Shown piece by piece: positions 1-54,394 of a stretch of 54,394 nucleotides of DNA. The number at the start of each line of letters is the position of its first letter. Within the stretch, counting starts at the first letter, position 1. Source of the stretch: a virus (lineage: Duplodnaviria > Heunggongvirae > Uroviricota > Caudoviricetes); IMG/VR virus record IMGVR_UViG_2541047753_000004, one strand, 5' to 3'. Both the position numbers and the translations under genes were made by a program. The notes beneath the pieces were generated by a model that made no database searches, was not told the origin of the DNA, and was given only the letters and a program-made list of their open reading frames with translations.

Positions 1-1209
1 ATGTCGGTTTTTCATAACTGGCTGCTTGATATCGCAAGCGGGAATTACTTTATCTACATCAAACGCCTTTCTGCAAACGACACTGGCGCAACAGGTGGCC
101 ATCAGGTCGGACTTTATATCCCCTCAAATATCGTTGAAAAGCTTTTTCCATCTATCAATCATACTCGCGAACTGAACCCTTCAGTCTTCCTTACTGCGCA
201 TGTATCATCCCATGATTGCCCTGATACCCAAGCACGCGCAATTTATTACAACAACCGTTATTTTGGTAAGACCCGAAACGAAAAAAGAATTACGCGCTGG
301 GGGAGAGGAAGTCCATTACAGAACCCTGAAAATACAGGAGCTCTCACAATTCTTGCTTTCAGGTTAAACGAACAGAACACTGACTGTTCCGAGGTAGATA
401 TATGGGTCTGCGTCAATCCCGATGAAGAGGATATCATCGAGTCTGCTATTGGCGAAATCATACCTGGAACCCTAATTTCCGGCCCTGCCGGACAAATTTT
501 GGGCGGATTGTCTCTTCAGCAAACTCCAGTAAATCATAAATATGTTATTCCTGAAGACTGGAAGAAGCGTTTTCCTTCTGGAAACGAAATTATTCAATAT
601 GCTGCTGGCCATTATGCTAAAAACTCCAAGGATCCAGATGAGCAACTGATTGACCGTCGGCGTGTCGAGTATGATATTTTTCTACTCGTCGAGGAATTAC
701 ATGTTCTTGATATTATTAAGAAAGGATTCGATTCTGTAGATGAGTTTATTGCATTAGCCAACTCTGTCAGTAATCGACGTAAATCAAGGGCAGGTAAATC
801 ACTTGAACTTCACCTAGAGAAGCTTTTTATCGAGCACGGACTACGGCATTTCTCCACTCAGGCAGTTACTGAAGGTAATAAAAAACCAGATTTCCTGTTT
901 CCTTCAGCAGAGGCATATCATAACGCTGAATTTCCTGTAGAAAACTTACGTATGCTGGCAGTAAAGACCACCTGCAAAGATCGCTGGCGTCAGATACTGA
1001 ATGAAGCAGATAAAATCCATCAGGTACATTTATTTACGCTGCAAGAAGGTGTTTCTTCAGCACAATACCGAGAAATGAAAGATGCGGGTGTCAGACTCGT
1101 TGTACCATCAACTTTACATAAAAAATACCCAGAAGCAGTTAGAGAAGAATTAATAACGCTCGGAGCATTCATTACTGAGCTGATAGAACTTTACACTGAA
1201 CTATCATAG
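1..1209 (+). CDS. ecoRIIR: Type IIE restriction endonuclease, EcoRII family
   Basis: 402-aa ORF; N-terminus MSVFHNWLL...YIKRLSANDTGATGGHQVGLYIP matches the EcoRII sequence as I recall it; convergent with a C5-cytosine methyltransferase. Confidence 0.8.
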   Translation: MSVFHNWLLDIASGNYFIYIKRLSANDTGATGGHQVGLYIPSNIVEKLFPSINHTRELNPSVFLTAHVSSHDCPDTQARAIYYNNRYFGKTRNEKRITRWGRGSPLQNPENTGALTILAFRLNEQNTDCSEVDIWVCVNPDEEDIIESAIGEIIPGTLISGPAGQILGGLSLQQTPVNHKYVIPEDWKKRFPSGNEIIQYAAGHYAKNSKDPDEQLIDRRRVEYDIFLLVEELHVLDIIKKGFDSVDEFIALANSVSNRRKSRAGKSLELHLEKLFIEHGLRHFSTQAVTEGNKKPDFLFPSAEAYHNAEFPVENLRMLAVKTTCKDRWRQILNEADKIHQVHLFTLQEGVSSAQYREMKDAGVRLVVPSTLHKKYPEAVREELITLGAFITELIELYTELS

Positions 1210-1243
1210 GCTGACTCCCGGCTTAAAAGGCCGGGAGGTGTTC

Positions 1244-2677
1244 TCAAGGCTGCCCAGTCTTACCAGCATCAGCAGAAACAGCTTTGAGGATATAGGGTTC
1301 CAGAAGTCTGGCAACGGCTTCAAATACTGGCACCACAACGGAGTTACCGAACTGCCGATATGACTGAGTATCTGAAACCGGAATACGGAATGGTTTCCCT
1401 CCAGGTTTTTCAAACCCCATAAGGCGTGCGCACTCTCGGGGAGTCAGCCTGCGTGGTCGACGAGCCTGGTTACTCTCATTCATAAAGTCAGCCTCTCCCG
1501 TTGCCATATCCCAACCACGATCAATAAGAATTTCTGATCCGTCTTTGTGATATCTGGCAGAAAGTGTGCGTGCAATGCTTTCCTTATTCTCAGGATTGAC
1601 CAACCCAAAGCCAAAACCATTCCCCTTGGCTGCATGCTTTTTGGCGTAGTTATAAAGGTACTCCCATAGTTTTGGCGTAAGTATATATTTACTGTCGACT
1701 ACAGGCTCCAGCAATTCACCAAATGATGGGCGGTGTTCCGGATAAAAACGACTGATATCACGCAAGGTAAACCCCTTGTGAATATTCAGATCTCGTCTAA
1801 ATCCGACCAGAACAATGCGTTCACGATGCTGAGGCAAAAAATGCTTCCCATCGATAATCTTTGGATCGTTTTTTCCCATTTCTGCAGCATCGGCAACTTC
1901 GTAGCCCAGCTCGTCAAGGGTCTCCATAATGACTTTGAAAGTTTTACCCTTATCATGGCTCTTCAGATTTTTGACATTTTCCAGCACAAAAATTGCCGGT
2001 TTTTTTGCTCGTATAATACGTGCCACGTCAAAAAAAAGTGTTCCTTGTGCTTCACATTCAAAACCATGCGCACGACCAAGTGAGTTTTTCTTACTAACAC
2101 CAGCAAGGCTAAATGGCTGGCACGGGAACCCCGCAAGAAGCACATCATGATCCGGCACATGCTCATCAATATATGCATAAGCATCCGTTTCCAATACATC
2201 GGTTTTATCACTCAGCGTGACTTCCCGAATATCGAGATTGAATTTATGCACCTGTTCATCGTTAAACCAGTTGGCCTTGTATGTACGCACAGCATCTTTA
2301 TTCCATTCACTGGTAAAAACACACTGACCTCCAATGGCCTCAAAACCTTTCCGTATCCCTCCAATTCCAGCAAATAAGTCAATGAAGCGGAAAGCATATT
2401 CCGGATGGTTTGCAGGTGGTTCTGGTAGCATCTTACGCAGAAGAGACTCTTCTACTGAAGTCAACGATTTTGGTAAACACTTGCCATTAATCCAGCGGTT
2501 AATGGTTTCACGGCTCCACTCATTTTTTCCGACTTTTCTCAGTAATTCAGCCACATACTTCTGATCATAGATTTCCAGCACTTTCTCGATAAGCTTTTTA
2601 TCATTTTCCTGTCGCAGCTTTTCTTCCGCCTCGGCTTCCTTCAGCAGATGCTGTGCCAACACTTCAAATTCAGACAT
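1244..2677 (-). CDS. ecoRIIM: DNA (cytosine-5) methyltransferase, M.EcoRII/Dcm-like
   Basis: C5-MTase motifs [10 protein letters not shown] (motif I), FPCQPFS (PCQ, motif IV), ENV (FVLENVKNL), QFGNSV; likely start at MSEFEVLAQ giving 477 aa; ORF track extends 14 codons upstream. Confidence 0.85.
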
Positions 2678-2895
2678 AATTCCTCCAAGGGGTCTAATGG
2701 GTGAAACTTTATCACTCATTCAACCCAGAAGGAAATGTTTTATCTGGATATTTAAACAGTGACTACAACGTAATCTAGCACTGGTGATGCTTTGTTAGGC
2801 ATAGAGAATCATTCTATATACGACTAATGACAGAAAAACAGCAGACAAGTAGTTTGTTCATAAATTAACGCATACAACGTGCCTGCGGTTTTTGA

Positions 2896-3852
<957 letters not shown>

Positions 3853-3909
3853 GTCTTTAAGTGATAAGCATAAACCGCAGCACGATCTTGCATACGACGT
3901 GCTACGGTT

Positions 3910-4464
3910 TCATTTATCTCCGACCGGAAACTTCTTATACAGTGTCGATATACCAACATCATAGATGATCGCCACCTTCTGGCGAGGAACGCCTGATGCA
4001 ATTAATCGCCCGGCCTGCGCCCATTGTTCTGGTGTAAGTTTGGGACGACGTCCACCAATTCGTCCCTGTGCGCGAGCAGCTTCCAGTCCAGCTTTTGTTC
4101 GTTCAACAATCAGTTCTCGTTCCATTTCAGCCAGGGCACCCATCACATGAAAGAAAAAACGCCCCATCGGTGTGCTGGTATCAATAGCATCCGTCAGGCT
4201 GCGAAAATTAACGCCACGTTCGCGCAACTCCTCAACCAGAATGACCAGATGCCGCATACTACGCCCTAGCCGATCCAGCTTCCAGACAACCAGAGTGTCA
4301 CCTGCCGATAATGTCCTGAGCAGTTTTTTCAGTCCCGGCCTTTCGGACTTTGTACCGCTTATCTTGTCTTCAAAAATCAGCTCGCATCCTGCACAGTTCA
4401 GCGCATTACGTTGTAGATCTGTGTTCTGGTCATTTGTTGACACACGTACATAGCCAATAAGCAT
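3910..4464 (-). CDS. pin: Serine recombinase, DNA invertase Pin/Gin/Hin family
   Basis: MLIGYVRVSTNDQNTDLQRNAL... with catalytic Ser context and C-terminal HTH; 184 aa from MLIGY start; adjacent to inverted crossover sites. Confidence 0.9.
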   Translation of the reverse strand: MLIGYVRVSTNDQNTDLQRNALNCAGCELIFEDKISGTKSERPGLKKLLRTLSAGDTLVVWKLDRLGRSMRHLVILVEELRERGVNFRSLTDAIDTSTPMGRFFFHVMGALAEMERELIVERTKAGLEAARAQGRIGGRRPKLTPEQWAQAGRLIASGVPRQKVAIIYDVGISTLYKKFPVGDK

Positions 4465-4490
4465 GGTAGATCTCCCTGACAAAAGCAGGA

Positions 4491-4883
4491 ATGATGCCAT
4501 TTGCTCGTTATTTCTGCATTTTCATAAACGTTGGTTTGGGAGAAGGTTCAGCATTACCTGTTGGTGCACCTGCGCCTCAGCTTCCTGATATACCTACAAC
4601 TGTGTGGCTTAATTCCGTCCCAGCAGATCTTACTTCTGAAGACGGTTTAGATCTTCAAAGGGCTCACATGGCTGATCCACTGCCGTCTCTGGGCGGTGTA
4701 ATTATTTTTGCCAGGGCAGATTCGAGTGGGTGTGATACGGGATTTTCAACTCAGGGTTGTACTCCCGCAACTTTTAATGTTAGAGATTTACATGATGCTG
4801 GTGATAACCAGGTGCATATTAATTTCAATTCCAGTATCGCCGTAGCTGGTGTCGATGCTGTTTTTATTGCATTAGACTCATAA
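4491..4883 (+). CDS. Alternative tail-fibre C-terminal segment (silent in current orientation)
   Basis: ORF reads through the left crossover site (…GLGEGSALPV…); inversion would fuse it in frame to the constant fibre N-terminus at 6444-6721. Confidence 0.45.
   Translation: MMPFARYFCIFINVGLGEGSALPVGAPAPQLPDIPTTVWLNSVPADLTSEDGLDLQRAHMADPLPSLGGVIIFARADSSGCDTGFSTQGCTPATFNVRDLHDAGDNQVHINFNSSIAVAGVDAVFIALDS
4519..4544. repeat. Invertase crossover site (ix-like), left copy
   Basis: 26-bp site ttttcataaacgttggtttgggagaa; reverse complement TTCTCCCAAACC AA CGTTTATGAAAA resembles hix/gix-type sites. Confidence 0.7.
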
Positions 4884-4909
4884 TATCCTTTAGCTGGAAG
4901 GAATAGAAA

Positions 4910-5149
4910 ATGAATTCCATATATAGCGCATATCTACATACCGTGTATCCCTTGGACAGCGGAGGGTATTACAAGCGGGCCATCGATATCACAGCGGACT
5001 CGGTTCAATTTGTTGAATTAGAGCATGATGGGTGTTTAAGATATAAGGCCAAATTAAATATCGATATTGCTGGCGCGAAGGCGTGGCATGTTTGTTTTTA
5101 TAATCCTCAAGGTAAACAAGAAGAATATATTGCTGCAGCCGCACAGTAA
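4910..5149 (+). CDS. Short tail-fibre assembly/chaperone-like protein (putative)
   Basis: 79-aa ORF directly after the alternative fibre segment inside the invertible region; assigned by position only. Confidence 0.3.
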   Translation: MNSIYSAYLHTVYPLDSGGYYKRAIDITADSVQFVELEHDGCLRYKAKLNIDIAGAKAWHVCFYNPQGKQEEYIAAAAQ

Positions 5150-6382
5150 CATCAGCAAGTGATTAATAATCCCGCATATTACAGGATAAGTGCACAAGGA
5201 ACAGGTAAAGCGGGTTATGCCCTTTGGAGCGGTGCGGAATTAGAGCAATGGAAATAGTGGCCAGATTATCGGGGAGAACTGGTGTAGGTCAACAAATTGA
5301 GTGAGGCAGATGTAAAATCACCTACGGGTGCGGAACTCGAAAACAGAAGACCTCTCGCGCCGTGATCGTATTTGGATCAGTGACATCGTCAATAAAGTCT
5401 AACCGAGTGTGAAGTAGGGAATCCCCCGCCTGCATAAGCTGCAGCCGCACAGGTTCTTTCACTGGTTGAAGACGAAATGACGTCCTTGAAGTTTATTTCA
5501 CTGACAGTAGCGGTTCGGCTGCAGCTTCTACTGGCAGAGGACGCTGTACCTAAGTATCGGTTAGCTATTTTTCACCCTCCGATTTCTCGTAAGGCGTGAA
5601 TCGCGCGGGAGGTCATGTAGCTTCAGGTGCCGGAGCCGGAGTCCATACAATTTCTGCCGCACCGATTTCATTGTTCAGGTCCAGTTCTCCCAGATGGTCC
5701 AGCAACAAATTCTATTGCGCTAGTTCCTCACCGTGGAGAATGGCAAAAGCCGCTTTATCAGCTCCTTGTGTATTTAAACAATAACCGTTCGCATGACTAA
5801 CAAAAAGCGCATTATTTTGTTTTGCTGTGGCAATATATTCTCCATGTGCACGTTGTTAATTTTCAAACCTAGCATGCACCCCCTTTGTTGCAACAATATC
5901 GATTTTTACTTCGGCCGGTTACATTGAAAAGCCAATATACAGTAGCTCAATGAAAGGATAAGCATCAGCTGTGAATTCCACGCCCCGGTTGAAATATCCT
6001 TCGATGTCCAAGGAGTACAAATAATTTGTAGATGTGCTAAATCAGTAATACAATTTTCACTCCATACTGCTAAAGGATAATATCACCTTACAGCAATTAA
6101 TGAAGAACCAATAGCGGGTAAGGCTATACTGAAATTAAATTTCACAGTGACATGGTTACAACCGGCACCAGGTATAGCTCTAACATTAACTCTTCCGGGC
6201 TTGTAATTTAGCAATGCAAGTACCGGAACAATCCCTCTCGGAACTTCACACGCACGAAAGAACTCTCCACGTTGATCCGTCAGCTGATCAGTCAGTTACC
6301 CCTATGCCAGATTTGAATATTATGGCGCAGATAGATATGCAGGATCTCATGCCAGCAACATAGTACGACCCATCTCTGATGT
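5150..6382 (-). pseudogene. Degenerate tail-fibre-assembly arm of the invertible segment
   Basis: ~1.2 kb with no ORF of 60 aa or more on the minus strand; minus-strand fragments such as LLDHLGELDLNNEIGAAEIVWTPAPAPE are interrupted by stops. Confidence 0.3.
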
Positions 6383-6721
6383 CTACTGAGCAGCTGTCCC
6401 AACATGTAATGTAGACGCTTCTCCCAAACCAAGGTTTTCGAGAGCCGTTTTCACGGTGCCATCCGATTTGATATCGTCAAACGGATTCTTGCGGCTTAAC
6501 AGCAGCGCACGAAGCGCGGTAAGCAGCTGGTCATGCCGCCCCTTCTCCAGGCTGGCACCGGATGCCTCCACCACGCCACAAAGCTCTTCCTGCAACATGT
6601 CAAAGTAGTCATCATCCAGATCGGTGGCAGGCGTGCCAGTCTGGGGGTTACCACGGGTAAAACCGTTCTTACCCGCGCCGAACTTATCCTTCTGCGCGGT
6701 TTTCGTGTCTATACGATGCAT
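6383..6721 (-). CDS. Tail fibre protein, constant N-terminal part joined to a very short C-terminus in this orientation
   Basis: Directly downstream of the YmfQ-like baseplate gene; crossover site encodes residues ~93-101 (ALENLGLGE); ORF stops 11 codons later. Confidence 0.55.
6419..6444. repeat. Invertase crossover site (ix-like), right copy, inverted relative to the left copy
   Basis: ttctcccaaaccaaggttttcgagag shares 14 nt TTCTCCCAAACCAA with the left copy in opposite orientation; lies inside the 3' end of the tail-fibre gene. Confidence 0.7.
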
Positions 6722-6724
6722 GGA

Positions 6725-7309
6725 TTACTCCGGATATTTAAAAATTACGTAGGTATGCGACGGGCAGAGTTTGTTAAGCACACACTCGACAACGGTGTCA
6801 CCCCAGATACGCAGTGCGGAATCACAGGGATCGCCACATGTCATCCAGGTGGTGTTGGTGGTGGTTGGCATGTTGACCTGCCAGTAATACCGCCATTCCG
6901 GCGCATTCACCGCGTCAGTACAGGCCGATGAGCAGGTGAACGTGCTTTTGTCGTATCGCGTGATGGTGGCATCTGGTCTGCCCAGGGCAGCAAGCTGTGC
7001 AAGATAAAAATCCTCGTTGATGCCGCCCGCCAGGTTAACCTTCGCATCCAGCCGTTGCTGACGCTGGCGAAGGGTCTGCGTTCCCGCCGGAATACATTCA
7101 TCCGGCAGACCGCACAGACGCTCCCAGCGGTTTATCAGTTCAGTGGTGGTGCGCGGATCCAGCTCCCGCATCAGGGCATCCGCACGCTGATGAACACGGG
7201 TTAATGACGGTGCCGCACCGGCAATCGCCGGATCGCTGGCTGACCACGCCGGACCAGGCGGCAACAGTGCCGATAACAGGCGGATGTAATCATCGTTTGT
7301 CACGTCCAT
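6725..7309 (-). CDS. Phage tail protein, YmfQ/DUF2313-like (Mu gp48-like)
   Basis: 194 aa, position after baseplate J gene; family assigned from recalled similarity to e14 YmfQ. Confidence 0.65.
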
Positions 7310-8358
7310 GAAATCGTCCCCAGTACCGCCAGTTCGTTTTTCGCAATGGAGATATTGTCCACCGGTGCAAGCAACTGATGGCTGTATTCCCCGTTCGCAC
7401 CGGAAATCGCCTCACTGATACGCGATACCTTCAGTTCTCCCTGCGGATAACCATCACGCAGCAGGAACGAACGCAACTCCGCGGTAATGGCAGCCCGTAT
7501 TTCCGGTGTGTCCGGCGTCACGCGGATATGAAAATCCACCGTATGTGCCACCGGCCTGAATACATACAAATCAGAGCCTGCCACCGGGGCCAGTGGCCCG
7601 ATATGTTGTCTTGCTGCCGTTTCCGTTGATTCTTCCGGAATGGGATTAATCAGGTCACTGCTGGCAATCATCACACCGACAGTTCCCGTTCCCATCCAGT
7701 GACGGTATGTCCATGCGCGGGTAATGCCGGGCACTTCTTTAGCCCAGACGACATAGTCCCCGTCAGCCCCGCCCTGAGGCGTCCAGTAATACCGCTCAAT
7801 GACGCGGGCGCGCCACGTTTCCAGCTCTTCAGTATCAAATCCACCTGTCAGGGTATCTGCCACGCCGGAAGACGGCAGACCATTAACCGGCGTGACCAGG
7901 ATTAATGACGTACCGTCGTCAGCGTTACCGACCGCGCCTGCACTTGAGCAGGCGATCGGCACGCGCAGGACACCACCGGAGCTGGTTGCATCGGCAGTTG
8001 CCGTGTACTGAACCAGGTCATCGCGCTGAATAACACTCCCGGCGGTCACCTTCAGGCCATCGCTGACACCTTCCCAGCGCATATACCCGCTGGCAGCCGT
8101 GGCCCCCTTGCGCGGACACCGTTTCATCGCAGCATGTCGCGCCAGCCAGGACTCATCGCACAGGTCAGGCAGCATGTTCATTGCCAGATAATCGATGTAC
8201 CCGTAAACCGTATGCAGCGCCGCCGCATACACCTTTGCCCGCACGTCTTCATCCATGCGCCGGAGCGTGTCGCTGACGTCCAGCCTGGCGAATAAATCGT
8301 TACGGAGCATACTGATATTTTCTGCCAGCGTCGGGCGCTGAAATTCACTGTCCGCCAT
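7300..8358 (-). CDS. Baseplate J-like protein (Mu gp47-like)
   Basis: 352 aa, position and size in Mu-type baseplate module. Confidence 0.8.
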
Positions 8359-8773
8359 GCGTTATCGCACTCCACAGATCATCAAAAGAAATCATTACCG
8401 GTCCGTCACGACGCCAGAGAGTGATACTGTTACCCAGTTCATTAATCCCGGTGCGGCGGATATCCAGATCAATACGGGACACCACGCCGTCATCAATCAT
8501 CCATTGCAGGCATTCGCGGATATACCCCCTTACTGTCTGCACCAGCTGATTGGTCAGTTTGCTGCGCTGAAGCAGCCACAGTCGGGAGCCGTAACGGTCA
8601 TTCTGTACCGCAGGCCAGGTATCCCCCCACCATCCCATCGGGACGTCGGCATTGTCATCAGGCTCCGCCCGCCGCCAGGTGAACAGGGAAATCACCACAG
8701 CGCGGGTCAGCGGCTCCAGCGGTGCGCTGGCGCAGGTGCGTTTACCGTTCATCGTCAGCCACAGTTCCATCAT
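8345..8773 (-). CDS. Baseplate protein, Mu gp46-like
   Basis: 142 aa between gpV-like and J-like genes, overlapping starts typical of baseplate operons. Confidence 0.65.
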   Translation of the reverse strand: MMELWLTMNGKRTCASAPLEPLTRAVVISLFTWRRAEPDDNADVPMGWWGDTWPAVQNDRYGSRLWLLQRSKLTNQLVQTVRGYIRECLQWMIDDGVVSRIDLDIRRTGINELGNSITLWRRDGPVMISFDDLWSAITHGGQ

Positions 8774-9318
8774 GCCTCCATCGCTTTATCAGGTTTGTCG
8801 GTGTTACTGCCCTGACCGTTCTCTCTGTGACGATGCCCGTTATAGGCAAGCCGCATCGCTGACATGGTGGTGCCGCCGGAGTCGCACAGGTCTTTCACCT
8901 GTCCGGTCACTTCCAGGTCCATTTCAAAACGTGCTCTGGGCGCATTACGAAACGTGATCGTTTTACCTGCACCGTCCACCACGATACCCGCCCGGGTCAG
9001 CGTCACGGACTGCCCCTGATCGTCATAGACAGCCACCTCACCCGTCTGCAGCCCTTTCAGGCGGTAGCGCCGGTCCGACACCGTAACAACCACCGCATGA
9101 GAACGGTCGCCATCCGGAAACAACACCACCGCTTCCGCACCGCTGTTTGCCCTTGCGGTAAAACCGTAGGGTTCAAGATGTTCAACCCCGGCTTTGGGTT
9201 CACCGGCAATCAGGAACACATCCACGGTCTGACATTTCGTGGCGGCACTGATGCTTTTCACCACGGCCCGCCCAATCAGGCCGAGGAGTTGTCGCTGCAT
9301 GGCTTCAATCGTCCTCAT
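8770..9318 (-). CDS. Baseplate assembly protein V / spike (Mu gp45-like)
   Basis: 182 aa, position in module. Confidence 0.7.
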   Translation of the reverse strand: MRTIEAMQRQLLGLIGRAVVKSISAATKCQTVDVFLIAGEPKAGVEHLEPYGFTARANSGAEAVVLFPDGDRSHAVVVTVSDRRYRLKGLQTGEVAVYDDQGQSVTLTRAGIVVDGAGKTITFRNAPRARFEMDLEVTGQVKDLCDSGGTTMSAMRLAYNGHRHRENGQGSNTDKPDKAMEA

Positions 9319-10397
9319 CAGAACGGGTCCTCCTGTACTCTGGCTTTTTTCTTTTTCCGCGCGCCGGGGGCTTCGGGTTCAGGCAGATAAGCATCAGGTG
9401 GGCCGACACGGATTTCCGTCAGGGTGCCGTTCTGGTCCTGAGTAAACGTGACTTCCGAGACAAGCAGTTCGGTATTGTCGAAACCACAGACCGGATCGAA
9501 GACAATCACCCGCTGGTTGGGCTGCCACAGCGTACCGTTACCCTGTCGCCAGCCCTGCACCACATAGGTGGTTTCATCCGTCCGCGCCGCCCGTTGTCGG
9601 GCTTCAAAGTCAGCACGCGCAATACAGCCTGCCCCCGTAGCCTGCCCTGTCTGCCTGATATACATCGGACGATAACGGGCAATAAATGCGTCCTCTGTGC
9701 GGGCCCGCAGCGCAGTTGTGGTGGCCTCACCGAAATCATCGTCGTTTCCGGCACGCTGCCCCGCCACCTGGTAAACAGAAAACCGCTCCCGGATACTCTT
9801 CTCCGTATCGCAGGAAAGGATGTTTTCCCCGAGTACCAGCGCGGTATGTGCCCGCGTTGAGCCAATACCGCCAATCACCAGCCTGCCGTGCGGGTCGTCA
9901 TAAGCCAGCGCCTGCTGCTGACCGAGTATTTTGTTAATCACCTCGATCACCGTTTCACCGTGATCAGGCTGGACATCAGGAATAACACCCGACGGCGCAC
10001 CGCTGTTCACCACCTCAATGCCGAAGGGCGCAGCAAGCGCCTGCGCAATCTGTACCAGTGATCGTCCGTTAAACTGTGTCGGTTCGGCTGCACAATCAAT
10101 CAGGTCAGCGGTCAGACTGCGTCCGGCAATACCGGTGCTGACCGAACGGGCATCGTAACGAACGGGCGTCGCCTCCACCCAGCCGGTGATCACCAGCTCA
10201 TCACCAATCAGCACCTCCACTTTTGAACCGTTTTTAATGCGCGGCTGAAGCGTGGTGATACCCTCATCACCCGGCCACTGGCGGGTGATCTCCACACTGA
10301 AATCCCGCGCCAGTCGTTCAACACCGGCACCGATGCGCACCGATGTCCAGCTATTCCACTCCCGGCCATTTACCCGTAGCGTGACATTGTCGTTCAT
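9318..10397 (-). CDS. Baseplate hub / late control D-family protein (Mu gp44-like)
   Basis: 359 aa upstream of gpV-like gene. Confidence 0.65.
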   Translation of the reverse strand: MNDNVTLRVNGREWNSWTSVRIGAGVERLARDFSVEITRQWPGDEGITTLQPRIKNGSKVEVLIGDELVITGWVEATPVRYDARSVSTGIAGRSLTADLIDCAAEPTQFNGRSLVQIAQALAAPFGIEVVNSGAPSGVIPDVQPDHGETVIEVINKILGQQQALAYDDPHGRLVIGGIGSTRAHTALVLGENILSCDTEKSIRERFSVYQVAGQRAGNDDDFGEATTTALRARTEDAFIARYRPMYIRQTGQATGAGCIARADFEARQRAARTDETTYVVQGWRQGNGTLWQPNQRVIVFDPVCGFDNTELLVSEVTFTQDQNGTLTEIRVGPPDAYLPEPEAPGARKKKKARVQEDPF

Positions 10398-11722
10398 TGC
10401 ACTGGCACCTTCAGAGGGATCACCGGCACAAAGCCGGGATGCGTAATGGCATTACGCCGGATAATGTCCGCATCACGCGCCGCGTTATCAAACCAGGTCG
10501 CCGCCAGCACCAGCGCGGGTAAAACCTCATCCGGTGTGCGCTGAATGATCCGTGCAGACTGTTCAAGGCGCGTGTTGATATCCGCATTCAGATCTGCTTT
10601 CACCCGGCGCAGTGCCAGAAACAGCGCATCACTGGTTGTACGGGACAACTCCTTATCAATTGCCGTATTCAGTGTGTCGCGAATGTCAGTCAGTTCTTCC
10701 CACGTTGGCAGGTCAACCGTGTTTTTCACCGCCGGTGCATTGTTCAGTGCCGGATGCGTGACAGAAGGCCAGCCGGTGCTCTGCGCGGGTGTTGTTGACT
10801 GCCCCACTGTGGCATTCTGCATCACCGCGGAAGTTGTGGGCGCAGGCAATCGTGTGACGGCATACGCCGCTTCGCTGATTGCGGTAGTACGAAGGGTGCT
10901 GGCAACCACGTTACGCTGCTGCGTCGCCGTGGCGGTGGTTTTACTGTCCGTTTTCCAGACGCCGCGCGGTTGCAGATCGCTGCCGAGGCTGACACCGGAA
11001 AGCGTTTTGATCATGGTGACCAGGTCGCTGGCGTTACCATAAAGGCGTTTCCCGGTACGCCACATTTTCTGCACCTGCTCAACGAAATTTTTGCCTGACG
11101 ATGGTGGCGGCAGAAGTACCGAGATATCCCCCTGCAACAGCCTGGCAGCATCCGATACGGCAGAATCCACCACTTTCATCGCATCAGAAACATACCCAAG
11201 CATTGTGCTGGCATTACCGATAACGTCGTTCTGCACAAAATCCGCCACGCCATCGATACTGAAACCGCTGAAGCTGTCACTGATGCAGTCATCCAGTGCA
11301 GAACAGGATGACATCAGCGTCTGCGCCGTCGCCGCACCTGATGTGGGGTAAGAGAGTTCTCCCGCTTCGACAAACTTCAGGTCAAAGCGGACAATACGCC
11401 CTTCACTCTTCGATGTGCTGACCCGAACCTCTCCGTCAACACAGACTTTCAGCTCACCGTAAGTCGGATGGACAAGCGTGCCGGGACCGGGTTTATTCAG
11501 CGCGTCAATCAGGCGATCGCGCTGGTCAAAGCAGTCATCTCCCACCACATAAGCCGTGATGGACGGGCGGAAAGTGATTTTCCCCAGGTCTTCGGTATAG
11601 GGTTTGTCGCGGTTCGGGTATTCGTGCGTTTCCACACGACGACCGGTTCCCGCACTTTCTTCTTCAACCTTAAACGGCACACCGCGAAATGACGCGTCCT
11701 GAAGTCTGTCTTTCCACGTCAT
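10394..11722 (-). CDS. DNA circulation protein (Mu N / gp43-like)
   Basis: Follows tape measure gene; start set at MTWKDRL with GGAG 7 nt upstream; ORF track extends 14 codons further. Confidence 0.65.
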   Translation of the reverse strand: MTWKDRLQDASFRGVPFKVEEESAGTGRRVETHEYPNRDKPYTEDLGKITFRPSITAYVVGDDCFDQRDRLIDALNKPGPGTLVHPTYGELKVCVDGEVRVSTSKSEGRIVRFDLKFVEAGELSYPTSGAATAQTLMSSCSALDDCISDSFSGFSIDGVADFVQNDVIGNASTMLGYVSDAMKVVDSAVSDAARLLQGDISVLLPPPSSGKNFVEQVQKMWRTGKRLYGNASDLVTMIKTLSGVSLGSDLQPRGVWKTDSKTTATATQQRNVVASTLRTTAISEAAYAVTRLPAPTTSAVMQNATVGQSTTPAQSTGWPSVTHPALNNAPAVKNTVDLPTWEELTDIRDTLNTAIDKELSRTTSDALFLALRRVKADLNADINTRLEQSARIIQRTPDEVLPALVLAATWFDNAARDADIIRRNAITHPGFVPVIPLKVPVQ

Positions 11723-11735
11723 ATAAACTCCGTAC

Positions 11736-11759
11736 ATAAAAAATCCCACCGGAGTGGGA
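11736..11759 (-). terminator. Intrinsic terminator-like hairpin between tape measure and DNA-circulation genes
   Basis: Minus strand TCCCACTCCGGTGGGA followed by TTTTTT. Confidence 0.4.
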
Positions 11760-11782
11760 CTCATTAACAGATTAATTTTTCA

Positions 11783-13618
11783 TTACCTGCCAAAGCGCGT
11801 ATAGCCAACATCATGGCTGACATCAAAACCGCTGGATCGCGTTTCCATAACCCGCATACCCGGAGGCGAATTCACAAAAGAGACCTTGATCTCACCATCA
11901 ACTTTTGGCGCAGTAGCTTTATTAATCATGAAGGGATTCGGGCCTGTGGCATCGGAGGCGTTGTTTGACTGAGCCAGATCTACCGCCGGATAAGGTGTGT
12001 ATCCCCGTGCCGGTATTCCCGTCCCATAAGCATCATAAGCACCCGCGCCCCACTGCGCAGAGTTAATGGCATCGACCGTGTCTCCGGAACTGTCGGTAAA
12101 CCACTCAATAATTGGCTTCAGCTTGTCCCACATATCCTGAAACCACTTAACAACCGGCCCCCAGTTATTGATCACCATCCCCAGCGGCGACCAGGCAAAA
12201 ACTTTCTTAAGGAGTTCCCAGCCAGCCTCAAAATAAGGACCAATGGTTTCCCAGAGTTTCTTAAAATAAGGTCCGACAACATCCCAGTTAGTGATAATTA
12301 ATCCCGCAGCCAGGGCTATCGCCGTCGCAATCATGCCAATCGGCGTCATCGACATGATCCTGCTGACAATACTGATGGCACCGCCAACTCCCATCAATCC
12401 CAGTTTCAGAATCGCAAGACCGGCAGCAAGCCCGACGACGCCGCGAATAACCCGGGGATTTTCATCCGCAAACTTCGTGAATTTTTCCCCCAACTCCCCC
12501 AGCCATTGCGTGATATTTTTAGCGTCACCAGAAAATGCGCCGCCAATAGCTGCAAGACCGTTAGTTGCGGTCCCCGTCATTGCCTCCCACAGGTTGGACA
12601 GCGTACCAAGCTGTGCCTGAACACGTTTATTCAGGCTGGCCTGTTTATTCATCTTCTGCTGGATCTGATCGTAACCATCCTTTCCTTTATCGATCAGAGC
12701 ATTGACCACCTGAAGGGTTTCGGCATCATCACCAAATATTGCCTTAAGTACACCTGTTCGCTTAACGTCGGTCAGTTTTCGCAGCTTTGCCAGTTGCTTA
12801 AACATGTTATCAAGACCGCCAAAACTCCCTTTGCCGTCAGTAAAATCGAGCTGCACTCCGAGTTTCTGGCGGGCCATGACTTTATTGACGTCCCTGATTT
12901 TCTTAACGCTTAATCCGGACTGGATAACTTTTCGCAGGGCATTACCTGCCGACTCCCCGTTCATCCCCATCTGATCCATCATGACGCTGATAGGGGCAAG
13001 GCTCTGTGCAGCCTGAAGACCGTCCTTATTCACCATCTTCAGAACAGAACTGGTTTTAGTGAAGAAGGACAACATGTTGGTATCGTCAACGCCCAGATAA
13101 AACGCTTTCTGGATAGTGTCGAACAGCCCCATCATGTCTTCTGACGCCGTTCCGGTAGCATCCTGCATCTTTGCAGCAAACTCGGCAGCCGCTTCCGGTG
13201 TTTTTTTCAGTTGTACCGCAAGATAAGCTGTCGCTTTACCCACACCACCCAGAATGTTTTCTGCCGGGATCCCCTGACGCACCAGCATCTGCATCATGTT
13301 CTGGAAATCAGCCGTTGTACCGGGTAGCTGGTTACCCAGGCCAATAGCCAGTTTATTGATGTCCTGAAAGCTCTTTCCAACCTCGCCGTTCGCATCCATC
13401 ATGGCGACTTTCAGCCCGGTGGCGGCGTTTTCCTGATCGGCATAAGATTTCAGGGAAAGCGTCAGACCCGCTGCCAGTCCGCCACCAAGCGGCAGCCCAC
13501 CCTGTGACGCTTCTTCCGCCTGGCGTTTAAATCCCCGGATTTTCTTTTGCATTTTCGACAGCGCCGGAGAAAGCCTGTCGACACCGGTGATCAACGCCTT
13601 AAGCTCAAATTCAGCCAT
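11783..13618 (-). CDS. Tail tape measure protein
   Basis: 611 aa, Ala/Gly-rich helical segments, hydrophobic region near C-terminal third, position after chaperone genes. Confidence 0.85.
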   Translation of the reverse strand: MAEFELKALITGVDRLSPALSKMQKKIRGFKRQAEEASQGGLPLGGGLAAGLTLSLKSYADQENAATGLKVAMMDANGEVGKSFQDINKLAIGLGNQLPGTTADFQNMMQMLVRQGIPAENILGGVGKATAYLAVQLKKTPEAAAEFAAKMQDATGTASEDMMGLFDTIQKAFYLGVDDTNMLSFFTKTSSVLKMVNKDGLQAAQSLAPISVMMDQMGMNGESAGNALRKVIQSGLSVKKIRDVNKVMARQKLGVQLDFTDGKGSFGGLDNMFKQLAKLRKLTDVKRTGVLKAIFGDDAETLQVVNALIDKGKDGYDQIQQKMNKQASLNKRVQAQLGTLSNLWEAMTGTATNGLAAIGGAFSGDAKNITQWLGELGEKFTKFADENPRVIRGVVGLAAGLAILKLGLMGVGGAISIVSRIMSMTPIGMIATAIALAAGLIITNWDVVGPYFKKLWETIGPYFEAGWELLKKVFAWSPLGMVINNWGPVVKWFQDMWDKLKPIIEWFTDSSGDTVDAINSAQWGAGAYDAYGTGIPARGYTPYPAVDLAQSNNASDATGPNPFMINKATAPKVDGEIKVSFVNSPPGMRVMETRSSGFDVSHDVGYTRFGR

Positions 13619-13793
13619 GTGTGCGTTTCTCCTGCTCTATCCTGTTTGCCTGACTGACCAGTAAGGGAATTTCACTGATCGGCATATTCAGCAATTCGAA
13701 AGGATTAATGCGCCAGTAACTGGCGCAGTCAAAGAAGCGATCAGTGAGGTATTCAGCCGTCAGGCCTGGAGGAAAAAACCGGCCACAAGCCAC
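13611..13793 (-). CDS. Tail assembly chaperone -1 frameshift extension (GT-like)
   Basis: Overlaps the 3' end of the chaperone ORF in the -1 frame; slippery heptamer T_TTT_TTC at 13772-13778 (minus strand). Confidence 0.45.
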   Translation of the reverse strand: MACGRFFPPGLTAEYLTDRFFDCASYWRINPFELLNMPISEIPLLVSQANRIEQEKRTHG

Positions 13794-14029
13794 GCCGCTG
13801 CATTCAGGTCTGCCGGAGACATCTGGTCGACAGAGCTTTGCGGCACTTTCGCCAGCCGCACGATGTATTTCGATACCACATGCGCCAGAAGTCTGACGGA
13901 CTCATCCTGATTCATCTGGTAGGGATATCCCAGCTCGCGGACATCTTTCCCGGTGGGCTCATCAAACTCCAGTACGGAGAGTGTCTCGCCATGAGCGGTA
14001 ATCGGTTTCTTTAACTCAAGCTCTTTCAT
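13760..14029 (-). CDS. Tail assembly chaperone (G-like, frame 0)
   Basis: 89 aa between tail tube and tape measure genes; ends in a slippery site. Confidence 0.55.
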   Translation of the reverse strand: MKELELKKPITAHGETLSVLEFDEPTGKDVRELGYPYQMNQDESVRLLAHVVSKYIVRLAKVPQSSVDQMSPADLNAAAWLVAGFFLQA

Positions 14030-14385
14030 TACTGGTAATCCCCTTCTTCACCGTGGAACTCAAGATCAACCGTGCCTTCTTCGGCATTATGGTTCGCTTC
14101 GCCGTGCAGCCAGGCAGACGACAGTACATAGACCTGACCGTTCGCCAGCTCGGCAGTGATTGTCATCTCATCAGACGAGGTGATTTTGTTCACCGGAAAA
14201 TTCTTCGGCACCTTGAAGGTCCCTTTGACATAAGGCGCACGGTGAGTTTCCTTGCGGTCCACTGAGCCGTCCAGGCCGATGATGTCATCATTGACCGTCC
14301 TGTTCATGGGCACCTCAATGCCGCCGGTCAGCGATAGCTGCTGACCGTCAATTTTGAAATAACAGGTTCCCCCGATACGGGCCAT
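14029..14385 (-). CDS. Tail tube protein (contractile tail)
   Basis: 118 aa directly downstream of sheath gene. Confidence 0.7.
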   Translation of the reverse strand: MARIGGTCYFKIDGQQLSLTGGIEVPMNRTVNDDIIGLDGSVDRKETHRAPYVKGTFKVPKNFPVNKITSSDEMTITAELANGQVYVLSSAWLHGEANHNAEEGTVDLEFHGEEGDYQ

Positions 14386-15881
14386 TATGCAGACTCCTCT
14401 GAATACTGAAGACGGAACTGGTTAACCACGGCAAAGACACGCAACTGGTTAACATAGTCAGGCGGGAACAGCGTGTTCAGGCGGTTCGGATCGCTGGCAT
14501 CACGCTCCACAACCAGGTACTGCTTAAACAGTTCGTAGTTTTCCACGATCCCCGCACGCTCGAGCTGACGGTAGGTTGCCAGCAGTTCCCCTTTGATCAC
14601 CGCCGGGGTGACAATCGCCTGACCGGGACCAAAGCGGGTACCGTCACTGGCAAGCTTGTGACGCCCGTACTTACTGGTAATGACGGATTTCAGTTTGCGC
14701 AGTACATACGCACTGGTATGCAGCGTCTCGCTGTCGAGGTAGCTGTTATCCGCAACCCCGTAAGCATTTTTCCTGTACGTGGTGACATCACGCTGAATGC
14801 GCAGCACCCCGCTTTCGACATACGCCGTTGCCACGCCATGAGACAGCAGGGTCTGTTGTTCGGTCATCGTGAACCGTTTCCCCTTCGGCGCAGGCAGCAT
14901 ACCCACCAGCTCACCGGTCTGCGTGGGACGTGCCGGATCGTTGCGAATAAACACCGCTGCGCGGGCGGCACGGCTTGCCGCCAGCTCGTCGGCAGGCGTC
15001 TGGGTCTCTTTTTCGTACCCCGCCAGGGTAATGTGCTGCTGGTTAAACTGGTCACCTGCGGTCACCAGTTCTGACAGCGTGCCGATCTTTGCCGTATACA
15101 CATGACCATACAGCTGACGCGCATAGCTCCAGCGACCGCTGGTATCGTTCATCTCGGTCACCAGCGTGTTAACGGAGGCCGTGTCGTTGAACGGAAGACC
15201 GATATAATCAAACGGCTCATCCGCCATTGCAGCCACCGCGCCGGTGAGAACAGGAGCCCCCGTTCCGGCGGTCCCCGCCGCCACGGCAATCTGTACGCCC
15301 GCAGGCAGCACTTCTCCCCCACCGAAGCCGTAGTAATTGAGGCTGACTGGAATTTCATTCCCGCAAAGCCCCTTATGACGCGCGGTCAGTGTGACCACGC
15401 CAGCCGAAGATGAGGCCGTAAACGGCAGGGCCGGAACGGCATTGATGGCATCCTGGATACTGCCGGCAATCGTCGCGACGTTATCGCCATTGGTCACCGG
15501 TGCCTGCACGCGGGTACGTCCCACATAAACATTCACCGTGCCGGTTTCGGTTGCCGCCCCGGTCACCGTCAGCGTAACCGTTGCCGCCGCGCCTGTGGCT
15601 TCCGGAACGGCAATCACATACAGCTCGCCAAACGGGTCAGTCTGGCGATAAGCCTCGACCATACGCGCCAGCTGACTTCCCGCACCACAAATCTGGCGTG
15701 CATAGTCTGCCGACGGCATCAGTACCAGACTGTTGGCAACAATCTCTGCACCGTTATTGGCATGACCAATCAGCAGCGATGCTCCGCTGTCCTGTGCAGT
15801 ATTCGCCGCCTGGTTATCCATTTCCGCATAAAACAACGGAACCAGCGTATTCGACGGAATGGTGTTAAAGCTTATCGTCAT
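14385..15881 (-). CDS. Tail sheath protein
   Basis: 498 aa; size and position, sheath-tube-chaperone-TMP order. Confidence 0.85.
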   Translation of the reverse strand: MTISFNTIPSNTLVPLFYAEMDNQAANTAQDSGASLLIGHANNGAEIVANSLVLMPSADYARQICGAGSQLARMVEAYRQTDPFGELYVIAVPEATGAAATVTLTVTGAATETGTVNVYVGRTRVQAPVTNGDNVATIAGSIQDAINAVPALPFTASSSAGVVTLTARHKGLCGNEIPVSLNYYGFGGGEVLPAGVQIAVAAGTAGTGAPVLTGAVAAMADEPFDYIGLPFNDTASVNTLVTEMNDTSGRWSYARQLYGHVYTAKIGTLSELVTAGDQFNQQHITLAGYEKETQTPADELAASRAARAAVFIRNDPARPTQTGELVGMLPAPKGKRFTMTEQQTLLSHGVATAYVESGVLRIQRDVTTYRKNAYGVADNSYLDSETLHTSAYVLRKLKSVITSKYGRHKLASDGTRFGPGQAIVTPAVIKGELLATYRQLERAGIVENYELFKQYLVVERDASDPNRLNTLFPPDYVNQLRVFAVVNQFRLQYSEESA

Positions 15882-16035
15882 CGGTATTCACCTTTTTATT
15901 CACGCGCCGGATATCACCCGCTGCTTCACGGCGCAGCCAGTAGTTGTTCTCGTCAACATTTCGCCCTTCGGCGGGCAAAAGGTCGCCGCGGGCAGGATCA
16001 GGAACTGACCGCCCTTTAACAGGTTTGACAAACAT
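15865..16035 (-). CDS. Small hypothetical protein (56 aa) upstream of sheath gene
   Basis: Hand-translated ATG ORF MFVKPVKGRS...; below the ORF-track length cut-off; overlaps sheath start. Confidence 0.25.
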   Translation of the reverse strand: MFVKPVKGRSVPDPARGDLLPAEGRNVDENNYWLRREAAGDIRRVNKKVNTDDDKL

Positions 16036-16043
16036 GAGGATCC

Positions 16044-16604
16044 TCAGGAAGGAAGGGTTATTTCGGTGTGATGTTCGATATCGCCGTCAGGCCCGTTACC
16101 GGGCTCGAGATAATCAACATCAATCGCCAGCGTTTGCAGTTCATCCAGACTGTTCAGATCATCCTGCTGGCGGGTATCGTCTTCAGTCAGCTCGCTGATG
16201 ACCGAAAAATCGAACTGATAAATCAGCTCATGACGATTCAGATCCAGCAGCGTGCCGCCGTCATAGGTAATCGGGTTACCGCACGCCTCCGGGTTCCAGC
16301 CCAGCAGAGCCTTAAAGAGCATCTGCCGGACATCGTCCACCACATCATACGAGGCAAACTGACCGCGCTCATCACGCCCGTTACTCAGTATGACAACCAC
16401 GGAGAAACCCTCTTTCAGCTCCTGCCAGTAGTCGGTCTGGCTTTTGTTTTCTCCCGGAGAATCATCACCCGGTACAACATATGCCGCCGGGAGTTTCAGC
16501 TTTCCGACCTCCGGCAGATTTTTGAACTGGGCCGCGCCTGCAACCCGGTTTTCAAAATACGGACAGCGGGCACGCAGTGCAGCAATAACAGGCGTCAGTT
16601 TCAT
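16044..16604 (-). CDS. Tail/neck protein (Mu gp38-like, putative)
   Basis: 186 aa, position between head-completion genes and sheath. Confidence 0.45.
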   Translation of the reverse strand: MKLTPVIAALRARCPYFENRVAGAAQFKNLPEVGKLKLPAAYVVPGDDSPGENKSQTDYWQELKEGFSVVVILSNGRDERGQFASYDVVDDVRQMLFKALLGWNPEACGNPITYDGGTLLDLNRHELIYQFDFSVISELTEDDTRQQDDLNSLDELQTLAIDVDYLEPGNGPDGDIEHHTEITLPS

Positions 16605-17107
16605 CTGTGTCGTCGCTCCGGCTTCAGTGATTTACGCAATTCCCGCGCCAGAAAATAGCGTGTCCAGCTGCGGTTCTTTTCAAGCGTTTCCACCATGAAG
16701 TTATTACGTGGAGCCAGTCGCCAGCCGCTGCCACCGGATGCGCCACGATGATGGCTGCGACGACGCTTTGCCCCTCGCCTCACGCCATAGAACAAAAAAG
16801 CCGGATAAAAATCACCGGTGATACGGCGGTTTCCCTCTCCATTACGCTGGTTAGGGGCTATACGTGCCATAAAACCAGGGCGATGTTTACTGGCTCTGGG
16901 TACCATGTAACCAATCGAACGAGCCAGGCGTCCGGTCTGATAACCGGGGTTTTCACCCGGTGCCGACCGCGCACGGCGCATCACCAGCCGACGGGCATCA
17001 CGCATATGACGCTGACCAATCGTGACAAACGCCCGCCGGACACGGGCGCGGTTAAAGCGCATCTCCGCGGGCTGCTGAAAATCAACGTGCAAAAAGGAAG
17101 TCGTCAT
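16601..17107 (-). CDS. Virion morphogenesis / tail completion protein (putative)
   Basis: 168 aa, basic, position. Confidence 0.45.
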   Translation of the reverse strand: MTTSFLHVDFQQPAEMRFNRARVRRAFVTIGQRHMRDARRLVMRRARSAPGENPGYQTGRLARSIGYMVPRASKHRPGFMARIAPNQRNGEGNRRITGDFYPAFLFYGVRRGAKRRRSHHRGASGGSGWRLAPRNNFMVETLEKNRSWTRYFLARELRKSLKPERRHR

Positions 17108-17492
17108 TGTTGCCTCCGTGACTCTGCCTACATTCGCCCAGCTCCGTACACTCCAGCAGCAGAAAGCGCCGCGCCCCGTTCAGATCGCGCTGACGTTTCA
17201 CCCGGTACACACTGTCACCGCAGACCACCTCATAATCAGCGGTGATCCCCCGGCGGTAACGAATGGTGATGTAATGGGTGATGGCGTCCCCGGTCTGCGC
17301 GGTTTCCTGCCAGGTGGTGGCACTGGTCTGGATAACCTTCGCCCATGTCCGGAACGTAACCGGGTATTGAGGCTCCACGCCAAAGTTATCCGCGGGCATA
17401 TCCACCCGCAGGCGGATCAGGACGCATTTATTCAGTTCACCGGGGTCCGGCAGAATGTAAGTTGCGCTGGTCTGCGCCTGACGAATTTTCAT
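17082..17492 (-). CDS. Head-tail joining / head closure protein (putative)
   Basis: 136 aa, position after connector gene. Confidence 0.45.
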   Translation of the reverse strand: MKIRQAQTSATYILPDPGELNKCVLIRLRVDMPADNFGVEPQYPVTFRTWAKVIQTSATTWQETAQTGDAITHYITIRYRRGITADYEVVCGDSVYRVKRQRDLNGARRFLLLECTELGECRQSHGGNNDDFLFAR

Positions 17493-17812
17493 TGCGGAAA
17501 GTACCTGTACGGGCCGACAAGCCAGCCAAAACTCTGCGGCATGTCGAGTTTCTCCACTTCCGTAACCGACGAGCGGTTTTCGTAAAAATGGCTGATAAGC
17601 ATCAGCATCCCCAGACGAATATCATCCGGCAGGTGCAGCCCGTCCGGATCGCTGTCCGGAATGGATTCATCCGGTGCATAGAGCTTCCGGTTCAGATACG
17701 TTTCCGTCCGCTTTTGCGCCGCACAGGCCAGCAGTTGCAGATGGCGGTCATCAGCATCGAAATCCTCATCCAGCCGGAGTTGGGCTTTAATCTCTTCCAT
17801 TGTCAGAAGCAT
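17489..17812 (-). CDS. Head-tail connector protein (gp6-like)
   Basis: 107 aa directly downstream of capsid gene region. Confidence 0.55.
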   Translation of the reverse strand: MLLTMEEIKAQLRLDEDFDADDRHLQLLACAAQKRTETYLNRKLYAPDESIPDSDPDGLHLPDDIRLGMLMLISHFYENRSSVTEVEKLDMPQSFGWLVGPYRYFPQ

Positions 17813-17814
17813 AC

Positions 17815-18015
17815 TCAGCTCTCTTTACTGGTCGTGGCTTTTTTCTCTTTTGCCGCTTTACTGCTTTTTGCACTGGTTCCGCGCTCAGCTAACCCGGCCT
17901 GAAGTGCAATCTCCTGCACCCGGGCAGGAAGCGCCCCGTCGTCATACTCACCGGCCCGAATGACCTCAACACGCATACCGTCCGGTGACCATTTCAGATC
18001 TTGTTTCAGGATCAT
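17815..18015 (-). CDS. Small hypothetical protein (possible head decoration/scaffold accessory)
   Basis: 66 aa, Lys/Ala-rich C-terminus, located after major capsid gene. Confidence 0.3.
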   Translation of the reverse strand: MILKQDLKWSPDGMRVEVIRAGEYDDGALPARVQEIALQAGLAERGTSAKSSKAAKEKKATTSKES

Positions 18016-18064
18016 GATTCTTCACCCGTCAGAACAGGGGGCGCGGTTCCGCGCCCCTGAATGA

Positions 18065-19270
18065 TTACGCCGCTGCAATCTTCAGCAGTTTGATGGCCTG
18101 CGAATCGACCAGCATCCCGCCGGTGCGCTTGGTGGTATAAAAACCGACAAACGGTTTATTGGTGTACGGATCACGCAGAATGCGGGTGCCGATACGGTCA
18201 ACGATGGTGTAACCCCGTTTGAAGTTACCAAATGCAATGGCTTTCGCATCAGCGGCGATATCCGGCATCTGTTCGTTTTCAGCGATACCGTAACCCGCCA
18301 GAGAGGACGGCTGCCCCAGTTCCAGCCCCGGACGCCACAGATAGTTACCCTCGGTGTCTTTCAGCAGACGGATGGCAAACAGGCTGTTGTTGTTCATCAT
18401 GAACTTCGCGCCAGTGCGGTGTGCCTTTCGCAGCGTGTAAATCAGTTTGATAATGGCGTCTGCGGTCACCGCGGTCGCTTCGCCGGATACAATATGCTGA
18501 AGTTTGCCGAACGCCCGGACCTTATCGGTTTCATCAGTGGATTCATACGCCAGGAACCCTTTCGGCTTCTTGGTACCATCGCCGGTGGTAAAGGCAATTT
18601 CTTCCTGTTCGGCAAATTCGGTTGCCAGCTCGCTGTTGATCCAGGCCTCCACGTTGAAGAAGGCATCATCCAGCATTTTCTGGGTGGCCTGCGGGTTGCC
18701 GTAGATTTCCCCCATGAGAGGTTCAATCAGCTCCAGTCTGGAGGTGGCAGTCTGGGATCGCGTATCCGTTTCCCCCACCCATCCGGAAGCCGTGCCGCCC
18801 AGATTCACCAGTTTTTTGTAGTCGGAACCGCCAACGGTGATCACCGTGGCTTCCTGGCGCATCACCACTTCATCTTTCAGCAGGGTGAGAATGTTGCGAT
18901 CCAGCGCTTCCGGCACGGCATAGCCACCGTCTTCATCGGTGCCCACCTGCAATGCCTTACGCTCCAGATCGCGCAGACCATCTTCACGGCCTTTACGCAA
19001 AAAGCCCACAAACGCTTCTTTATGCTCGGTGGCCAGTTTATTTTGCGCGCCACCTGCCGGACGTTTCAGCTCAAGCAGCTCTTTTTCAAGATCGCTTTTG
19101 AGATTTTCCAGCTCGCTGAGTTTCCCGTTCAGGGTTTCCACCTGCCCGGCAAGCTTGCCTTTTTCCTGCTCAATCGCATCCACGCGCTTGTCGTTCTTTG
19201 CTTTGAAGTCGTCAAACTTCTGCTGCAGCTCCTGCGCGACCTGTTCGACATCTTTAATATCTACCGCCAT
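18065..19270 (-). CDS. Major capsid protein, HK97 family
   Basis: 401 aa with N-terminal coiled-coil delta-like domain followed by capsid fold region; downstream of prohead protease. Confidence 0.9.
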   Translation of the reverse strand: MAVDIKDVEQVAQELQQKFDDFKAKNDKRVDAIEQEKGKLAGQVETLNGKLSELENLKSDLEKELLELKRPAGGAQNKLATEHKEAFVGFLRKGREDGLRDLERKALQVGTDEDGGYAVPEALDRNILTLLKDEVVMRQEATVITVGGSDYKKLVNLGGTASGWVGETDTRSQTATSRLELIEPLMGEIYGNPQATQKMLDDAFFNVEAWINSELATEFAEQEEIAFTTGDGTKKPKGFLAYESTDETDKVRAFGKLQHIVSGEATAVTADAIIKLIYTLRKAHRTGAKFMMNNNSLFAIRLLKDTEGNYLWRPGLELGQPSSLAGYGIAENEQMPDIAADAKAIAFGNFKRGYTIVDRIGTRILRDPYTNKPFVGFYTTKRTGGMLVDSQAIKLLKIAAA

Positions 19271-19284
19271 CGTATTTCTCCTGA

Positions 19285-19935
19285 TTAGAAGTTCAGATTT
19301 TTCAGTGCATTCAGTGCAGAGCCCACATCCTCAGCGTCGCGCAGGGACAGTGCGCCATAGCCCCCGGCCATGAATGCTTTGGCCTGGGTACGGGAGAGTC
19401 CGACATCACGCAGGACTCTTTCGATTTTTTTCTGTTCGGGGATTTCCCCGCGGGCCAGCGCGTTCTTGACGTCGCTGATCCGCGCCTCGTCGTTAGACGG
19501 AAACGTCACCAGACTGACTTCCCAGAGGTCGATTTCTTTCAGCAGAAAGGCTTCTTTCGTCCGGTCGTATTCCCAGTCCTTCAGGACGTACCCAATAGAA
19601 AGGCCGGTTAACGAACCGGCCTTCATGTGTGCATGTGCGCGTTTTGCCAGGGGATCATCATCAATGAGCAACCGCCCCCTGACGTAAAGCCCGACATCGT
19701 CTTCCTTCATTTCGGTGTAAACACCGATGGGTTCATCCATGCGGTGCTGCCAGAGCAGCGCAGGTAACGCTTTTCTGTCACTCCACGCCCGCAGGGAAGC
19801 AGCAAATGCCCCGGACATCACCACATCATCGTGGCTGTCCTTTACACCAAAGACGGAGCCATACCCTTCAAACTCACCGGAGTCACTGACAGATTTCAGA
19901 CTCAGCGGTACATCAAGACGTTGTTTCGTCTGCAT
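19285..19935 (-). CDS. Prohead protease, HK97 family
   Basis: Between portal and capsid; start probably MQTKQRLDV; ORF track extends 12 codons upstream. Confidence 0.8.
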   Translation of the reverse strand: MQTKQRLDVPLSLKSVSDSGEFEGYGSVFGVKDSHDDVVMSGAFAASLRAWSDRKALPALLWQHRMDEPIGVYTEMKEDDVGLYVRGRLLIDDDPLAKRAHAHMKAGSLTGLSIGYVLKDWEYDRTKEAFLLKEIDLWEVSLVTFPSNDEARISDVKNALARGEIPEQKKIERVLRDVGLSRTQAKAFMAGGYGALSLRDAEDVGSALNALKNLNF

Positions 19936-21154
19936 TGGCGTTATCCTTCTGCTTACCGGCTTTACTGCCATCGGAGGGTTTCGTGGTCATGTTCATCGGT
20001 GTGAGATAGACATCACCACCGGGACGCGGATTCATATCTTCCAGGTCGCGGCAGTCATTGGGAGAGTAAATTCCCCAGTTGATCCCGGTGGCGTAGGCTT
20101 CAAAACGGGACTTCATATCCCCGCGCAGTAACGCCCCGGCGTTAAATTTGGCGTAATAAACGCCCTGCTTACTTTTTCGTACCAGTCCGGTGTTGATCCG
20201 CTGTTCGATGCGGGTCAGATACGGCACCAGTGAATAGTTGATAAATCCCAGCCCCAGCTCTTCGATATTGTTGAAGGTGGCGCGATCGGTGTTCTGCACC
20301 ATGTGCAACGGCACCCGGAACAGACGACAGATTTCTTCAAGCTGAAACTTGCGGGTTTCCAGGAACTGGCTGTCCTCGGCGTTCAGCGCCATCGACTTCC
20401 AGTCCAGCCCCATCTCAAGGATCATCGGGCGGTGAGCATTGCCAAGCCCGGTGTGACGCTCCTCAAAATCTTTCTTCAGGCGCTCATAAGCCTGATCTGA
20501 CAGCGTCTGCTCTGTACGCAACACACCCGACGTCACCGCGCCATTGCTGAACAGTCTGGCCCCGTGCTCTTCGGTCGCTGCCGCCAGCGATATTGCCTCG
20601 CGGGCATAGGCGATGGGATTCAGCCCCACCAGTCCGTCCAGCGTCAGCGTGCGCACATGCCAGATATCCTCCTGGCTCAGTACATCCGTGGAGCCATCCG
20701 GGAATGTGACCTGATAGACCGGCTCCCAGCTACTGTTAAGCTTCGGTACCACACAGCCGGGATCGACGGGCAGCAGTTCAGCCACTTCGCCAAATGCTTT
20801 CACTTTGTAGGCGTAAAAGTTTCCCCGCAGGCACAGACAGGTGACCACCAGCTCCCAGAACTCCTGCGGCGTCATATAGCCATTGGGATGCGTGGAGATC
20901 AGCTTATGCAGACGTTCGCCAGTGGCTCTCTGCTTCAGGCTGCCGTTCAGGTGATACAGGTTGCAGGGCAACATCCCGACCGACTCCGCCAGCACCCTGA
21001 CACAGGAAAAAACCGCCGTCAGTCGCATGGCCCGCTGGCTGCTGATCTGCTTTCCGGTATAGGTGTCGTAGGACAACCCGATAGCATCCGCCAGCTCTGC
21101 TGGCGTGGTCACCGGTGCGTCACTTTTTCGTTGAAATAATCCCGAAAAGAACAC
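19913..21154 (-). CDS. Portal protein
   Basis: 413 aa, between terminase large subunit and protease. Confidence 0.85.
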   Translation of the reverse strand: MFFSGLFQRKSDAPVTTPAELADAIGLSYDTYTGKQISSQRAMRLTAVFSCVRVLAESVGMLPCNLYHLNGSLKQRATGERLHKLISTHPNGYMTPQEFWELVVTCLCLRGNFYAYKVKAFGEVAELLPVDPGCVVPKLNSSWEPVYQVTFPDGSTDVLSQEDIWHVRTLTLDGLVGLNPIAYAREAISLAAATEEHGARLFSNGAVTSGVLRTEQTLSDQAYERLKKDFEERHTGLGNAHRPMILEMGLDWKSMALNAEDSQFLETRKFQLEEICRLFRVPLHMVQNTDRATFNNIEELGLGFINYSLVPYLTRIEQRINTGLVRKSKQGVYYAKFNAGALLRGDMKSRFEAYATGINWGIYSPNDCRDLEDMNPRPGGDVYLTPMNMTTKPSDGSKAGKQKDNANADETTS

Positions 21155-21336
21155 TATTTACCTCCGCCGACAGACGACTGTGTACGGTCGAGATATCGCG
21201 CCACCAGCCACGACCAGAACAGACACAACGCCCCGGCAACAACAAACCCCGCCGGGGGATAAATCAGCCAGGCACCATACGCCAGCAAAAGCGCCCCCAG
21301 CACGCCCACCAGAGGCGCGAGAATCAGCATGATCAT
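21154..21336 (-). CDS. Small hydrophobic protein (hypothetical)
   Basis: 60 aa with two predicted TM stretches, between terminase and portal. Confidence 0.3.
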
Positions 21337-21347
21337 AATTACCTCAG

Positions 21348-23081
21348 TTAAAGCGAGCGGATCCCATAGGACTCAATGTGGTCAGACAGCGTGTCTTCTT
21401 TCTCGTACAGCATGGCTCTGCCAACCGCCATAATCAGCGCAACTGCACCATCGATTTTGTTTTCCGCCTGCTCTTTGACGGGCTTCACCACATCATCGTT
21501 ACCCGGAATGGTTTTGCCGACCACGTTGCCGATACACCAGGTCATGATGGGATTGCCATCATGATGAAAGCGCCCCGATTCAATTGCCGCTTCCAGCTCT
21601 TTCATCGGGTCGGACATGTTGGTGTAGTTCTGAATGATAGTGATGGGGTTCAGGTCTTCATCAGCAAGGTCATGTGACAATCCGGTCGCCCCGAAGGGGT
21701 CGATGGGTGACTCACTGACCGGGCTGATTTTGTTCGCCGCTTTGGCCTCCTCGAGGATGTAGCGATAATCCACCTCCGCACCATCGGTAACGGTCAGAAC
21801 GCCCATTTCCACCCATTTCTGAAAGCGTTCGGCTGTCCGTCGATCTTCATTTTTCTCGACGCTGTACACCGTGTCATACGGTACCCAGAAACGCGGGGCC
21901 ACACTGTAGTAATGCGTTTTACCGTCAATCTCGCGGGTATAAAGTCGCGCCATGCTGTTCATATCCAGCTTACGCGCCAGGTCAAAGGCCAGAATGCACG
22001 GCTGCCCCTCGAACTGCTCAAGGGTCAGTGATTTATCCTCGCAGCTCTGCCAGCTCACCAGGTTGAAATACGCCGAACGCGCCGACACCCAGATATTGAG
22101 GTGTTTTGTTTTAAAGACGTTTGCCAGACGGGCGTTATTTTTCGCACGCTGCTGCTGACTTAACAAAAATTCGCGATAAACCGACACGCCAATATTTGGA
22201 TTGGCTTTTTCCAGCACCTGCGGGTCGGTCCAGTCGTCACCTTCATCAACGGTATAGATGATCCCGAACAGTTCATCGTTGGGTACCGACCCGTTGAGCA
22301 TCTCGATAACTTCCCGCCGCTTGTCGTAGCACGGCCCCTCAATGTTGTACCCGGCAGTAGTAATGGCCCACATCAGTGGCTGACGTCGCGCCCCCATCCC
22401 GGTAAGCATCGTGGTGTAAAGCGCATCGGTGGCGTGCTCGTGATATTCATCCACCACCGCACAGTGGGGTGATGATCCATCACCGGGGTTACCGATCAGC
22501 GGTTCAAACCGCGCGCCATCCTCCGGACGGTTCATGTTTGAGGCGTTAACCTCAATCCCGAACGCTTCCGTCAGCATGGGTGTGCGTTTACACATCAGTC
22601 GCGCCGGGCGAAAGACTTCCCACGCCTGTTTCTCTGTCGTGGCACCGGAATACACTTCCGCGCCAAACTCGTTATCACAGGCAAAACAATACAGGGCGAC
22701 ACCGGCAGAGATTGCCGATTTGCCGTTCTTACGGGGGATTTCGGTATACACCTCCCGGAAGCGGCGCAGCCGGGTACCTTTATTGACCCAGCCAAACGCA
22801 CAGCAGATCACAAAGAGCTGCCACGGCTCCAGCGTGATGGGCATCCGTTTGAATGCCCACTCACCCTTGGTATGCGGCAACAGCTGAATAAATTTGGCGG
22901 CCCGTTCAGCCAGGTCCTTGTCGAAGCGGTAACGAAACGACTTACTTTTTTCCGCCATCAGGTCATCAAGATGGCGCTGGCAGGCCTGAATCACAAACTG
23001 GCAGGCCACAATCTTTCCGCGCACGACATCACGGGCATACTGATTGGCTGCATTTACGTTGGGGTAAGATTTCCGGCTCAT
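21348..23081 (-). CDS. Terminase large subunit
   Basis: 577 aa; ATPase region with Walker A-like segment EIPRKNGKS and C-terminal nuclease domain; follows small subunit. Confidence 0.9.
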
Positions 23082-23094
23082 GATTCGATGATTT

Positions 23095-23580
23095 TCAGAT
23101 TGTCAGAAACGGGTTAGTGGCTTTCTTCTTCCCCGCCAGGCCAATCAGACGCTGGCGGCTGCTGGGGTCGAGTCCGAGCATTGCCCCCGTGCTGCTCATC
23201 TCGGACTCCTGTTCTTTTTTGGCGGTCAGCTCCGGATTTTTGACCATGCCGCCCATTGCACCGGTGATGGTGTTGCCCTGTCTGGCAATATTTTTCACGG
23301 CACGTCGCCAGAATTCATAGGCCACACACCACCGCTCAAGTACCGCCAGGTCAGTCACGCACAGCAGGCCCTGACCGCAGAGTTCTTTGGTTGTCAGTTG
23401 CCACATGATCGTGGCGAGAGGGAGATCTTCTTCAGCGAACCACTCCGGTGGCTCAACACCTTTGATGGGCGTAAAAACAGGTTCATCTTTATTCAGGGCT
23501 CGCTTGCCGGGGTTTCCGGCCAGCGCCTTGCGCGCCGTTGGCTTGGGGCGACGCCCGGAACGCCCCGCCGTTCCAGCCAT
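23095..23580 (-). CDS. Terminase small subunit (P27-family-like)
   Basis: Starts [14 protein letters not shown], typical of P27-family small terminases. Confidence 0.75.
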
Positions 23581-23705
23581 ATGCGGCACTCCTGGTTAAA
23601 TTTCATTTTTCGCGGGTATAAAAAAACGATGGGGCGGGCAGTCCGGAAGACGTCAGGTCACAGAGATTTGACCCGCCCCTCCCCTCAGACAGTCGAGAAT
23701 TATTA

Positions 23706-24056
23706 TCACTTAAGTCGTTCACGGGCCGTCTTCGCCTTATGACACGGCCAGCACAGACTCTGCAGATTACAGTCGGCATCAGTGCCGCCATGCGCTTTAG
23801 GGATGATGTGGTCAACGGTTTTCGCCTCACGCACCACACCAGCACGCAGACATAACTGACACAGGCCTTTGTCACGCTTCAGGACACCCGCGCGGATACT
23901 GTCCCACTTCGAACCATAACCGCGCTGATGACGGGATTGTCCTGGCTTGTATTGCTTCCAGCCCTCGCTTTTGTGGCTTTCGCAATAGCCTGACGGATCA
24001 GTAGTGGTATTGCGGCAACCGCGAAAACGGCAGGCTTTTGGGGTTCGTGGTGGCAT
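23706..24056 (-). CDS. HNH endonuclease
   Basis: 116 aa with CxxC...HIIPKAHGG...CWPCHKAK zinc-finger/HNH motif; immediately upstream of terminase genes. Confidence 0.8.
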   Translation of the reverse strand: MPPRTPKACRFRGCRNTTTDPSGYCESHKSEGWKQYKPGQSRHQRGYGSKWDSIRAGVLKRDKGLCQLCLRAGVVREAKTVDHIIPKAHGGTDADCNLQSLCWPCHKAKTARERLK

Positions 24057-24222
24057 TTATATCCCCTCTTTGGTGCACGCTTACAATGCGTAAAAAAGCC
24101 TCGCATTAGCGAGGCTCGTTTATATCTTGAAGGTGAATACTTATTGTCTTATCTATCCACGGGAAACATTAAGATTATTACACCCGTTAGTTGGGAAATA
24201 AAACAAAATGCAGGTGGTTTAT

Positions 24223-24447
24223 TTATTCTTTGCTGATTGCTTTCTGAATGGCATCGGCTAATGGTTCAATTAAGCCAATAGCTGCTTTTAATTCCTGTTC
24301 AAATTTTGCACTTGTAGCCTGACCACCTGCAGAAGAAAGTGAGGCCTTAACTAATTCAAGGGCAGCTTGAACAGCTATAACCCTCTGTTTTTGAGCTTGA
24401 GTTACAGGCTGAGCACCTATTCCTGAAGGGAAATAATTCTCTAACAT
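24223..24447 (-). CDS. Small hypothetical protein
   Basis: 74-aa helical ORF between lysis cassette and HNH gene. Confidence 0.3.
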   Translation of the reverse strand: MLENYFPSGIGAQPVTQAQKQRVIAVQAALELVKASLSSAGGQATSAKFEQELKAAIGLIEPLADAIQKAISKE

Positions 24448-24714
24448 TACAACCTCCGTATTAAAAAGTGAGGTTACACATTACCCTTAAGATTACTCTT
24501 AGTGAAGAGGTATCTCATAATTATCACCCTTACCAATAACGCTTGATGAAATTTGTAATGGACTGGCTCTTATTTCAACGCAACCACTTACCGCGCGCCA
24601 GATGCTTAACCTCAAACATTAGCAATGAGATGTTTAATCTGAATCCACTCCAGAAGTAATCACCACTCTGTCTACAGGGCCTGATGTGAAGGATGATGAG
24701 TAAAATTATCGCTA

Positions 24715-25176
24715 TCATCGAAGGCATTGCGTCCTGATGTACTCCTGCAGGTAGTTAACCTGTGCGGTTATCCTGTCGATTCCACTTCGGAGACGGTAAT
24801 AATTGAGTTCAGCATCTGCTGTAAGTCCTGGGCTTTCTCCATCGCCCATGCCGCTGGCTCTGGTCGTTGATTTTGCACAGGTGGCGGCGACTTGCAGGCG
24901 CTTACGCCCAGAAGAAACATCAGCACGGAGACTTTCGATAGTCGCGTTAGCATCAGCAAGCTCCTTTGTGTATCTGGCGTCAAGTTCTGCTACGTCACGT
25001 TGACGCTTCTGCATATCAGAGATAGTCGCCATAGCCGAATCTAATGCCATAGCATTCTCATCACGCTGCTTTTTGTATTCGATGGCTTTGCTGTGGTAAT
25101 AATTTGCTGAACAGATAAAAGAACCAATGACAGTAACGAAGAATGCAGCGATAACCAGCTTATAGCTCAACTTCAT
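24715..25176 (-). CDS. Rz: i-spanin Rz
   Basis: 153 aa, N-terminal TM then coiled coil; ...YKKQRDENA...DMQKRQRDVAELDARYTKELADA closely parallels lambda Rz. Confidence 0.85.
   Translation of the reverse strand: MKLSYKLVIAAFFVTVIGSFICSANYYHSKAIEYKKQRDENAMALDSAMATISDMQKRQRDVAELDARYTKELADANATIESLRADVSSGRKRLQVAATCAKSTTRASGMGDGESPGLTADAELNYYRLRSGIDRITAQVNYLQEYIRTQCLR
24768..24983 (-). CDS. Rz1: o-spanin Rz1 (embedded in Rz, +1 frame)
   Basis: Lipobox LLGVSAC followed by Pro-rich segment; fully embedded in Rz. Confidence 0.7.
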   Translation of the reverse strand: MTPDTQRSLLMLTRLSKVSVLMFLLGVSACKSPPPVQNQRPEPAAWAMEKAQDLQQMLNSIITVSEVESTG

Positions 25177-25636
25177 TTACCACCCCGCCAGCCTCTTTGA
25201 ATCGGGCAATCAGGTCACCGATTTTATGTTCATACTGACCGTAACCAGCGCCCGGCAGTGAAGCCCAGATATTGCTGCAACGATCGATAGCCTGACGAAT
25301 ATCGCCGCGATCAATCATCGGTAAAGCGCCACGCTCTTTAATCTGCTGCAATGCCACAGCATCCTGGCTTTTTGGAGAGAAGTCTTTCAGCCCAAGCTGC
25401 TTGCGGTAAGCATCCCACCAGCGTGAAAGAAGTTGATAACGGCCTGCAGCTGTTGATTTGAGTTTGGGGTTTAGCGTGACAAGTTTGCGAGGGTGATCGG
25501 AGTAATCAGTGAATAGTTCACCACCGACAATAATATCATAACCGTGGTTACGTGTCGGTTGTCGCCCGTTATCCGTTCCTTCTGACCATGCCACCATATC
25601 GAGGAAAGCTTTACGCTGAGGATTAAGATTTTGCAT
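25160..25636 (-). CDS. R: Endolysin, lambda R-like lytic transglycosylase
   Basis: 158 aa; QRKAFLDMVAWSEGTDNGRQPTRNHGYDIIVGGELFTDYSDHPRK nearly identical to lambda R as I recall it. Confidence 0.9.
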   Translation of the reverse strand: MQNLNPQRKAFLDMVAWSEGTDNGRQPTRNHGYDIIVGGELFTDYSDHPRKLVTLNPKLKSTAAGRYQLLSRWWDAYRKQLGLKDFSPKSQDAVALQQIKERGALPMIDRGDIRQAIDRCSNIWASLPGAGYGQYEHKIGDLIARFKEAGGVVNEVEL

Positions 25637-26027
25637 TTTTCACCCCTGTCAGTCGTTCCCAGAAGTACGTCAGTGCAACCGAACCCATCGCACCACTAAT
25701 CCCCGCTGTCGCGAGAATCATGTAAATACTGAATCCACTTTCGATGCTGATCAGGCCACCAATAACACCGGTGAATCCTGATACCACTATCTGAGCCAGA
25801 GCATTTATCCAACTCCACGTTGCTTTACTCTGCTTCACATCTATCAGGTAGCGGACCAGACCGCCCCAACCTGCGATGATCAGCAAAACGAGCCAGAACG
25901 CTCCAGCAAGATTCTCTTTTTCGTGCATATGAATAGCCGCAGTTTCGCCTCCGACAGAAAATCGGAGCGTGAAATGATATGTTGATTTATTATTAATTCG
26001 AAAATTACATTCTAATTCATCAGGCAT
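25623..26027 (-). CDS. Holin
   Basis: Immediately upstream of endolysin; three hydrophobic helices; true start may be the internal MHEKEN at 25928. Confidence 0.7.
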   Translation of the reverse strand: MPDELECNFRINNKSTYHFTLRFSVGGETAAIHMHEKENLAGAFWLVLLIIAGWGGLVRYLIDVKQSKATWSWINALAQIVVSGFTGVIGGLISIESGFSIYMILATAGISGAMGSVALTYFWERLTGVKNAKS

Positions 26028-26044
26028 TGATGATTTTATAATAA

Positions 26045-26069
26045 TAAAGGCCGTTCGTTACGGCCTTTA
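26045..26069 (-). terminator. Intrinsic terminator-like hairpin between cargo gene and holin
   Basis: AAAGGCCG ttcgtta CGGCCTTT with T-rich flanks. Confidence 0.5.
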
Positions 26070-26079
26070 TTATTGATAT

Positions 26080-26415
26080 TTATTTTACATCCCAAGGTAG
26101 TTCCTCAAGAGAGAAGACTAATTCATTATCAATAATTTCGTATTCTGCATAACCTTCAACCTCTCCTGAGAAGTTATTGTCAACGCATCCTTCATAATAG
26201 CTATATGGTGCTATAAAGTGAAACCCATATTCATCTATCTCTGTGATTTCAAAATTGTAGTAATCGTAAGAATATCGAATATCATCATCAGAAATAGAAC
26301 TAAGTACATAGTTATTAAATTTATCGGAATGCTTAACGATAAGCTCTGACAACGCGTCAAGATTCTCTGGAGAGATATTTCCTAACGGTAATCTGTACTC
26401 AACGGCATTAATCAT
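26080..26415 (-). CDS. Hypothetical acidic protein (late-operon cargo gene)
   Basis: 111 aa, AT-rich codon usage unlike flanking phage genes, strong SD AAAGGAGG; between Q-associated terminator and holin. Confidence 0.5.
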   Translation of the reverse strand: MINAVEYRLPLGNISPENLDALSELIVKHSDKFNNYVLSSISDDDIRYSYDYYNFEITEIDEYGFHFIAPYSYYEGCVDNNFSGEVEGYAEYEIIDNELVFSLEELPWDVK

Positions 26416-26472
26416 ACAACCTCCTTTTTAACTGATATGGGGTTATATAATGTGTTTCAGTACAAGTAAATA

Positions 26473-26495
26473 AAAACCCGCTCAACAGCGGGTTC
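26473..26495 (-). terminator. tR'-like intrinsic terminator downstream of Q
   Basis: Minus strand AACCCGCTGTTGAGCGGGTTTTTATTT. Confidence 0.55.
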
Positions 26496-26540
26496 GTGAA
26501 AATTATCAACGGCAGACATACAAAGCCCATCGTTGAGAAA

Positions 26541-26569
26541 ATCTTATCCATATTTTTTGAAAAATGCAA
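26541..26569 (-). promoter_or_regulatory. Candidate late promoter pR' (-35 TTGCAT, 17-nt spacer, -10 TAAGAT)
   Basis: Sigma-70-like hexamers read on the minus strand between Q stop and terminator. Confidence 0.35.
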
Positions 26570-26600
26570 GCTTCATGTCGCCATCTTCGGCGAAAATCAC

Positions 26601-27359
26601 TTATCTCGTCACCTTTCTCAATTGTGTTTCAGCATATGCTTCTTCCTGCCAGCACTTTGTTACCAGTTTATCAATGACGTCTGCATATCCTTTGTACCAC
26701 TGATAATCAGTCAGGTCTGGAACCAGCTTCTGGACATGACGTCGTGCCAGTGTAGTTGGTAAACGGCTAAACCGGTTTCCATTGCAACGCCCACAAATCT
26801 TATAAACAGGCGTGCCATGAAGCCGGGTCCTTTTTTCATCCAGGACAATACCTTTACCCTTACACCCTCTGCACGCTGTGCTGACTTCTCCCTTACCATG
26901 ACAATGCTGGCATAGTTCCTTCACCCACTCTTCCTTGATAACAGATTCCCCGCTTCTGGAGTGTTTCACCACCTCGCGCAATACATTATGAAATCCAGTA
27001 CCAGCACAATGCTCACAGCGAGCCTTACTTGCCGCAGACCTGGAATAATCAGCAAAGGCAAAATTCACAAGGTAAGGAATGATCTGTAGCCGGGTTTCTT
27101 CACTCAATTTATTCAATGTCGGGTTATCCAGTGCCATCGCGTAATTGAGCAGACCTTCAATCGCAAACTGAGGATCCTGAACACCAACTTTTGCCAGGAA
27201 TAAGGCAAACCCAAGCGGTGCTTTCGACTGCACCATCCCCTGCGCAGCCATCACATCCGTAATCGTTAAACCACCAGAGCCTGTCGCCGGTGCGTCATCG
27301 CTCAGTTTTGGAGATTTCGGGGAGTAATATTTCGGTAAGGCTTCAAGGTTCATGCTCAT
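26601..27359 (-). CDS. Q: Antitermination protein Q (phage 82 Q-like family)
   Basis: 252 aa with repeated CxxCxGxG zinc-finger motifs; located before late promoter/terminator and lysis genes. Confidence 0.7.
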   Translation of the reverse strand: MSMNLEALPKYYSPKSPKLSDDAPATGSGGLTITDVMAAQGMVQSKAPLGFALFLAKVGVQDPQFAIEGLLNYAMALDNPTLNKLSEETRLQIIPYLVNFAFADYSRSAASKARCEHCAGTGFHNVLREVVKHSRSGESVIKEEWVKELCQHCHGKGEVSTACRGCKGKGIVLDEKRTRLHGTPVYKICGRCNGNRFSRLPTTLARRHVQKLVPDLTDYQWYKGYADVIDKLVTKCWQEEAYAETQLRKVTR

Positions 27360-27366
27360 TCTCCAC

Positions 27367-28362
27367 TTACGCCAGTACGCCTATTGCCAGCGCACGATCG
27401 ATAAAACGAAATATCAGCTCCAGCTGGGAACCATACTTCTCTTCAAATGCCACGGTATCCGCATGCAGCTCGTCGTGATGCTTTCTGCACAAAGGCAACA
27501 CAAAGAGGTCATGCGCTTTTGTACCCATTCCCCCCTGACCGTGGCCTATCAGGTGGTGGGGATCATCAGCAGCCTTTCCACAACATGCACACGGCTGTGT
27601 CTTAACCCAGCGTGTGTACTTTTCATTAACCCAGCGGCGACGTTTTGGGCGTAACATAAAAGACTCCGGCGACTCCGGATCCACTTTCAGCGCCAGCACC
27701 TTTTTCGCCTTATCCTGGATGATGCTGGTGGCAGGAACCGAAGGCACAAGGTCACTTTCCCGGGTGACAGACGGCACAACAGGCTTCGGTAATCTCAGTG
27801 CCTTACGGGCTGCACTTTCCGGTAAGGCATCCGCCAGGTCATTACGAATCAGCCACCAGCACAGTTCCGGCATTGTCACAACGTGACTATCATCAAAACC
27901 GAGATCCCGACGCACAACAGACAACACCCAGCGGGCACAGTTATCCGTTGCCATTGATTCCAGCCGTTCCGTGAACTGATCGCGCAGCTGGTTATCGCAG
28001 TGCCAGCACAGACGGATTGCGCCCGGCGCGTGTCGCATTGTTGTCATGTTCTCGCTGTGCCAGTCGGAATGAGGCCACTGGCAGCCTTTTTCACGAAGTA
28101 ACCAGCTTTCAAGACATTCCACGCCACCAGCACGACGGATCACTGCCTCATTGCGGAACACGGCCCGAACGTCAGGATCATCCGCCAGCGGTTGTGATGC
28201 CGCCGGAACAGCACCACTGGCGAAAGATGAATAACGTTCCGGCTCAGGCTCCAGCAGGACACGCCCCTGCATAAACAGGGGCATCAGCTCTGAACCTGGT
28301 CTGAACAATACGATCCCCATACGCGGGGCAATTTCAGGGGTCAGTAGTGCTCTCACGGTCAC
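27367..28362 (-). CDS. DUF968-family prophage protein (YdfU-like)
   Basis: 331 aa with C-terminal Cys/His cluster CACCG...HHLIGHG...CRKHHDELH; position in nin-like region. Confidence 0.6.
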   Translation of the reverse strand: MTVRALLTPEIAPRMGIVLFRPGSELMPLFMQGRVLLEPEPERYSSFASGAVPAASQPLADDPDVRAVFRNEAVIRRAGGVECLESWLLREKGCQWPHSDWHSENMTTMRHAPGAIRLCWHCDNQLRDQFTERLESMATDNCARWVLSVVRRDLGFDDSHVVTMPELCWWLIRNDLADALPESAARKALRLPKPVVPSVTRESDLVPSVPATSIIQDKAKKVLALKVDPESPESFMLRPKRRRWVNEKYTRWVKTQPCACCGKAADDPHHLIGHGQGGMGTKAHDLFVLPLCRKHHDELHADTVAFEEKYGSQLELIFRFIDRALAIGVLA

Positions 28363-28363
28363 C

Positions 28364-29173
28364 TCAATGAACGGTATCGAGCAGCTTTAACAGCTCAGGG
28401 AATCGGGATTCGAAGAAATGCGGCTGCGTCTCACGCGGATTTGCGGGACTGGTGATGTTCTTGCCGAACATGCAGCCTTTCGCCGTCAGCGACCAGAATT
28501 TTTTGATGTTGTTAATCGCGGTACGGCTGTATCGTTCGCGCTGCTCGACGATCCCCAGTTTCACCATCTGGTGATATGCCTGATTAGCCGTCAGGCGGAT
28601 ACCATACTGCTTCAGCAGTGCACTCAGTGACAGCGTGGGGCGGCTTGAGCCATCAGGCGCGTCAGCAGGAGCATCAATGGCATAGCGCGGTGCCAGATTC
28701 GGTAAGCCAACAGCCTCCTGGAGTTTCTGACAGGCACCAAGCACTGAAGAGTTAGACAGGTTTAACTCCCGGCGCATAAAGTCCAGCAGGATCACGCCAG
28801 CCTGCATCTTGTCAGCAGCCTGCCCGGATAATTTTTCCGGTGCGCTGGTTACCATATCGAAAGTACGGATCACCTTCAGATGGAATGACGGGCTGATCCA
28901 CATTGCATAGGCATACACCAGTTCTTTGCAGACATACGTCCCCTGGTTATTTCCGCCATTAATGACGCTAACTGGTTGATTTTGTTCCAGAGGCGGAATT
29001 CCACCCTCGGTGAAAAGTTGTTCAATCAATTCACAGGTTTGCTTATTGGAGAGCCAGTATTTCGGGCGGTTTTTTTGTTCTCCCCCGGCTGCCCTGTGCA
29101 GATCGTTCAGGCTGTAACGCCCATAAGCATCACGACGAACTTCAATACCATCAATAACCATCAGATTATTCAT
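28364..29173 (-). CDS. KilA-N domain protein / antirepressor-like
   Basis: 269 aa; N-terminal MNNLMVIDGIEVRRDAYGRYSLNDLHRAAGG typical of KilA-N. Confidence 0.65.
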   Translation of the reverse strand: MNNLMVIDGIEVRRDAYGRYSLNDLHRAAGGEQKNRPKYWLSNKQTCELIEQLFTEGGIPPLEQNQPVSVINGGNNQGTYVCKELVYAYAMWISPSFHLKVIRTFDMVTSAPEKLSGQAADKMQAGVILLDFMRRELNLSNSSVLGACQKLQEAVGLPNLAPRYAIDAPADAPDGSSRPTLSLSALLKQYGIRLTANQAYHQMVKLGIVEQRERYSRTAINNIKKFWSLTAKGCMFGKNITSPANPRETQPHFFESRFPELLKLLDTVH

Positions 29174-29192
29174 ACTTCGTTTCTCCTCTTAA

Positions 29193-29582
29193 TCAGGCGG
29201 CTGCACCCGCCGGTTTCTCATACTTACTGATAGTGATCTCGACCTTCCCTTTCGGGATAACCGGTCCCCACTCCACCAGCATTCTTTTCACCTGTCTGTC
29301 GTCTTCCCACACACCCGCGTGGGTCAGGGCGTCAAACAGCGCCTTGTTATAGTTGTCCAGATCGCGGATCCGGTTATCCGGAGGAAACAACACGATCTCC
29401 ACTGAAGCAGGTGCCGACGTTGGTTTTGGCAGACGACGTAACTGCTCAACTATTGCTGCGCACGCCGCGCTCTGAAATTTTCGCCCCGCCGCGCTTATCA
29501 GGCTCTTACCAGCAAATGCCCCTTTGTTGGGGTGTCGCCAGTAGGTGTTCACGCTGGGCGGGAAAGGCAGGATCAGCTTCAT
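29193..29582 (-). CDS. rusA: Holliday junction resolvase RusA
   Basis: 129 aa; PPSVNTYW...RDLDNYNKALFDALTHAGVWEDDRQV matches RusA catalytic region. Confidence 0.85.
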   Translation of the reverse strand: MKLILPFPPSVNTYWRHPNKGAFAGKSLISAAGRKFQSAACAAIVEQLRRLPKPTSAPASVEIVLFPPDNRIRDLDNYNKALFDALTHAGVWEDDRQVKRMLVEWGPVIPKGKVEITISKYEKPAGAAA

Positions 29583-29905
29583 ACTTTCAGGCCCCTCTCA
29601 TGTAACCAGTGGGCTGCACGCAGCCTGGCGTTTTCCTCACCGACAAGCAGTGAGCGGATAATCCCGACCGCCTCGCTGTCGTCGTCCTTCACCGCGGTAT
29701 GAAGCGTGATCCCCCGGGCCACACCACGCTTTATCGTGATGACGCCTTTTTTCTCCAGTGCGCGAAGATGCTCCACCGCTGCATTCACCGAACGGTATCC
29801 CAGCATGGTTGCCACCTCCTGATTGGTTGGCGGGAAGCCACGCTCTTTCTGATAAGAAATCAGCATATCCAGCACCTGCTGCTGGCATTGAGTTAACGTC
29901 GTCAT
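29579..29905 (-). CDS. LexA N-terminal DNA-binding-domain protein (no peptidase domain)
   Basis: LTQCQQQVLDMLISYQKERGFPPTNQEVATMLGYRSVNAAVEHLRALEKKGVI parallels the LexA winged HTH; only 108 aa. Confidence 0.6.
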   Translation of the reverse strand: MTTLTQCQQQVLDMLISYQKERGFPPTNQEVATMLGYRSVNAAVEHLRALEKKGVITIKRGVARGITLHTAVKDDDSEAVGIIRSLLVGEENARLRAAHWLHERGLKV

Positions 29906-30555
29906 GCCGCCATCTCCCTGACCAGCTTTTCCGCCTGCAGGCGAACCTGCGCCAGAAACGCCTCACCACATGCCTCAAGTTCATCGCGCCCGATGTAGCT
30001 GATTGCCGGTCCCTTCCAGGTCTTGTCGAAAACAGCAATAGCACCAGCGAAGAAAGCGCCTGTCGGCACCTGCTTCTCATCCTTCGGGATAAACCAGGCA
30101 GGCAGTTCAAAACCAATACGCCCGCGAATAAAAGCAATATGATCTGCATCTTCCGGCCACCACACTTCGCTGGTGGCAGCTTTGATCAGGAAAACATAGC
30201 GCCCGCCCTTATCACGCATGGCACTGGCATGCTTCATGATGTAACGCATGCCGGTGATGTATTGCCCCTCATGCTGACTGGCGCGGCTGTATGGGGGATT
30301 TCCAAAGGCAGCACCTTTAAGCTCCGCAAGGCGTTCTGACCAGTCATGCGCCAGCGCGTTGTCTTCCGCCGTGTAATACGCAGCACATTTGGCGTTATCA
30401 CCGTCAGTGAACAGATCCAGAACAAACGGACCAAACAGGGTGTTAATTCCCCAGAAAATGTTGTCCGGCGTGCGCCACTGATCGCCCACTTCCTTCAGTT
30501 CATGGGCTGGTTTGTTCCGCAGTTCCACCAGCTCCTGGCAATATTTATTACTCAT
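29902..30555 (-). CDS. Phage N6-adenine DNA methyltransferase (orphan)
   Basis: FGNPPYS (NPPY) motif; phage orphan MTase architecture. Confidence 0.8.
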   Translation of the reverse strand: MSNKYCQELVELRNKPAHELKEVGDQWRTPDNIFWGINTLFGPFVLDLFTDGDNAKCAAYYTAEDNALAHDWSERLAELKGAAFGNPPYSRASQHEGQYITGMRYIMKHASAMRDKGGRYVFLIKAATSEVWWPEDADHIAFIRGRIGFELPAWFIPKDEKQVPTGAFFAGAIAVFDKTWKGPAISYIGRDELEACGEAFLAQVRLQAEKLVREMAA

Positions 30556-31049
30556 TAAGCCCCCACGTAATTCCCTGACAGATACCACTCTTCACCTGAT
30601 GCAGCCCGCTTACTGCTTTTCCGTAAACACCGTTCACGACGCGCCAGAAAATTGTTTCGTTCTGGCTGGGAGTAGCTTTCACGGAATGCCGCCATCCACA
30701 CCGTTGCAGCACGACGGTATAAGCCCCTGGACTCCAGTTCTTCCGCCTGGCGGGTCAGGCACAAAATCACCCGGGGATCGTTAGTGCCGACATAGAAATT
30801 GCGCACAGGTCTGGTTTCACGAACTGGTTGTGGTTCCGGCTCCTGCGCTCTCTCAGTCAGGCGTGGGAAATGTCTGCGTGTATCTCCTTCACAACGGTGA
30901 GCCACACGCCCACTCTGACGTAACTTGCTTGCTGACTGCAGAACGCGCTGCCGTGAGTAACCTGCAAAAGCATCCGCAATGTCTCCGGAAGTACAGCCCG
31001 GATGGGCTTCAATGAATTTCTGAACGTCATTCAAAAGACTCATGATCAC
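30555..31049 (-). CDS. Hypothetical regulator, PerC-like C-terminal region
   Basis: ESRGLYRRAATVWMAAF resembles the PerC family signature as I recall it. Confidence 0.4.
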   Translation of the reverse strand: MIMSLLNDVQKFIEAHPGCTSGDIADAFAGYSRQRVLQSASKLRQSGRVAHRCEGDTRRHFPRLTERAQEPEPQPVRETRPVRNFYVGTNDPRVILCLTRQAEELESRGLYRRAATVWMAAFRESYSQPERNNFLARRERCLRKSSKRAASGEEWYLSGNYVGA

Positions 31050-31987
31050 CCCCTGAATCCTGCCGGGATCTGGCTGTAGTCCACGTTGTCGTAACTGGCT
31101 TTGAAGTACGGGTCTTCGCGTTTTTCGGTGTACGTGCTGACGGACGGCGATAAGCGCAGGGAAAGCTCATCCCATTTTTCCCGCAACTTCGACGGGCTGA
31201 GCACGTTACGGCACCAGAACGGATCGCGGCTGACGCGGCTGTACATCTCGCAGATTTGTTTGTGAGTACGACCATCCTGCACACACATCAGGCGAATTTC
31301 GTTTGCCCATGCTGTCCAGTTAGGTTCTTTGGGACGAACCACCTCGCCGTCACATTCGGCGGCCTGCTCGTACAGGGCGATGATTTTTTTCCAGAGCCAC
31401 TGTGCGCAGGTCAAATCATCCTGCGTCCCCCACTGGCGCTTTTTAGGGCTGAATACAACCGCATCAGGATGGCGAGTTAAAAAATCCTGTTCATCCGTCT
31501 GCGTGTCCGGTTGCGAAGCGTCCGGACGAGAAGGTTTTTTATCTGACGGATCATGTTTTGATTTTACTGACGGATCCCCGCCAGATTCTGACGGGTGAAA
31601 ACCCGCTTTTTTGCCAGATTTCGACGCATCAAATTTTGACGGGTCAGATTTTGATGCGTCAGATTTTGACGGGTCAGAATCTGACAGTTGAGAAAATGCC
31701 GCTGCCTGAAGCTTCGCAACGTTAAGCTGATAAACATTCGACGCATTGCGGTTACCCTGGCGACGCGCCTTACGCGTTAACCAGCCTTCTGCTTCCAGCC
31801 GTGCGATAGCCGTTCTGACGGTACTCATCCCCGCGCCAATCTGACGGGCAATAGTTTCAATTGATGGCCAGCACACACCTTCGTCATTACTGAAATCAGC
31901 CAGGCGGGCCATAATTGCCACGCTGGATAATTTCATGCCTGACGCAGCGCAACCATCCCATACATAGCCGGTTAATTTAGTGCTCAT
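31046..31987 (-). CDS. Replication initiation protein (O-like, N-terminal wHTH)
   Basis: 313 aa; N-terminal HTH, internal repeated peptide SDSDPSKSDASKSDPSKFDASKS encoded by DNA iterons; downstream of cro/cII-like genes. Confidence 0.7.
   Translation of the reverse strand: MSTKLTGYVWDGCAASGMKLSSVAIMARLADFSNDEGVCWPSIETIARQIGAGMSTVRTAIARLEAEGWLTRKARRQGNRNASNVYQLNVAKLQAAAFSQLSDSDPSKSDASKSDPSKFDASKSGKKAGFHPSESGGDPSVKSKHDPSDKKPSRPDASQPDTQTDEQDFLTRHPDAVVFSPKKRQWGTQDDLTCAQWLWKKIIALYEQAAECDGEVVRPKEPNWTAWANEIRLMCVQDGRTHKQICEMYSRVSRDPFWCRNVLSPSKLREKWDELSLRLSPSVSTYTEKREDPYFKASYDNVDYSQIPAGFRG
31539..31690. repeat. Putative replication origin iterons inside the O-like gene
   Basis: Tandem ~15-bp units (ATTTTGACGGGTCAG and variants) repeated about 6-8 times. 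Confidence 0.6.
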
Positions 31988-31996
31988 GACCGACCT

Positions 31997-32335
31997 CTAT
32001 TTCCCTGAATTTACGACGAAACTGTTCGAGCGGGCTAAAGCACTCATGCTCATAGCCTTCACGGAGGTAGATAACCCGTTGTGTTTCCGGCTCCCAACGA
32101 ATGACTCTGACGGGCACTCCGTAGTGATCTTTGAACCAGCGGTTAACTTGTCGCAAAGGACTGTCTCCTTCTGCCGGTTGAAATCCCCCACAGCCCACTC
32201 AGCAAAGCTGTGGGTTACAATTTCCCTGTCACCTGGTACATTTACTGCATAGCAATACTCCACCTTCGCTTTTCCACCCGGTACAGGAAGCGCAATCAGT
32301 TGCGAGCGACGGTAGTGTGTTGTTAAACTGTTCAT
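31997..32335 (-). CDS. Hypothetical protein
   Basis: 112 aa; ATGA start/stop overlap with upstream YdaT-like gene suggests translational coupling. Confidence 0.4.
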
Positions 32336-32889
32336 GCGTTAGTTTCTCCACAACCAGAAGCAATCGACGCCACGACGCCCGGAGCTGCACACTCGCGGGC
32401 GTCATTACTTTCTGAAACGCAAAAAATTTTGTAGACAAGTGCTGCATGCTCCTGCAGCTTCGAAATTGAGAGGTACAGCTCGTCGTTAATTGCTGTCTTC
32501 TCATGCGGTTCCACTACACCGTCTTCGATTGCCGAACGAATCTGTTTTGAATAACTGCCGATCTGTTCAATGACTTCCAGTAAACGCTGGTTAATATCGG
32601 CATTGTCCACATCCTCGACGTCAGGAAGAGACACAAAGACGCCATTTGCAGACTGCGCCACAGCGTCAGCAATGAAGTGAGTGCCACCAGCACGTTGTAA
32701 AATCATTGCCCATCCCAGCGGGAAAATCTGATCGCCATCGGCACGAAGGCGGTTAAATAATGCGTTCTCTGTTACATCCAGCCACTCAGCAGCTTCAGCG
32801 TAACCCCCCGGCAACGCCGCGATAGTTTTTCTGACAGCTTTCACGTACCACTCAGGCTGTTTTTCCACTTTCCAGTGATGATTACCCAC
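32332..32889 (-). CDS. CII-like / YdaT-family regulatory protein
   Basis: 185 aa immediately downstream of cro-like gene. Confidence 0.5.
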
Positions 32890-33142
32890 GGCTTACCTCC
32901 TGTTCCTGTGGTTTAAACCCATTCTGGTTTTGGCTAGATTGAAAACGTGCCGGATAAAGAATCTGCATTTCGCTGATTTCACCCTTAAAAAAATTGGCCA
33001 GACGTTCTGCAAGATCGATAGATGGAATTTGTTCCAGTCTTTCAATACGACTCAGCGTCGCTGGATTGACCTGAACGCCAGCAGCAACATGCTGCAAAGT
33101 AAATCCGTGCGCCTTACGCACATTCCGTAATGGTGATTGCAT
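32882..33142 (-). CDS. cro: Cro-like HTH repressor (XRE family)
   Basis: 86 aa; HTH GFTLQHVAAGVQVNPATLSRIE; divergent from the CI-like repressor. Confidence 0.8.
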   Translation of the reverse strand: MQSPLRNVRKAHGFTLQHVAAGVQVNPATLSRIERLEQIPSIDLAERLANFFKGEISEMQILYPARFQSSQNQNGFKPQEQEVSRG

Positions 33143-33239
33143 ATGACCTCCACATATTGCGTGATAAGCATATTATTTCACGCAAATATTTTGCGCAAGT
33201 TGATTTGCTTAACGCGCAATAAAGAAATGTAATAAACGC
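33143..33239. promoter_or_regulatory. Immunity operator/promoter region
   Basis: Repeated palindromic half-sites TTGCGTGA / TCACGCAA / TTGCGCAA / CGCGCAA between the divergent cro and repressor starts. Confidence 0.55.
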
Positions 33240-33932
33240 ATGAACATAGGAAACCGAGTCAGACAACTTCGCCAGGCGAAGAACATGAAAATCGCCGATC
33301 TCGCTGAAGCAATAGGAGTGGATGCGGCGAATATCTCACGCCTGGAAACAGGTAAGCAGAAACAATTCACTGAACAAGCCCTGAGTAATATTGCCAGGAG
33401 CTTAGGTGTTGATATTGCTGATCTCTTTACCTCAGACTTCAAAAGTAATACTGTATGTAAAAACAGTATTAGTGAGGATGTTGCGCAGGTGAAGGATGTA
33501 TTCCGTATTGAAATGCTGGATGTCAGTGCCAGTGCGGGAAATGGCCTTATCCAGGGCGGTGATGTCATTGATGTGATTCATGCCATTGAATACAGAACTG
33601 ATAATGCTGTATCGATGTTTGGCGGACGGCCAGCCAATCACATTAAAGTTATCAACGTTCGTGGGGACAGTATGTGTCCAACCATTGAGCCAGGAGATCT
33701 CATCTTCGTTGATGTCAGTATCAATCAGTTTGATGGAGATGGTATCTATGTATTTGGTTTTGATGATAAAATTTATGTCAAACGACTGCAAATGATACCT
33801 GACAAACTACTGGTGATTTCTGATAACCAGATTTACCGTGAATGGGGAATTACCAGCGAAAATGAACACCGGTTTATGGTCTTTGGAAAGGTCTTAATCA
33901 GCCAGTCACAAACCCTTAAGCGACACAATTAA
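33240..33932 (+). CDS. cI: CI-like repressor (HTH + S24 LexA-like peptidase)
   Basis: N-terminal HTH IADLAEAIGVDAANISRLE; C-terminal VRGDSMCPTIEPGD (catalytic Ser) and KRL (Lys); no SD upstream, possibly leaderless. Confidence 0.9.
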   Translation: MNIGNRVRQLRQAKNMKIADLAEAIGVDAANISRLETGKQKQFTEQALSNIARSLGVDIADLFTSDFKSNTVCKNSISEDVAQVKDVFRIEMLDVSASAGNGLIQGGDVIDVIHAIEYRTDNAVSMFGGRPANHIKVINVRGDSMCPTIEPGDLIFVDVSINQFDGDGIYVFGFDDKIYVKRLQMIPDKLLVISDNQIYREWGITSENEHRFMVFGKVLISQSQTLKRHN

Positions 33933-34634
33933 CCCTTACCTCCTCATCAATTAGCCACCCAAAGGTGGCTTTTCATTACCCTTTAAATTGCATATCTCGC
34001 AACAAAAACACTTGCATAATGCGCAACTTCATTTTATCTTTCTTTCCAGACAAACAAACAAGGTACTAACAAAATTTGGTTGTAACACGGCGTATGGCAC
34101 ATGCGTCGTTAGCGGTCTGGGGACGTTAAAGGGGACAATCCACTCCTTGCTCGGGCAAACAAACCAGGTAGCCGGAATGTGCAAGTCAATGATGATGCTG
34201 ATAAGACGCCTAACCAGCGTGGCGATTCGGTTTGACGCCTGGGAAGAGACCAGGGTGCAACGATGAGGGCATTTATGGAGCCGCGACAAAGTGTGGTGCT
34301 GTAACTGGCTAAGTGCTCTCAGCGTTGTGGTAATCCGCGAAATGGCGCGGCGGTAAGTATGGCGGGGTTACTCTTTCCCCGTTGAGGACACCGGATTGTC
34401 AGGTTGACCATACGCCTGAGTGACAAGCCCACCACAACAGCCACTGCTTTGGCGGTACCAGTTTGTACACTTGCTTCCGGCTGGTACCGCTCTTTTTACA
34501 AAACAGAGAAGAGCATCACCGGACGACGGGCTCATAACCCAATCCATCCGGGCGGCTGCCACCGCAGGTGTTCTTCTCTGTTTTGTGGAGAAACCAACCG
34601 ACCTTGCAGGGTCGATATGATGAGGAGCAGCAAA

Positions 34635-34997
34635 ATGGCTAGCGAACGCAGTACTGATGTGCAGGCATTTATCGGGGAGCTGGACGGCGGCGTATTTGAA
34701 ACCAAAATCGGCGCAGTTCTCAGTGAAGTCGCTTCCGGTGTGATGAACACAAAAACCAAAGGTAAGGTCTCACTCAACCTGGAAATCGAACCATTTGATG
34801 AGAACCGTGTGAAAATCAAACACAAACTCTCATATGTTCGCCCGACTAACCGCGGGAAAATTTCCGAAGAAGACACCACCGAAACGCCGATGTATGTCAA
34901 TCGCGGTGGTCGCCTGACTATTCTGCAGGAAGACCAGGGACAATTACTGACTCTTGCCGGTGAACCTGACGGAAAACTACGCGCAGCAGGTCATTAA
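34635..34997 (+). CDS. Hypothetical early protein (YfdP-like by size and context)
   Basis: 120 aa from ATG with GAGGAG 7 nt upstream; ORF track extends further upstream without SD. Confidence 0.4.
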   Translation: MASERSTDVQAFIGELDGGVFETKIGAVLSEVASGVMNTKTKGKVSLNLEIEPFDENRVKIKHKLSYVRPTNRGKISEEDTTETPMYVNRGGRLTILQEDQGQLLTLAGEPDGKLRAAGH

Positions 34998-35062
34998 TAT
35001 CGTTCTTAATTAACTGATTATTTATCTCATCACTGAATATCTTTATATAGTGAGGACTTATT

Positions 35063-35887
35063 ATGTCTCAGAACTTAGACGCAACCGCAATTAATCAAAT
35101 CCATGCCCTTATTTCTGCTCAGGGTGTTAATGAAATTATCAGTAAGATTGGTGCCGATGCTGTGGCATTGCCTGAGAATTTCCGCATTCATGATCTGGAA
35201 AAATTTAATTTAAATCGCTTCCGTTTCCGTGGCGCGCTTTCCACTGCCAGCATCGATGATTTTACCCGTTATTCTAAAGATCTTGCGGATGAAGGCACCC
35301 GCTGCTTTATCGATGCCGATAATATGCGTGCCGTCAGTGTGCTTAACCTGGGTACTATTGATGAGCCTGGTCACGCAGATAACACCGCCACTCTCAAACT
35401 GAAAAAGACAGCACCGTTCTCTGCTCTGTTGTCTGTTAACGGCGAGCGTAACTCCCAGAAGTCACTGGCAGAATGGATTGAAGACTGGGCCGACTACCTT
35501 GTGGGCTTTGATGCTAATGGTGATGCCATTCAGGCAACAAAAGCGGCTGCGGCAGTCCGTAAAATCACGATTGAAGCAAACCAGACCGCTGATTTTGAAG
35601 ACAATGACTTCAGCGGCAAACGCTCCCTGATGGAGTCTGTCGAAGCGAAGACCAAAGATATTATGCCAGTGGCATTTGAATTTAAATGCGTTCCGTTTGA
35701 AGGCCTGAAAGAACGTCCGTTTAAATTACGCCTCAGCATTATCACTGGCGATCGTCCTGTACTGGTTCTGCGCATTATTCAGCTGGAAGCAGTGCAGGAA
35801 GAAATGGCTAACGAATTTCGTGATCTGCTTGTTGAGAAATTCAAGGACAGCAAAGTAGAAACCTTTATTGGTACTTTTACCGCCTGA
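35063..35887 (+). CDS. YfdQ-like DUF2303-family protein
   Basis: 274 aa, same size and context as CPS-53 YfdQ. Confidence 0.5.
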
Positions 35888-36014
35888 TTTCATTACTGCA
35901 AATGCCCCTGCGGGGGCATTTATGGAAACGTAATTGACTCAATAATCGCCGGATGGTGAGGGCTTTCTTTTACCAGAATTCAGCGCGGTGCAGCGCATAT
36001 ACGTGGAGAACAAA

Positions 36015-36539
36015 ATGTCATTTATTAAAACTTTTTCCGGGAAGCATTTTTATTATGACAGGATAAATAAAGACGACATCGTTATTAACGATATCGCGGT
36101 TTCTCTTTCAAATATCTGTCGCTTTGCAGGACATCTTTCACATTTCTACAGCGTCGCCCAACATGCGGTGCTTTGCAGCCAACTGGTACCGCAGGAATTT
36201 GCTTTTGAAGCGTTAATGCATGATGCAACAGAAGCGTATTGCCAGGACATCCCGGCGCCACTGAAACGCCTTCTTCCTGACTATAAACGGATGGAAGAAA
36301 AAATAGACGCCGTAATCCGTGAGAAATACGGGTTACCCCCGGTTATGAGTACGCCCGTGAAATATGCCGATCTCATCATGCTGGCAACCGAACGCCGCGA
36401 TCTCGGGCTTGATGATGGCTCTTTCTGGCCCGTACTGGAAGGTATCCCGGCAACAGAGATGTTCAAAGTTATTCCACTGTCGCCAGGCCATACCTATGGG
36501 ATGTTTATGGAACGCTTTAAAGAGTTAACTGAGTCGTAA
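36015..36539 (+). CDS. HD-domain phosphohydrolase (YfdR-like)
   Basis: HD motif context HAVLCSQLVPQEF...ALMHDATEAY; start at MSFIKTF. Confidence 0.65.
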   Translation: MSFIKTFSGKHFYYDRINKDDIVINDIAVSLSNICRFAGHLSHFYSVAQHAVLCSQLVPQEFAFEALMHDATEAYCQDIPAPLKRLLPDYKRMEEKIDAVIREKYGLPPVMSTPVKYADLIMLATERRDLGLDDGSFWPVLEGIPATEMFKVIPLSPGHTYGMFMERFKELTES

Positions 36540-36647
36540 AAATCAGCACGTACGAATTCAAACTCTGCCATAAAAGAACATATAAGTAATTTATTAACAT
36601 ATAGATATAGGTTATATTACAAATTGAAAAATTATTGGAGAGCAACA

Positions 36648-37514
36648 ATGAATCAAAATCCATTCTCATTCTATGACTTTCTTGGATATTTAATACCAGG
36701 TGGTTTTTTTATCCTATTAATGTATTTCTGTGGTTTGACATTCGATCTAGATATTGTTATTGACTTAAGTGAATTACTCAGAGGTCAAAGTCAAATCTTT
36801 GGCATTTTGAACTACGCTTCAATAGTTATTATATCTTATATAGCTGGACATTTTATTTCTATCACGTCAGCATTTTTTATCGAAAAATACATGAATAAAG
36901 AATTAGGATATCCTTCCAAATATCTATTTAAAAAATTGATAGATACCTCAGAAAGCATTTGTAGCCCATCATGCGATGAGAGAAGCGCTGATAAAAAAAC
37001 AAAAATAAAGAATCGCATAATCAAATGCGTATTATGTCCAATAATACTATGGGATTTTATAACACAAAAACTATGTTATTCTCAATCTCTACCATTTCAT
37101 TTAGCTAATACAACATGGTTAATGATCAAAGAAGGTTATGAGAAAAAGTTCATAACAAATCGCCAATTATTACAAGATAAAAACGGACTTGATGATGATC
37201 TCTTCAGATTGGCATATCATTATGTTTATGAGTTTTCAAAACAACATCAAACAAAAATTCAAAACTATGTTGCATTATATGGTTTTTGCAGAAACATATG
37301 TTTAATCTTTATAATTTCATTTTGGGTATCAGTTCCAACCTTTATTTATCGATTATGTACTCATAGTGATTATCTTTATAGTTTACTTTCAATAATGCTT
37401 AGCTTTTTCTTCGTCTATGTTTTCTATGTTGGTTTTGTTAAATTTTATAGAAGATATACTTTAGAAGTATTAATGGCATTTGCTGTACTTCAAAGTAACG
37501 ACACTATTCGTTAA
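36648..37514 (+). CDS. AT-rich multi-pass membrane protein (cargo gene, unknown function)
   Basis: 288 aa from ATG with GGAGAG SD; hydrophobic helices at both ends; strongly AT-rich relative to neighbours. Confidence 0.55.
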   Translation: MNQNPFSFYDFLGYLIPGGFFILLMYFCGLTFDLDIVIDLSELLRGQSQIFGILNYASIVIISYIAGHFISITSAFFIEKYMNKELGYPSKYLFKKLIDTSESICSPSCDERSADKKTKIKNRIIKCVLCPIILWDFITQKLCYSQSLPFHLANTTWLMIKEGYEKKFITNRQLLQDKNGLDDDLFRLAYHYVYEFSKQHQTKIQNYVALYGFCRNICLIFIISFWVSVPTFIYRLCTHSDYLYSLLSIMLSFFFVYVFYVGFVKFYRRYTLEVLMAFAVLQSNDTIR

Positions 37515-37555
37515 TAATGTTGCTCCCGTGTGCAGACGGGATAATGGAGAAACGT

Positions 37556-37762
37556 ATGCTGAACCTCGATTGTGTTCCTATCTCAACTTATTGCAAAGAA
37601 ACTGGCGAAACTCCTGAAGCAATAAACAAACGTGTACAGCGCGGTGTTTGGCGTGAAGGTGTTCAGGTTTTAAAGGTTGAAGGCGTTAAGGAGAGGTGGA
37701 TTGATCTTAGTGAGGTTGCAAAATGGGCCAGACAAAACTGCTCAAACTACCGCGCGGCGTAA
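37556..37762 (+). CDS. xis: Excisionase (Xis-like)
   Basis: Small basic protein immediately upstream of and overlapping int; start uncertain (37517, 37544 or 37556). Confidence 0.55.
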   Translation: MLNLDCVPISTYCKETGETPEAINKRVQRGVWREGVQVLKVEGVKERWIDLSEVAKWARQNCSNYRAA

Positions 37763-38895
37763 CAATCAGGAAACACCGCCAGGGAGAAACGATCAATATA
37801 ACTTTCACCTACAAAGGAGTTAGATGTCGTGAGCCGCTTTCCAATCTGGAAGTAACACCAAAGAACATTAAATACGCCGAGCGTACACTCGGCGAAATCC
37901 ATAATAAGATCGAAAGGGGAACATTCATTTATGCAGAATATTTTCCCCGTTCTGCTCGTTTGAAAATTTTTGGTAATGCTGCTGCAGGCAAAACGGTAAA
38001 GGTGTACCTGGACGAATATCTTGAAATCTGCGAAACAAGAAAACTTTCACCCTCTACGATTGGTGGCTATAAAAAATGCCGTAGTGCGTTAGCCTCACTT
38101 CACATTTGCCCTGCAAGTGAATTAACACCAGCAACCCTGAAAGCGTGGATTCAAAGCCAGAAAACAACCTTAAAAACCATTCGCAACCAGTTATCTTTCC
38201 TACGGTCAGCACTTGATGAAGCCGTGACCGATGGGGTACTTCAAATTAACCCCGTATCGTTAGTAACAGCTTCGCGCTACCAAAGTGATAAGTCAGAAGC
38301 AGAAAGCAGCTATGTGGTTGATCCGCTATCACCAGCAGAAGTTGATGCATTACTAGCAGCAGCCGGAAACAAACAATGGGAAAATCTGTTCCGGTTCGCC
38401 ATACATACAGGCCTGCGTAGTTCTGAATTATGTGCCCTACGATGGCATGATATCGACTTTGTTGGAAAAACAGCCCATGTTCAGAGCGCAAGTGTTGTCG
38501 GAGTTATCAAAGGAACAAAGACAAAAGCCGGTACCCGTAAAGTTGAACTGACTGAAGAAGCAATGTTGGCGTTGATAAACCAGAAGCCATTTACATTCAT
38601 GAAGGATGCTACTGTCTTTGAAGATCCAAAGACCAATAAACCCTGGGCAAGTGCTGATGCAATTAGGAAAAAAGCATGGGTGCCAACATTGCGAAAAGCA
38701 GGTATTCGTTACAGAAACCCATATCAAACCAGGCATACATTCGCCACCAGCCATATCAGCCGGGGAGCAAACCTGTTTTGGCTTGCGGCTCAAATGGGCC
38801 ATAAAGGGCCTGAAATGTTATTCAGGCACTATGGACAATACTTGAAAGAGTATGATGGGAGGGCAAGTATCAAGGATAAAAAGGCTTTATTTTAA
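37723..38895 (+). CDS. int: Tyrosine integrase (lambda Int family)
   Basis: 390 aa; C-terminal catalytic region R...HTFATSHISRGANLFWLAAQMGHKGPEMLFRHYGQY with conserved R, H-x-x-R and Tyr. Confidence 0.9.
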   Translation: MGQTKLLKLPRGVTIRKHRQGETINITFTYKGVRCREPLSNLEVTPKNIKYAERTLGEIHNKIERGTFIYAEYFPRSARLKIFGNAAAGKTVKVYLDEYLEICETRKLSPSTIGGYKKCRSALASLHICPASELTPATLKAWIQSQKTTLKTIRNQLSFLRSALDEAVTDGVLQINPVSLVTASRYQSDKSEAESSYVVDPLSPAEVDALLAAAGNKQWENLFRFAIHTGLRSSELCALRWHDIDFVGKTAHVQSASVVGVIKGTKTKAGTRKVELTEEAMLALINQKPFTFMKDATVFEDPKTNKPWASADAIRKKAWVPTLRKAGIRYRNPYQTRHTFATSHISRGANLFWLAAQMGHKGPEMLFRHYGQYLKEYDGRASIKDKKALF

Positions 38896-39486
38896 GTCAT
38901 TATGCCAATCGTCTACTGTTTGAAACCAAATTTTTAACCTTTGCATAAAGGTACGATCCTTTTTGGGAGGGTGGTACCTTTGAAAAGAAGTATGTAACGC
39001 TTCGATAACTCCCATACAAGCATCAATTACTTCTTGTGCTTTAACCGGGCGATCGGTATCTGAAAGCTTGTGAGCGACCTCACAATCCAGAGTTGCTTTC
39101 TCTAGTACAGATGAGAACACCTCGTCAGGTATATACAGTCCTCTGCTTTCCAAAATGCAAATCAGTTTGGAAACTTGTTGAGCTTTAGCCAAGATAGTTA
39201 ACAAGTATGAAACAGAAGCCTTTGTTCTATCCTTTTGCAACCTTAACAATCGATGCTTTGATGCTCTAATTTTAGGTTGAGTTGTCTGACTGAGCCAATA
39301 GTTAGAAGAAATATCAGAAATTTCAATAACTAACTTTGAAATAGCATCAATAATTGATTTCGATTCAGAACGTGTCGCCAGTTTTACAGAATTATTGTAC
39401 GCAACTCGCCATCCAATGAAAACTAAGCAGACGCTAACTACTGTGATACACCACGAATACTGTCCTATTTGTGCTACTAATGACAT
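38887..39486 (-). CDS. Single-pass membrane protein, unknown function (cargo operon gene 3)
   Basis: N-terminal TM helix WCITVVSVCLVFIGW, helical soluble domain; last gene of a 3-gene minus-strand operon; start at internal ATG 39486 (ORF track begins at TTG 39504). Confidence 0.5.
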   Translation of the reverse strand: MSLVAQIGQYSWCITVVSVCLVFIGWRVAYNNSVKLATRSESKSIIDAISKLVIEISDISSNYWLSQTTQPKIRASKHRLLRLQKDRTKASVSYLLTILAKAQQVSKLICILESRGLYIPDEVFSSVLEKATLDCEVAHKLSDTDRPVKAQEVIDACMGVIEALHTSFQRYHPPKKDRTFMQRLKIWFQTVDDWHNDLK

Positions 39487-39514
39487 TGGTTCCGTACTGA
39501 TCAACTATCGCCTC

Positions 39515-39841
39515 TTATACTCTTTCTGGTTGTGCTAAATCAATAAATTTATCAATCTGTTCTTTGTAGAACGGAACATCACTTTTTATAATCAAACGTG
39601 CTTTAACGTTGGCTTTAGGTATCCCTTCCTTACGGATGAGACCTCCAAACGCCTCTTCTAAGAAAGAGGAACCAACACCCAGTGCTATACCGCGAAAATC
39701 AACCACAATCTCCTGTTCAGTACCCTTCAGCGCAGGCACCAAAAACTCTCTACGAAATCTTTCCGCACTGTGTGGGCTATCCGTTGTGTAACGTCCGAAA
39801 GGTGTTCTGGAGAACTCCTTCGCTATGACGATATTTCTCAT
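39515..39841 (-). CDS. STAS-like small protein (DUF4325-like) (cargo operon gene 2)
   Basis: 108 aa; IVVDFRGIALGVGSSFLEEAFGG resembles the STAS / anti-sigma-antagonist core; AGGAG SD; starts 4 nt after upstream stop. Confidence 0.55.
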   Translation of the reverse strand: MRNIVIAKEFSRTPFGRYTTDSPHSAERFRREFLVPALKGTEQEIVVDFRGIALGVGSSFLEEAFGGLIRKEGIPKANVKARLIIKSDVPFYKEQIDKFIDLAQPERV

Positions 39842-39845
39842 AAAA

Positions 39846-40757
39846 TCATCTCCTGGGAACCAGCGACCATTGTAGTAAAGTACCCGGTATGTACTCAGCT
39901 AGCTTCTCACATCGAGGACTACTGTCATTAGAATTATAGCTATAACGAGCCCTTCCTGTTAGTATCAGAAGTGTCTCATTATCCTCACAACCTGCCCCAA
40001 TAGGTCTCTTGATATCTTCAGAGCCATTTCCCCGTCCGGAACCAACAAAGCGGGATTCCCCTACTAACATAGCTCTTTCCACAGAAGATACTTCGTTTTG
40101 AATGCTATGACCATCACCATTAGGCACGAAACTTCTATAAATCCCCAATCCAAGGTCACAAACGATAAAAACGACTTTATTTTCATCACGATTGAACCAA
40201 GCGCACTGCCACCATCGTTTACCTTTGAGAAGCTGAATATCTGACTCGAACCCCTCATCTTCATACGCATGATGAGAAACATTGAGCAAAGCTTCACTAA
40301 TCGCTGTCAGCAGTAAGCCTAACTGTTCATTATTAAGCAGAGCACTTTTCTGCAGCATGAGTACTGTTTCAACAATATGCTCGTAAGGTTCGACAGCTGA
40401 CTGAAAGTATCGTTCCTCCCTCGTAAGTGCATTCAGTTTCTCTTCTGTGCCAGCAAGCAAAGCACGAGCAAGTCCAGTACCAACGATCCATCTATGCCCA
40501 GATGGGTTATCATCCTTTTTAGGCCATTTAAAACGTATAAAATTAGGGTCCCGGGTTAAAAATTGAGCTCTATTTACTATGGCAAAGAACAGTACCGATG
40601 CCGCAGCTGAGGCAAATTTTACCTTGGACAAATCAACTATAACTCGACCTTTATTTTTTACTCCAATCGATTCAATCGAGTTGATGAAGTTCAATGTCCC
40701 AGCCCTAGAATCATCTGAGTAAATGCAAAATTTGCTTGGGGGTACCAGTATGGTCAT
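39846..40757 (-). CDS. GHKL-type ATPase/kinase with N-terminal STAS-like region (cargo operon gene 1)
   Basis: Bergerat-fold motifs: N-box EALLNVSHHAY, G1 DLGLGI, G2 GSGRGNG; N-terminal RVIVDLSKVKFASAAASVLFFAI resembles STAS beta-strand/helix. Confidence 0.6.
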   Translation of the reverse strand: MTILVPPSKFCIYSDDSRAGTLNFINSIESIGVKNKGRVIVDLSKVKFASAAASVLFFAIVNRAQFLTRDPNFIRFKWPKKDDNPSGHRWIVGTGLARALLAGTEEKLNALTREERYFQSAVEPYEHIVETVLMLQKSALLNNEQLGLLLTAISEALLNVSHHAYEDEGFESDIQLLKGKRWWQCAWFNRDENKVVFIVCDLGLGIYRSFVPNGDGHSIQNEVSSVERAMLVGESRFVGSGRGNGSEDIKRPIGAGCEDNETLLILTGRARYSYNSNDSSPRCEKLAEYIPGTLLQWSLVPRR

Positions 40758-40909
40758 AGCGATGTCATTCTTATACGATGGATTTATAGATTATCTACTA
40801 TTCATAGTTGGTTATGAAGACTGGGATATAACAGTAAAAGATACGTGTAAGATCCGCAAGATAGTTAATGTCGAAAAAAATCATTAATTACATCAAGTTA
40901 GTGATATTT

Positions 40910-40941
40910 GGACTCGGGTTCAACTCCCGCCAGCTCCACCA
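40910..40941 (+). other. ssrA: 3'-terminal ~32 nt of ssrA (tmRNA): attachment-site repeat
   Basis: GGACTCGGGTTCAACTCCCGCCAGCTCCACCA matches the ssrA 3' end (T-arm, acceptor, CCA) with one mismatch; upstream sequence is not ssrA. Confidence 0.75.
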
Positions 40942-40974
40942 CTTGCTCTTCCGGATACGTCCGGAGAAATCCTG

Positions 40975-41010
40975 AAAGCCCGCATGGCACAAGCTTTGCG
41001 GGCTTTTTTG
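40975..41010 (+). terminator. Intrinsic terminator (ssrA terminator-like)
   Basis: AAAGCCCGCA...TGCGGGCTTTTTTG. Confidence 0.6.
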
Positions 41011-41125
41011 TGTCTATCTTTGTCCGAGGATATCCAGCTAAATCCAGTGATTATTGGTATATGTTTAGGTATACGGTAAGATGTATACCTAAAAGCGTAT
41101 ACCAATACTCTGAGGTAGGATAATC

Positions 41126-42319
41126 GTGGCACGTACAACACGCCCTCTTACTAACACTGAACTATCACGTGCTAAAGCAACTGAAAAGGATCTAACGCTA
41201 CATGATGGTGATGGGCTTTTTCTACTCATAAAAACGAACGGAAGGAAGTTGTGGCGTTTCCGATACCAGAAGCCTGTATCAAAACAGAGAACCATGATTA
41301 GTTTAGGAACGTTCCCCGCCCTATCTCTGGCTGAGGCCAGAAACGTGCGTGCTGAGTATCTTTCCTTATTAGCCCGGGGTATTGATCCACAAACATACAG
41401 TAAGCAAGTCTCAGAACATCAACAGATTGCGATTGATAGTATTTTTTCAAAAGTTGCCACAAATTGGTTTGCCATAAAAAGCAATAACGTCACACCTGAT
41501 TATGCAAAGGATATATGGCGATCCTTAGAGAGGGACATTTTCCCTGCTATCGGTGAGATTCCTGTTCAGGAAATAAAAGCCCGCACATTAATTGAAGCCC
41601 TAGAGCCAATTAAAGCTCGTGGGGCACTTGAGACTGTTCGTCGTTTAGTACAACGTATTAATGAAATTATGATTTATGCTGTTAATACTGGTCTGATAGA
41701 TGCTAACCCTGCTTCAGGCATTGGTATGGCATTTGAAAAACCTAAAAAACAGCACATGCCAACGCTTAGACCTGAAGAATTACCGAAACTCATGCGTTCA
41801 ATAACAATGTCTAATTTATCTATTCCAACTCGTTGTTTGATTGAATGGCAACTCTTAACACTTGTACGCCCTGCAGAAGCTTCCAATGCAAAGTGGATAG
41901 AGATCGATTTCGAAGCTAAACTATGGATAATACCAGCCAATAGAATGAAGGCAAAGCGGGAACATATTGTTCCATTATCACTTCAGACATTAGATATTCT
42001 TGAAATTATGAAGCCAATCAGTTCACATCGAGAATATATTTTTCCTAGCAGGAATAACCCCAATCAACCAATGAACAGTCAGACGGCAAATGCAGCCTTA
42101 AAGCGCATCGGTTATGGTGGTAAGTTGGTTGCACACGGACTGCGTTCGATAGCAAGTACAGCAATGAATGAAGCTGGTATAAATCCAGATATTATCGAAG
42201 CAGCACTTTCCCATTGTGATAAAAATGAGGTTAGAAGAGCATATAATCGAACAACCTACTTGGAACAAAGAAAAGAGCTTATGAATTGGTGGGGTAGTTT
42301 CATTTCAAAAAACAAATAA
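41126..42319 (+). CDS. int: P4-type tyrosine integrase
   Basis: 397 aa, GTG start, N-terminal MARTTRPLT...DGDGL...LGTFPALSLAEAR typical of P4/CP4-57 IntA; adjacent to ssrA 3' end. Confidence 0.9.
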   Translation: MARTTRPLTNTELSRAKATEKDLTLHDGDGLFLLIKTNGRKLWRFRYQKPVSKQRTMISLGTFPALSLAEARNVRAEYLSLLARGIDPQTYSKQVSEHQQIAIDSIFSKVATNWFAIKSNNVTPDYAKDIWRSLERDIFPAIGEIPVQEIKARTLIEALEPIKARGALETVRRLVQRINEIMIYAVNTGLIDANPASGIGMAFEKPKKQHMPTLRPEELPKLMRSITMSNLSIPTRCLIEWQLLTLVRPAEASNAKWIEIDFEAKLWIIPANRMKAKREHIVPLSLQTLDILEIMKPISSHREYIFPSRNNPNQPMNSQTANAALKRIGYGGKLVAHGLRSIASTAMNEAGINPDIIEAALSHCDKNEVRRAYNRTTYLEQRKELMNWWGSFISKNK

Positions 42320-42329
42320 GGATATAGTG

Positions 42330-43445
42330 ATGAATAATAAAGATTTTCCATGCAAAGCCTCAAATATCTATGATAAAAATATAAATTTTTTATTTGGCTC
42401 AGGCTCCTCTGCTTCATATATTCCTACTCTCTATCTAGATAAAAACACTACTTATGAAACATTACTTACACATGAGGATTGTGAGGGTGTCAAGGACTTC
42501 ATATTATGTTCTTATTTCAATAATATCATTAGAAAAACATTTTGTGTTAAACCTAATAGTGAAGACAAAAAATATAATTCTACTTTAGCAAACTATAGCT
42601 ACTTTATTGATGAACTAATCAAATTATTAGAGAAAAAAGGGGCAAATCAAATAAGGCGAGCGAATATTTTTACAACAAATTATGATCTTTTTTTCGAAAC
42701 TGCGGCTGATGATATTTTAAATAATAAAACATTTCATTTCAATGACGGTGGTCTAGGTTTCAAAAGCCGGAAATTGAACATTAGTAATTTTCATATTACT
42801 GCTTGGCATCAAGGTACGCATGATATGTACAAACATGAAATTCCAACAGTAAACTTAATAAAAATGCATGGTTCTGTTTCTTGGTGTAGAGATATTAATG
42901 AAACGATTAGTATTAATTACACTCAAGAAGAACCACCAAAGTTTAGACTAGATACAAAAAAAGACATTAATGATTTAGTCACCACCTTAAACGAAACAAG
43001 CGATAATCTCGTTAGTTATTTAAATTTATCTACAAGCGATCAAGAAACACTTCAAGAATTTAAATCTTATTACAACAACTTAGCTATAGTTAGCCCAACT
43101 AAAGAAAAATTTTCTGAAACTGTTTTTCAACAACATTATTACCAATGTTTACGATTGCTAAGTTATGAATTAGAGAAACCACAAACTGTATTAATTTGTT
43201 TTGGTTTTTCTTTTCAAGATGAACACATACGTGAGATTATAAAAAGATCATTAAGTAACCCTACTCTTAAGGTCTTTGTTTTTTGCTACTCAAAATCCAG
43301 CATGGAAAGTATACAGCACATTATCAATGACCAACGAATAACCTATATTCTTCCTATAGAAGATGATCATACAATTTCATTTAAACCGTTTATAGATAGA
43401 GTATTTAGATCTGAACACGGAGATTGGATTACATGGAAGAACTAA
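42330..43445 (+). CDS. SIR2-like domain protein (NADase-type defence effector)
   Basis: FLFGSGSS (Rossmann Gly-rich), TTNYDLFFE, MHGSVSW motifs; AT-rich; AAGGA SD. Confidence 0.7.
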   Translation: MNNKDFPCKASNIYDKNINFLFGSGSSASYIPTLYLDKNTTYETLLTHEDCEGVKDFILCSYFNNIIRKTFCVKPNSEDKKYNSTLANYSYFIDELIKLLEKKGANQIRRANIFTTNYDLFFETAADDILNNKTFHFNDGGLGFKSRKLNISNFHITAWHQGTHDMYKHEIPTVNLIKMHGSVSWCRDINETISINYTQEEPPKFRLDTKKDINDLVTTLNETSDNLVSYLNLSTSDQETLQEFKSYYNNLAIVSPTKEKFSETVFQQHYYQCLRLLSYELEKPQTVLICFGFSFQDEHIREIIKRSLSNPTLKVFVFCYSKSSMESIQHIINDQRITYILPIEDDHTISFKPFIDRVFRSEHGDWITWKN

Positions 43446-45205
43446 TTGTTGGTAATGTTACCCAAATAAAGGGCACAACAGTAAGGGCCAAAATCAATCA
43501 TGACTTTTTTCAGTCAACATACTTTCATAAAGGTAAAATACTACGAGGTATCTCTATAAATGAATTTGTTTTGATTAAAAAAGGTTATCACGATATCGTC
43601 GGAAAGATTATTGGTGAAGAAATTGTTGAAAACATCAATATTAGAAGCGATGAAATTGAACAAAAAAAATATGACCGTTTTGTAGAACTGAATATTTTAG
43701 GGTATTTTTTTGAGAGTTCATTTTATTCCGGTATAAAATTTTTACCAATGATAAATGACAGCTTACACTTAATTTCAGACGAGAAGATATCAGAAATATA
43801 TAAGTTTAGCAAAAACACTAAAGCACCTTTAATAAACATAGGGAAATCTATGTTAGAGGAGTTGCCAATTAACATACCAATAAATGGTATTTTTAATTCA
43901 CACATAGGCATATTTGGAAACACTGGAAGTGGCAAGTCCAACACTCTTGCAAAACTTTATCACTCTCTAATAAACCTTATAACAACAAAAGAAAGAGTTA
44001 TATCAAAATCAAGTTTTGTTTTGATTGATTTTAATGGTGAATACAGCACATTTGCTACGTCATTTCCAGATTTGTGCGAACAAGTCAATCTCAACACAAA
44101 GAATTCCGGTGATAAACTAACTTTCACTGATGATGAATTTTGGGATGATGAATTATTATCGGTATTGTTTTCTGCAACTGAAAAAACTCAAAAGCCATTT
44201 CTTAGTCATTTAATTAAAAATAGAGAAAAATATAATGGTAAATTGGAGGATTACTTACAAACAACTATCCACAGTATGTTTTCTCCTAATCCACACAGGG
44301 AAACAATAAATTTATTAAAAAGCCTTGCCCCTTACTTTTCAGAGAGAGCACAGGGTAAAATACTTGAAGAGTTATCACAATTCTCATGGCATTCTGGGCA
44401 AAATAAGTATTTGCACTCAAAATACAACTTCATTGATAAAATGGAAGATGCTTTACAGGCTTTAGATGCAACATATAAATCCAAGTTTAAGTTAAACAGC
44501 GTTTTTGATGAAGTTGCAATCCGATCTATTCTACAACTAATTAATTCAGTATCACGTAATTATGTACAATATGATCATATATATCCGCTAATTAATAAAA
44601 TAACGGCAATGACTCCTGCCCTATCCAAAGTAATTAATATCAGAAACGAAACAAAAAATAAAAAACCTATATATATAGTGTCATTAAAAGAGTGCAATCA
44701 ATTAATCAAAAAAACCATTCCAATGATGCTTGCAAAATGTTCATTCTTAGAGCACAAGTCATCTAAAAATACAAAGGAAAGCTTCCACCTAATTATAGAT
44801 GAAGCACACAACATATTGTCTGAAACATCTGTCAGAGAGGCGGAAACATGGAAAGATTATAGGCTTGAGTTATTTGAGGAAATAATAAAAGAGGGAAGGA
44901 AGTTTGGGTTCTTCGTTACAATTTCGAGTCAACGACCTTTTGACATCTCTCCCACAATTGTTTCCCAACTTCATAATTATTTTATTCATCGATTAGTGAA
45001 CGAAAATGATTTGTTTTTGTTAAAAAATACTTTAAGCACCCTTGATGCGGCATCAAGATCACTAATTCCAACACTTCCTCCTGGTGGGTGTATAGTTTCA
45101 GGAACAGCTTTCCACACCCCATTACTTGTTCAAATCGACAGATTAGCTGAGGAAAATGCTCCTAACAGCGATACTCTTGATTTAGAAAAATTGTGGGATA
45201 TTTAA
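43424..45205 (+). CDS. HerA-like ATPase (DUF87)
   Basis: Walker A GIFGNTGSGKSNT, Walker B LIIDEAHN; overlaps SIR2 gene by 22 nt. Confidence 0.75.
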   Translation: MDYMEELIVGNVTQIKGTTVRAKINHDFFQSTYFHKGKILRGISINEFVLIKKGYHDIVGKIIGEEIVENINIRSDEIEQKKYDRFVELNILGYFFESSFYSGIKFLPMINDSLHLISDEKISEIYKFSKNTKAPLINIGKSMLEELPINIPINGIFNSHIGIFGNTGSGKSNTLAKLYHSLINLITTKERVISKSSFVLIDFNGEYSTFATSFPDLCEQVNLNTKNSGDKLTFTDDEFWDDELLSVLFSATEKTQKPFLSHLIKNREKYNGKLEDYLQTTIHSMFSPNPHRETINLLKSLAPYFSERAQGKILEELSQFSWHSGQNKYLHSKYNFIDKMEDALQALDATYKSKFKLNSVFDEVAIRSILQLINSVSRNYVQYDHIYPLINKITAMTPALSKVINIRNETKNKKPIYIVSLKECNQLIKKTIPMMLAKCSFLEHKSSKNTKESFHLIIDEAHNILSETSVREAETWKDYRLELFEEIIKEGRKFGFFVTISSQRPFDISPTIVSQLHNYFIHRLVNENDLFLLKNTLSTLDAASRSLIPTLPPGGCIVSGTAFHTPLLVQIDRLAEENAPNSDTLDLEKLWDI

Positions 45206-45219
45206 TATCGCTACGCGCA

Positions 45220-45238
45220 GTGCTTTCCCCGCCTCGCC
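45220..45238. other. cos cohesive-end sequence (P2/P4 type)
   Basis: gtgctttccccgcctcgcc is the reverse complement of the 19-nt GGCGAGGCGGGGAAAGCAC I recall for P2/P4. Confidence 0.7.
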
Positions 45239-45402
45239 CGCACGCTTTGCGGGGCGGTTTTAATGCAGTTGCACTGACACGCTCAGACCGCGCCGGGAAT
45301 GGCGCGGTCTGCAGAAAATGAGGCAGGGAAACGCATGCAAAGCCATGCACCTTATCGATGCATGGCTTTTTTCAGTAAAAACAGGCGGATTTTCGGGAAA
45401 TT

Positions 45403-45975
45403 TTACACAGACTGACGTGATGCCAGTTGCGCACTTTTACGCGAAAAAATCATGTTCTGCGCAGGGGTAAATTTTTCACGGCTGTCGTCCACCGAAGCCG
45501 CGTCAGGCCTGAATCCGATGGTCGTTAAAATGTCGCTATCCTGTGCGGAATAATTAATTTTTTCCCCCTTCGCAAGCCAGGACAGAAGGGCTTCACGCAG
45601 GGCATCTGTGGCACGCTGTATGGCACAGTTTCGGGCAATGGCCGTCAGCTCACTGTAGCCCATCAGCTCCGGTGCCAGTGCCGCCGCCAGTGCTGTGCCG
45701 TGCTGCTGCATAAAATCATTCAGCCGGTCGCGGATGCTGATGTGCTGAACGGCTTCATGCGAACGAATATAACGACCAGCGGCCTGATTCACCTGCCATT
45801 TTCTGACTTCGATAATATTGCGTAATTCGTCCAGGCGACTGACGTTTCTGCCTTCTCCTGACAGAAGCCGCAGATATTCCTGTTCGGCCGCTGCCAGCTC
45901 ATTTTTGCGTTGCAGCCATGCTGCTTTGTTATTCTGACAGGTGTCAAAGGCCTGCTGTAAGGCTGTGCTTTCCAT
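45403..45975 (-). CDS. psu: Polarity suppression protein Psu
   Basis: 190 aa, length and sequence as recalled for P4 Psu. Confidence 0.85.
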   Translation of the reverse strand: MESTALQQAFDTCQNNKAAWLQRKNELAAAEQEYLRLLSGEGRNVSRLDELRNIIEVRKWQVNQAAGRYIRSHEAVQHISIRDRLNDFMQQHGTALAAALAPELMGYSELTAIARNCAIQRATDALREALLSWLAKGEKINYSAQDSDILTTIGFRPDAASVDDSREKFTPAQNMIFSRKSAQLASRQSV

Positions 45976-46048
45976 CGTTATCTCTTTCTCATCATGCTGA
46001 AGAATAAAAATACGGTGTGCGGCGACGGCCGGTGTTAACCGGCAGCCC

Positions 46049-46549
46049 TCATTCCAGACGCAGCGAATATGATTGTGTTTTTAAGCGTACTGGCGGCAGT
46101 TCCTGTTTTTCATGCAGGCTTTCTGCCAGTTCGTCCGGCGTGACCGGGCGGACAATGAAACGGTTGATGGTCTGAAGCGTTTTAAACACCAGACCACAGC
46201 CCGGATCCGTGCACACATAAAAACGCTCGGTGACTTCCTGAGACAGACGCCGCGATGTTCTTGACAGTGCAAGGCCTTTACATCTCCGACAACAATATCC
46301 GGTAACAAGCATTCTTTTCGGGCGTTTCATACTGCCGGAGGCTGACGTCAGTGAATCGCGGTATCTCTGTTTGCCTGAAATGTATTCCATTCCTGAATCT
46401 TTACTGTCAGAGAAAAAGCTTTCACTCGCTTCAAATGTCGCAGAGCAATAAATATTCCGGCACTGTGCAATCATTATCTTGGTGCCATCGTCCATGAAAT
46501 GTGCGCGGCGGGTGTGAGCAACATGACCACACGACGGGCAGTAAATCAT
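46049..46549 (-). CDS. delta: Late gene activator Delta (Ogr/Delta zinc-finger family)
   Basis: 166 aa with two CxxC...CxxC zinc-finger units (MIYCPSCGH..., ...CCRRCKG...CTDPGCG). Confidence 0.85.
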   Translation of the reverse strand: MIYCPSCGHVAHTRRAHFMDDGTKIMIAQCRNIYCSATFEASESFFSDSKDSGMEYISGKQRYRDSLTSASGSMKRPKRMLVTGYCCRRCKGLALSRTSRRLSQEVTERFYVCTDPGCGLVFKTLQTINRFIVRPVTPDELAESLHEKQELPPVRLKTQSYSLRLE

Positions 46550-47280
46550 GACAGCAGTCCTCTGGCCTTAAGCACTGCTCCCTGCTGGTCTATTTTGTCC
46601 TGCCACACCTTGCGCTGTGCCGGTGTGCCTGCCACCTCATAATCCATGTGAGGAAGTGTTGCCGCTGACAGTCCGGTCAGCCGGAGAACCGGCTCGCCGG
46701 TGAGGCTGATTTGCATCTGTTTAATTTTCTGTTCCAGCGATGATTTCACCTGCTGCATGACAGCCTTTTCCGGTGCGACGTAGCCCTGATGGCCGGTGGT
46801 GTTGGCGAGCGGATTTTCCTGTACCAGAATGCTCAGATGCATTGCCCGGACAAGCGCCTCACAGGTTTCATTCAGGGCGTGTTCCAGCTCATGCTCTGCA
46901 TACAGACTCAGAAGGTGATGATGTGCCTTCCGGTAGGCGGTGGCCGTGCTGTCACACGCCCCTTTCAGGCGTTCGCGTTCAAAATTCAGCACCACGGCCA
47001 GATTGTCATATTCCTGTACCAGTTCCCGGCGTGCCACGCGCTCAATGTGGCGCTGTTTCAGCTCGTCGCTCAGGACACCACCGGCTGCACGAAAGGCCGT
47101 GCGCCAGTCGTCAGCGTCGTTTCCGTCGGCCTGCGCCAGCGCATTTTTTTCCTGCTCTGCCCGTTCAATGGCCGTGACGGTCTCATCCATCAGGCGGGCG
47201 TTCTCAAGATGGGCGGCTCTGGCCTTTTCCAGTTGTGCCAGTGCGGGTTGCAGATATTCAGGGATGGTGTTGTCAGACAT
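46546..47280 (-). CDS. sid: Capsid size determination protein Sid
   Basis: 244 aa from MSDNTIPEY; position in psu-delta-sid operon. Confidence 0.8.
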   Translation of the reverse strand: MSDNTIPEYLQPALAQLEKARAAHLENARLMDETVTAIERAEQEKNALAQADGNDADDWRTAFRAAGGVLSDELKQRHIERVARRELVQEYDNLAVVLNFERERLKGACDSTATAYRKAHHHLLSLYAEHELEHALNETCEALVRAMHLSILVQENPLANTTGHQGYVAPEKAVMQQVKSSLEQKIKQMQISLTGEPVLRLTGLSAATLPHMDYEVAGTPAQRKVWQDKIDQQGAVLKARGLLS

Positions 47281-47298
47281 TTTCCGGCTCCTCGTCAC

Positions 47299-47832
47299 TT
47301 CAGGTTAAGAAAATTGTGACGTACACCGGACAACAACACGACGCATTGCAGATGTGCCAGCCCTGACACAGGAGACTCATCCTCAGACCGGCAAGCCAGG
47401 AAAAGGTCGCAGGAAAAACCGGCTTACTGTTTGTTTTTTTATATTTTACTGTTCACCTCTGTTCACCATAAGAAAAAAGACAAGTAATACAGTAAGTTAA
47501 ATGGTGAACAATCGCAGTAATGACTGTTCACCGTCTGTTCACCACTGTTCACCCGTTGATGGGCTTTTTGTGCTGTTTATTACTGTTTGTTTTTATTAAT
47601 TCGCCGGGAATGAATAAGAAAAAACGATTTGTATTTCACTATAAAAATTACGAATTGCTTTAAGTGGCTTTAAATGACTTTAAGTGGAGATGAACAAAAA
47701 ACACACAAGCATTATAAGACTGCCGGAACAAATCCCCCCTGTTGCGTCTGCTGAAAATATTCACAAAATAAAGCGCTACCCGAAGCCGGACGGACTTATC
47801 CGGTGCTGTATGGACATTAACGAGGTAGCCCG
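47299..47832. promoter_or_regulatory. P4-like Psid/PLL/PLE promoter and immunity region (expected site of CI RNA)
   Basis: Intergenic region between sid and orf88 by P4 gene order; no RNA gene could be delimited by eye. Confidence 0.35.
47449..47553. repeat. ori-like cluster of TGTTCACC octamers (alpha-binding type I repeats)
   Basis: Six copies of TGTTCACC/GGTGAACA within ~105 bp, ~4.8 kb from crr. Confidence 0.65.
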
Positions 47833-48099
47833 ATGCAAGCTGTTTTTTCTTCCCCGTCTCCCGCCCCTGTGACGCCACTGATGCCGCTGCCGGACATCAC
47901 GCAGGAGCGTTTTTTACGTCTGCCGGAAGTGATGCACCTGTGCGGCCTGTCACGCTCGACCATCTATGAACTCATCCGTAAGGGGGAATTTCCGCCGCAG
48001 GTGAGTCTTGGCGGTAAAAATGTGGCCTGGCTGCACTCTGAAGTCACTGCATGGATGGCCGGGCGCATTGCCGGACGCAAACGGGGGTACGACGCATGA
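47833..48099 (+). CDS. AlpA-family HTH regulator (P4 orf88-like)
   Basis: 88 aa; [29 protein letters not shown]; GAGG SD. Confidence 0.7.
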
Positions 48100-48695
48100 T
48101 GATGCCCGCTCTGCAAAAACGCCCTTTTTCTGGCTTGCCTTTTTCCGGCATTTGCGGATATAGTTTTTCCGCTGCCGCAAAATCGGCAGCCGGGCGTGGA
48201 AACCCGAGCAATTCACAGGCGACATATGACGCGCCATGCGTCTTTTTTTGTGTCGCAATCAACGCCACAGAGCGCCAGATTATGGTGTGGTGTGTGGTCA
48301 GTCGTGCAGATGGCATTCCGTGCATCCTGCCCGCGTCCGCTCATTATGCCGCAGAGTCAATGGTAGCTCAGGCGGGGCAGCCTCCGGGCTGGCCGGTATC
48401 CTGTGAAGCCGGTATTTCCACCCCCGTCTGGGCTATCGCCATCGAGCGTGGAAACTCCGGCGATAGCGTTATTTGCTATTCACAGGAGGCTGCCATCATG
48501 GCTACAACCCTTACCCCCTCACACCCTGAATTTGTCTTTGTGTTTGCGGCTGTCCGTCGCGCAGACCGTCATCCCCGTATCTGTATGCTTCGCACCGTCG
48601 CCGGTGATGAACGCAGTGCCCGCCGTTCCCTTGTCCGTGACTATGTGCTCTCCCTTGCTGCCCGTCTGCCGGTGGTGGAGGTGTCCCGTGCGTAA
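48096..48695 (+). CDS. Hypothetical protein (P4 orf199-like)
   Basis: 199 aa from MMMPALQ; size and position. Confidence 0.45.
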
Positions 48696-48975
48696 TAAAA
48701 AAGCCCCTCAGACCGTCTCAGCGCGTCATGACGCCCGTGAACACCTCAGCATTGAGGCTTACCATAAGCTCAACCGCGCCAGCGCCGTATCCCGGTTTGT
48801 TGGGGGTGATTTGATTCACCGTGAACTCTCCGGCCTGCATCAGCTCTACATTCCGCATATTTTCAGCTACCTGAATGAAGATATTGATTTTGTGCTGAAT
48901 GAGCTGAAAGCCAAAGGCCTGTGCCGCGATTTTCTCGCCCAGCAGAAAGACCGGGGAGACAGGACGCATGTTTGA
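48688..48975 (+). CDS. eps: Epsilon-like derepression protein (putative)
   Basis: 95 aa from GTG with GGAGG 7 nt upstream, overlapping upstream stop; position before orf151. Confidence 0.45.
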
Positions 48976-49423
48976 TTTTCCCCAGCCCGGTGAGATTTAC
49001 CGTTCTGCCGGTTTTCCCGATGTGGCCGTGGTCGGCATTCTGGAAGACGGTATTCCGTGGGAAATGCCGTACCGCTGCCCGGACATTGTCTGGAACCCGT
49101 ACCGCCGTAAATTCAGTATCCTTGTGCGTATCCTCGCTGACGGGCGCACCACAGACATCCCGCTGGGGCGTTTTCTGCGGGAATTTACCTGTGACCGTCC
49201 TGACCTGTTTAAACGCAGCCCCGTAAACCGGCATGCGGTACTGAAAGAAATGGCCGGAGACCCGGAATTACAGAAATGGCGGGAGAAATATCTGGATATT
49301 TACCCGCAGGACACTGTTCCGGCCAGCCGGGCGGCACCGGTGGCGCGGGAATGGCGGGAAATTCCCCGCACGGAGCCTGACCCGGAAATCACCCCGGATA
49401 ACAGTTACCGCAATTATCTGTAA
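48968..49423 (+). CDS. P4 orf151-like protein
   Basis: 151 aa, size and position. Confidence 0.6.
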   Translation: MFDFPQPGEIYRSAGFPDVAVVGILEDGIPWEMPYRCPDIVWNPYRRKFSILVRILADGRTTDIPLGRFLREFTCDRPDLFKRSPVNRHAVLKEMAGDPELQKWREKYLDIYPQDTVPASRAAPVAREWREIPRTEPDPEITPDNSYRNYL

Positions 49424-49558
49424 TTAAAAAACGACACCCGAAAAATTAAATGTGCGTATTCGCGCAGGGATACGCACGTCTTCAGGAGACGCAGATATGC
49501 CTTATCAGTTAATGCAACCGGCACGGAATGCAGTCATCTGTCACAGGGAGGAAAGCAA

Positions 49559-49879
49559 ATGAAAACACCCTTACCGCCCGTCTTACGCGCTGCCCTTTAC
49601 CGTCGCGCTGTCGCCTGTGCCTGGCTGACCGTGTGCGAACGTCAGCACCGCTACCCGCATCTCACCCTTGAGTCACTGGAGGCGGCCATCGCCGCTGAGC
49701 TGGAAGGCTTTTATCTGCGCCAGCACGGTGAGGAAAAAGGGCGTCAGATAGCCTGTGCCCTGCTGGAAGATTTAATGGAATCCGGCCCCCTGAAGGCCGC
49801 GCCGTCGCTGTCCTTTCTCGGGCTGGTTGTGATGGATGAACTCTGTGCCCGTCACATAAAAGCGCCGGTACTGCACTGA
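49559..49879 (+). CDS. P4 orf106-like protein
   Basis: 106 aa immediately upstream of alpha. Confidence 0.55.
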
Positions 49880-49893
49880 AGGAGAACAACACC

Positions 49894-52227
49894 ATGAAAA
49901 TGAACGTAACCGCCACCGTCAGCCATGCGCTCGGCCACTGGCCGCGTATTCTCCCGGCGCTGGGGATTCAGGTGCTGAAGAACCGTCATCAGCCCTGTCC
50001 GGTCTGTGGCGGGAGTGACCGCTTCCGTTTTGATGACAGGGAGGGGCGTGGCACCTGGTACTGCAATCAGTGTGGTGCCGGTGACGGCCTGAAACTGGTT
50101 GAAAAGGTGTTTGGTGTTTCCCCGTCCGACGCGGCCGCAAAGGTGGCTGCCGTGACCGGCAGCCTGCCACCGGCTGACCCGGCAGTGACGGCCGCCGCCG
50201 TTGCTGAAACAGAAGCCGCCCGGAAGAACGCCGCCGCACTGGCACAAACCCTGATGGCGAAAACCCGTCCCGGAACCGGTAACGCCTACCTGACCCGCAA
50301 GGGCTTTCCCGGCCGGGAATGCCGGATGCTGACCGGCACACACAGAGCCGGTGGCGTGAGCTGGCGCGCCGGTGACCTTGTGGTGCCACTGTATGACGAC
50401 AGCGGCGAACTGGTTAACCTTCAGTTAATCAGTGCTGACGGCCGTAAGCGCACCCTGAAAGGCGGACAGGTCAGGGGCACCTGTCACATCCTTGAAGGAC
50501 AGAATCAGACCGGAAAACGTCTGTGGATAGCGGAGGGATACGCGACCGCACTTACCGTGCATCACCTGACCGGTGAAACGGTGATGGTGGCGCTTTCTTC
50601 CGTGAACCTCCTTTCTCTGGCCAGCCTTGCCCGGCAGAAGCATCCGGCCTGTCAGATTGTCCTTGCCGCAGACCGTGACCTCAGCGGTGACGGCCAGAAA
50701 AAAGCCGCCGCAGCCGCAGATGCGTGTGAAGGTGTTGTTGCCCTGCCGCCGGTCTTCGGTGACTGGAATGATGCCTTCACGCAGTACGGCGGGGAAGCCA
50801 CCCGTAAGGCCATTTACGATGCCATCCGGCCACCGGCTGAAAGCCCGTTCGACACCATGAGCGAAGCGGAGTTTTCCGCCATGAGTACCAGCGAAAAGGC
50901 CATGCGTATCTATGAGCATTACGGCGAGGCGCTCGCGGTCGATGCCAACGGCCAGCTTCTGTCCCGCTATGAAAATGGTGTCTGGAAGGTGCTGCCGCCA
51001 CAGGACTTTGCCCGGGATGTGGCCGGGCTGTTTCAGCGGCTGCGCGCGCCGTTCTCCTCCGGGAAGGTGGCCTCCGTGGTGGACACCCTGAAGCTGATTA
51101 TTCCGCAGCAGGAAGCCCCCTCCCGCCGCCTGATTGGCTTTCGTAACGGCGTGCTCGACACGCAGAACGGCACGTTCCACCCGCACAGTCCGTCACACTG
51201 GATGCGCACCCTGTGCGATGTGGATTTCACCCCACCGGTGGAAGGGGAAACGCTGGAAACCCACGCCCCCGCGTTCTGGCGCTGGCTTGACCGTGCCGCC
51301 GGTGGCCGTGCGGAAAAACGCGACGTGATTCTGGCCGCACTGTTTATGGTGCTGGCAAACCGCTACGACTGGCAGCTCTTTCTGGAGGTGACCGGTCCCG
51401 GCGGCAGCGGCAAAAGTATCATGGCCGAAATAGCCACCCTGCTGGCCGGGGAGGATAACGCCACGTCGGCCACCATTGAGACGCTGGAATCCCCGCGTGA
51501 ACGTGCCGCGTTAACTGGCTTCTCACTGATACGCCTGCCGGACCAGGAAAAATGGAGCGGCGACGGTGCCGGACTCAAGGCCATCACCGGCGGCGATGCG
51601 GTGTCCGTGGACCCGAAATACCGGGATGCGTACTCCACGCATATCCCGGCGGTGATTCTGGCCGTGAACAATAACCCGATGCGCTTCACCGACCGCAGCG
51701 GCGGCGTGTCACGCCGGCGGGTGATTATTCACTTCCCGGAACAGATAGCCCCGCAGGAGCGCGACCCGCAGCTTAAGGACAAAATCACCCGCGAGCTGGC
51801 GGTCATCGTGCGTCACCTGATGCAGAAATTCAGCGACCCGATGCTCGCCCGGTCACTGCTTCAGTCCCAGCAGAACTCAGACGAGGCGCTGAACATCAAA
51901 CGGGATGCCGACCCGACGTTTGATTTTATCGGCTATCTGGAAACCCTGCCGCAGACCAGCGGCATGTATATGGGGAACGCCAGTATCATCCCGCGCAATT
52001 ACCGTAAATACCTCTATCACGCCTATCTGGCCTACATGGAGGCAAACGGCTACCGGAATGTACTCAGTCTGAAAATGTTCGGGCTGGGGCTGCCGGTGAT
52101 GCTGAAGGAATACGGACTGAATTACGAGAAGCGCCATACCAAACAGGGGATACAGACCAACCTGACGCTGAAAGAGGAAAGCTACGGCGACTGGCTGCCA
52201 AAATGTGACGACCCTGCGACAGCCTGA
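49894..52227 (+). CDS. alpha: Alpha primase-helicase
   Basis: 777 aa; N-terminal zinc-binding CPVCGGSDRFRFDD...YCNQCG primase region, central Walker A GPGGSGKS helicase region. Confidence 0.9.
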   Translation: MKMNVTATVSHALGHWPRILPALGIQVLKNRHQPCPVCGGSDRFRFDDREGRGTWYCNQCGAGDGLKLVEKVFGVSPSDAAAKVAAVTGSLPPADPAVTAAAVAETEAARKNAAALAQTLMAKTRPGTGNAYLTRKGFPGRECRMLTGTHRAGGVSWRAGDLVVPLYDDSGELVNLQLISADGRKRTLKGGQVRGTCHILEGQNQTGKRLWIAEGYATALTVHHLTGETVMVALSSVNLLSLASLARQKHPACQIVLAADRDLSGDGQKKAAAAADACEGVVALPPVFGDWNDAFTQYGGEATRKAIYDAIRPPAESPFDTMSEAEFSAMSTSEKAMRIYEHYGEALAVDANGQLLSRYENGVWKVLPPQDFARDVAGLFQRLRAPFSSGKVASVVDTLKLIIPQQEAPSRRLIGFRNGVLDTQNGTFHPHSPSHWMRTLCDVDFTPPVEGETLETHAPAFWRWLDRAAGGRAEKRDVILAALFMVLANRYDWQLFLEVTGPGGSGKSIMAEIATLLAGEDNATSATIETLESPRERAALTGFSLIRLPDQEKWSGDGAGLKAITGGDAVSVDPKYRDAYSTHIPAVILAVNNNPMRFTDRSGGVSRRRVIIHFPEQIAPQERDPQLKDKITRELAVIVRHLMQKFSDPMLARSLLQSQQNSDEALNIKRDADPTFDFIGYLETLPQTSGMYMGNASIIPRNYRKYLYHAYLAYMEANGYRNVLSLKMFGLGLPVMLKEYGLNYEKRHTKQGIQTNLTLKEESYGDWLPKCDDPATA

Positions 52228-52278
52228 CCCACCTGACCGGCATCTGCCGGTCTTTTTTTATCCCTGAATTCCCCGAAG

Positions 52279-52551
52279 GTGAACAATCCACTGTTCACCC
52301 TTCACCGTATATTCACCTGTTATCACACTGAAATTAAAAGAGAAAAACGAAAGGTGAACAGTGTGAACAATCAAATCAAAAAAAACTTTTTTTCTCCCTG
52401 TGTGATTTCAGTACGGGGGATTAATCACCGGTATGAGTCACACCGGCAGAATGCCGGAGGTGAAGAATCGAATGTTCACCCTTCACCCATTATTCACCAC
52501 CTATCATACTGAAATAAAAGGAGAAAAAAGAAAGGTGAACAGTGTGAACAG
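52279..52551. repeat. crr (cis replication region): two ~120-bp direct repeats rich in TGTTCACC octamers
   Basis: Duplicated block ...TGTTCACCCTTCACC...ATTCACC...GAAAGGTGAACAGTGTGAACA separated by ~60 bp, downstream of alpha. Confidence 0.75.
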
Positions 52552-52712
52552 TTCTTTCGAAAAAAAATTTTTTTTCTGTACGATATAGCATCAATCCAAG
52601 TAAAAATGCGCTTTCATTTCACATTAACTTACAGCCATTGGTATACGATTAGGTATACGTACAAAAACTGAATTAAACAAAATCATTAAAAATCAAAACA
52701 ATACAGCATTTA

Positions 52713-52735
52713 TTCAAACTCCGCCAGCCCACCAA
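52713..52735 (+). other. Degenerate ssrA 3'-end repeat (candidate right junction of the satellite)
   Basis: ttcaaactccgccagcccaccaa aligns to ssrA TTCAACTCCCGCCAGCTCCACCA with about 4 differences. Confidence 0.4.
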
Positions 52736-52861
52736 TCATGATTGGACGGTGTAAGGACTACACCAACAAAAACAGGAAGTTATAAGTCTCAGCAGGACAC
52801 CGACCAGACGGTGAGGAGACAAAAAAGGATACGCAACGGAGTCGCGACTCCCTATGACATT

Positions 52862-52890
52862 AAAGCCCGCTGATGCGGGCTTTTTTATTG
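52862..52890 (+). terminator. Intrinsic terminator
   Basis: AAAGCCCGC tgat GCGGGC TTTTTT. Confidence 0.55.
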
Positions 52891-53317
52891 GTCCTGACCC
52901 GCCCTGAATAGAATTCATCCAATTACAGTCCAGACATATACAGTATCCCTCAGCTCAGTATCAGCTTCTCGACAAATGGTCACTGTTATTTACCCGTTGC
53001 CAGAAAGAGAATAATTTGCCCCCATAGCCAGCCTTCCCGGAATCTGTATATTCATTAATATTGTTATCGATTCCATCAAGTAACATAGGTTGGATGCGAT
53101 TGATCTTACTCACATTAGTCGACACGGAACTCAGTAAGTTGAACTCTGGAAAAGCAGTTTAAATAGCATTTAAACAAATGCCACCAGTTCGAAAAAGAGT
53201 ATAAGCACACTTAATATATTGTTTTAATTATTCATTTCCTTTCAACCCAATTCTTATCCCTCACATTATTTGTTATTAATTTGTTGTTTTTGATCACAAT
53301 AAGAAAACAATATGTAA

Positions 53318-54394
<1,077 letters not shown>

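Follow-up and report, generated by a model that had tools for sequence, protein, structure and literature searches.

A very probable EcoRII-family Type IIE restriction-modification cassette carried as accessory cargo by an SfV-like prophage at ssrA

EcoRII is a classic restriction-modification (R-M) system in which the endonuclease cuts unmethylated CCWGG and methylation protects self. The prototype pair is that of the IncN plasmid N3 (pN3), comprising R.EcoRII (PDB 1NA6/3HQF/3HQG) and M.EcoRII. M.EcoRII represses its own promoter, for which it needs methylated sites, and these can come from Dcm as well (PMC12707154). EcoRII is, in addition, a documented post-segregational killer whose killing is attenuated by Dcm (PMC3874152), the methyltransferase of the E. 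coli dcm-vsr operon, which likewise recognises CCWGG (PMC4659465). Among phages, the temperate Burkholderia phage KL3 harbours an accessory module of an EcoRII-C endonuclease, a Vsr and an EcoRII-type methylase, encoded by three co-directional genes (PMC3091744).

The window analysed here is the whole 54,394-nucleotide stretch of the IMG/VR virus record IMGVR_UViG_2541047753_000004. It begins precisely at the ATG of the restriction endonuclease gene (R), and the R promoter and its junction with ssrA were read from NZ_CP081192.1, which is 100% identical over window positions 1-2800. The features considered are as follows.

1-1209, plus strand: R gene, encoding a 402-aa EcoRII-family Type IIE restriction endonuclease
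1210-1243, no strand: gap between the two genes, with a hairpin (8-bp stem 1215-1222 / 1230-1237, 7-nt loop)
2677-1244, minus strand: M gene, encoding a 477-aa M.EcoRII-type C5-cytosine methyltransferase
2678-2759, minus strand: promoter/operator region of M with its Shine-Dalgarno sequence, also conserved in plasmid EcoRII
2870-2888, plus strand: 19-nt attP-like remnant bounding the cargo slot on its right, made up of the last part of a phage P arm and 4 nt from the start of the core
3079-3852, plus strand: CMoRE / PD-T4-3, a GIY-YIG type IV nuclease for 5hmC/5ghmC DNA, in the same cargo island and outside the R-M system
3910-4464, minus strand: pin-type serine invertase gene
37723-38895, plus strand: integrase gene, with integrase domains
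40916-40941, plus strand: attR, an exact 26-nt repeat of the ssrA 3' end, which closes the prophage

The R protein has the two-domain architecture of a B3-like N-terminal effector domain followed by a PD-(D/E)XK catalytic domain, recovered as Pfam matches to EcoRII-N (residues 16-163, E 4e-61) and EcoRII-C (residues 227-391, E 2e-71). It aligns with PDB 1NA6 over its full length without gaps (E 4e-242), matches the PADLOC model REase_II (E 1e-233) and is identical to R.EcoRII of pN3 at 346 of 401 positions (86%), the 55 substitutions again falling in an ungapped alignment. All 28 of the catalytic and DNA-contact residues in a published list are conserved (PMC2770665). The four catalytic residues are kept (E271, D299, K324 and E337 in EcoRII numbering), as are those of the C-terminal domain that read CC:GG (K328, D329, R330, N260 and R262) or form the flipped-base pocket (R222, E225, Y226, F229, R265 and A266), and the effector-domain contacts N28, H36, Q37, Y85, R94, E96 and R98.

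The M protein gives Pfam matches to DNA_meth_N, the N-terminal autoregulatory domain, and DNA_methylase, and scores 927 bits against NCBIfam PRK10458 (cutoff 710). For R and M alike, matches of this strength lie far outside what chance would give. Motifs I, IV, VI, VIII and X of the C5-methyltransferases are present as FxGxG, PCQ, ENV, QxRxR and GNSV. The protein is identical to M.EcoRII of pN3 at 431 of 474 positions (91%, 43 substitutions), with the central and C-terminal parts nearly identical, whereas identity to the host Dcm of an R-M-bearing E. coli strain, 13C1079T, is 68%. Judged by these identities and by the R gene with which it is paired, M is an orthologue of M.EcoRII, and the alternative that it is a mere second dcm was rejected on the same grounds. 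The original prediction had called the methyltransferase Dcm-like, which is right as to subfamily and imprecise as to lineage. An in-frame ATG upstream, at 2719, would extend M to 491 aa; GGAGG precedes the ATG at 2677. The prediction that the window opens with convergent EcoRII-like endonuclease and methyltransferase genes was borne out, with both open reading frames found in place and intact. Frameshifts and low identity to EcoRII, the two outcomes it had named as counting against such a pair, were both absent from the alignments.

The likeness to the plasmid system extends to the organisation of the locus. R and M are convergent and separated by a 34-bp gap, as in pN3 (~34 bp), and the two systems agree in domain architecture and in protein length (402-404 aa for R, 477 aa for M). 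The arms of the hairpin at 1215-1237 are conserved with pN3 and with a Salmonella plasmid copy and the flanking bases differ, and this element is probably a bidirectional terminator; lacking a T-run, it was passed over by a simple terminator scan. Upstream of the M ATG, ~82 bp can be aligned with pN3 and pSA20051401.1 before similarity drops abruptly, so that homology with the plasmid cassettes stops at the end of the M promoter region, and the R promoter region is likewise conserved with plasmid EcoRII. A consensus promoter and terminator scan returned matches at background level. Since conservation with plasmid EcoRII takes in the promoter regions and the hairpin and goes no further, the alignments define R, M, the hairpin and their own promoter regions as a discrete cassette of ~2.85 kb. 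It differs from the N3 system in that DNA identity is only ~80%, similarity in the flanks ends ~70-90 bp upstream of each gene, and the carrier is a chromosomal temperate phage at ssrA rather than a conjugative plasmid. EcoRII cassettes in the 80-90% DNA identity band were found in 532 plasmid records. The pair is of an ordinary and well-understood kind, found in a slightly unusual location: a distinct variant of a textbook plasmid R-M system has here come to lie on a temperate phage.

The tmRNA gene ssrA, which provides attL, ends 234 bp upstream of R, and a search of the window with the ssrA core pattern gave one match (40916-40941) where none was expected. Even with three mismatches allowed, the window showed no further copy of the core that would separate the R-M pair from the phage body. 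The body is SfV/SfII-like, with SfII, SfI, SfV and related phages matching only from window position ~6400 onward. The invertase at 3910-4464 matches Pfam Resolvase and HTH_7 and is annotated pinE in related genomes; it adjoins an invertible tail-fibre segment bounded by 48-nt inverted repeats (4526-4573 and 6390-6437). The same R-M pair is present in NZ_CP081794.1, a 43,671-bp circular record of a related phage, in the order tail-fibre assembly, acyltransferase, CMoRE, M, R, attP, DinI, int. With head, tail, lysis, immunity and int genes, this record reads as a complete phage genome, and from this one circular assembly, which was deposited as a plasmid and is not virion DNA, we infer that the cassette is packaged into virions. 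The suggestion that the pair is terminal cargo of a prophage, close to pin, therefore agrees both with its location between attL and attR and with NZ_CP081794.1.

The slot itself is variable. In strain A32 it holds BRO-N, HTH and ImmA genes, and NCTC11129 is without the R-M pair; as related prophages hold other cargo or none in this slot, the cassette is dispensable to the phage. Its G+C content is 43.6%, compared with 55.6% for the structural genes. In these respects the cassette resembles other att-proximal prophage cargo, such as CMoRE/PD-T4-3 in E. coli prophages and the gtr serotype-conversion genes of the SfV family, which also lie between the tail-fibre genes and attP and show variable content, low G+C and a promoter for each gene. 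It is unlike these in being a classical Type II pair instead of a single-gene system or an O-antigen modification. Taken together, it is very probable that the locus is an intact Type IIE R-M cassette of the EcoRII family, carried by an SfV-like temperate myovirus integrated in E. coli at ssrA as accessory ('moron' or defence) cargo in the variable slot that runs from attP to the tail-fibre, pin and CMoRE genes. The prophage contains 104 CCWGG sites against 92 +/- 8.5 expected, so the avoidance of CCWGG that was looked for there was not found, which we regard as neutral evidence. A plasmid location, suggested by the record pHNAH212872-4, was rejected since this record consists of the chromosomal ecp and pao genes; a chromosomal fragment or misassembled sequence is the probable explanation.

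The cassette is widely distributed in E. coli, with 263 records at 99% identity or more, and this variant occurs in ~5% of complete E. coli genomes. The exact R protein was found on 970 contigs and is 100% conserved across many unrelated strains. A near-identity DNA search of a phage collection returned no isolated phage with the cassette, and a protein search of the same collection with R gave just three hits: Burkholderia phage KL3, plus a pair of unannotated human faecal 'Bacteriophage sp.' records 6-7 kb long. KL3 is thus the only named phage in that collection with an EcoRII-like nuclease, and it offers a parallel in that it is a temperate phage whose accessory genes include an endonuclease and a methylase of CCWGG type (PMC3091744). 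The differences are these: alignment of R with the KL3 nuclease is confined to the C-terminal part of R, at ~39% identity over residues 169-395, and KL3 has its own vsr in a module of uniform direction (PMC3091744). The prophage R, by comparison, has the full two-domain Type IIE form, and mismatch repair would be left to the host Vsr.

The original prediction had missed both the variability of this att-proximal slot and the nature of the next gene, CMoRE, which was identified by its matches to PADLOC PD-T4-3 (E 2e-140) and PDB 9U75 (E 4e-172) and occurs linked with R-M in 244 genomes. CMoRE is a nuclease acting on 5hmC/5ghmC DNA and neither binds nor cuts 5mC DNA (PMC12923530). Because CMoRE/PD-T4-3 adjoins the R-M pair, this end of the prophage is a small defence island. 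Acting together, R-M and CMoRE would attack unmodified and hyper-modified cytosine DNA whilst sparing 5mC 'self', and their joint presence marks the att-proximal end of SfV-like prophages as a defence hotspot.

The 19-mer at 2870-2888 may report on how the cassette arrived. In the attP of phage CT01 it closes the 119-bp P arm, and it occurs once in the window. From ~2870 onwards the sequence is common to prophages without the R-M pair. In two related records (L002 and L007) the 19-mer is found twice, as direct repeats ~3.13 kb apart which bracket a segment containing the att core, a 155-bp flank, R and M, and in another prophage different cargo lies between comparable att-like sequences. On account of these repeats and of the different cargo between att-like sequences, one may consider the R-M segment to be an exchangeable cassette, captured at the att core by the site-specific recombination of the phage and afterwards co-selected with CMoRE. 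We hold this reading to be rather doubtful. If it were true, the island would act as a three-state cytosine discriminator, with R cutting unmodified CCWGG, CMoRE cutting hmC/ghmC DNA and 5mC passing as self, and the att-proximal defence slots of SfV-like phages would resemble a one-cassette integron. An Rfam scan found no RNA gene in the conserved att-like sequence upstream of CMoRE; its sole matches, C4, isrK and c4-a1b1, lie in a second island.

Because R and M are nearly identical to enzymes that have been studied, we can propose how the cassette would work. M would methylate the inner cytosine of CCWGG and repress its own promoter. In the R dimer, the N-terminal effector domains are predicted to auto-inhibit the catalytic core until further unmethylated copies of CCWGG are bound, upon which the activated enzyme would flip the central W base pair and cut before the first C. 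A lysogen expressing the pair would then be expected to cut incoming DNA in which several CCWGG sites are unmethylated, for instance that of phages or plasmids coming from Dcm-negative or under-methylating sources.

Any such activity would play out in a host that already methylates the same site. A dcm-like sequence is present in 5367 of 5426 E. coli genomes (~99%), and the R-M-bearing strain has an intact dcm and vsr at their usual locus. This fits the expectation that a CCWGG-specific system would interact with host Dcm and Vsr, for which published precedents exist (PMC3874152, PMC12707154). The M gene belongs to the same methyltransferase subfamily as dcm (PRK10458, with DNA_meth_N), and its expected target is the same. 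The two differ in setting, since dcm overlaps vsr at the yedJ-yedA locus and M is paired with R on a mobile element. The original prediction saw no vsr-like gene next to the methyltransferase; in fact a tblastn search of the whole window detected no Vsr homologue (best E 1.2). With a convergent R downstream of M and vsr absent, the cassette belongs neither with dcm-vsr nor with the R-Vsr-M arrangement of KL3. Since dcm-vsr is nearly universal in the host, the cassette should enter a new cell without self-restriction, and its loss should not kill a Dcm-positive cell, as host Dcm would pre-protect the genome and blunt post-segregational killing. Host Vsr would repair the T:G mismatches that arise from 5mC deamination, and the cassette would therefore need no vsr of its own. 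The prophage provides a natural setting for the long-known interplay of Dcm, EcoRII and Vsr, in which acquisition should be free of cost and addictive power lost.

These considerations bear directly on other explanations for the cassette. Given that EcoRII is a documented post-segregational killer and that the cassette sits on a mobile element adjoining an att site, its main role could be selfish stabilisation of the prophage by addiction rather than defence of the lysogen. The attenuation of EcoRII killing by resident Dcm (PMC3874152), together with the presence of Dcm in the R-M-bearing strain and in nearly all E. coli, means that addiction should be largely neutralised in this host range, and we consider such a role improbable. 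Somewhat less probable again is the idea that R is silent or inactive and that the pair in effect adds one more orphan methyltransferase of the Dcm type, which could fully methylate phage DNA and so shield it from plasmid-borne EcoRII in the next host. The activity of R is predicted from sequence; EcoRII cassettes at ~80% DNA identity are common on plasmids, and a phage-borne CCWGG methylase would give protection from these. Set against this, R is not truncated and retains all its catalytic and recognition residues, its promoter region is preserved and the protein is invariant across many unrelated strains, whereas a toxic gene that served no use ought to decay.

The remaining alternatives question what the cassette belongs to and what it recognises. 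Tandem islands are known from ssrA, an established hotspot, and another island does begin at 41126, so the R-M pair could be a separate small islet in tandem between ssrA and the prophage, to be left behind at excision. The att-like 19-mer between the pair and the rest of the prophage would suit this, as would the bracketing repeats in the two other records, which suggest past acquisition as a unit at the att core. What decides against an islet is the single ssrA core match in the window, the circular phage genome that has the pair between CMoRE and attP-int, and the linkage of R-M with CMoRE, which persists where flanking genes and integrase type vary between records; we therefore regard it as highly unlikely. 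Least likely of all, and by our estimate only barely credible, is that divergence, at 14% for R and 9% for M, has changed the specificity to a target other than CCWGG. The 55 substitutions in R and 43 in M relative to the prototype speak for it, and the CCWGG target is predicted here by homology, but the residues reading CC:GG, the central W and the flipped bases are unchanged in both domains of R, the central and C-terminal parts of M scarcely differ from those of M.EcoRII, and Dcm, which is far more distant from M, still recognises CCWGG (PMC4659465).

Defence by a phage-borne accessory cassette thus remains our preferred reading, though the benefit may be limited, given that most incoming E. 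coli DNA would already be protected by Dcm. In genome data, methylation by M is indistinguishable from methylation by Dcm. At the practical level, lysogens may restrict DNA prepared in dcm-negative cloning strains.

The window opens with two convergent genes, which face each other across a 34-bp gap. These genes and the neighbouring features considered here are as follows.

1–1209, plus strand: R gene (endonuclease), a 402-aa ORF beginning at the window's first base
1215–1222 and 1230–1237: stem of the gap hairpin, conserved with plasmid EcoRII copies
2677–1244, minus strand: M gene (C5-methyltransferase), a 477-aa ORF
2870–2888: the 19-nt sequence GCATACNACGTGNCTNCGG, identical to the end of the attP P-arm of the circular phage record CT01 plus the first 4 nt of its core
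3079–3852, plus strand: GIY-YIG gene PD-T4-3, recently renamed CMoRE, adjoining M
3910–4464, minus strand: pin-type invertase
4526–4573 and 6390–6437: 48-nt inverted repeats of an invertible segment of ~1.8 kb
37723–38895: tyrosine integrase, just inside attR
38887–40757, minus strand: three co-directional genes between integrase and attR

The R protein contains Pfam EcoRII-N and EcoRII-C domains and aligns ungapped and at full length with the EcoRII crystal-structure sequence 1NA6 (E 4e-242). M contains DNA_meth_N and C5-methylase domains, and may alternatively start at an in-frame ATG at 2719 (491 aa); a GGAGG box lies immediately 5' of the ATG at 2677. Neither gene has a frameshift or internal stop, and the original prediction of facing endonuclease and methyltransferase genes with EcoRII signatures at these positions is therefore borne out. 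Using the EcoRII system of the IncN plasmid N3 as the prototype, we found identities of 346/401 (86%) for R against R.EcoRII and 431/474 (91%) for M against M.EcoRII, compared with just 301/442 (68%) for M against a chromosomal Dcm, taken from an E. coli that bears the same cassette. M is thus an M.EcoRII orthologue, and the same identities rule out its being a duplicate of dcm. The earlier description of the methyltransferase as Dcm-like holds at the level of the subfamily, since M scores 927 bits with NCBIfam's Dcm/EcoRII model (cutoff 710), although the closer relative is M.EcoRII. R keeps 28 of the 28 catalytic and DNA-contacting residues listed for R.EcoRII (PMC2770665), with all four catalytic residues, those reading CC:GG (K328-D329-R330, N260 and R262), the six of the flipped-base pocket and, in the effector domain, seven that contact bases and six that contact phosphates unchanged. 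Since all five diagnostic methyltransferase motifs are also found in M, CCWGG specificity and Type IIE behaviour can be strongly inferred.

Similarity to plasmid EcoRII copies spans R, M and the gap hairpin at an overall DNA identity of ~80%. It reaches ~70 bp upstream of R, as read from the identical genome NZ_CP081192.1 given that the window begins at the ATG, and ~82 bp upstream of M, ending at window 2759, with none found outside those limits. The cassette, with a G+C content of 43.6% compared with 55.6% for the phage structural genes, reads as a discrete unit.

Several E. coli chromosomes match the first 2800 nt of the window at 100% identity, and 263 records contain this stretch at ≥99%. 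In NZ_CP081192.1 the end of ssrA lies 234 bp upstream of R, with a terminator-like hairpin in between, and the last 26 nt of ssrA have a single exact copy in the window, at 40916–40941 (attR; chance expectation 0). From attL the order is R, M, the GIY-YIG gene, pin, the invertible tail-fibre segment, then baseplate and tail genes, so placing the pair at the pin-proximal prophage end was correct. The segment beside pin is likely to act as a host-range switch that works by tail-fibre inversion; the pin gene is intact in the window and a pseudogene in the otherwise near-identical strain EC1722-1. Whilst the tail-to-terminase region (window ~6400–23700) of the prophage enclosed by attL and attR is ~97% identical to the Shigella/E. 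coli phages SfII, SfI, SfIV and SfV, none of these matches the window's first 6.4 kb. A locus extending upstream of the window (L001) has 155 bp between ssrA and the cassette (19767–19921, directly 5' of window 1, with a terminator-like hairpin) that are 95–97% identical in many E. coli lacking downstream R-M or CMoRE genes (e.g. ST131), and these look like an arm shared by elements that integrate at ssrA.

Four lines of evidence point to the R-M pair being phage cargo, as had been proposed. No second ssrA core lies between the pair and the phage body. NZ_CP081794.1, a circular record of 43,671 bp deposited as a plasmid, has the gene content of a complete SfV-like phage in the order tail-fibre assembly, acyltransferase, GIY-YIG, M, R, attP, DinI, int, so in this record the pair belongs to a circular phage genome whose integration module is different. 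In related prophages the same slot holds BRO-N, HTH and ImmA genes (strain A32) or none (NCTC11129), and in 244 genomes the pair and the GIY-YIG gene stay together.

The right edge of this cargo slot, window 2870, coincides with the start of GCATACNACGTGNCTNCGG. The 19-mer occurs twice in CT01 (29070–29088 and 32213–32231) and twice in pHNAH212872-4 (19724–19742 and 22870–22888), as direct repeats ~3.13 kb apart that flank the core, the 155-bp flank, R and M; the window has a single copy, that on the CMoRE side. These bracketing repeats suggest that the R-M segment came in at an att core. The pHNAH212872-4 record itself (NZ_CP104634.1), a 30-kb circular 'plasmid', combines chromosomal ecp and pao genes with the R-M, CMoRE and pinE block, and is probably no plasmid but a piece of the chromosome that was excised or misassembled.

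The assignment of CMoRE rests on PADLOC (E 2e-140) and a full-length match to PDB 9U75 (E 4e-172). This type IV nuclease degrades DNA containing 5hmC or glucosyl-5hmC (5ghmC) but leaves 5mC DNA and plain DNA unbound and uncut (PMC12923530), which makes it compatible with the adjoining 5mC methylase. CMoRE and the R-M pair should also be complementary, since T-even phages, which escape EcoRII-type cleavage by means of hmC, are targets of CMoRE, and the two systems would together give this end of the prophage a defence islet. CMoRE is found without the pair in roughly 600–750 additional E. coli genomes, so the pair is an addition to a defence slot that already existed.

Of 5426 complete E. coli genomes, 5367 contain Dcm-like sequence, and chromosomes with the R-M pair show two methylase places. 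The original prediction anticipated interplay with host Dcm and Vsr and saw no vsr-like gene beside M; we found no Vsr homologue in the whole window, and strain 13C1079T, which carries the window's M gene at 100% identity, has intact dcm and vsr at the usual yedJ-dcm-vsr-yedA locus. Burkholderia phage KL3, by contrast, encodes an EcoRII-C nuclease with its own Vsr and methylase (PMC3091744). Solitary Dcm weakens host killing following EcoRII loss (PMC3874152). In its usual host the cassette would thus be pre-protected, cheap to acquire, reliant on host Vsr and probably non-addictive. Hattman and colleagues reportedly observed in 1973 that Dcm protects lambda only partially from N3-encoded restriction, which would still allow some benefit in defence where the hosts have Dcm.

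The first reading was thus sound overall, and judged on sequence the pair is a variant of the thoroughly known EcoRII system, present on about 1000 contigs and already in RefSeq under generic names. Its interest is limited, and lies in the phage carrier, a frequency of about 5% of E. coli genomes, the pairing with CMoRE and the question of what maintains an intact R in a Dcm-positive species.

The three genes at 38887–40757 are possible uncharacterised cargo, located at the prophage end opposite the R-M pair. They encode proteins of 303 aa (a weak HATPase_c_2 match, under the Pfam cutoff), 108 aa (DUF4325, STAS-like) and 205 aa (phrog_30059), and PADLOC returned no match to them. A second island follows in tandem after attR (41126–54394), and looks like a P4-like satellite element, with a P4-type integrase at 41126–42319 and Rfam matches to C4 antisense RNA (48356–48443), isrK (48171–48248) and c4-a1b1 (48158–48210).

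Follow-up and report, generated by a model that had tools for sequence, protein, structure and literature searches.

A Pin inversion switch whose deposited interior blends its two orientations

Introduction

The P segment of the cryptic prophage e14 in Escherichia coli K-12 (stfP/tfaP/tfaE/stfE/pinE) is the closest described relative of the locus reported here. The two share a layout in which the invertase gene lies outside the segment, the constant region of the tail-fibre gene lies on its far side, and ymfQ and the baseplate J gene are found upstream. Both orientations of e14-type segments are known in nature and in cultures, and e14 cultures hold both orientations (PMC4272514; PMC12529663). 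The G segment of phage Mu, inverted by the serine invertase Gin at 26-bp sites of like architecture, similarly offers alternative fibre C-termini with Tfa/U chaperones in opposed orientation. The C segment of P1 with its invertase Cin and the Hin/hix system of Salmonella are related switches alongside Mu Gin. Within this Hin/Gin/Cin/Pin family, the invertase gene contains a Fis-bound recombinational enhancer in its 5′ portion.

Here we analyze a locus of this kind in a window of 54,394 nt, the whole stretch of viral DNA under study (IMG/VR record IMGVR_UViG_2541047753_000004). From the sequence alone, an earlier note had proposed that it carries a Pin inversion switch with one functional and one decayed tail-fibre arm.

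Results

A complete Pin switch flanks the segment

The two inverted 26-bp sites that the earlier note placed around ~1.9 kb are both present (Table 1). They are inverted relative to each other, with a core of AA at one and of TT on the plus strand at the other. The distal site agrees at 26/26 positions with the stfP-side site of K-12 e14, and the pin-proximal site matches its own e14 counterpart equally well (26/26). For a 26-mer of this kind, 0.00 chance matches are expected in the window, and the distal site is unique there. We searched the window for further crossover sites, as in a Min-like multi-inversion system, and found none beyond these two. Compared to gix of Mu (NC_000929), the crossover site is identical at 18/26 positions, and its core is AA rather than GA.

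The invertase gene lies outside the segment, with its start 55 nt from the nearer site; an ORF listed out to 4500 represents an upstream extension of pin. Its product is a serine invertase by Pfam (Resolvase, 8.9e-52; HTH_7, 5e-13), sharing 176/184 residues (96%) with K-12 PinE and 142 identical residues with Mu Gin in a global alignment, so that the reading of the locus as a Pin inversion switch holds. The pin DNA is 100% identical to that of E. coli ETEC1717 and is the same as in genomes where both segment orientations occur. A scan of pin with a strict Fis consensus returned no two sites at a 48-bp spacing; we note that real enhancer sites deviate from this consensus.

On the far side, the genes of the late tail operon are encoded on the minus strand. 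The constant 5′ part of the fibre gene is about 96-99% identical to that of e14-type prophages and joins in frame whichever arm faces it, yielding a fibre of 213 or 265 aa after un-mixing of the interior, as described below. In contrast to the cryptic e14 of K-12, the prophage here is full-length: complete head and tail regions plus a lambdoid early region are annotated in its nearest genome. As cargo it carries, next to pin, an EcoRII-type R-M pair with a GIY-YIG protein instead of mcrA.

Table 1. Features of the locus in window coordinates; F and R denote the two segment orientations, and features marked as ghosts are open only after un-mixing
Feature	Position	Strand	Details
pin, DNA invertase, 184 aa, intact	3910-4464	-	ATG at 4464; Resolvase + HTH_7
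Pin-proximal 26-bp crossover site	4519-4544	-	TTCTCCCAAACCAACGTTTATGAAAA on minus strand; core dinucleotide 4531-4532
Blended stretch	4573-6415	none	each base drawn at random from F or R of a single intact P segment
Distal 26-bp crossover site, within fibre gene	6419-6444	+	TTCTCCCAAACCAAGGTTTTCGAGAG; core dinucleotide 6431-6432
Constant 5′ part of tail-fibre gene	6445-6721	-	start codon 6721; outside the blend
ymfQ / Mu Gp48-like baseplate gene	6725-7309	-	Pfam Phage_Mu_Gp48 1e-26; directly upstream of fibre gene
Baseplate_J	7300-8358		follows ymfQ
130-aa ORF, as written	4491-4883	+	chance-open blend
79-aa ORF, as written	4910-5149	+	blended past the start codon
F-state expressed fibre, 213 aa, Gp53-like C-terminus (ghost)	6080-6721	-	Pfam Gp53-like_C 4e-18
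F-state Tfa chaperone, 146 aa (ghost)	5613-6053	-	Caudo_TAP 2.3e-38
F-state silent Tfa chaperone, 200 aa (ghost)	5039-5641	+	Caudo_TAP 4e-30
F-state silent arm, Collar-domain fibre C-terminus (ghost)	4491-5039	+	
R-state fusion fibre, 265 aa (ghost)	5924-6721	-	Pfam Collar 1.3e-15

Every interior base comes from one of two orientations

By megablast against 3634 E. coli records, the flanks were matched and the interior was not. With blastn, the interior matched 1448 E. coli records at only 60-80% identity. As the match stood at about 64% over an identical length, we made an in-register comparison. Aligned with ETEC1717, the left flank (3100-4550) matches at 100% and the segment has the same length, while identity stays at about 62% all along the interior, without an indel.

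We then defined two parents: F, the P segment of ETEC1717, and R, that segment flipped at the crossover cores, which is precisely its state in ETEC1730. The interior is nearly equally identical to the two orientations (64% and 62%). Between 4545 and 6418, all 1874 of 1874 bases match F or R, both taken from real genomes, and the same is true of 1926/1926 bases when the crossover sites are included (4519-6444). As controls, the K-12 P segment gave an either-parent match of 46%, and shuffles gave 44% (maximum 48%).

The first R-state base is at 4573 and the last at 6415, and the 1843 nt so delimited contain 0 third-state bases and 0 indels. The mirror axis sum of 10963 places the axis exactly on the two core dinucleotides. 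Informative positions divide into 707 F and 691 R (p = 0.69), and all non-informative positions are conserved (445/445). The choice between F and R changes as expected of independent picks, with 695 runs compared to 699.9 expected (z = -0.26) and an autocorrelation of about 0; at mismatches it is independent of codon position and of neighbouring bases. We tested the picks for alphabetical or base preference, blocks and mirror-correlated choices and saw none.

A reference-free measure gave the same picture. Mirrored self-complementarity of the interior is 61% over 909 position pairs, compared to 24% for a real segment and 62.5% expected for a blend, and its mirror axis is the only one above 40% within the 54-kb window. 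The blend is asymmetric at its ends: the 16 informative positions at 4546-4571 are all F, which leaves 27 nt (4546-4572) in pure F state, and the right end is mixed to 3 nt or less from the site. We conclude that 4573-6415, as deposited, is a per-base 50:50 blend of two orientations and represents no real molecule, and we are nearly certain that the locus is a known Pin switch with such a blend as its interior.

Both cassettes are intact once un-mixed

Two opposed cassettes, each consisting of a fibre C-terminus and a Tfa chaperone, are absent from the written sequence and present once it is un-mixed. All four un-mixed proteins match Pfam families (Gp53-like_C, Collar and Caudo_TAP twice), and the counterpart of the 213-aa fibre in ETEC1717 is annotated as a gp53-like protein. 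Sibling isolates carry each of the two pure states: ETEC1717 and ETEC1718 match the F junction at 100%, ETEC1730 matches the R junction at 100% across 801 nt, and over 3151 nt there the complete R state has 0 mismatches. ETEC1730 carries a truly locked copy: IS66 interrupts its pin, and both arms are still intact. An intact pair of fibre and tfa, which by the earlier note's own terms would count against its reading, is present in both orientations after un-mixing. Both fibre/Tfa cassettes are intact, and the locus is an ordinary e14-type Pin/P-segment switch.

Reading frames in the blended sequence

As written, the fibre ORF runs from 6721 to 6383 (112 aa) and stops 11 codons past the crossover site, and there are no minus-strand ORFs of at least 60 aa across 5150-6418. 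The earlier note had described both the early stop and the ORF-poor ~1.2 kb correctly. Its working arm, a ~118-residue C-terminus with a short assembly-like ORF, does not stand: the corresponding ORFs, of 130 and 79 aa, stayed open by chance, and neither matches a Pfam family. The stop of the 130-aa ORF at 4883 comes from the R-state silent Gp53-like arm, and the start codon of the 79-aa ORF at 4910 is that of the R-state 146-aa Tfa (4910-5350). The sole cluster-mate of the 130-aa ORF is EQQ73928.1, which is the same locus on the same HVH 111 scaffold and is one residue shorter (129 aa). The 79-aa ORF is a singleton among about 15 billion proteins (EQQ73929.1 / WP_021528950.1).

We simulated blends by choosing bases at random from F and R and tallied the ORF outcomes. 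An ORF of at least 130 aa arose on the plus strand in 12% of trials, and the fibre was cut at 112 aa or less in 44%. Because random blends of both parents reproduce the ORF pattern, the apparent asymmetry between the arms is attributable to chance.

These results bear on two readings that take the written sequence at face value. One, the reading of the earlier note, is that a real switch has had one fibre/tfa arm decay to a pseudogene, leaving the segment locked or non-productive. The fibre ORF that ends just beyond the site points that way, as does 4881-6385, since the window has no other long stretch that lacks ORFs. However, decay predicts indels and foreign bases, of which the 1843 nt hold none, and the supposedly functional arm is equally scrambled: of its 131 positions in register (130 residues plus the stop), 59 match the F parent and 57 the R parent. 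Both arms are scrambled alike, with each base drawn from one or the other orientation of an intact segment, while Pin and both crossover sites are undamaged, and the real locked copy in ETEC1730 looks different. As the either-parent match is 100%, the decayed-arm reading is refuted, and we consider it extremely improbable. The other is that the interior is a real, highly divergent cassette pair, with about 64% DNA identity to known P segments and novel short receptor-binding tips. The low blastn identity and the uniqueness of the ORFs in the protein collection would fit, but 36% divergence with zero indels next to a 100% identical flank is not cassette-like divergence, nor would such cassettes be equally identical to both orientations, have all bases explained by one or the other, and show mismatch choices independent of codon position or adjacent bases. 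We give this reading virtually no credence.

The GenBank record already carries the blend

By exact protein look-ups, we traced the blend to NCBI GCA_000457555.1 / KE699806.1 (E. coli strain HVH 111, 4-7039018), at about 1241333-1243175. The submitter's proteins EQQ73928.1, EQQ73929.1 and EQQ73930.1 (locus tags G772_025xx) and the RefSeq WP_ proteins all translate the blend, as written in ACGT, exactly and with no X residues. In all, three or four GenBank/RefSeq proteins derive from it (EQQ73928-30, WP_021528950.1, WP_248699260.1), and three blend ORF products occur on one contig only among about 15 billion proteins. An exact 40-mer of the blend had no match in IMG/VR and the GTDB representative genomes.

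Since the blend sits in the deposited GenBank record itself, we attribute it to assembly or consensus. Scrambling downstream of GenBank, for example by resolution of IUPAC codes in the data set used, would be compatible with the window and the retrieved loci sharing one processed copy, but the submitter and RefSeq proteins already translate the blended sequence without X, making this very unlikely.

The palindrome signature revealed no second blended Pin locus among 79 Pin-like loci of species-representative genomes. One candidate, from Salmonella diarizonae, was rejected: its 800-nt central weak palindrome comes from intact ORFs converging at the tfa position and is no blend.

Discussion

The biology of this locus is already known: it adds another e14 Pin/P-segment switch, whose two cassettes are intact. 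Apart from its blended interior, it differs from the K-12 segment in its cassettes, which are of the ETEC1717 type (the either-parent match with the K-12 type being the 46% given above). It differs from Mu in its shorter variable arms and in its fibre domain families.

Inversion at the core dinucleotides joins the constant 5′ end of the fibre gene either to the Gp53-like C-terminus with the 146-aa Tfa or to the Collar C-terminus with the 200-aa Tfa. We propose that the HVH 111 culture was probably mixed for orientation, which would mean that Pin is active. The assembler would probably have held two alternatives of equal length and merged them by position into two-fold ambiguities, and these were probably settled at random when plain ACGT was written. 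The short fibre, the ORF desert and the short ORFs that seemed functional are by-products of the blending. ALLPATHS-LG, which we take to be the assembler of the Broad HVH series, is the candidate for KE699806.1. This assembler carries "local ambiguities", including mixed sites from culture (PMC3483556). Such ambiguities resemble the present case in setting two alternatives between fixed flanks, real culture heterogeneity included (PMC3483556). The documented cases range from single bases to about 100 bases, whereas the candidate case here is a whole 1.84-kb inversion, seemingly combined one base at a time and flattened at random.

A mixed culture followed by flattening of ambiguities is, in our judgment, the probable cause of the blend. 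We also lean toward regarding the blend as a fossil of real heterogeneity, left by an HVH 111 culture in which, at sequencing, the P segment was present in both orientations and Pin was actively switching. The F-only left end (4546-4571) is a feature that a simple mixture of reads from the two orientations does not predict, and it suggests contig-end and gap-closure mechanics of the sort expected if the blend were purely algorithmic, that is, if the culture was homogeneous, the segment could not be oriented between its inverted repeats, and both options were merged. The 50:50 ratio would on that account stem from the resolution step and is uninformative on read ratios. However, the common repeat is only about 20-26 bp, far below Illumina read length, and a homogeneous culture gives read support to the junctions of one orientation only, so no second closure is expected. 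Ordinary e14 cultures, moreover, have both orientations (PMC4272514), and Pin is intact here. We therefore think a purely algorithmic origin unlikely and retain the mixed culture as our preferred explanation.

The case calls for caution, as a deposited draft genome carries 1.84 kb that never existed, and to readers and gene-callers the blended region mimics pseudogene decay or a novel cassette. Two quick tests can expose such artefacts: one asks whether each base matches a segment or that segment's inverse, and the other looks for the 62% palindrome signature. If the HVH 111 culture was indeed mixed, a palindrome of ~62% between crossover sites could flag actively inverting segments in legacy drafts, and the same signature could help to purge spurious "hypothetical proteins".

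Base composition of the segment interior

The interval between the two crossover sites was described in the earlier note as a Pin inversion switch whose fibre gene ends 11 codons beyond the site, with no ORF of at least 60 aa on the minus strand of 5150-6418. The ORF listing agrees, and the inverted 26-bp sites lie where that note placed them, so the description is confirmed as a literal observation. The only long ORF-free run of the window, 4881-6385, falls within the stretch discussed here.

A megablast search of 5426 complete E. coli genomes never matched the interior, whereas the flanks matched thousands of records at 97-99%. With blastn, the interior was matched at only ~64%, but as one piece of exactly equal length. 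We therefore made an ungapped comparison, in the same register, with E. coli ETEC1717, which carries the segment in what we call the F orientation. Identity was 100% over 3100-4550, a flat 55-70% without a single indel between 4550 and 6450, and ~96%, with register kept, to the right of 6450. Throughout 4519-6444, each of the 1926 positions holds either the ETEC1717 forward base or the base of that segment reverse-complemented in place (forward alone 64%, reverse alone 62%, either 100.0%). The sole mirror axis that works has a coordinate sum of 10963 and pairs 4531/4532 with 6431/6432, which are the core dinucleotides, the point of strand exchange by a Pin-type recombinase.

Two real parents, ETEC1717 (F) and ETEC1730, which carries the opposite (R) orientation, account for 1874/1874 bases of 4545-6418; the same either-parent comparison gave 46% with the K-12 P segment (the invertible segment of e14) and 44% (maximum 48%) with shuffled parents. 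Within 4573-6415 the parents differ at 1398 positions, of which the window follows F at 707 and R at 691 (binomial p = 0.69), with no third base; all 445 positions at which the parents agree are conserved. The choices fall into 695 runs where 699.9 are expected (z = -0.26), have an autocorrelation of ~0 at lags 1-10, show no base preference in any base pair and are uncorrelated at mirror positions. Mixing F with R should make the full stretch weakly palindromic, with 62.5% self-complementarity expected. The window has 61% (909 position pairs) compared to 24% in the real segment, and this axis is the only one above 40% in a scan of all 54 kb. As no mutation or recombination process yields indel-free, noise-free per-base alternation of a sequence with its own inverse, the interior is two equal-length strings merged position by position and is not a biological sequence.

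The two ends of the blend differ. On the right it reaches 6415, within 3 nt of the site, but on the left it begins only at 4573 and leaves the 27 nt next to the site (4546-4572) unmixed. This unmixed piece has 16 informative positions (4546-4571), every one of them F-state, which coin flips would give with a probability of 2^-16. A left contig may have extended 27 nt along one branch, with an ambiguous gap closure following it.

The two states after un-mixing

Separating the blend yields two complete, sensible states, both present in public genomes of one isolate series. ETEC1717 and ETEC1718 carry the F junction at 100% over 801 nt, and ETEC1730 carries the predicted R junction at 100% over 801 nt; the complete R state differs from ETEC1730 at 0 of 3151 nt.

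Features of the window as written and of the two un-mixed states
Feature	Position	Strand	Details
Endonuclease, EcoRII-N/EcoRII-C	1-1209	+	
C5 cytosine methylase	1244-2719	-	
GIY-YIG protein, LEM-3-like	3079-3852	+	
pin, small serine recombinase (invertase)	3910-4464	-	intact; Resolvase 8.9e-52, HTH_7 5e-13
Crossover site	4519-4544	-	26 bp; TTCTCCCAAACCAACGTTTATGAAAA
Crossover site	6419-6444	+	26 bp; TTCTCCCAAACCAAGGTTTTCGAGAG
ORF as written	4491-4883	+	130 aa
ORF as written	4910-5149	+	79 aa
Fibre ORF as written	6721→6383	-	112 aa; stop 11 codons past site
F state, expressed fibre	6080-6721	-	213 aa; Gp53-like_C 4e-18 (Pfam)
F state, expressed Tfa (fibre assembly chaperone)	5613-6053	-	146 aa; Caudo_TAP 2.3e-38 (Pfam)
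F state, silent Collar-type arm	4491-5039	+	
F state, silent Tfa	5039-5641	+	200 aa; Caudo_TAP 4e-30 (Pfam)
R state, expressed fibre	5924-6721	-	265 aa; Collar 1.3e-15 (Pfam)
R state, expressed Tfa	5322-5924	-	200 aa
R state, silent Gp53-like arm	4491-4883	+	
R state, silent Tfa-146	4910-5350	+	

Apparent decay of one arm

The earlier note read the segment as one functional and one decayed arm, in a switch that might be locked. R-state genes supply both the 4883 stop and the 4910 start. Since either arm has to join the constant region in frame, the two parents share an open frame in between, which makes a blend of the two more likely to stay open there. When random blends of these two parents were simulated 2000 times, 12% had a plus-strand ORF of at least 130 aa from 4491 and 44% had the fibre cut at 112 aa or less; the longest open run had a median of 116 codons, compared to 102 observed. 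Compared in register, the 130-aa ORF agrees with the F parent at 59/131 and the R parent at 57/131 positions, the 79-aa ORF at 29/80 and 26/80, and neither ORF matched any Pfam family. The asymmetry therefore arose from coin flips rather than decay: the contrasting arms are an artefact of the deposited assembly and not real in the organism.

A locked or decayed switch also does not describe this locus, which lacks the features that define one. A genuinely locked switch looks like that of ETEC1730 (NZ_CP122832.1, locus L004, 1-1521), where an IS66-family insertion took out most of pin, leaving an annotated 75-nt remnant, beside a P segment in R orientation with 4/4 cassette genes intact.

Origin of the blend

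By exact protein look-up, the ORFs of 112 and 79 aa map to NCBI scaffold KE699806.1 (assembly GCA_000457555.1) of E. coli HVH 111 (4-7039018). Its DNA, which we fetched, is identical to the window; window position 1 is scaffold position 1236761, putting the blend at about 1241333-1243175. The blend thus sits in the deposited record and was not created by our analysis. The submitter proteins EQQ73928.1, EQQ73929.1 and EQQ73930.1 translate the blended sequence, so the record holds a plain ACGT blend without ambiguity codes; none of the three is found on any other contig in a set of ~15 billion proteins. We note that the entries EQQ73928.1, EQQ73929.1/WP_021528950.1, WP_248699260.1 and EQQ73930.1 (4491-5149, 6383-6721) are spurious, being translations of the blend only.

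Because the choice is exactly unbiased and independent at each position, we infer that two-fold ambiguities were resolved at random rather than by majority voting on reads. The assembler behind KE699806.1, as for the Broad HVH series, was probably ALLPATHS-LG. Reads backing both orientations would lead an assembler to keep two equal-length alternatives between fixed flanks, and these could become two-fold ambiguities from which a base is picked at random per position. Cultures of e14 contain both orientations (PMC4272514; PMC12529663), and ALLPATHS-LG retains "local ambiguities", including sites mixed in culture (PMC3483556).

No second blended segment was found among 79 Pin-like loci of species-representative genomes. 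One candidate, 800 nt beside a Pin homologue of Salmonella enterica subsp. diarizonae CCUG 30040T (L070, ~4050-4850) with ~60% mirrored self-complementarity, was set aside since its ORFs are intact; convergent and in the tfa position (202 aa, plus; 233 aa, minus), they are probably paralogous tfa genes that produce the signal. Across the 79 loci and the protein cluster of the truncated fibre, contigs very often stop at the crossover site: in species-representative drafts (L013-L074), many of the Pin genes begin 70-130 nt from a contig end, and the cluster (protein cluster 3; 40 of 213 members read) holds many StfP fragments labelled "partial", 54-96 aa long. A contig break is the usual short-read assembler failure at these sites, and such breaks hint at mixed orientations.

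The switch and its surroundings

The Pin switch itself stands: the locus is a Pin/e14 P-segment switch, with every defining feature for which the analysis gave a clear result. For the Fis enhancer, a strict consensus scan of pin found no pair of sites 48 bp apart, and real enhancer sites deviate from the consensus. Each crossover site matches its counterpart in the K-12 e14 P segment at 26/26 positions; the two have their central dinucleotides in inverted relation and share the architecture of the Mu gix sites (NC_000929); 0.00 chance occurrences of the full site are expected in the window. The pin product is identical to PinE of K-12 e14 at 176/184 residues and to Gin of phage Mu at 142 residues.

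On the far flank, the constant 5′ end of the fibre gene, a Mu Gp48/YmfQ-like gene and Baseplate_J are part of a prophage tail operon; the annotated prophage of the nearest genome has a complete head, a myovirus tail and a lambdoid early region. Past pin, within 1-3852, lie the LEM-3-like GIY-YIG gene and then an EcoRII-type restriction-modification pair, whereas K-12 e14 has mcrA beside pin; these genes look like defence cargo that was exchanged at the end of the prophage. We found no tRNA genes across the 54 kb. The closest complete genome, 2018-06-4CC, is 99.6% identical over 1-24057 and its related prophage adjoins tRNA-Thr/proA; the integration site in the window's strain may differ. Similarity to 2018-06-4CC stops at 24057, the start of a 660-nt ORF-poor gap.

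The biology of this switch is already known, and the value of the finding is as a database-hygiene warning. Indirectly, the blend also points to active switching by Pin in the culture that was sequenced.

What the first reader, a model, noticed from the sequence alone, without database searches (positions are those of the whole stretch)
29579..29905. LexA DNA-binding domain without the autoprotease domain
The 108-aa protein reproduces the LexA N-terminal winged HTH but lacks the S24 peptidase domain. Such a protein could occupy SOS boxes without being cleavable after DNA damage, or regulate phage genes independently of the SOS signal.
Basis: partly seen in the sequence, partly recalled or inferred. 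Interest (0 to 1): 0.45.

Follow-up and report, generated by a model that had tools for sequence, protein, structure and literature searches.

The report
Prophage LexA look-alike without protease
A lambdoid E. coli prophage carries a well-conserved 108-residue copy of the DNA-binding head of the SOS repressor LexA with no self-cleaving domain; the gene family is common and already annotated, but its function has not been tested, and it most plausibly acts as a damage-proof stand-in for LexA.

Summary
ORF 29579..29905 (-) encodes 108 aa. [quoted passage not shown] There is no S24 protease domain, and ATGA overlaps with dam upstream and rusA downstream leave no room for one.

It includes SfV orf42 and copies in Stx2, cdtI and mEp460 phages. 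The 1.6-kb region occurs in 2673 of 5426 complete E. coli genomes.

The gene is under strong purifying selection (pN/pS 0.06). Four of LexA's five base-contacting residues are kept (S39, N41, A42, E45); E44 is V.

Relatives at 38-48% identity always lie just upstream of rusA. In a Klebsiella/Enterobacter subfamily the gene sits in an operon behind a strong SOS box, in phages without a cleavable repressor.

The best reading (about 0.45) is a RecA-proof binder of SOS boxes that restores repression after host LexA is destroyed. The main rival (about 0.3) is a dedicated regulator with its own target site, as shown for the truncated LexA homologue gp6 of phage GIL01. I found no functional study of this family. 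Interest is moderate.

The parts
29579..29905 (-). Gene for the 108-aa LexA-NTD-only protein (stop codon included)
   Evidence: ORF list; PF01726; phrog_362 full-length match, E=5.4e-59; pN/pS 0.06
29699..29905 (-). Codons 1-69: LexA-type winged helix-turn-helix (H6-22, H28-35, H40-52, beta-hairpin wing 56-68)
29750..29791 (-). Codons 39-52: recognition helix SVNAAVEHLRALEK (LexA has SPNAAEEHLKALAR). S39, N41, A42 and E45 are kept; E44 is V
   Evidence: Alignments; contact residues as listed in PMC3091678; helix invariant in 80 of 80 close loci
29582..29695 (-). Codons 71-108: flexible linker (71-75, pLDDT<50) followed by a conserved two-helix tail (H75-87, H93-102). Proposed dimerisation element; absent from LexA
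   Evidence: AF2 model; tail conserved in relatives at 38-48% identity; no PDB sequence or fold match
29913..29918 (-). Shine-Dalgarno-like GGGAGA, 8 nt upstream of the ATG
   Evidence: Read from the sequence
29902..30588 (-). Upstream phage Dam N6-adenine methyltransferase gene. Its stop overlaps the LexA-like start (ATGA)
   Evidence: PF05869, E=1.2e-45; sequence; PGAP annotation in L001
29193..29582 (-). Downstream RusA Holliday-junction resolvase gene. Its start overlaps the LexA-like stop (ATGA). This linkage is kept in all distant relatives examined
   Evidence: PF05866; synteny
33449..33468 (.). Only strong SOS box in the prophage, TACTGTATGTAAAAACAGTA, inside the cI linker codons. Certainly a candidate host LexA site, and the only candidate phage-borne target for the LexA-like protein
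   Evidence: Pattern searches; PWM score 25.8; conserved in cI homologues at 84% and 70% identity while the flanks diverge
33240..33932 (+). cI-type repressor (HTH plus S24 with an A-G site, GDSM and K). It shows that the phage has its own RecA-cleavable switch
   Evidence: ORF translation; NCBIfam S24-type hits; S24 HMM hits in sister loci

Best explanation
The gene encodes a RecA-proof surrogate of LexA. Shown: the protein is a LexA-type winged HTH that lacks the cleavage site, the Ser/Lys protease and the LexA dimerisation domain. In their place it has a short, conserved two-helix tail. The gene is under purifying selection and is translationally coupled to dam and rusA in the operon that runs from the replication genes to Q. 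Inferred: it is made only after the prophage CI is inactivated or after infection. It dimerises on DNA through the LexA-like wing and/or the tail. It binds CTGT-N8-ACAG SOS operators. Because RecA* cannot trigger its cleavage and it lacks the C-terminal end that ClpXP recognises on the natural LexA N-terminal fragment, it re-occupies SOS boxes after host LexA has been destroyed. That would shut down host SOS functions and LexA-controlled phage genes: the operator inside cI here, and antirepressor, KilA-N and methyltransferase promoters in relatives. In the sister subfamily the gene lies behind an SOS-box promoter, which would give LexA-style negative autoregulation of an SOS-triggered induction cassette.
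For: The fold is LexA NTD, with 50% identity and 1.0 A rmsd to LexA in its DNA complex. Of the LexA DNA-contacting residues S39, N41, A42, E44 and E45 (PMC3091678), four are identical, and this helix is invariant in 80 of 80 close loci. The wing GVITIKRGVARGI closely matches LexA GVIEIVSGASRGI, and Q8, K53, R64 and G65 are invariant across the family plus LexA. The wing is held responsible for LexA's fixed half-site spacing (PMC8565304). The isolated LexA NTD is known to retain SOS-box binding and repression and must be removed by ClpXP (PMC10584840). In the P0131/P0132 subfamily, 28 of 34 loci carry the order SOS box, phrog_1813, LexA-like gene, phrog_1212, (rusA), DUF968. Of 80 phrog_1813 loci, 77 have a strong SOS box upstream and 52 carry the LexA-like gene. 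L087 and L092 show a terminator, then a promoter, then the SOS box. The cassette occurs only where no S24 repressor is detected (0 of 30, against 11 of 12 other loci). This copies the Gifsy design of terminator, LexA box, dinI and antirepressor, in which the co-expressed DinI is also an SOS damper (PMC3121763). Strong SOS boxes occur in 47 of 80 close loci, against 0 hits in 652 kb of shuffled sequence.
Against: There is no direct evidence of DNA binding or of its specificity. Residue 44 is never acidic in the family, and residue 45 is L, T, D or I in several subfamilies (SSNAVLLHLR, SPNAVALHLR, SQNTVFIHLR), so specificity is not uniform. The SOS boxes are explained by host LexA alone: 28 of 80 phrog_1813 cassettes and the Klebsiella phage carrying the cI-internal box lack the gene. 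Of 80 close loci, 33 have no SOS box within reach, including 9 of the 24 that have at least 9 kb on both sides. This window has no SOS box near the gene's own operon. The characterised precedent gp6 changed its specificity at 44% identity to its host LexA.
Confidence: 0.45

Rival explanations
1. It is a dedicated phage transcription factor that binds its own non-SOS site as activator or repressor. This is what the truncated LexA homologue gp6 of tectivirus GIL01 does: it binds at -43.5 of the late promoter P3 and activates it.
For: gp6 is a LexA-NTD-only protein with 44% identity to its host LexA, and it recognises a distinct sequence and activates transcription (PMC6182141). The family's recognition helix varies at positions 42-45 between subfamilies. 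Many stand-alone LexA-NTD proteins exist in unrelated phages. A third of close phage loci have no SOS box.
Against: No alternative palindrome or repeat stands out. CTGT/ACAG pairs at spacings 0-20 other than 8 are at chance level in the prophage. The inverted repeats between 26000 and 33300 are the CI/Cro operators, origin iterons and terminators. Unlike gp6 (helix SHKTAHRYL, no BLASTP similarity), this protein keeps N41, A42 and E45. Late-gene activation is already provided by Q.
Confidence: 0.3
2. It is an accessory factor of the recombination and resolution module. On this reading it binds DNA or a partner to assist or restrain RusA (and DUF968/HNH), or represses a specific host competitor such as ruvAB, rather than acting as a general SOS repressor.
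For: The gene is immediately upstream of rusA in the window and in all five distant contexts examined, often with overlapping stop and start codons. A DNA methyltransferase of varying family lies just upstream in 4 of 6 contexts.
Against: The whole block from the LexA-like gene through rusA and DUF968 to Q is syntenic, so the linkage may only reflect shared ancestry of the module. In the Klebsiella-type cassette rusA is often absent while the LexA-like gene stays (L181-L202). Phages with Dam-RusA but no LexA-like gene exist (L174).
Confidence: 0.1
3. It is a decaying remnant of a captured lexA gene with no present function.
For: The alignment to TIGR00498 runs through model position 91, past the NTD into the cleavage-site region. 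This is consistent with origin by truncation of a lexA gene.
Against: pN/pS is 0.06 over 55 alleles. Intact ORFs are found across six or more enterobacterial genera down to 38% identity, with the tail conserved. The gene has an RBS and is translationally coupled.
Confidence: 0.03

Closest known systems
E. coli LexA (SOS repressor), N-terminal domain; PDB 1lea and 3jso
   Same: Same winged-HTH fold. It shows 50% identity over residues 1-69 and keeps S39, N41, A42, E45, the wing and the phosphate-contact candidates Q8, K53 and R64.
   Different: It has no Ala84-Gly85 site, no Ser119/Lys156 protease and no LexA dimerisation domain. E44 is V. It has an unrelated two-helix tail. It scores below the TIGR00498 cut-off. 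It is phage-encoded.
LexA N-terminal cleavage fragment (residues 1-84)
   Same: NTD-only species. The natural fragment still binds SOS boxes and represses (PMC10584840).
   Different: The natural fragment exposes a ClpX-recognised C-terminus and is degraded. This protein ends differently (…ERGLKV) after an extra helical hairpin, so it is presumably stable (inference).
GIL01 gp6 (tectivirus, Bacillus thuringiensis): truncated LexA homologue
   Same: Phage-encoded LexA wHTH without a protease domain, acting alongside host LexA in the lytic switch (PMC6182141).
   Different: gp6 is 66 aa with no tail and a recognition helix SHKTAHRYL. It shows no BLASTP similarity to this protein, derives from a Firmicute LexA, binds a non-LexA site and activates. 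It is an independent origin.
phrog_362 / NCBI 'LexA family transcriptional regulator' (SfV orf42, mEp460 gp46, cdtI, SfII, SfIV, Stx2a/Stx2c phage genes)
   Same: This is the family the gene belongs to: 95-99% identity, the same dam to LexA-like to rusA position.
   Different: Nothing differs. The names are predictions from the domain, and no experiment on the family was found in the searchable literature.
Gifsy-type SOS cassette (terminator, LexA box, dinI homologue, antirepressor)
   Same: The sister subfamily has the same design in the same nin-region position: terminator, SOS-box promoter, small ORF (phrog_1813), then the LexA-like gene, in phages without an S24 repressor (PMC3121763).
   Different: The co-expressed factor is a LexA NTD rather than DinI. 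phrog_1813 is uncharacterised and was not shown to be related to GfoA/GftA. The window's own phage uses a cleavable CI and lacks the cassette.

Membership tests
LexA (TIGR00498 equivalog, SOS repressor) | N-terminal LexA-type winged HTH (PF01726) | tested here: met
   PF01726, E=2.9e-19, full model; structure match
LexA (TIGR00498 equivalog, SOS repressor) | C-terminal S24 peptidase/dimerisation domain with Ser-Lys dyad | tested here: not met
   The protein ends at residue 108. No PF00717 hit. rusA starts at the stop codon. None of the 120 listed homologues has PF00717
LexA (TIGR00498 equivalog, SOS repressor) | Conserved Ala-Gly autocleavage site | tested here: not met
   The aligned position is V88-G89 here, A/V/S in close alleles, and not conserved in distant members
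LexA (TIGR00498 equivalog, SOS repressor) | Whole-protein score above the curated cut-off | tested here: not met
   67.8 bits against 110.95; only model positions 1-91 of 203 are matched
LexA (TIGR00498 equivalog, SOS repressor) | Binds CTGT-N8-ACAG SOS boxes | not testable with these tools
   Only indirect evidence: 4 of 5 contact residues kept, and SOS boxes in related loci
phrog_362 / enterobacterial prophage 'LexA family protein' | Full-length match: wHTH plus a roughly 35-residue helical tail, about 106 aa | tested here: met
   phrog_362, E=5.4e-59, covering 1-108 of the protein and 1-106 of 106 profile positions; 95-99% identity to SfV orf42 and others
phrog_362 / enterobacterial prophage 'LexA family protein' | Position in a lambdoid prophage immediately upstream of rusA, before DUF968 and Q | tested here: met
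   Window gene order; the same order in L001, SfV, mEp460 and the distant members
GIL01 gp6-type truncated LexA activators | Sequence relationship to gp6 | tested here: not met
   BLASTP finds no alignment at E<=100; the recognition helices differ
GIL01 gp6-type truncated LexA activators | Binds a non-LexA site overlapping a -35 element and activates a late promoter | not testable with these tools
   No candidate site found; needs experiment

The most novel reading that the evidence does not exclude
A prophage-encoded LexA surrogate that RecA cannot inactivate, present in the genomes of about half of sequenced E. coli strains, shuts the SOS regulon back down once a prophage has been induced. 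Its targets would include competitor prophages' LexA-controlled antirepressors, colicins and SOS-induced toxins. It would be the LexA-side counterpart of the DinI genes carried in Gifsy-type SOS cassettes, pointing to a general design of antirepressor plus SOS damper.
Probability: 0.35. Interest if true: 0.65.

Novelty: new member of a known kind. Interest (0 to 1): 0.4.

Why it matters
If the protein does bind SOS boxes, then many E. coli, Shigella and Stx-phage lysogens carry a switch that can override the host DNA-damage response from within the lytic programme. That would affect three things: how long SOS-driven mutagenesis and toxin or colicin expression last in induced cells, whether co-resident prophages with LexA-controlled antirepressors are co-induced, and how Stx phages behave under SOS-inducing antibiotics. 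If it instead has its own target, it would be a second, independent case of a phage converting a captured LexA head into a private regulator, after GIL01 gp6. Either outcome can be tested with simple binding and reporter assays.

Tried and rejected
1. Hidden or frameshifted S24 domain: rejected. The gene has ATGA overlaps on both sides, no PF00717 hit, and longer database 'homologues' are fusions with upstream Dam or HTH ORFs.

2. Alternative half-site spacings or orientations of CTGT/ACAG in the prophage: all at chance level.

3. Operator-like inverted repeats near the gene: only the CI/Cro operators (33155-33221), origin iterons (31623-31685) and terminators were found.

4. A promoter at the cI-internal SOS box: the consensus scan found none. 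Only a weak TTTACC-17-TACTGT match is visible by eye.

7. Trans-cleavable 'AG' in the tail (family consensus LLAGEE against LexA VAAGEP): rejected. The residue is V here, A/V/S among close alleles, and not conserved in distant members.

8. Testing whether the recognition helix tracks the host LexA: uninformative. All family members found are from Enterobacteriaceae, which share one SOS motif.

9. The genome-contig scan was swamped by genuine lexA genes from Halomonas and other genera, and gave nothing usable.

10. e14 as the source of the cI-internal box: no strong box in K-12 e14.

11. Ten literature searches found no functional study of this family. The only mention is a catalogue entry, Pham 237 in PMC8136144.

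12. phrog_1813 as a named antirepressor: all phage-record homologues are annotated 'hypothetical'.

Full report
**1. What is there**

It runs from 29579 to 29905 on the minus strand, starts with ATG and encodes 108 aa. A GGGAGA Shine-Dalgarno-like motif lies 8 nt upstream. Its start codon overlaps the stop codon of the upstream gene (ATGA at 29902-29905), and its stop codon overlaps the start of the downstream gene (ATGA at 29579-29582). The three genes are therefore translationally coupled, and there is no space for a further domain. The neighbours are a phage Dam methyltransferase (PF05869) and RusA (PF05866).

The wider order is that of a lambdoid prophage "nin" region: O-like replication protein, PerC/YfdN, Dam, LexA-like, RusA, KilA-N, DUF968/HNH, Q. 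The 1.6-kb stretch is 99.2% identical to E. coli chromosomes.

**2. The protein**

- Pfam LexA_DNA_bind covers residues 1-65 over the whole model (E=2.9e-19).
- phmmer against PDB sequences aligns residues 2-69 with E. coli LexA residues 2-69 (E=7e-16).
- An AlphaFold2 model (mean pLDDT 82.5) shows three helices and a beta-hairpin wing (residues 6-68), a disordered linker (71-75) and two further helices (75-87 and 93-102).
- No S24 peptidase signal exists in this protein or in any of the 120 listed homologues.
- The LexA equivalog model TIGR00498 is matched only over positions 1-91 of 203, at 67.8 bits against a cut-off of 110.95.

By the family's own criteria, the protein is not a LexA.

**3. 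It is a real, selected and common gene**

Fifty-five distinct alleles from 84 copies give pN/pS = 0.06, and 36 of 54 variable codon positions are third positions.

The gene is 95-99% identical to SfV orf42 and to genes of SfII, SfIV, cdtI, mEp460 and many Stx2a/Stx2c phages. The region occurs in 2673 of 5426 complete E. coli genomes, and 1688 of these have at least 80% coverage. PGAP names it "LexA family transcriptional regulator" or "LexA family protein". It matches phrog_362 ("transcriptional repressor") over its full length (E=5.4e-59).

An exhaustive profile search found full-length relatives at 38-48% identity. All those with names come from Enterobacteriaceae: Cronobacter, Kosakonia, Enterobacter, Cedecea, Klebsiella and Salmonella. 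It has no sequence or fold match in the PDB.

By analogy with other winged-HTH regulators that dimerise through C-terminal helices, I infer that the tail is a dimerisation element.

**4. DNA-recognition residues**

The E. coli LexA residues that contact DNA are S39, N41, A42, E44 and E45 (PMC3091678). This protein has S39, N41, A42, V44 and E45. Its recognition helix, SVNAAVEHLR, is invariant in 80 of 80 close loci.

The wing, GVITIKRGVARGI, is close to LexA's GVIEIVSGASRGI. The wing is held responsible for LexA's rigid half-site spacing (PMC8565304). Q8, K53, R64 and G65 are invariant across the family plus LexA.

Two cautions apply. Position 44 is never acidic anywhere in the family. Position 45 is L, T, D or I in some subfamilies (SSNAVLLHLR, SPNAVALHLR, SQNTVFIHLR). 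DNA binding is therefore very likely retained, but a canonical SOS-box specificity is likely only for the window's subfamily and the SPNAAAEHLK subfamily.

**5. Candidate targets**

I built a position weight matrix from 20 E. coli SOS boxes recalled from memory, so it rests on my own knowledge rather than a database. It finds one very strong site in the prophage: TACTGTATGTAAAAACAGTA at 33449-33468, score 25.8. By my recollection this is one mismatch from the umuDC operator. None of 100 shuffles gave any hit with three or fewer mismatches to the consensus.

The site lies inside the cI gene, in the codons of the linker between the HTH and S24 domains. It is conserved in cI homologues of a Salmonella phage (84% aa identity) and a Klebsiella phage (70%). 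In those homologues the surrounding linker diverges and the 8-bp spacer varies, which is the signature of an operator under selection. The Klebsiella phage has Dam and RusA but no LexA-like gene, so the box is first of all a host LexA site.

Other CTGT/ACAG spacings are at chance level, and no other operator-like palindrome lies near the gene.

Among 80 IMG/VR loci carrying a gene at least 98% identical:

| SOS box location | Loci (of 80) |
|---|---|
| Inside cI (cI-type) | 28 |
| At the start of a DNA methyltransferase gene downstream of Q | 20 |
| In front of a KilA-N gene just after rusA | 4 |
| None at score >= 20 | 33 |

Shuffled sequence gave 0 hits in 652 kb. This phage lineage is therefore densely wired to LexA, but the gene does not strictly co-occur with phage-borne SOS boxes.

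**6. Context of distant relatives**

In all five distant contexts examined, the gene lies directly upstream of rusA, or one small ORF away from it, followed by DUF968 and Q. A DNA methyltransferase of varying family lies upstream in four of six contexts, counting the window.

In the P0131/P0132 subfamily, 28 of 34 loci carry the cassette SOS box, phrog_1813 (75-82 aa), LexA-like gene, phrog_1212, (rusA), DUF968. L087 and L092 show a terminator hairpin, then a sigma-70-like promoter, then the SOS box. The box sequence varies between loci while CTGT and ACAG are kept.

A scan with phrog_1813 gave 80 loci. Of these, 77 have a strong upstream SOS box, 52 carry the LexA-like gene and 28 lack it.

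An S24 HMM finds no cleavable repressor within 6 kb upstream in any of the 30 cassette loci, but finds one in 11 of 12 loci without the cassette. L087 has a 128-aa HTH-only repressor.

This reproduces the published Gifsy design, in which a terminator and LexA box precede a dinI homologue and a small antirepressor in the nin region of phages with non-cleavable repressors (PMC3121763). In that design the passenger gene, DinI, is itself an SOS damper. Here the passenger is an uncleavable LexA head.

**7. Mechanism**

The best-supported explanation (confidence about 0.45) is that the protein is a RecA-proof stand-in for LexA.

- Shown: the architecture, the selection signal, the translational coupling, the retention of contact residues, and the SOS-box promoters in front of sister genes.
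- Inferred: expression only after CI loss (this window) or after LexA cleavage (the cassette subfamily); dimerisation through the wing and/or tail; binding to SOS boxes; and stability.

The stability inference rests on two points. The protein lacks the cleavage site, and it lacks the C-terminus that ClpXP recognises on the natural LexA N-terminal fragment. That natural fragment still represses and has to be degraded before SOS can switch on fully (PMC10584840).

The consequence would be re-repression of host and phage SOS promoters while RecA* is still active. In the cassette subfamily it would also give LexA-like negative autoregulation.

**8. Rivals**

- **A private regulator (about 0.3).** GIL01 gp6 is a truncated LexA homologue, 44% identical to its host LexA NTD, that binds a different site at -43.5 of the late promoter P3 and activates it (PMC6182141). 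However, gp6 is 66 aa, has no tail, has the helix SHKTAHRYL and shows no BLASTP similarity to this protein. It is an independent invention, and I found no candidate private site here.
- **A RusA or recombination accessory (about 0.1).** This is suggested by the invariant linkage to rusA. It is weakened because the whole block through to Q is syntenic, and because many cassette loci keep the gene without rusA.
- **A dead remnant (about 0.03).** This is contradicted by the selection signal.

**9. Comparison with what is known, and novelty**

As a sequence, this is an already annotated and very common prophage gene. As a kind of thing, phage-encoded LexA heads without a protease domain are known: gp6 is characterised, and many stand-alone LexA-NTD proteins appear among predicted phage structures.

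What is not known, within the searchable literature, is the function of this enterobacterial family, which is linked to rusA and carries the extra tail. Ten searches found only a catalogue entry, Pham 237 in PMC8136144. Papers in subscription journals could not be searched.

I rate it a new member of a known kind and give it an interest score of 0.4. The protein is not surprising in itself. It is, however, abundant, cheap to test, and placed where it could matter for SOS dynamics, for cross-talk between prophages in strains carrying several, and for Stx phage behaviour.

Noticed in passing
window 33449-33468 (inside cI 33240-33932, + strand); L173 ~6210; L174 ~6210: A near-consensus SOS box lies inside the cI repressor gene, in the variable linker between the HTH and S24 domains. 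TACTGTA and ACAGT are invariant in cI homologues at 84% and 70% identity, while the spacer and flanking codons diverge. A possible internal promoter (TTTACC, 17 nt, TACTGT) is also conserved. Its role is unknown: roadblock, internal transcript for a C-terminal-only CI, or antisense control.
   Followed up: partly
L087 5531-5961; L092 4480-4951; L176-L202, L209; L210-L289: There is a conserved cassette of terminator, promoter with a strong SOS box, and a 75-82-aa ORF of unknown function (phrog_1813). Of 80 such loci, 77 have the box. The cassette is found only where no S24-type repressor is detected (0 of 30, against 11 of 12 other loci). This makes phrog_1813 a candidate LexA-controlled antirepressor family of the Gifsy/186/N15 type. 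All homologues in phage records are annotated 'hypothetical'.
   Followed up: partly
L002 (SfV) ~34170; about 20 of 80 loci in L004-L083 at +3.8 to +6.6 kb; L092 7739; L178, L177, L179, L204: A recurrent strong SOS box (TACTGTAAAAATAAACAGTG) sits at the 5' end of a DNA methyltransferase gene between Q and the lysis genes (SfV orf48 type). This suggests LexA-controlled phage methyltransferases.
   Followed up: no
window 2742-2761 and 1244-2719 (-): An SOS-like box, ATCTGGATATTTAAACAGTG (PWM 18.3), lies 23 bp upstream of a C5 cytosine DNA methylase gene (PF00145 plus DNA_meth_N) at the left end of the window. It is next to a GIY-YIG gene (3028-3852) and a Hin/Gin-type invertase (3910-4500).
   Followed up: no
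L078 10765-10784 (also L059, L075, L077): In some close relatives the KilA-N gene just after rusA has a different N-terminus and its own terminator plus SOS-box promoter (TACTGTATTTATGAACAGTA). The window's KilA-N gene (28364-29173) lacks this.
   Followed up: partly
proteins P0126, P0128, P0136, P0139, P0144: Some proteins consist of two tandem LexA N-terminal domains and no S24 domain (140-222 aa). They may be single-chain pseudo-dimers of the LexA head. Their origin and context were not examined.
   Followed up: no
window 33155-33221 and 31623-31685: Inverted repeats TTGCGTGA…TCACGCAA and TTGCGCAA…TTGCGCAA lie between cro and cI and are probably the CI/Cro operators. GTCAGATTTTGAC-type iterons lie inside the O-like replication gene and are probably the origin.
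   Followed up: no
L003 (mEp460) ~23255-23283: Two adjacent strong SOS boxes lie upstream of a phage dinI homologue (gp21). This is another LexA-controlled SOS modulator in a phage that also carries the LexA-like gene.
   Followed up: no

What the first reader, a model, noticed from the sequence alone, without database searches (positions are those of the whole stretch)
31539..31690. Iteron array embedded in the O-like replication gene
About 6-8 tandem ~15-bp repeats lie inside the replication initiator ORF and encode a repetitive SDxSK peptide linker, as lambda ori lies within O. No separate helicase-loader (P/DnaC-like) gene is evident nearby.
Basis: seen in the sequence. Interest (0 to 1): 0.4.

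Follow-up and report, generated by a model that had tools for sequence, protein, structure and literature searches.

The report
Replication-origin repeats inside a phage initiator gene
The short repeats are real and conserved as DNA rather than as protein, so they are very probably the binding sites of a prophage replication origin lying inside its own initiator gene, an arrangement long known from phage lambda.

Summary
The minus-strand gene 31046-31987 (313 aa) is 100% identical to the Shigella phage SfII "O protein". Its middle carries six copies of a 13-bp palindrome, GTCARAATCTGAC. Five lie at an exact 15-bp period and one lies 33 bp further on. Two degenerate half-sites follow, in a mildly AT-rich block with two GATC sites.

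The repeats encode an SDxSK-type linker that is predicted to be disordered. The constraint, however, is on the DNA:
- Across 79 distinct relatives the codons are almost fixed (TCT/GAC/TCA/AAA).
- Third codon positions are as conserved as first and second positions only here (1.34 vs 0.72 bits, p=1e-12).
- In phiP27-type relatives the same motif is read in another frame.
- The core motif is about 170-fold enriched in the linker of 73 loci.

The repeat block travels with the N-terminal winged-helix domain, whichever of four C-terminal domains is attached. The C-terminal domain in this window is homologous to that of lambda O.

No P, DnaC or helicase gene was found in the early region of this prophage, in the annotated SfII genome, or next to 65 of 73 related genes.

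Verdict: a lambda-style origin within the initiator gene, with its own iteron type, in an initiator-only module. It is a new member of a known kind. Origin activity is inferred, not shown.

The parts
31046..31987 (-). O-like replication initiator gene (313 aa)
   Evidence: ORF. PHROG 391 'replication initiation O-like', E=1e-135. 100% identical to the SfII O protein.
31694..31987 (-). Codons 1-98: N-terminal winged helix-turn-helix DNA-binding domain. The predicted recognition helix (residues 54-66) contains STVRTA.
   Evidence: Pfam HTH_36, E=4e-11, plus GntR/MarR/DnaD_N/RP-C. AlphaFold2 helices and beta-hairpin wing. Foldseek matches to MarR-type DNA-bound dimers.
31493..31693 (-). Codons 99-165: linker predicted to be disordered. 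It encodes the SDxSK repeats and contains the whole cis element.
   Evidence: pLDDT below 50 for residues 102-164. Third-codon-position information is 1.34 bits in codons 101-157 against 0.72 bits elsewhere.
31613..31685 (.). Five tandem iterons at a 15-bp period (31673-85, 31658-70, 31643-55, 31628-40, 31613-25). Each is a 13-bp imperfect palindrome GTCARAATCTGAC plus 2 variable bases.
   Evidence: Codon fixation TCT/GAC/TCA/AAA with a variable middle codon across 79 relatives.
31580..31592 (.). Sixth, isolated iteron (GTCAGAATCTGGC on the coding strand), 33 bp from the array. This is the most conserved copy in the family.
   Evidence: Near-invariant columns TTTGACCCGTCAGAATCTGG in 76 sequences.
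31593..31612 (.). A6/T4 spacer between the array and the sixth iteron. It contains a small hairpin followed by a T run on the + strand (31592-31605).
   Evidence: The hairpin is not conserved in the family alignment.
31529..31576 (.). Candidate unwinding element. It holds two about 24-bp direct repeats, each made of GATC, an iteron half-site (CCGTCAG) and an A-rich run. GATC sites are at 31549 and 31573. Half-sites are at 31535-47 and 31559-71.
   Evidence: Least stable 40-bp stretch between 30500 and 32400 (31529-31568, GC 0.30, z=+1.55). Nearly invariant in 76 relatives, third codon positions included. GATC count is 2-4 per linker in 73 of 77 distinct sequences.
31148..31492 (-). Codons 166-280: helical C-terminal domain homologous to the C-terminal (P-binding) part of lambda O and of phi80 gp15.
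   Evidence: tblastn 39% identity, E=1e-17 to lambda O; 35% to phi80 gene 15. pLDDT about 90. Alignment of the domain start, FL(T/S)xHP(D/E)A.
30555..31049 (-). Gene immediately downstream: YfdN-like protein with a PerC domain. It is not a helicase loader and is present next to only 20 of 73 relatives.
   Evidence: Pfam PerC, E=2e-8. PHROG 1324. Neighbour census.
29902..30588 (-). Phage Dam-type N6-adenine methyltransferase. This is the most constant neighbour of the initiator gene in the family.
   Evidence: Pfam Dam, E=1e-45. The Dam cluster holds 44 ORFs: 23 first and 20 second after the initiator gene.

Best explanation
The segment 31529-31685 is the replication origin of an SfII/SfV-like lambdoid prophage. 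It lies inside the linker-coding part of the prophage's own initiator gene, as ori-lambda lies inside O.

Proposed mechanism; every step is inferred:
1. The initiator's N-terminal winged-helix domain binds, probably as dimers, to six dyad-symmetric 13-bp iterons. Five are packed at a 15-bp period.
2. The resulting nucleoprotein complex destabilises the neighbouring, mildly AT-rich block that contains the GATC sites (31529-31576).
3. The lambda-O-like C-terminal domain brings in the host DnaB helicase. It would do so directly or through host DnaC, because the phage has no recognisable P, DnaC or helicase gene.

Shown here: the repeats, their DNA-level conservation, their linkage to the N-terminal domain, the domain homologies, and the absence of a recognisable loader gene.

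Inferred: binding, unwinding, origin activity and the route of helicase loading.
For: **Position and homology**
- The array sits between an HTH_36 winged-helix domain and a C-terminal domain 39% identical to that of lambda O.
- This is the place of ori in lambda and phi80 and of the repeats in P22 and phage L (PMC8022706).

**Constraint on DNA, not on protein**
- In the S-D-x-S-K unit of 79 distinct sequences, the first Ser codon is TCT in 83% of cases (9% elsewhere in these genes). The second Ser codon is TCA in 85% (16% elsewhere). Among Lys codons, AAA is 99% (62% elsewhere). The x codon varies freely.
- Information by codon position is 1.49/1.69/0.58 bits in the N-terminal domain. It is 1.40/1.37/1.31 bits in the conserved block.
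- Third-position information is 1.34 bits in codons 101-157 against 0.72 bits elsewhere, Mann-Whitney p=1e-12. Columns with identical amino acids keep the same codon in 62-90% of cases in the linker, against 37-49% in the rest of the gene.
- In phiP27 and L074, a copy of GTTTT(G/C)ACCC(T/G)TCAGAATCTG is translated in a different frame.

**Generality**
- In 73 chromosomal loci of Enterobacterales, the core TCARAWTCTGR occurs 3-10 times per 210-bp linker.
- Density is 25.8 per kb there against 0.15 per kb in the flanks. Of 323 spacings, 237 are exactly 15 bp.

**Specificity cassette**
- The same N-terminal domain plus repeat block is joined to four unrelated C-terminal domains.
- Relatives with changed recognition-helix residues (STVYGA, STIRGA, STVITL) have changed outer iteron bases, TCCAGA instead of GTCAGA.
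- A 52-56% identical clade has a different 15-bp iteron, TTGACCCGTCAA.

**Unwinding element**
- The least stable 40 bp between 30500 and 32400 (31529-31568, which covers the O gene and its flanks) abuts the promoter-distal end of the iterons.
Against: - There is no experimental evidence of binding or origin activity for this family in the literature I could reach.
- The AT-rich block is weak: 30% GC, and about the 88th percentile of 40-bp stability in the window. The AT-rich region of lambda is stronger from my recollection; I did not measure it on L086.
- A 15-bp centre-to-centre spacing is unusually tight for winged-helix dimers and is out of helical phase. Plasmid iterons are about 22 bp apart, from general knowledge.
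- There is no DnaA box in the gene, and no loader gene to complete a lambda-like pathway.
Confidence: 0.8

Rival explanations
1. The array is a binding array for the same initiator, or for another phage protein, but it serves control rather than initiation. Possible roles are autoregulation or roadblock of early-right transcription, copy-number control by handcuffing, or exclusion of related phages. The true origin would lie elsewhere.
For: - The DNA-level conservation and the covariation with the helix show only that a protein-binding array is selected, not what it does.
- The AT-rich element is weak.
- Cloned lambda iterons alone give an inhibition phenotype against related phages (PMC3349717, listed).
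Against: - No second cluster of the motif exists anywhere in the window. Only 4 scattered sites with at most 2 mismatches were found.
- In 73 loci the motif density outside the linker is 0.15 per kb, so there is no separate origin array for this protein to bind.
- The position matches characterised lambdoid origins.
Confidence: 0.1
2. The repeats are only a coding feature. They would be a low-complexity, slippage-prone Ser/Asp/Lys linker with no function as DNA.
For: - All copy spacings are multiples of 3, and copy number varies by whole 15-bp units.
- The linker is predicted to be disordered.
Against: - Position-specific codon fixation: the first Ser is TCT, the second Ser is TCA, and Lys is AAA in 99% of cases. 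This holds in 79 distinct sequences whose other synonymous sites are close to saturated.
- The motif is read in another frame in phiP27 and L074.
- The conserved unit is a DNA palindrome, not a peptide period.
Confidence: 0.03
3. The DNA-level conservation reflects some other overlapping signal. Candidates are a structured mRNA or antisense RNA, an overlapping reading frame, or a recombination hot spot that keeps the segment young.
For: - The RNA of 31520-31700 folds better than shuffled versions, z=-4.8.
- Open frames run through the repeats on both strands: 31558-31725 (+) and 31564-31746 (-).
- The junction to the alternative C-terminal domains lies just downstream, around codons 160-163.
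Against: - The fold signal is what any array of palindromes gives. Copy number varies from 3 to 10, so no fixed structure is kept.
- No Rfam family matches. The only hit is far below threshold: mir-5880, 30.7 bits against a gathering score of 97.
- No promoter-like site was found.
- Recent exchange would conserve all positions alike. Instead the 2-nt spacer and the x codon vary while the palindrome is fixed.
Confidence: 0.05

Closest known systems
ori-lambda within gene O of phage lambda (and the parallel origin in phi80 gene 15)
   Same: - The origin repeats lie in the linker-coding middle of the initiator gene.
- The repeats have dyad symmetry.
- An AT-richer stretch lies on the promoter-distal side.
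- The C-terminal domain is homologous: 39% identity to lambda O and 35% to phi80 gp15.
- The N-terminal domain and the repeats form one exchangeable specificity unit.
   Different: - The N-terminal domain is HTH_36. It gave no Pfam match to the lambda O N-terminal family.
- There are six 13-bp sites at a 15-bp period. Lambda has four repeats of about 20 bp (PMC8022706).
- The AT-rich block is weaker and carries two conserved GATC sites.
- No P gene follows.
Repeats inside gene 18 of the P22-like phages P22 and L
   Same: The repeats lie within the coding region of the origin-binding protein. They are predicted from sequence to be the origin, and the motif differs from phage to phage. Phage L has six imprecise 11-bp repeats (PMC8022706).
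   Different: Those phages carry their own DnaB-type helicase, gene 12 (PMC8022706). The module here encodes neither a helicase nor a loader.
Iteron-controlled plasmid replicons (pSC101 RepA, R6K pi, RK2 TrfA; from general knowledge)
   Same: A winged-helix initiator binds a repeat array next to an unwinding element. It must use the host helicase without a dedicated phage loader.
   Different: - There is no Rep_3-type domain.
- There is no DnaA box nearby.
- The sites are palindromic and 15 bp apart, not about 22-bp direct repeats in helical phase.
- The array lies inside the initiator's own coding sequence.
HTH_36-type O-like proteins of prophages, paired with lambda P (Brezellec et al. 2017, PMC5509034)
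   Same: The N-terminal domain family is the same (PF13730). The role assumed for the protein is lambda O-like.
   Different: Those proteins carry the Phg_2220_C C-terminal domain and sit next to a P gene. Here the C-terminal domain is of the lambda O type and no P gene is present. That paper does not describe iterons for this family.

Membership tests
Lambda-type origin embedded in the initiator gene | The initiator has an N-terminal DNA-binding domain and a C-terminal recruitment domain, separated by a flexible linker. | tested here: met
   Pfam HTH_36 at residues 23-70. AlphaFold2 gives folded regions 1-98 and 186-280, with pLDDT below 50 for 102-164. The C-terminal domain is homologous to that of lambda O.
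Lambda-type origin embedded in the initiator gene | An array of at least 4 dyad-symmetric repeats lies in the linker-coding segment and is conserved as DNA. | tested here: met
   Six sites with at most 2 mismatches. Codon fixation and third-position conservation.
Lambda-type origin embedded in the initiator gene | An AT-rich unwinding element lies next to the repeats on the promoter-distal side. | tested here: inconclusive
   31529-31568 is the least stable 40 bp between 30500 and 32400, but only at 30% GC, z=+1.55.
Lambda-type origin embedded in the initiator gene | A P-type helicase-loader gene lies directly downstream of the initiator gene. | tested here: not met
   The downstream genes are PerC/YfdN-like, Dam, LexA-DBD-like and RusA. 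None is annotated in the whole SfII genome or found in this prophage's early region. It is absent from the next 3 ORFs in 65 of 73 relatives.
Lambda-type origin embedded in the initiator gene | The initiator binds the repeats, and the segment supports initiator-dependent replication. | not testable with these tools
   This needs footprinting and a plasmid replication assay.
Lambda O protein family (N-terminal domain, Pfam Phage_rep_O) | The N-terminal origin-binding domain matches the lambda O N-terminal family. | tested here: not met
   The Pfam scan gives HTH_36/GntR/MarR-type matches only. tblastn similarity to lambda O is confined to residues 166-277.
Iteron plasmid replicons (Rep_3 type) | A Rep with tandem winged-helix domains, direct repeats of about 17-22 bp in helical phase, and DnaA boxes nearby. 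| tested here: not met
   No Rep_3 match. The period is 15 bp and the sites are palindromic. No DnaA box with at most 1 mismatch lies within 31046-31987.
Purely coding low-complexity tandem repeat | Synonymous sites are free to vary and the repeat is defined by the peptide. | tested here: not met
   plus the out-of-frame copy in phiP27 and L074.

The most novel reading that the evidence does not exclude
This would be a P-independent version of lambda-type initiation. It would be an initiator-only module, widespread in prophages of Enterobacterales. A lambda-O-like C-terminal domain would recruit host DnaB, or DnaB-DnaC, directly to tightly packed 15-bp-period dyad iterons. The unwinding block, with its two conserved GATC sites, would be tuned by the Dam methyltransferase gene that almost always accompanies the initiator gene.
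Probability: 0.35. Interest if true: 0.55.

Novelty: new member of a known kind. Interest (0 to 1): 0.33.

Why it matters
**Practical value**
- It gives a concrete, testable origin of about 160 bp for the SfII/SfV/e14-type prophages. These are common in Shigella, E. coli, Klebsiella and many other Enterobacterales.
- It also gives a defined iteron consensus, with TCAGAWTCTGA as the core.
- Their initiator is currently annotated only as "helix-turn-helix domain-containing protein" or, misleadingly, "primosomal protein".

**Open question it exposes**
- How does a lambda-O-type C-terminal domain load the host helicase when no P protein is encoded?

**Method**
- The comparison of codon positions used here is a general way to tell a DNA element from a peptide repeat inside a gene.

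The principle itself, an origin inside the initiator gene, is textbook.

Tried and rejected
- **Literature.** Five searches found no description of this origin. The SfV genome paper (PMID 11889106, PMC134923) is not held. The review "Bacteriophage replication modules" appeared only as a citation in other papers. I therefore cannot exclude that the repeats were noted there.
- **DnaA boxes.** None lies within the gene.
- **GATC.** It is not enriched in the window overall. Only the two origin sites are notable, through their conservation.
- **Promoter scan.** Nothing was found. The terminator-like hairpin at 31592-31605 (+) is not conserved in relatives.
- **Rfam.** The only hit is a sub-threshold microRNA family, an artefact of the palindromes.
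- **Sequence search of solved structures.** Only weak MarR matches to the N-terminal domain.
- **Fold search of the full model.** Only winged-helix regulators were found.
- **Fold search of the C-terminal domain alone.** Nothing scored below E=1, so the fold gives no clue to the helicase-loading route.
- **Plasmid collection.** I looked for a natural minimal replicon built on this module. The hits are mostly prophage-bearing large records or circularised phage genomes. The one small record (16 kb, L088) belongs to a different iteron clade and has a DnaC-like gene.
- **Single-linkage clustering of C-terminal regions.** It merged all types through the shared tail. I replaced it with comparison to reference domains.

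Full report
**1. What is in the sequence**

The finding lies in a minus-strand ORF, 31046-31987, of 313 aa.
- Tandem Repeats Finder reports 31615-31678 as 4.3 copies of a 15-bp unit, or 2.1 copies of a 30-bp unit.
- The repeat finder extends the family to spacings 33, 15, 15, 15, 15. It also shows that the units are inverted repeats of each other.
- The clearest description is a 13-bp palindrome, GTCARAATCTGAC, followed by two variable bases.
- Six sites with at most 2 mismatches lie at 31580-92, 31613-25, 31628-40, 31643-55, 31658-70 and 31673-85. Only four other such sites exist in the whole 54-kb window.
- Two further degenerate copies, each beginning GATCCGTCAG on the coding strand, lie at 31535-47 and 31559-71.
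- All spacings are multiples of three. The encoded peptide is SDSDPSKSDASKSDPSKFDASKS...HPSESGGDPSVKSKHDPSD.

Only five copies are strictly tandem.

**2. The gene and its setting**

The protein is 100% identical to the "O protein" of Shigella phage SfII. The surrounding DNA is 98% identical to several Escherichia phages and to SfII and SfIV.

The window holds an SfII-like prophage in reverse orientation:
- The structural genes at 6417-23705 are 98% identical to SfII, and the early-right region at 27371-34096 is 95.5% identical.
- The integrase is at 37723-38895.

The protein has three parts:
- Residues 23-70 match Pfam HTH_36, with weaker GntR, MarR, DnaD_N and RP-C matches. AlphaFold2 gives a winged helix for residues 1-98.
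- Residues 102-164 have pLDDT below 50 and are predicted to be disordered.
- Residues 186-280 form a confident helical domain. Residues 166-277 are 39% identical to the C-terminal part of lambda O (E=1e-17) and 35% identical to phi80 gene 15.

The repeats thus occupy the linker between a DNA-binding domain and a lambda-O-type C-terminal domain. This is where ori lies in lambda and phi80.

**3. DNA element or peptide repeat?**

This was the key test. I collected 80 chromosomal loci from Enterobacterales whose N-terminal domain is 52-100% identical, plus four phage records.
- **Codon fixation.** In the repeat unit S-D-x-S-K of 79 distinct sequences the codons are almost fixed. The first Ser is TCT in 83% of cases, against 9% of Ser codons elsewhere in these genes. 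The second Ser is TCA in 85%, against 16% elsewhere. Among Lys codons, AAA is 99%, against 62% elsewhere. Asp is mostly GAC. The x codon varies freely. No protein-level constraint distinguishes TCT from TCA by position.
- **Codon positions.** Information per codon position is 1.49/1.69/0.58 bits in the N-terminal domain. It is 1.40/1.37/1.31 bits in the conserved part of the linker.
- **Profile along the gene.** In 13 full-length homologues, third-position information is 1.34 bits in codons 101-157 (window 31517-31687) and 0.72 bits elsewhere, Mann-Whitney p=1e-12. Columns with the same amino acid keep the same codon in 62-90% of cases in the linker, against 37-49% in the rest of the gene.
- **Reading frame.** In phiP27 and locus L074, one copy of GTTTT(G/C)ACCC(T/G)TCAGAATCTG is read in a different frame, as TLQNL or TRQNL instead of DPSES.

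The selected object is the DNA sequence.

**4. Generality and linkage to the DNA-binding domain**

- In 73 loci the core TCARAWTCTGR, allowing one substitution, occurs 3-10 times (median 5) in the 210-bp linker.
- Its density there is 25.8 per kb, against 0.15 per kb in the other roughly 8 kb of each locus. Of 323 spacings, 237 are exactly 15 bp.
- The N-terminal domain and the repeat block stay together while the C-terminal domain is swapped among four unrelated types. These are the lambda-O type, the Phg_2220_C type, a phiP27 type and a fourth type. The junction lies at about codons 160-163, just past the element.
- The few relatives with altered recognition-helix residues (STVYGA, STIRGA, STVITL instead of ST[VI]RT[ATS]) have altered outer iteron bases, TCCAGA or TTCAGA instead of GTCAGA. 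This involves only four sequences, so it is suggestive only.
- A clade 52-56% identical, common in E. coli prophages, keeps the 15-bp period but uses a different palindrome, TTGACCCGTCAA.

This is the pattern expected for an initiator and its cognate sites evolving together.

**5. Architecture of the putative origin**

Read in the direction of the gene, the parts are:
1. Five iterons at 15 bp (31685 down to 31613).
2. An A6/T4 spacer.
3. A sixth, highly conserved iteron (31592-31580).
4. A nearly invariant block made of two about 24-bp repeats. Each consists of GATC, a half-site and an A-rich run (31576-31529).

The last block contains the least stable 40 bp between 30500 and 32400 (31529-31568, which covers the O gene and its flanks). 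It has 30% GC, z=+1.55 against the whole window. That is only moderately AT-rich, so this feature is met weakly. The two GATC sites are conserved: 2-4 GATC per linker in 73 of 77 distinct sequences, against 2.55 per kb in the rest of these genes. No DnaA box lies in the gene.

**6. No helicase loader**

- Downstream of the initiator come a PerC/YfdN-like protein, a Dam methyltransferase, a LexA-DBD-like protein and RusA.
- The rest of the prophage's early region holds Q, DUF968/HNH, a KilA-N regulator, CII-like, Cro-like and CI proteins, a phosphatase, three proteins of unknown function and the integrase.
- In 65 of 73 related loci none of the next three ORFs is P-like or DnaC-like. Six loci have a DnaC/IstB-like ATPase and two have lambda P.
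- The most constant neighbour is a DNA adenine methyltransferase of the Dam or MT-A70 type.

How the helicase is loaded is therefore open. The simplest inference is direct recruitment of host DnaB or DnaB-DnaC by the C-terminal domain. The C-terminal domain model has no recognisable relative among solved structures.

**7. Comparison with what is known**

- Lambdoid origins lie inside the initiator gene and differ in their repeats between phages. This is established for lambda and is read from sequence for P22 and L (PMC8022706).
- HTH_36-type O-like proteins next to lambda P have been noted in prophages (PMC5509034).
- I found no description of this particular origin or iteron. The SfV genome paper and the main review on phage replication modules could not be read.
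- I therefore class the finding as a new member of a known kind. Two less ordinary traits are the tight 15-bp packing of palindromic sites and the initiator-only gene module.

**8. Rivals**

- A control or exclusion array with the true origin elsewhere cannot be excluded by sequence. However, no second cluster of sites exists.
- A purely coding repeat is contradicted by section 3.
- An RNA structure, an overlapping frame or a young recombinant segment explains the data poorly.

**9. Verdict**

Origin activity remains an inference, which I hold at about 0.8. It could be settled by a simple plasmid replication assay and a footprint.

Noticed in passing
window 31549-31552 and 31573-31576; Dam gene 29902-30588: Two GATC sites sit in the conserved block beside the iterons. 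Asp is GAT at these two positions but mostly GAC in the tandem units. A Dam or MT-A70 methyltransferase gene is the most constant neighbour of the initiator gene in the family. This suggests methylation control of the origin, as at oriC and P1 oriR (recalled from general knowledge).
   Followed up: partly
L086 (lambda O codons 158-170) and L087 (phi80 gene 15 codons 160-170) compared with window 31580-31592: Lambda and phi80 share TCGTC(A/C)GAGAATTCTG(G/A)CGAATCCTCTGAC just after their AT-rich region. This resembles the iteron here (GTCAGAATCTGAC), but with a wider centre. It could be common ancestry or chance.
   Followed up: no
L059 and L082 (E. coli chromosomes), match 4001-4237: The initiator gene is 99% identical over residues 1-79. 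The reading frame then continues for 456 aa into unrelated sequence, so the iterons are lost. This resembles the defective e14 prophage gene ymfN, but I did not identify the downstream sequence.
   Followed up: no
window 31997-32335 (-): The gene just upstream of the initiator is annotated 'putative protein YmfM' in closely related phage records and matches PHROG 1170. A preprint reports that e14 ymfM causes SOS-inducible filamentation (bioRxiv 10.1101/2020.11.19.390815, listed).
   Followed up: no
L088 (NZ_CP148542.1, 15,977-bp circular 'plasmid'): The record consists only of lambdoid early and lysis genes: a CI-like HTH protein gene, cro, an O-like gene at 1675-2634, a DnaC-like ATPase, RusA, Q, holin and lysozyme. 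It could be a natural lambda-dv-like replicon or an assembly artefact. Its O-like gene has a frameshift with a stop codon inside the conserved GATC block.
   Followed up: partly
L014 (Vagococcus), L036 (Chryseobacterium), L041 (Martelella), L073 (Pseudomonas lundensis): Genome records of non-enterobacterial species carry this module: the N-terminal match is 82-88% identical in L014, L036 and L041, and 67% identical in L073. Contamination or mislabelled assemblies seem more likely than real host range.
   Followed up: no
window 31592-31605 (+): A terminator-like hairpin, CGGGTGAAAACCCG followed by CTTTTTT, lies antisense to the initiator gene between iterons. The stem is not conserved in relatives.
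   Followed up: partly
window 31558-31725 (+) and 31564-31746 (-): Open frames of 55 and 60 aa run through the repeats in other frames (QILTG-type repeats). They are probably a by-product of the palindromic array.
   Followed up: no
window 24057-27371 and 34096-38895: These parts of the prophage mostly lack a long match to SfII; only two short matches (25087-25622 and 35904-36534, about 90-95% identical) fall inside them. They include the Q gene and its surroundings, three early-left genes of unknown function (PHROGs 204, 210, 12528) and the integrase. The prophage is a mosaic relative of SfII rather than SfII itself.
   Followed up: partly

Follow-up and report, generated by a model that had tools for sequence, protein, structure and literature searches.

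We asked what is encoded between the last conserved early-left gene and the excisionase gene of a lambdoid Escherichia coli prophage, and whether the product may act in phage conflict. The window, that is the whole 54,394-nucleotide stretch of viral DNA analyzed here (IMG/VR record IMGVR_UViG_2541047753_000004), has an overall GC content of 0.493. An initial annotation had placed an AT-rich membrane protein of no recognized family in this slot, and had proposed that it functions in superinfection exclusion or abortive infection.

An uninterrupted frame of 296 codons, beginning at a TTG, covers positions 36624..37514 on the plus strand. Within it we take the ATG at 36648 as the start site, because it is preceded by a GGAG 7 nt upstream, essentially all homologues begin with M-x-QNPFS, and the RefSeq annotation of strain UTI89 contains the identical 867-nt CDS (WP_001075212.1). 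This start yields the 288-aa product given in the initial annotation. At the base composition of the gene the probability of a stop is 0.079 per codon, so that 288 open codons would occur by chance with P ∼5e-11, and the remaining five frames contain 21–31 stops each. The segment 36648–37514 (+) is a genuine gene. A spurious or decaying ORF within AT-rich junk DNA, which the atypical composition and the label “hypothetical protein” might suggest, we count as refuted by the chance estimate, by hundreds of full-length homologues with invariant motifs from many phyla, and by a confident AF2 model. The features of the locus and of the protein are listed in Table 1.

Table 1. Coordinates of the gene, its protein segments, and its neighbors in the window (TM, transmembrane helix)
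Feature	Position	Strand	Residues	Remarks
yfdR, HD-domain 5'-deoxynucleotidase	35988..36539	+		Pfam YfbR-like/HD_3, PHROG 318; last conserved gene of the yfdP-yfdQ-yfdR early-left block
Spacer from yfdR stop to gene	36540..36647	+		Non-coding, AT-rich (GC 0.26); RBS GGAG at 36638-36641
CDS, four-pass inner-membrane protein	36648..37514	+	288 aa	PHROG 12528; remote Csx27-like; stop codon 37512-37514
N-terminal signature NPFSxYDFLGYxIPGG	36657..36704	+	4-19	Cytoplasmic, runs into TM1; highest conservation in the family (3.4 bits per site)
TM1	36681..36743	+	∼12-32	Kyte-Doolittle and AF2
Periplasmic loop 1, acidic	36744..36809	+	33-54	Unconserved, 0.56 bits; 0 residues at ≥80% identity
TM2	36810..36881	+	∼55-78	Near-invariant Y64, G67, H68, S74
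Basic cytoplasmic helical domain	36882..37268	+	79-207	
Domain segment after TM2				Conserved, juxtamembrane: E79...GYPS(88-90)
Domain middle			∼99-182	Variable; hypervariable among E. coli alleles as well
Domain segment before TM3				Conserved, juxtamembrane: D184..R187..H191-Y192..E195..H200..K203..N206-Y207
TM3	37269..37355	+	∼208-236	Opens with near-invariant VALYGFxR (R215 invariant)
Periplasmic loop 2, short	37356..37373	+	237-242	Unconserved, 0.31 bits
TM4	37374..37439	+	∼243-264	Kyte-Doolittle and AF2
C-terminal amphipathic cytoplasmic extension	37440..37511	+		KFYRRxTLExxM; K265 invariant, R268 and E273 near-invariant
Stem-loop	37519..37545	+		Within the 41 bp between gene and xis; about -10.9 kcal/mol; lacks a U-tract
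Excisionase xis (PHROG 2917)	37556-37762	+		Alternative ATG 37517
Tyrosine integrase int	37723-38895	+		Downstream of xis

The initial annotation described hydrophobic helices at both termini, and Kyte-Doolittle analysis indeed locates two at each end (roughly aa 12–34, 55–78, 208–236, and 243–267). An AF2 model calculated from a 136-sequence alignment (pLDDT 89.7, pTM 0.89), which replaced an earlier run with 11 sequences (pLDDT 66.6), is all-helical, and its helices match these segments, giving four transmembrane helices. Counts of Lys and Arg place the central domain and the C terminus inside the cell. In the predicted architecture, two pairs of transmembrane helices enclose a basic cytoplasmic domain of ∼130 aa, and both termini are cytoplasmic. 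The center had been called Lys/Asn-rich; it is Lys-rich and basic (17 Lys plus Arg, 12 of them Lys, in residues 100–215) and not Asn-rich (5 Asn in the same segment).

With a mean column identity of 21%, the 136-sequence alignment contains six invariant columns and ∼31 more that are conserved at ≥90%. Conservation amounts to 3.4, 2.3, 2.6, and 2.1 bits per site in the cytoplasmic segments and to 0.56 and 0.31 bits per site in the periplasmic loops; the conserved residues map to the predicted cytoplasmic side, with no conservation in the periplasmic loops. Superinfection exclusion in a periplasm-acting form therefore fits poorly, as it would depend on these two unconserved loops, and every motif points into the cytoplasm.

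As originally reported, the gene sits between the HD-domain gene yfdR and an excisionase gene, followed by int, and it is far more AT-rich than its neighbors. Its GC content is 0.283 (GC3 0.21) and that of the 108-bp spacer upstream is 0.259, compared with 0.462 for yfdQ, 0.460 for yfdR, 0.459 for xis, and 0.443 for int; every allele is AT-rich when compared with its own flanks. In allele-swapped prophages homology starts at 36635, and in one allele group it ends at 37558, breakpoints that coincide with the gene ends. In other prophages homology is lost at the yfdR stop codon, and the interval up to xis/int contains yfdS/yfdT, DUF551, SAM-methyltransferase, Ea22-like, exonuclease, or other genes. 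A search for flanking repeats and insertion scars returned short AT-rich chance repeats only, and no inverted repeats. The slot is found upstream of three different xis/int modules, with gaps of 6–58 bp. Of 5,426 E. coli genomes, 2,971 contain yfdR and 205 the gene; the carriers (∼4% of complete E. coli genomes) include the UPEC/APEC/NMEC reference strains UTI89, S88, IHE3034, and APEC O1. Two patches within the gene, at aa ∼85–185 and 218–251, share only 61–77% identity between alleles, compared with 96–100% for the surrounding backbone, a divergence pattern that resembles an arms race.

Two hallmarks of a moron (Juhala/Hendrix) are thus present: a deviating base composition, in the window and in all alleles examined, and extra DNA in an interval that is filled differently in related prophages. 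The “typical moron slot” of the initial annotation holds in these respects. A moron in the strict sense would also have its own promoter and terminator, so that it can be expressed from the repressed prophage; crude consensus scans detected no sigma-70 site in 36540–36647, nor did they reveal a terminator separating the gene from xis. The stem-loop in front of xis is not a canonical intrinsic terminator, because it is not followed by a U-tract. Transcription of the gene probably runs on into xis-int, since the spacer showed no promoter and the gap to xis no terminator. With neither a terminator nor a consensus promoter detected between yfdR, the gene, and xis, expression may be limited to induction, on the early-left/xis-int transcript, and may not take place in the lysogen. 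AT-rich spacers often contain weak or regulated promoters, and a consensus scan is a crude test.

Homologues outside this slot occupy diverse contexts. A 42%-identical homologue is located in the P2 gpA-gpQ hotspot of at least seven P2-like genomes, where a 165-aa single-TM DUF4760 protein, not encoded at the window locus, accompanies it in every case. This hotspot is the old/tin locus, which is defense-rich and also houses non-defense cargo. A Serratia prophage carries a homologue in its nin region, and on a plasmid-like contig the homologue adjoins AbiGi and an Mrr fragment. Others are found beside type I/IIG restriction-modification (R-M) genes or toxin-antitoxin pairs, in an integrative element with type II R-M, and next to a patatin gene (1-bp gap), while some members reside between housekeeping genes or at the ends of capsule loci. 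Defense genes are scarce among the 137 immediate neighbors, which include 2 R-M proteins of type I alongside 4 integrases. All-against-all BLAST clustering of ORFs from 73 loci in many phyla detected no conserved partner gene: the largest neighbor cluster comprises 9 of the 73 loci at scattered positions, and a Pfam scan assigned the 137 immediate neighbors to 128 different families. The gene acts as a one-gene, horizontally mobile cassette in a variable cargo slot. The initial reading as an inserted cargo gene is borne out by its foreign composition, its rarity relative to yfdR, the homology breaks, and the homologues in the old/tin hotspot and beside defense or mobile genes.

The protein does belong to a family, which the initial annotation had not recognized. 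It matches PHROG 12528, a phage family of unknown function, over its entire length (E 8e-174, aa 1–288 versus profile positions 1–288 of 288). We located 593 homologues in a set of 5.8 billion proteins, and at least 941 clusters at 50% identity match at E ≤1e-3 (207 at E ≤1e-30), nearly all of them full-length proteins of 265–320 aa from many phyla. Megablast against phage GenBank records returned no match at the DNA level, the homologues there being visible at the protein level only. Judged from these searches, the family is large, conserved, horizontally mobile, and uncharacterized; in the literature, WP_001075212 is mentioned in no paper, and nothing relevant was found on DUF4760. No Pfam model matches the protein or 136 family members, and NCBIfam returned for the same set nothing beyond a sub-threshold Csx27 match. 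PADLOC-DB 2.0 and Pfam, including the SieB, RexB, and Abi families, matched no established defense, abortive infection (Abi), or superinfection exclusion (Sie) family. Besides Csx27 and tm_4, a few members reach ∼1e-3 against the PADLOC candidates PDC-M48A and PDC-S47. A Foldseek search of the pLDDT-89.7 model against PDB and BFVD gave no match at E ≤1e-3, and a sequence profile search of the PDB returned ITPR2 alone (E 0.03), which we judged a chance hit.

The single relative that recurs is Csx27, which belongs to type VI-B1 CRISPR (CRISPR-Cas13b) systems as a four-TM accessory protein. The PADLOC Csx27 model matches the window protein with an E-value of 1.4e-5, aligning aa 6–268 with model positions 4–188 of 206, and it matches 98 of 136 diverse family members (best 2.2e-10); its sister model tm_4 matches 32 of the 136 and the NCBIfam Csx27 model 25 (best E 2e-6). 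Homologues from Klebsiella, Enterobacter, and P2-type phages each match Csx27 independently. No second recurrent TM family emerged for the 136 members from Pfam, NCBIfam, or PADLOC. Csx27 is thus reproducibly the sole recurrent remote relative, a putative homology seen in HMM profile matches and probably not explained by composition, and the family appears to be a distant, longer branch of Csx27-like 4-TM proteins. It shares with Csx27 the small inner-membrane format with four predicted TM helices, profile similarity across almost the whole Csx27 model, and conflict-related, horizontally mobile contexts.

The protein is not a strict Csx27, because it scores far below the cutoff of the NCBIfam equivalog NF040557 (14.9 versus 65 bits, E 0.02, N-terminal 40 residues only), has no cas13b neighbor, and contains ∼80 extra residues, which enlarge the cytoplasmic domain between TM2 and TM3. 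In place of cas13b and a CRISPR array, its locus in the lambdoid prophage holds yfdR, xis, and int; the family is stand-alone in the loci examined, with no cas gene adjoining a homologue in our locus tables, and it differs from Csx27 also in being carried by enterobacterial temperate phages. Csx27 is functionally defined by repression of Cas13b RNA interference, which it lowered up to 1e5-fold (Smargon et al.); this inhibition, rather than defense, is its sole tested effect. As summarized in citing papers, Makarova et al. 2019 (FEMS Microbiol Lett 366:fnz088) described a Csx27-like 4-TM family in silico and predicted its members to be membrane ssDNA channels tied to natural transformation. Unlike that family, the family of the window protein shows no operonic association with natural-transformation genes, ubiquitin-like E1/E2/JAB, or WYL-HTH genes: no Pfam family of these contexts occurs in two or more of the 137 immediate neighbors (73 loci).

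We next compared the protein with other small membrane proteins. Small multi-pass inner-membrane proteins include SieB (lambda/P22), SieA (P22), Imm (T4), gp15 (HK97), and RexB (lambda), the membrane half of RexAB. Like the window gene, such Sie/Abi proteins are encoded in accessory regions of temperate phages (SieB in the early-left operon), as AT-rich cargo with patchy distribution. However, the window protein resembles none of them in sequence or profile. Compared with typical Sie proteins, its family has a far wider distribution (many phyla) and a far higher degree of conservation, and its conserved surface is cytoplasmic, not periplasmic. The order TM1-TM2, cytoplasmic domain, TM3-TM4 is that of MotA/ExbB-type proteins. 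MotA, PomA, and ExbB are indeed among the best insignificant Foldseek matches, but a structural likeness to MotA/ExbB/TolQ was rejected as noise (E ≥1, probability <0.3, TM-score ∼0.2). Neither of the four-TM defense components KwaA (Kiwa) and ZorA (Zorya) is matched in PADLOC, and no MotB-, ExbD-, KwaB-, or ZorB-type partner gene is found beside members of the family. The 42%-identical homologue shares exactly the hotspot of old, tin, and the P2 systems of Rousset et al.; it is not among the systems described there, and PADLOC matches it to Csx27 only.

We favor the view that the protein serves by itself as a membrane effector or sensor in conflicts between phages or between phage and host, nearer to abortive infection than to periplasmic exclusion, and assign this reading a probability of roughly 0.4. 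The protein would work alone, embedded in the membrane. A near-invariant cytoplasmic surface, made up of the N-terminal NPFSxYDFLGY motif, the C-terminal KFYRRxTLE helix, and the two juxtamembrane segments that follow TM2 and precede TM3, would bind a cytoplasmic ligand or partner, and binding would control an activity of the four-helix membrane core. This core could, for instance, let ions or solutes leak or disturb a step of infection that takes place at the membrane, and the outcome would resemble abortive infection or exclusion. The gene is a plausible candidate for phage conflict, with a putative Sie or Abi activity. On the other side stand the lack of a match to a validated defense, Sie, or Abi family, the inhibition of Cas13b interference as the sole tested effect of Csx27, the possible restriction of expression to induction, the non-defense cargo of the P2 hotspot, the housekeeping and capsule neighbors, the few defense genes directly adjacent, and a conservation pattern that would also suit an enzyme or transporter.

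By analogy to the repression of Cas13b by Csx27, the gene might instead benefit the phage as an early gene, transcribed together with xis-int from the early-left operon in induction or infection, whose product is a negative regulator or inhibitor of a host immune or membrane process (anti-defense or host takeover). We consider this unlikely. It would account for the shared strand with yfdPQR-xis-int, for the 41 bp to xis with neither terminator nor, in the spacer, a consensus promoter, and for the recurrence of close pre-xis placement in front of the three xis/int modules. A strong constitutive promoter would read into xis, which disfavors high expression in the lysogen. Lambdoid early-left operons are the classical home of the anti-defense genes ral, gam, and abc, and the 1e5-fold effect of Csx27 provides a precedent for inhibition. 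E. coli has no Cas13b, however, and the majority of family members stand alone on chromosomes or plasmids, are spread over many phyla, and are not phage-restricted. The P2-like copies reside in the old/tin hotspot, and old and tin are expressed from the P2 prophage; the caveats of the promoter scan noted above weaken this reading further.

More doubtful is a role in membrane or envelope physiology that has no link to conflict. The protein could then be a small transporter, a channel, a lipid- or polysaccharide-linked factor, or a stress protein; it would hitch-hike on mobile elements as a lysogen fitness trait unrelated to phages. Residues H68, E79, H191, H200, R215, K265, and E273 are strongly conserved across phyla, as is typical of a catalytic or transport site, and the conservation level and the invariant His, Glu, Arg, and Lys would fit an enzyme or a transporter equally well. 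Several loci lie within or beside glycosyltransferase, epimerase, or capsule clusters, and others are single insertions between housekeeping genes. Yet no transporter or enzyme family in Pfam or NCBIfam and no solved fold is similar, including the housekeeping transporter that the initial annotation had named as the finding that would speak against its proposal. The patchy, strain-specific distribution, the consistently AT-rich and foreign composition, the recurrence in phage cargo slots and beside Abi, R-M, or toxin-antitoxin genes, and the intragenic hypervariability likewise argue against such a role.

Still less probable appears a DNA-conducting or DNA-entry channel, by analogy with the in silico prediction for the wider Csx27 family, which would exclude incoming phage DNA at the inner membrane. 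The remote Csx27 homology, the ssDNA-channel prediction as citing papers summarize it, the inner-membrane location, and the exclusion idea of the initial annotation are compatible with such a channel. The channel function of the Csx27 family is itself an in silico prediction, however, the competence, ubiquitin-like, and WYL contexts are missing, and conservation is lowest in the periplasmic loops, the part of the protein that incoming DNA or tape-measure proteins would encounter.

Should the gene yield no phenotype, it would be one more conserved “hypothetical” prophage cargo gene. If it affects phage infection, it would represent a compact (0.87 kb) single-gene membrane system present in ∼4% of complete E. 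coli genomes, with relatives in many phyla, and Csx27 would be joined to a much larger family whose members can be studied alone in E. coli. A bolder proposal, which we put forward tentatively and regard as somewhat unlikely, is that the family constitutes a widespread but unrecognized immune or abortive-infection system that consists of one membrane protein and represents the independent form from which Csx27 was recruited. Its cytoplasmic side would detect a cue of infection and in response gate the four-helix core. If this were true, the family would be a new one-gene defense family on lambdoid and P2-like phages, and it would provide a first route to the mechanism of Csx27, a question that dates from 2017.

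The gene occupies a single, unbroken open frame. A stop codon is expected every ∼12.6 codons at the base composition of the region, a run of 288 open codons would arise by chance with a probability of ∼5e-11, and each of the other five frames contains 21–31 stops; the data effectively exclude an artefact, to which we assign a negligible chance. We take ATG 36648 as the start, because GGAG is found 7 nt upstream, homologues open with M-x-QNPFS, and RefSeq lists an identical 867-nt coding sequence in Escherichia coli UTI89 (hypothetical protein WP_001075212.1). The product is the 288-aa protein of the initial annotation, which had also correctly placed the gene between an HD-domain gene and xis (the 5'-deoxynucleotidase gene yfdR lies upstream, excisionase and then integrase genes downstream) and called it far more AT-rich than its neighbors: its GC content is 0.283 (GC3 0.21) and that of the 108-bp upstream spacer 0.259, compared with 0.462 for yfdQ, 0.460 for yfdR, 0.459 for xis, and 0.443 for int.

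Hydropathy analysis locates two of the proposed hydrophobic helices at each terminus (∼aa 12–34, 55–78, 208–236, and 243–267). The central region, described as Lys/Asn-rich, is indeed basic and Lys-rich (17 Lys + Arg in the 116 residues 100–215, 6 in aa 215–288) but contains only 5 Asn. Read from the sequence, the acidic loop 33–54 has one basic residue, Arg-45, and loop 237–242 has none. Given this distribution, both short loops are therefore predicted to be periplasmic, and the N-terminus, a ∼130-aa central domain, and the C-terminal helix would lie in the cytoplasm. AlphaFold2 returned a confident all-helical model with a deep alignment (pLDDT 89.7, pTM 0.89; pLDDT is 66.6 with a shallow one). 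A Foldseek search with this model found no match at E ≤ 1e-3 in PDB and BFVD, and a PDB sequence-profile search was empty save one chance match. MotA, PomA, and ExbB have the same layout (TM1-TM2, cytoplasmic domain, TM3-TM4), but we rejected kinship with them (Foldseek probability <0.3, TM-score ∼0.2).

No family had been recognized initially; the protein in fact belongs to a large one, matching PHROG 12528 (unknown function) over its entire length (E = 8e-174). A word-indexed search of 5.8 billion proteins returned 593 matches, the top ones all enterobacterial "hypothetical proteins." When 1.84 billion cluster representatives were searched with a profile, 941 clusters matched at E ≤ 1e-3 (491 of them at ≤1e-10 and 207 at ≤1e-30); almost all are 265–320 aa long and align along their full length. 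By pattern scan of one genome per species, we located 119 loci with a family member in Gamma-, Beta-, and Deltaproteobacteria, Bacteroidota, Chloroflexota, Gemmatimonadota, Acidobacteriota, Bacillota, Spirochaetota, and others. The sole name the gene carries is "hypothetical protein," and our literature search found no paper naming the protein or its family, which has neither a structure nor a Pfam entry (a Pfam scan of 136 diverse members gave scattered noise only).

An alignment of these 136 members has a mean column identity of 21%, yet retains striking motifs: NPFSxYDFLGYxxPG at the N-terminus; Tyr-64, Gly-67, His-68, and Ser-74 in TM2; Glu-79 and GYPS just after it; Asp-184, Arg-187, His-191, Tyr-192, Glu-195, His-200, Lys-203, and Asn-206 ahead of TM3; YVALYGFxR entering TM3; and K265-F-Y-R-R-x-T-L-E273 after TM4. 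Information per site is highest on the cytoplasmic side (3.36 bits in the N-terminal motif, 2.27 after TM2, 2.56 before TM3, and 2.14 in the C-terminal helix), compared with 0.56 and 0.31 bits in periplasmic loops 1 and 2, neither of which has a residue conserved at ≥80%. Whatever the function of the protein, its specific interactions are thus probably made at the cytoplasmic membrane face.

Profile comparisons point to Csx27, an accessory protein of type VI-B1 CRISPR-Cas13b, as the only recurrent remote relative of the family. The PADLOC Csx27 model matches aa 6–268 (1.4e-5; model positions 4–188 of 206) and, in single scans, 98 of the 136 members (best 2.2e-10); its sister model tm_4, also labeled type VI-B-associated, matches 32, and the independent NCBIfam Csx27 model 25 (best 2e-6). 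Klebsiella, Enterobacter, and P2-type homologues each match Csx27 as well. Composition bias is an unlikely cause, because no other membrane family recurs among ∼49,000 models. The protein is not a strict Csx27: its score is 14.9 bits (cutoff, 65 bits), it is ∼80 residues longer, and it has no adjoining cas13b. Csx27 is a predicted four-TM protein whose co-expression represses Cas13b interference by a mechanism described as not understood in a 2021 Csx28 preprint; a 2026 review calls it only "inhibitory," giving no mechanism. According to papers citing the in silico study of Makarova et al. (2019), that study assigns Csx27 to a broad family of 4-TM proteins with links to competence, ubiquitin-like, and WYL genes and predicts an ssDNA channel.

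DNA 80–100% identical to the gene is present in 205 of 5,426 complete E. coli genomes (176 at ≥99%), including UTI89, S88, IHE3034, APEC O1, and ATCC 11775. Its neighbor yfdR is found in 2,971 genomes, and similarity stops at the yfdR stop codon; other prophages fill the space between yfdR and int with yfdS/yfdT, DUF551, SAM-methyltransferase, Ea22-like, exonuclease, or other genes. Among 77 viral contigs, we found the arrangement of the window; an 85% allele with diverged yfdQ/yfdR and similar xis/int; a 78% allele sharing the upstream or the downstream flank, never both; ∼50% alleles in Klebsiella and Enterobacter, directly upstream of two further xis + integrase modules of the DUF4224 type; and a 42% allele in the gpA-gpQ interval of seven P2-like genomes. 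All alleles are AT-rich relative to their own flanks. The gene appears from these comparisons to be a mobile one-gene cassette of cargo slots. Two diverged patches, one in the cytoplasmic linker domain and the other in the TM3-loop-TM4 region, suggest mosaicism within the gene or diversifying change.

Positions and settings of the gene, other window features, and family members at compared loci (L-numbers)
Feature	Position	Observation
Open frame of the gene	36624–37514 (+)	start at 36648
Homology breakpoints	36635 and 37558	both ends of the gene
Diverged patches	36900–37200 and 37300–37400	61–77% nucleotide identity to L116; surrounding prophage backbone 96–100%
Hairpin GUUGCUCCCGUGUGCAGACGGGAUAAU	37519–37545	in 41-bp gap from gene stop to xis; -10.9 kcal/mol, no U-tract
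Three co-directional genes	38887–40757 (-)	between prophage and P4 integrases
P4-like satellite	41126–52227	adjoins prophage
P4-like satellite integrase	41126–42319	
SIR2	42327–43445	PADLOC SIR2, 4e-65
HerA	43424–45205	PADLOC HerA, 1e-192
glaH/csiD	53417–54394	after P4-like satellite
P2-like pair (L003/L004; L140–L146)	4464–5843 (L003/L004)	42%-identical homologue always 43 bp after gene for 165-aa single-TM DUF4760 protein
Halonatronum plasmid-like contig (L178)	5880–7744	after AbiGi and Mrr fragment
Acidobacterium (L180)		before type I/IIG R-M
Toxin-antitoxin locus (L181)		between TA pairs; ParE/Phd and another antitoxin adjoin
Integrative element (L184)		inside, with two integrases and type II R-M
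Bacteroides sp. (L174)	8001–10875	end of capsule locus; patatin gene follows at 1-bp gap
Serratia prophage		nin region
Rheinheimera		between housekeeping genes
Pseudomonas		after nrdAB

Beyond enterics the gene is again a singleton. Clustering of all neighboring ORFs at 73 loci revealed no conserved partner gene, and the 137 immediate neighbors match 128 Pfam families; no family expected of a competence, ubiquitin-like, or WYL context had as many as two members among them. A co-directional bias is present though no partner is conserved (upstream 64/69, downstream 49/70 at the 73 genome loci L008–L087; cautious figures from a crude ORF caller). The P2 gpA-gpQ interval is the old/tin hotspot, rich in defense systems and also holding partition systems and toxins (Rousset et al.). 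There, the DUF4760 gene and the homologue may form a two-gene version of the cassette; the pair adjoins a ParM/ParR-like partition module, and PADLOC matches the DUF4760 protein only weakly (candidate PDC-S35, E = 0.014). In Bacteroides, the 635-aa patatin-like phospholipase is joined by an AEP-like protein, and the locus may encode a multi-gene system using the 4-TM protein.

In the window, the int-psu hotspot of the satellite holds SIR2 and HerA, a defense pair in an arrangement known for the P4 hotspot; the satellite also carries psu, delta/Ogr, Ash, and alpha primase. The three co-directional genes encode proteins of 205 aa (PHROG 30059; a hydrophobic segment lies close to the N-terminus), 108 aa (STAS-like, DUF4325), and 303 aa (HATPase_c_2-like). 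No PADLOC model matches any of them, and the same triad follows int in UTI89; it may be att-proximal cargo or a candidate defense triad.

The gene shares its orientation with yfdPQR, xis, and int. A consensus scan of the spacer detected no sigma-70 site, nor was a terminator detected ahead of xis, where the hairpin could serve xis-int expression as an element for processing or attenuation. Because transcription from a strong constitutive promoter at the gene would continue into xis, we take seriously the possibility that the gene is expressed with the early-left transcript on induction.

We are highly confident in the combined identity of a real gene for a four-pass, N-in/C-in protein of a large family, remotely linked to Csx27 and carried as mobile cargo; these claims are much firmer than any functional ranking. 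We favor, at about 0.4 probability, a membrane effector or sensor that is self-contained and would act in phage conflict, nearer abortive infection or exclusion, as cargo of temperate phages and other mobile elements. The cytoplasmic constraint fits a protein that senses or is regulated from within the cell, or else an enzyme or channel mouth; a blocker of incoming phage DNA that faces the periplasm would be a poorer fit. An early gene benefiting the phage, such as an anti-defense factor or regulator, is unlikely, though Csx27's inhibitory effect offers an analogy. A role in membrane physiology outside conflict seems somewhat less probable still, and we consider the predicted DNA channel, or control of DNA entry, improbable. 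The gene product is most aptly regarded as a stand-alone variant, new and carried by phages, of the Csx27-like membrane proteins. For a defense/anti-defense screen the gene is a good and inexpensive candidate, and it offers a possible route to Csx27 function.
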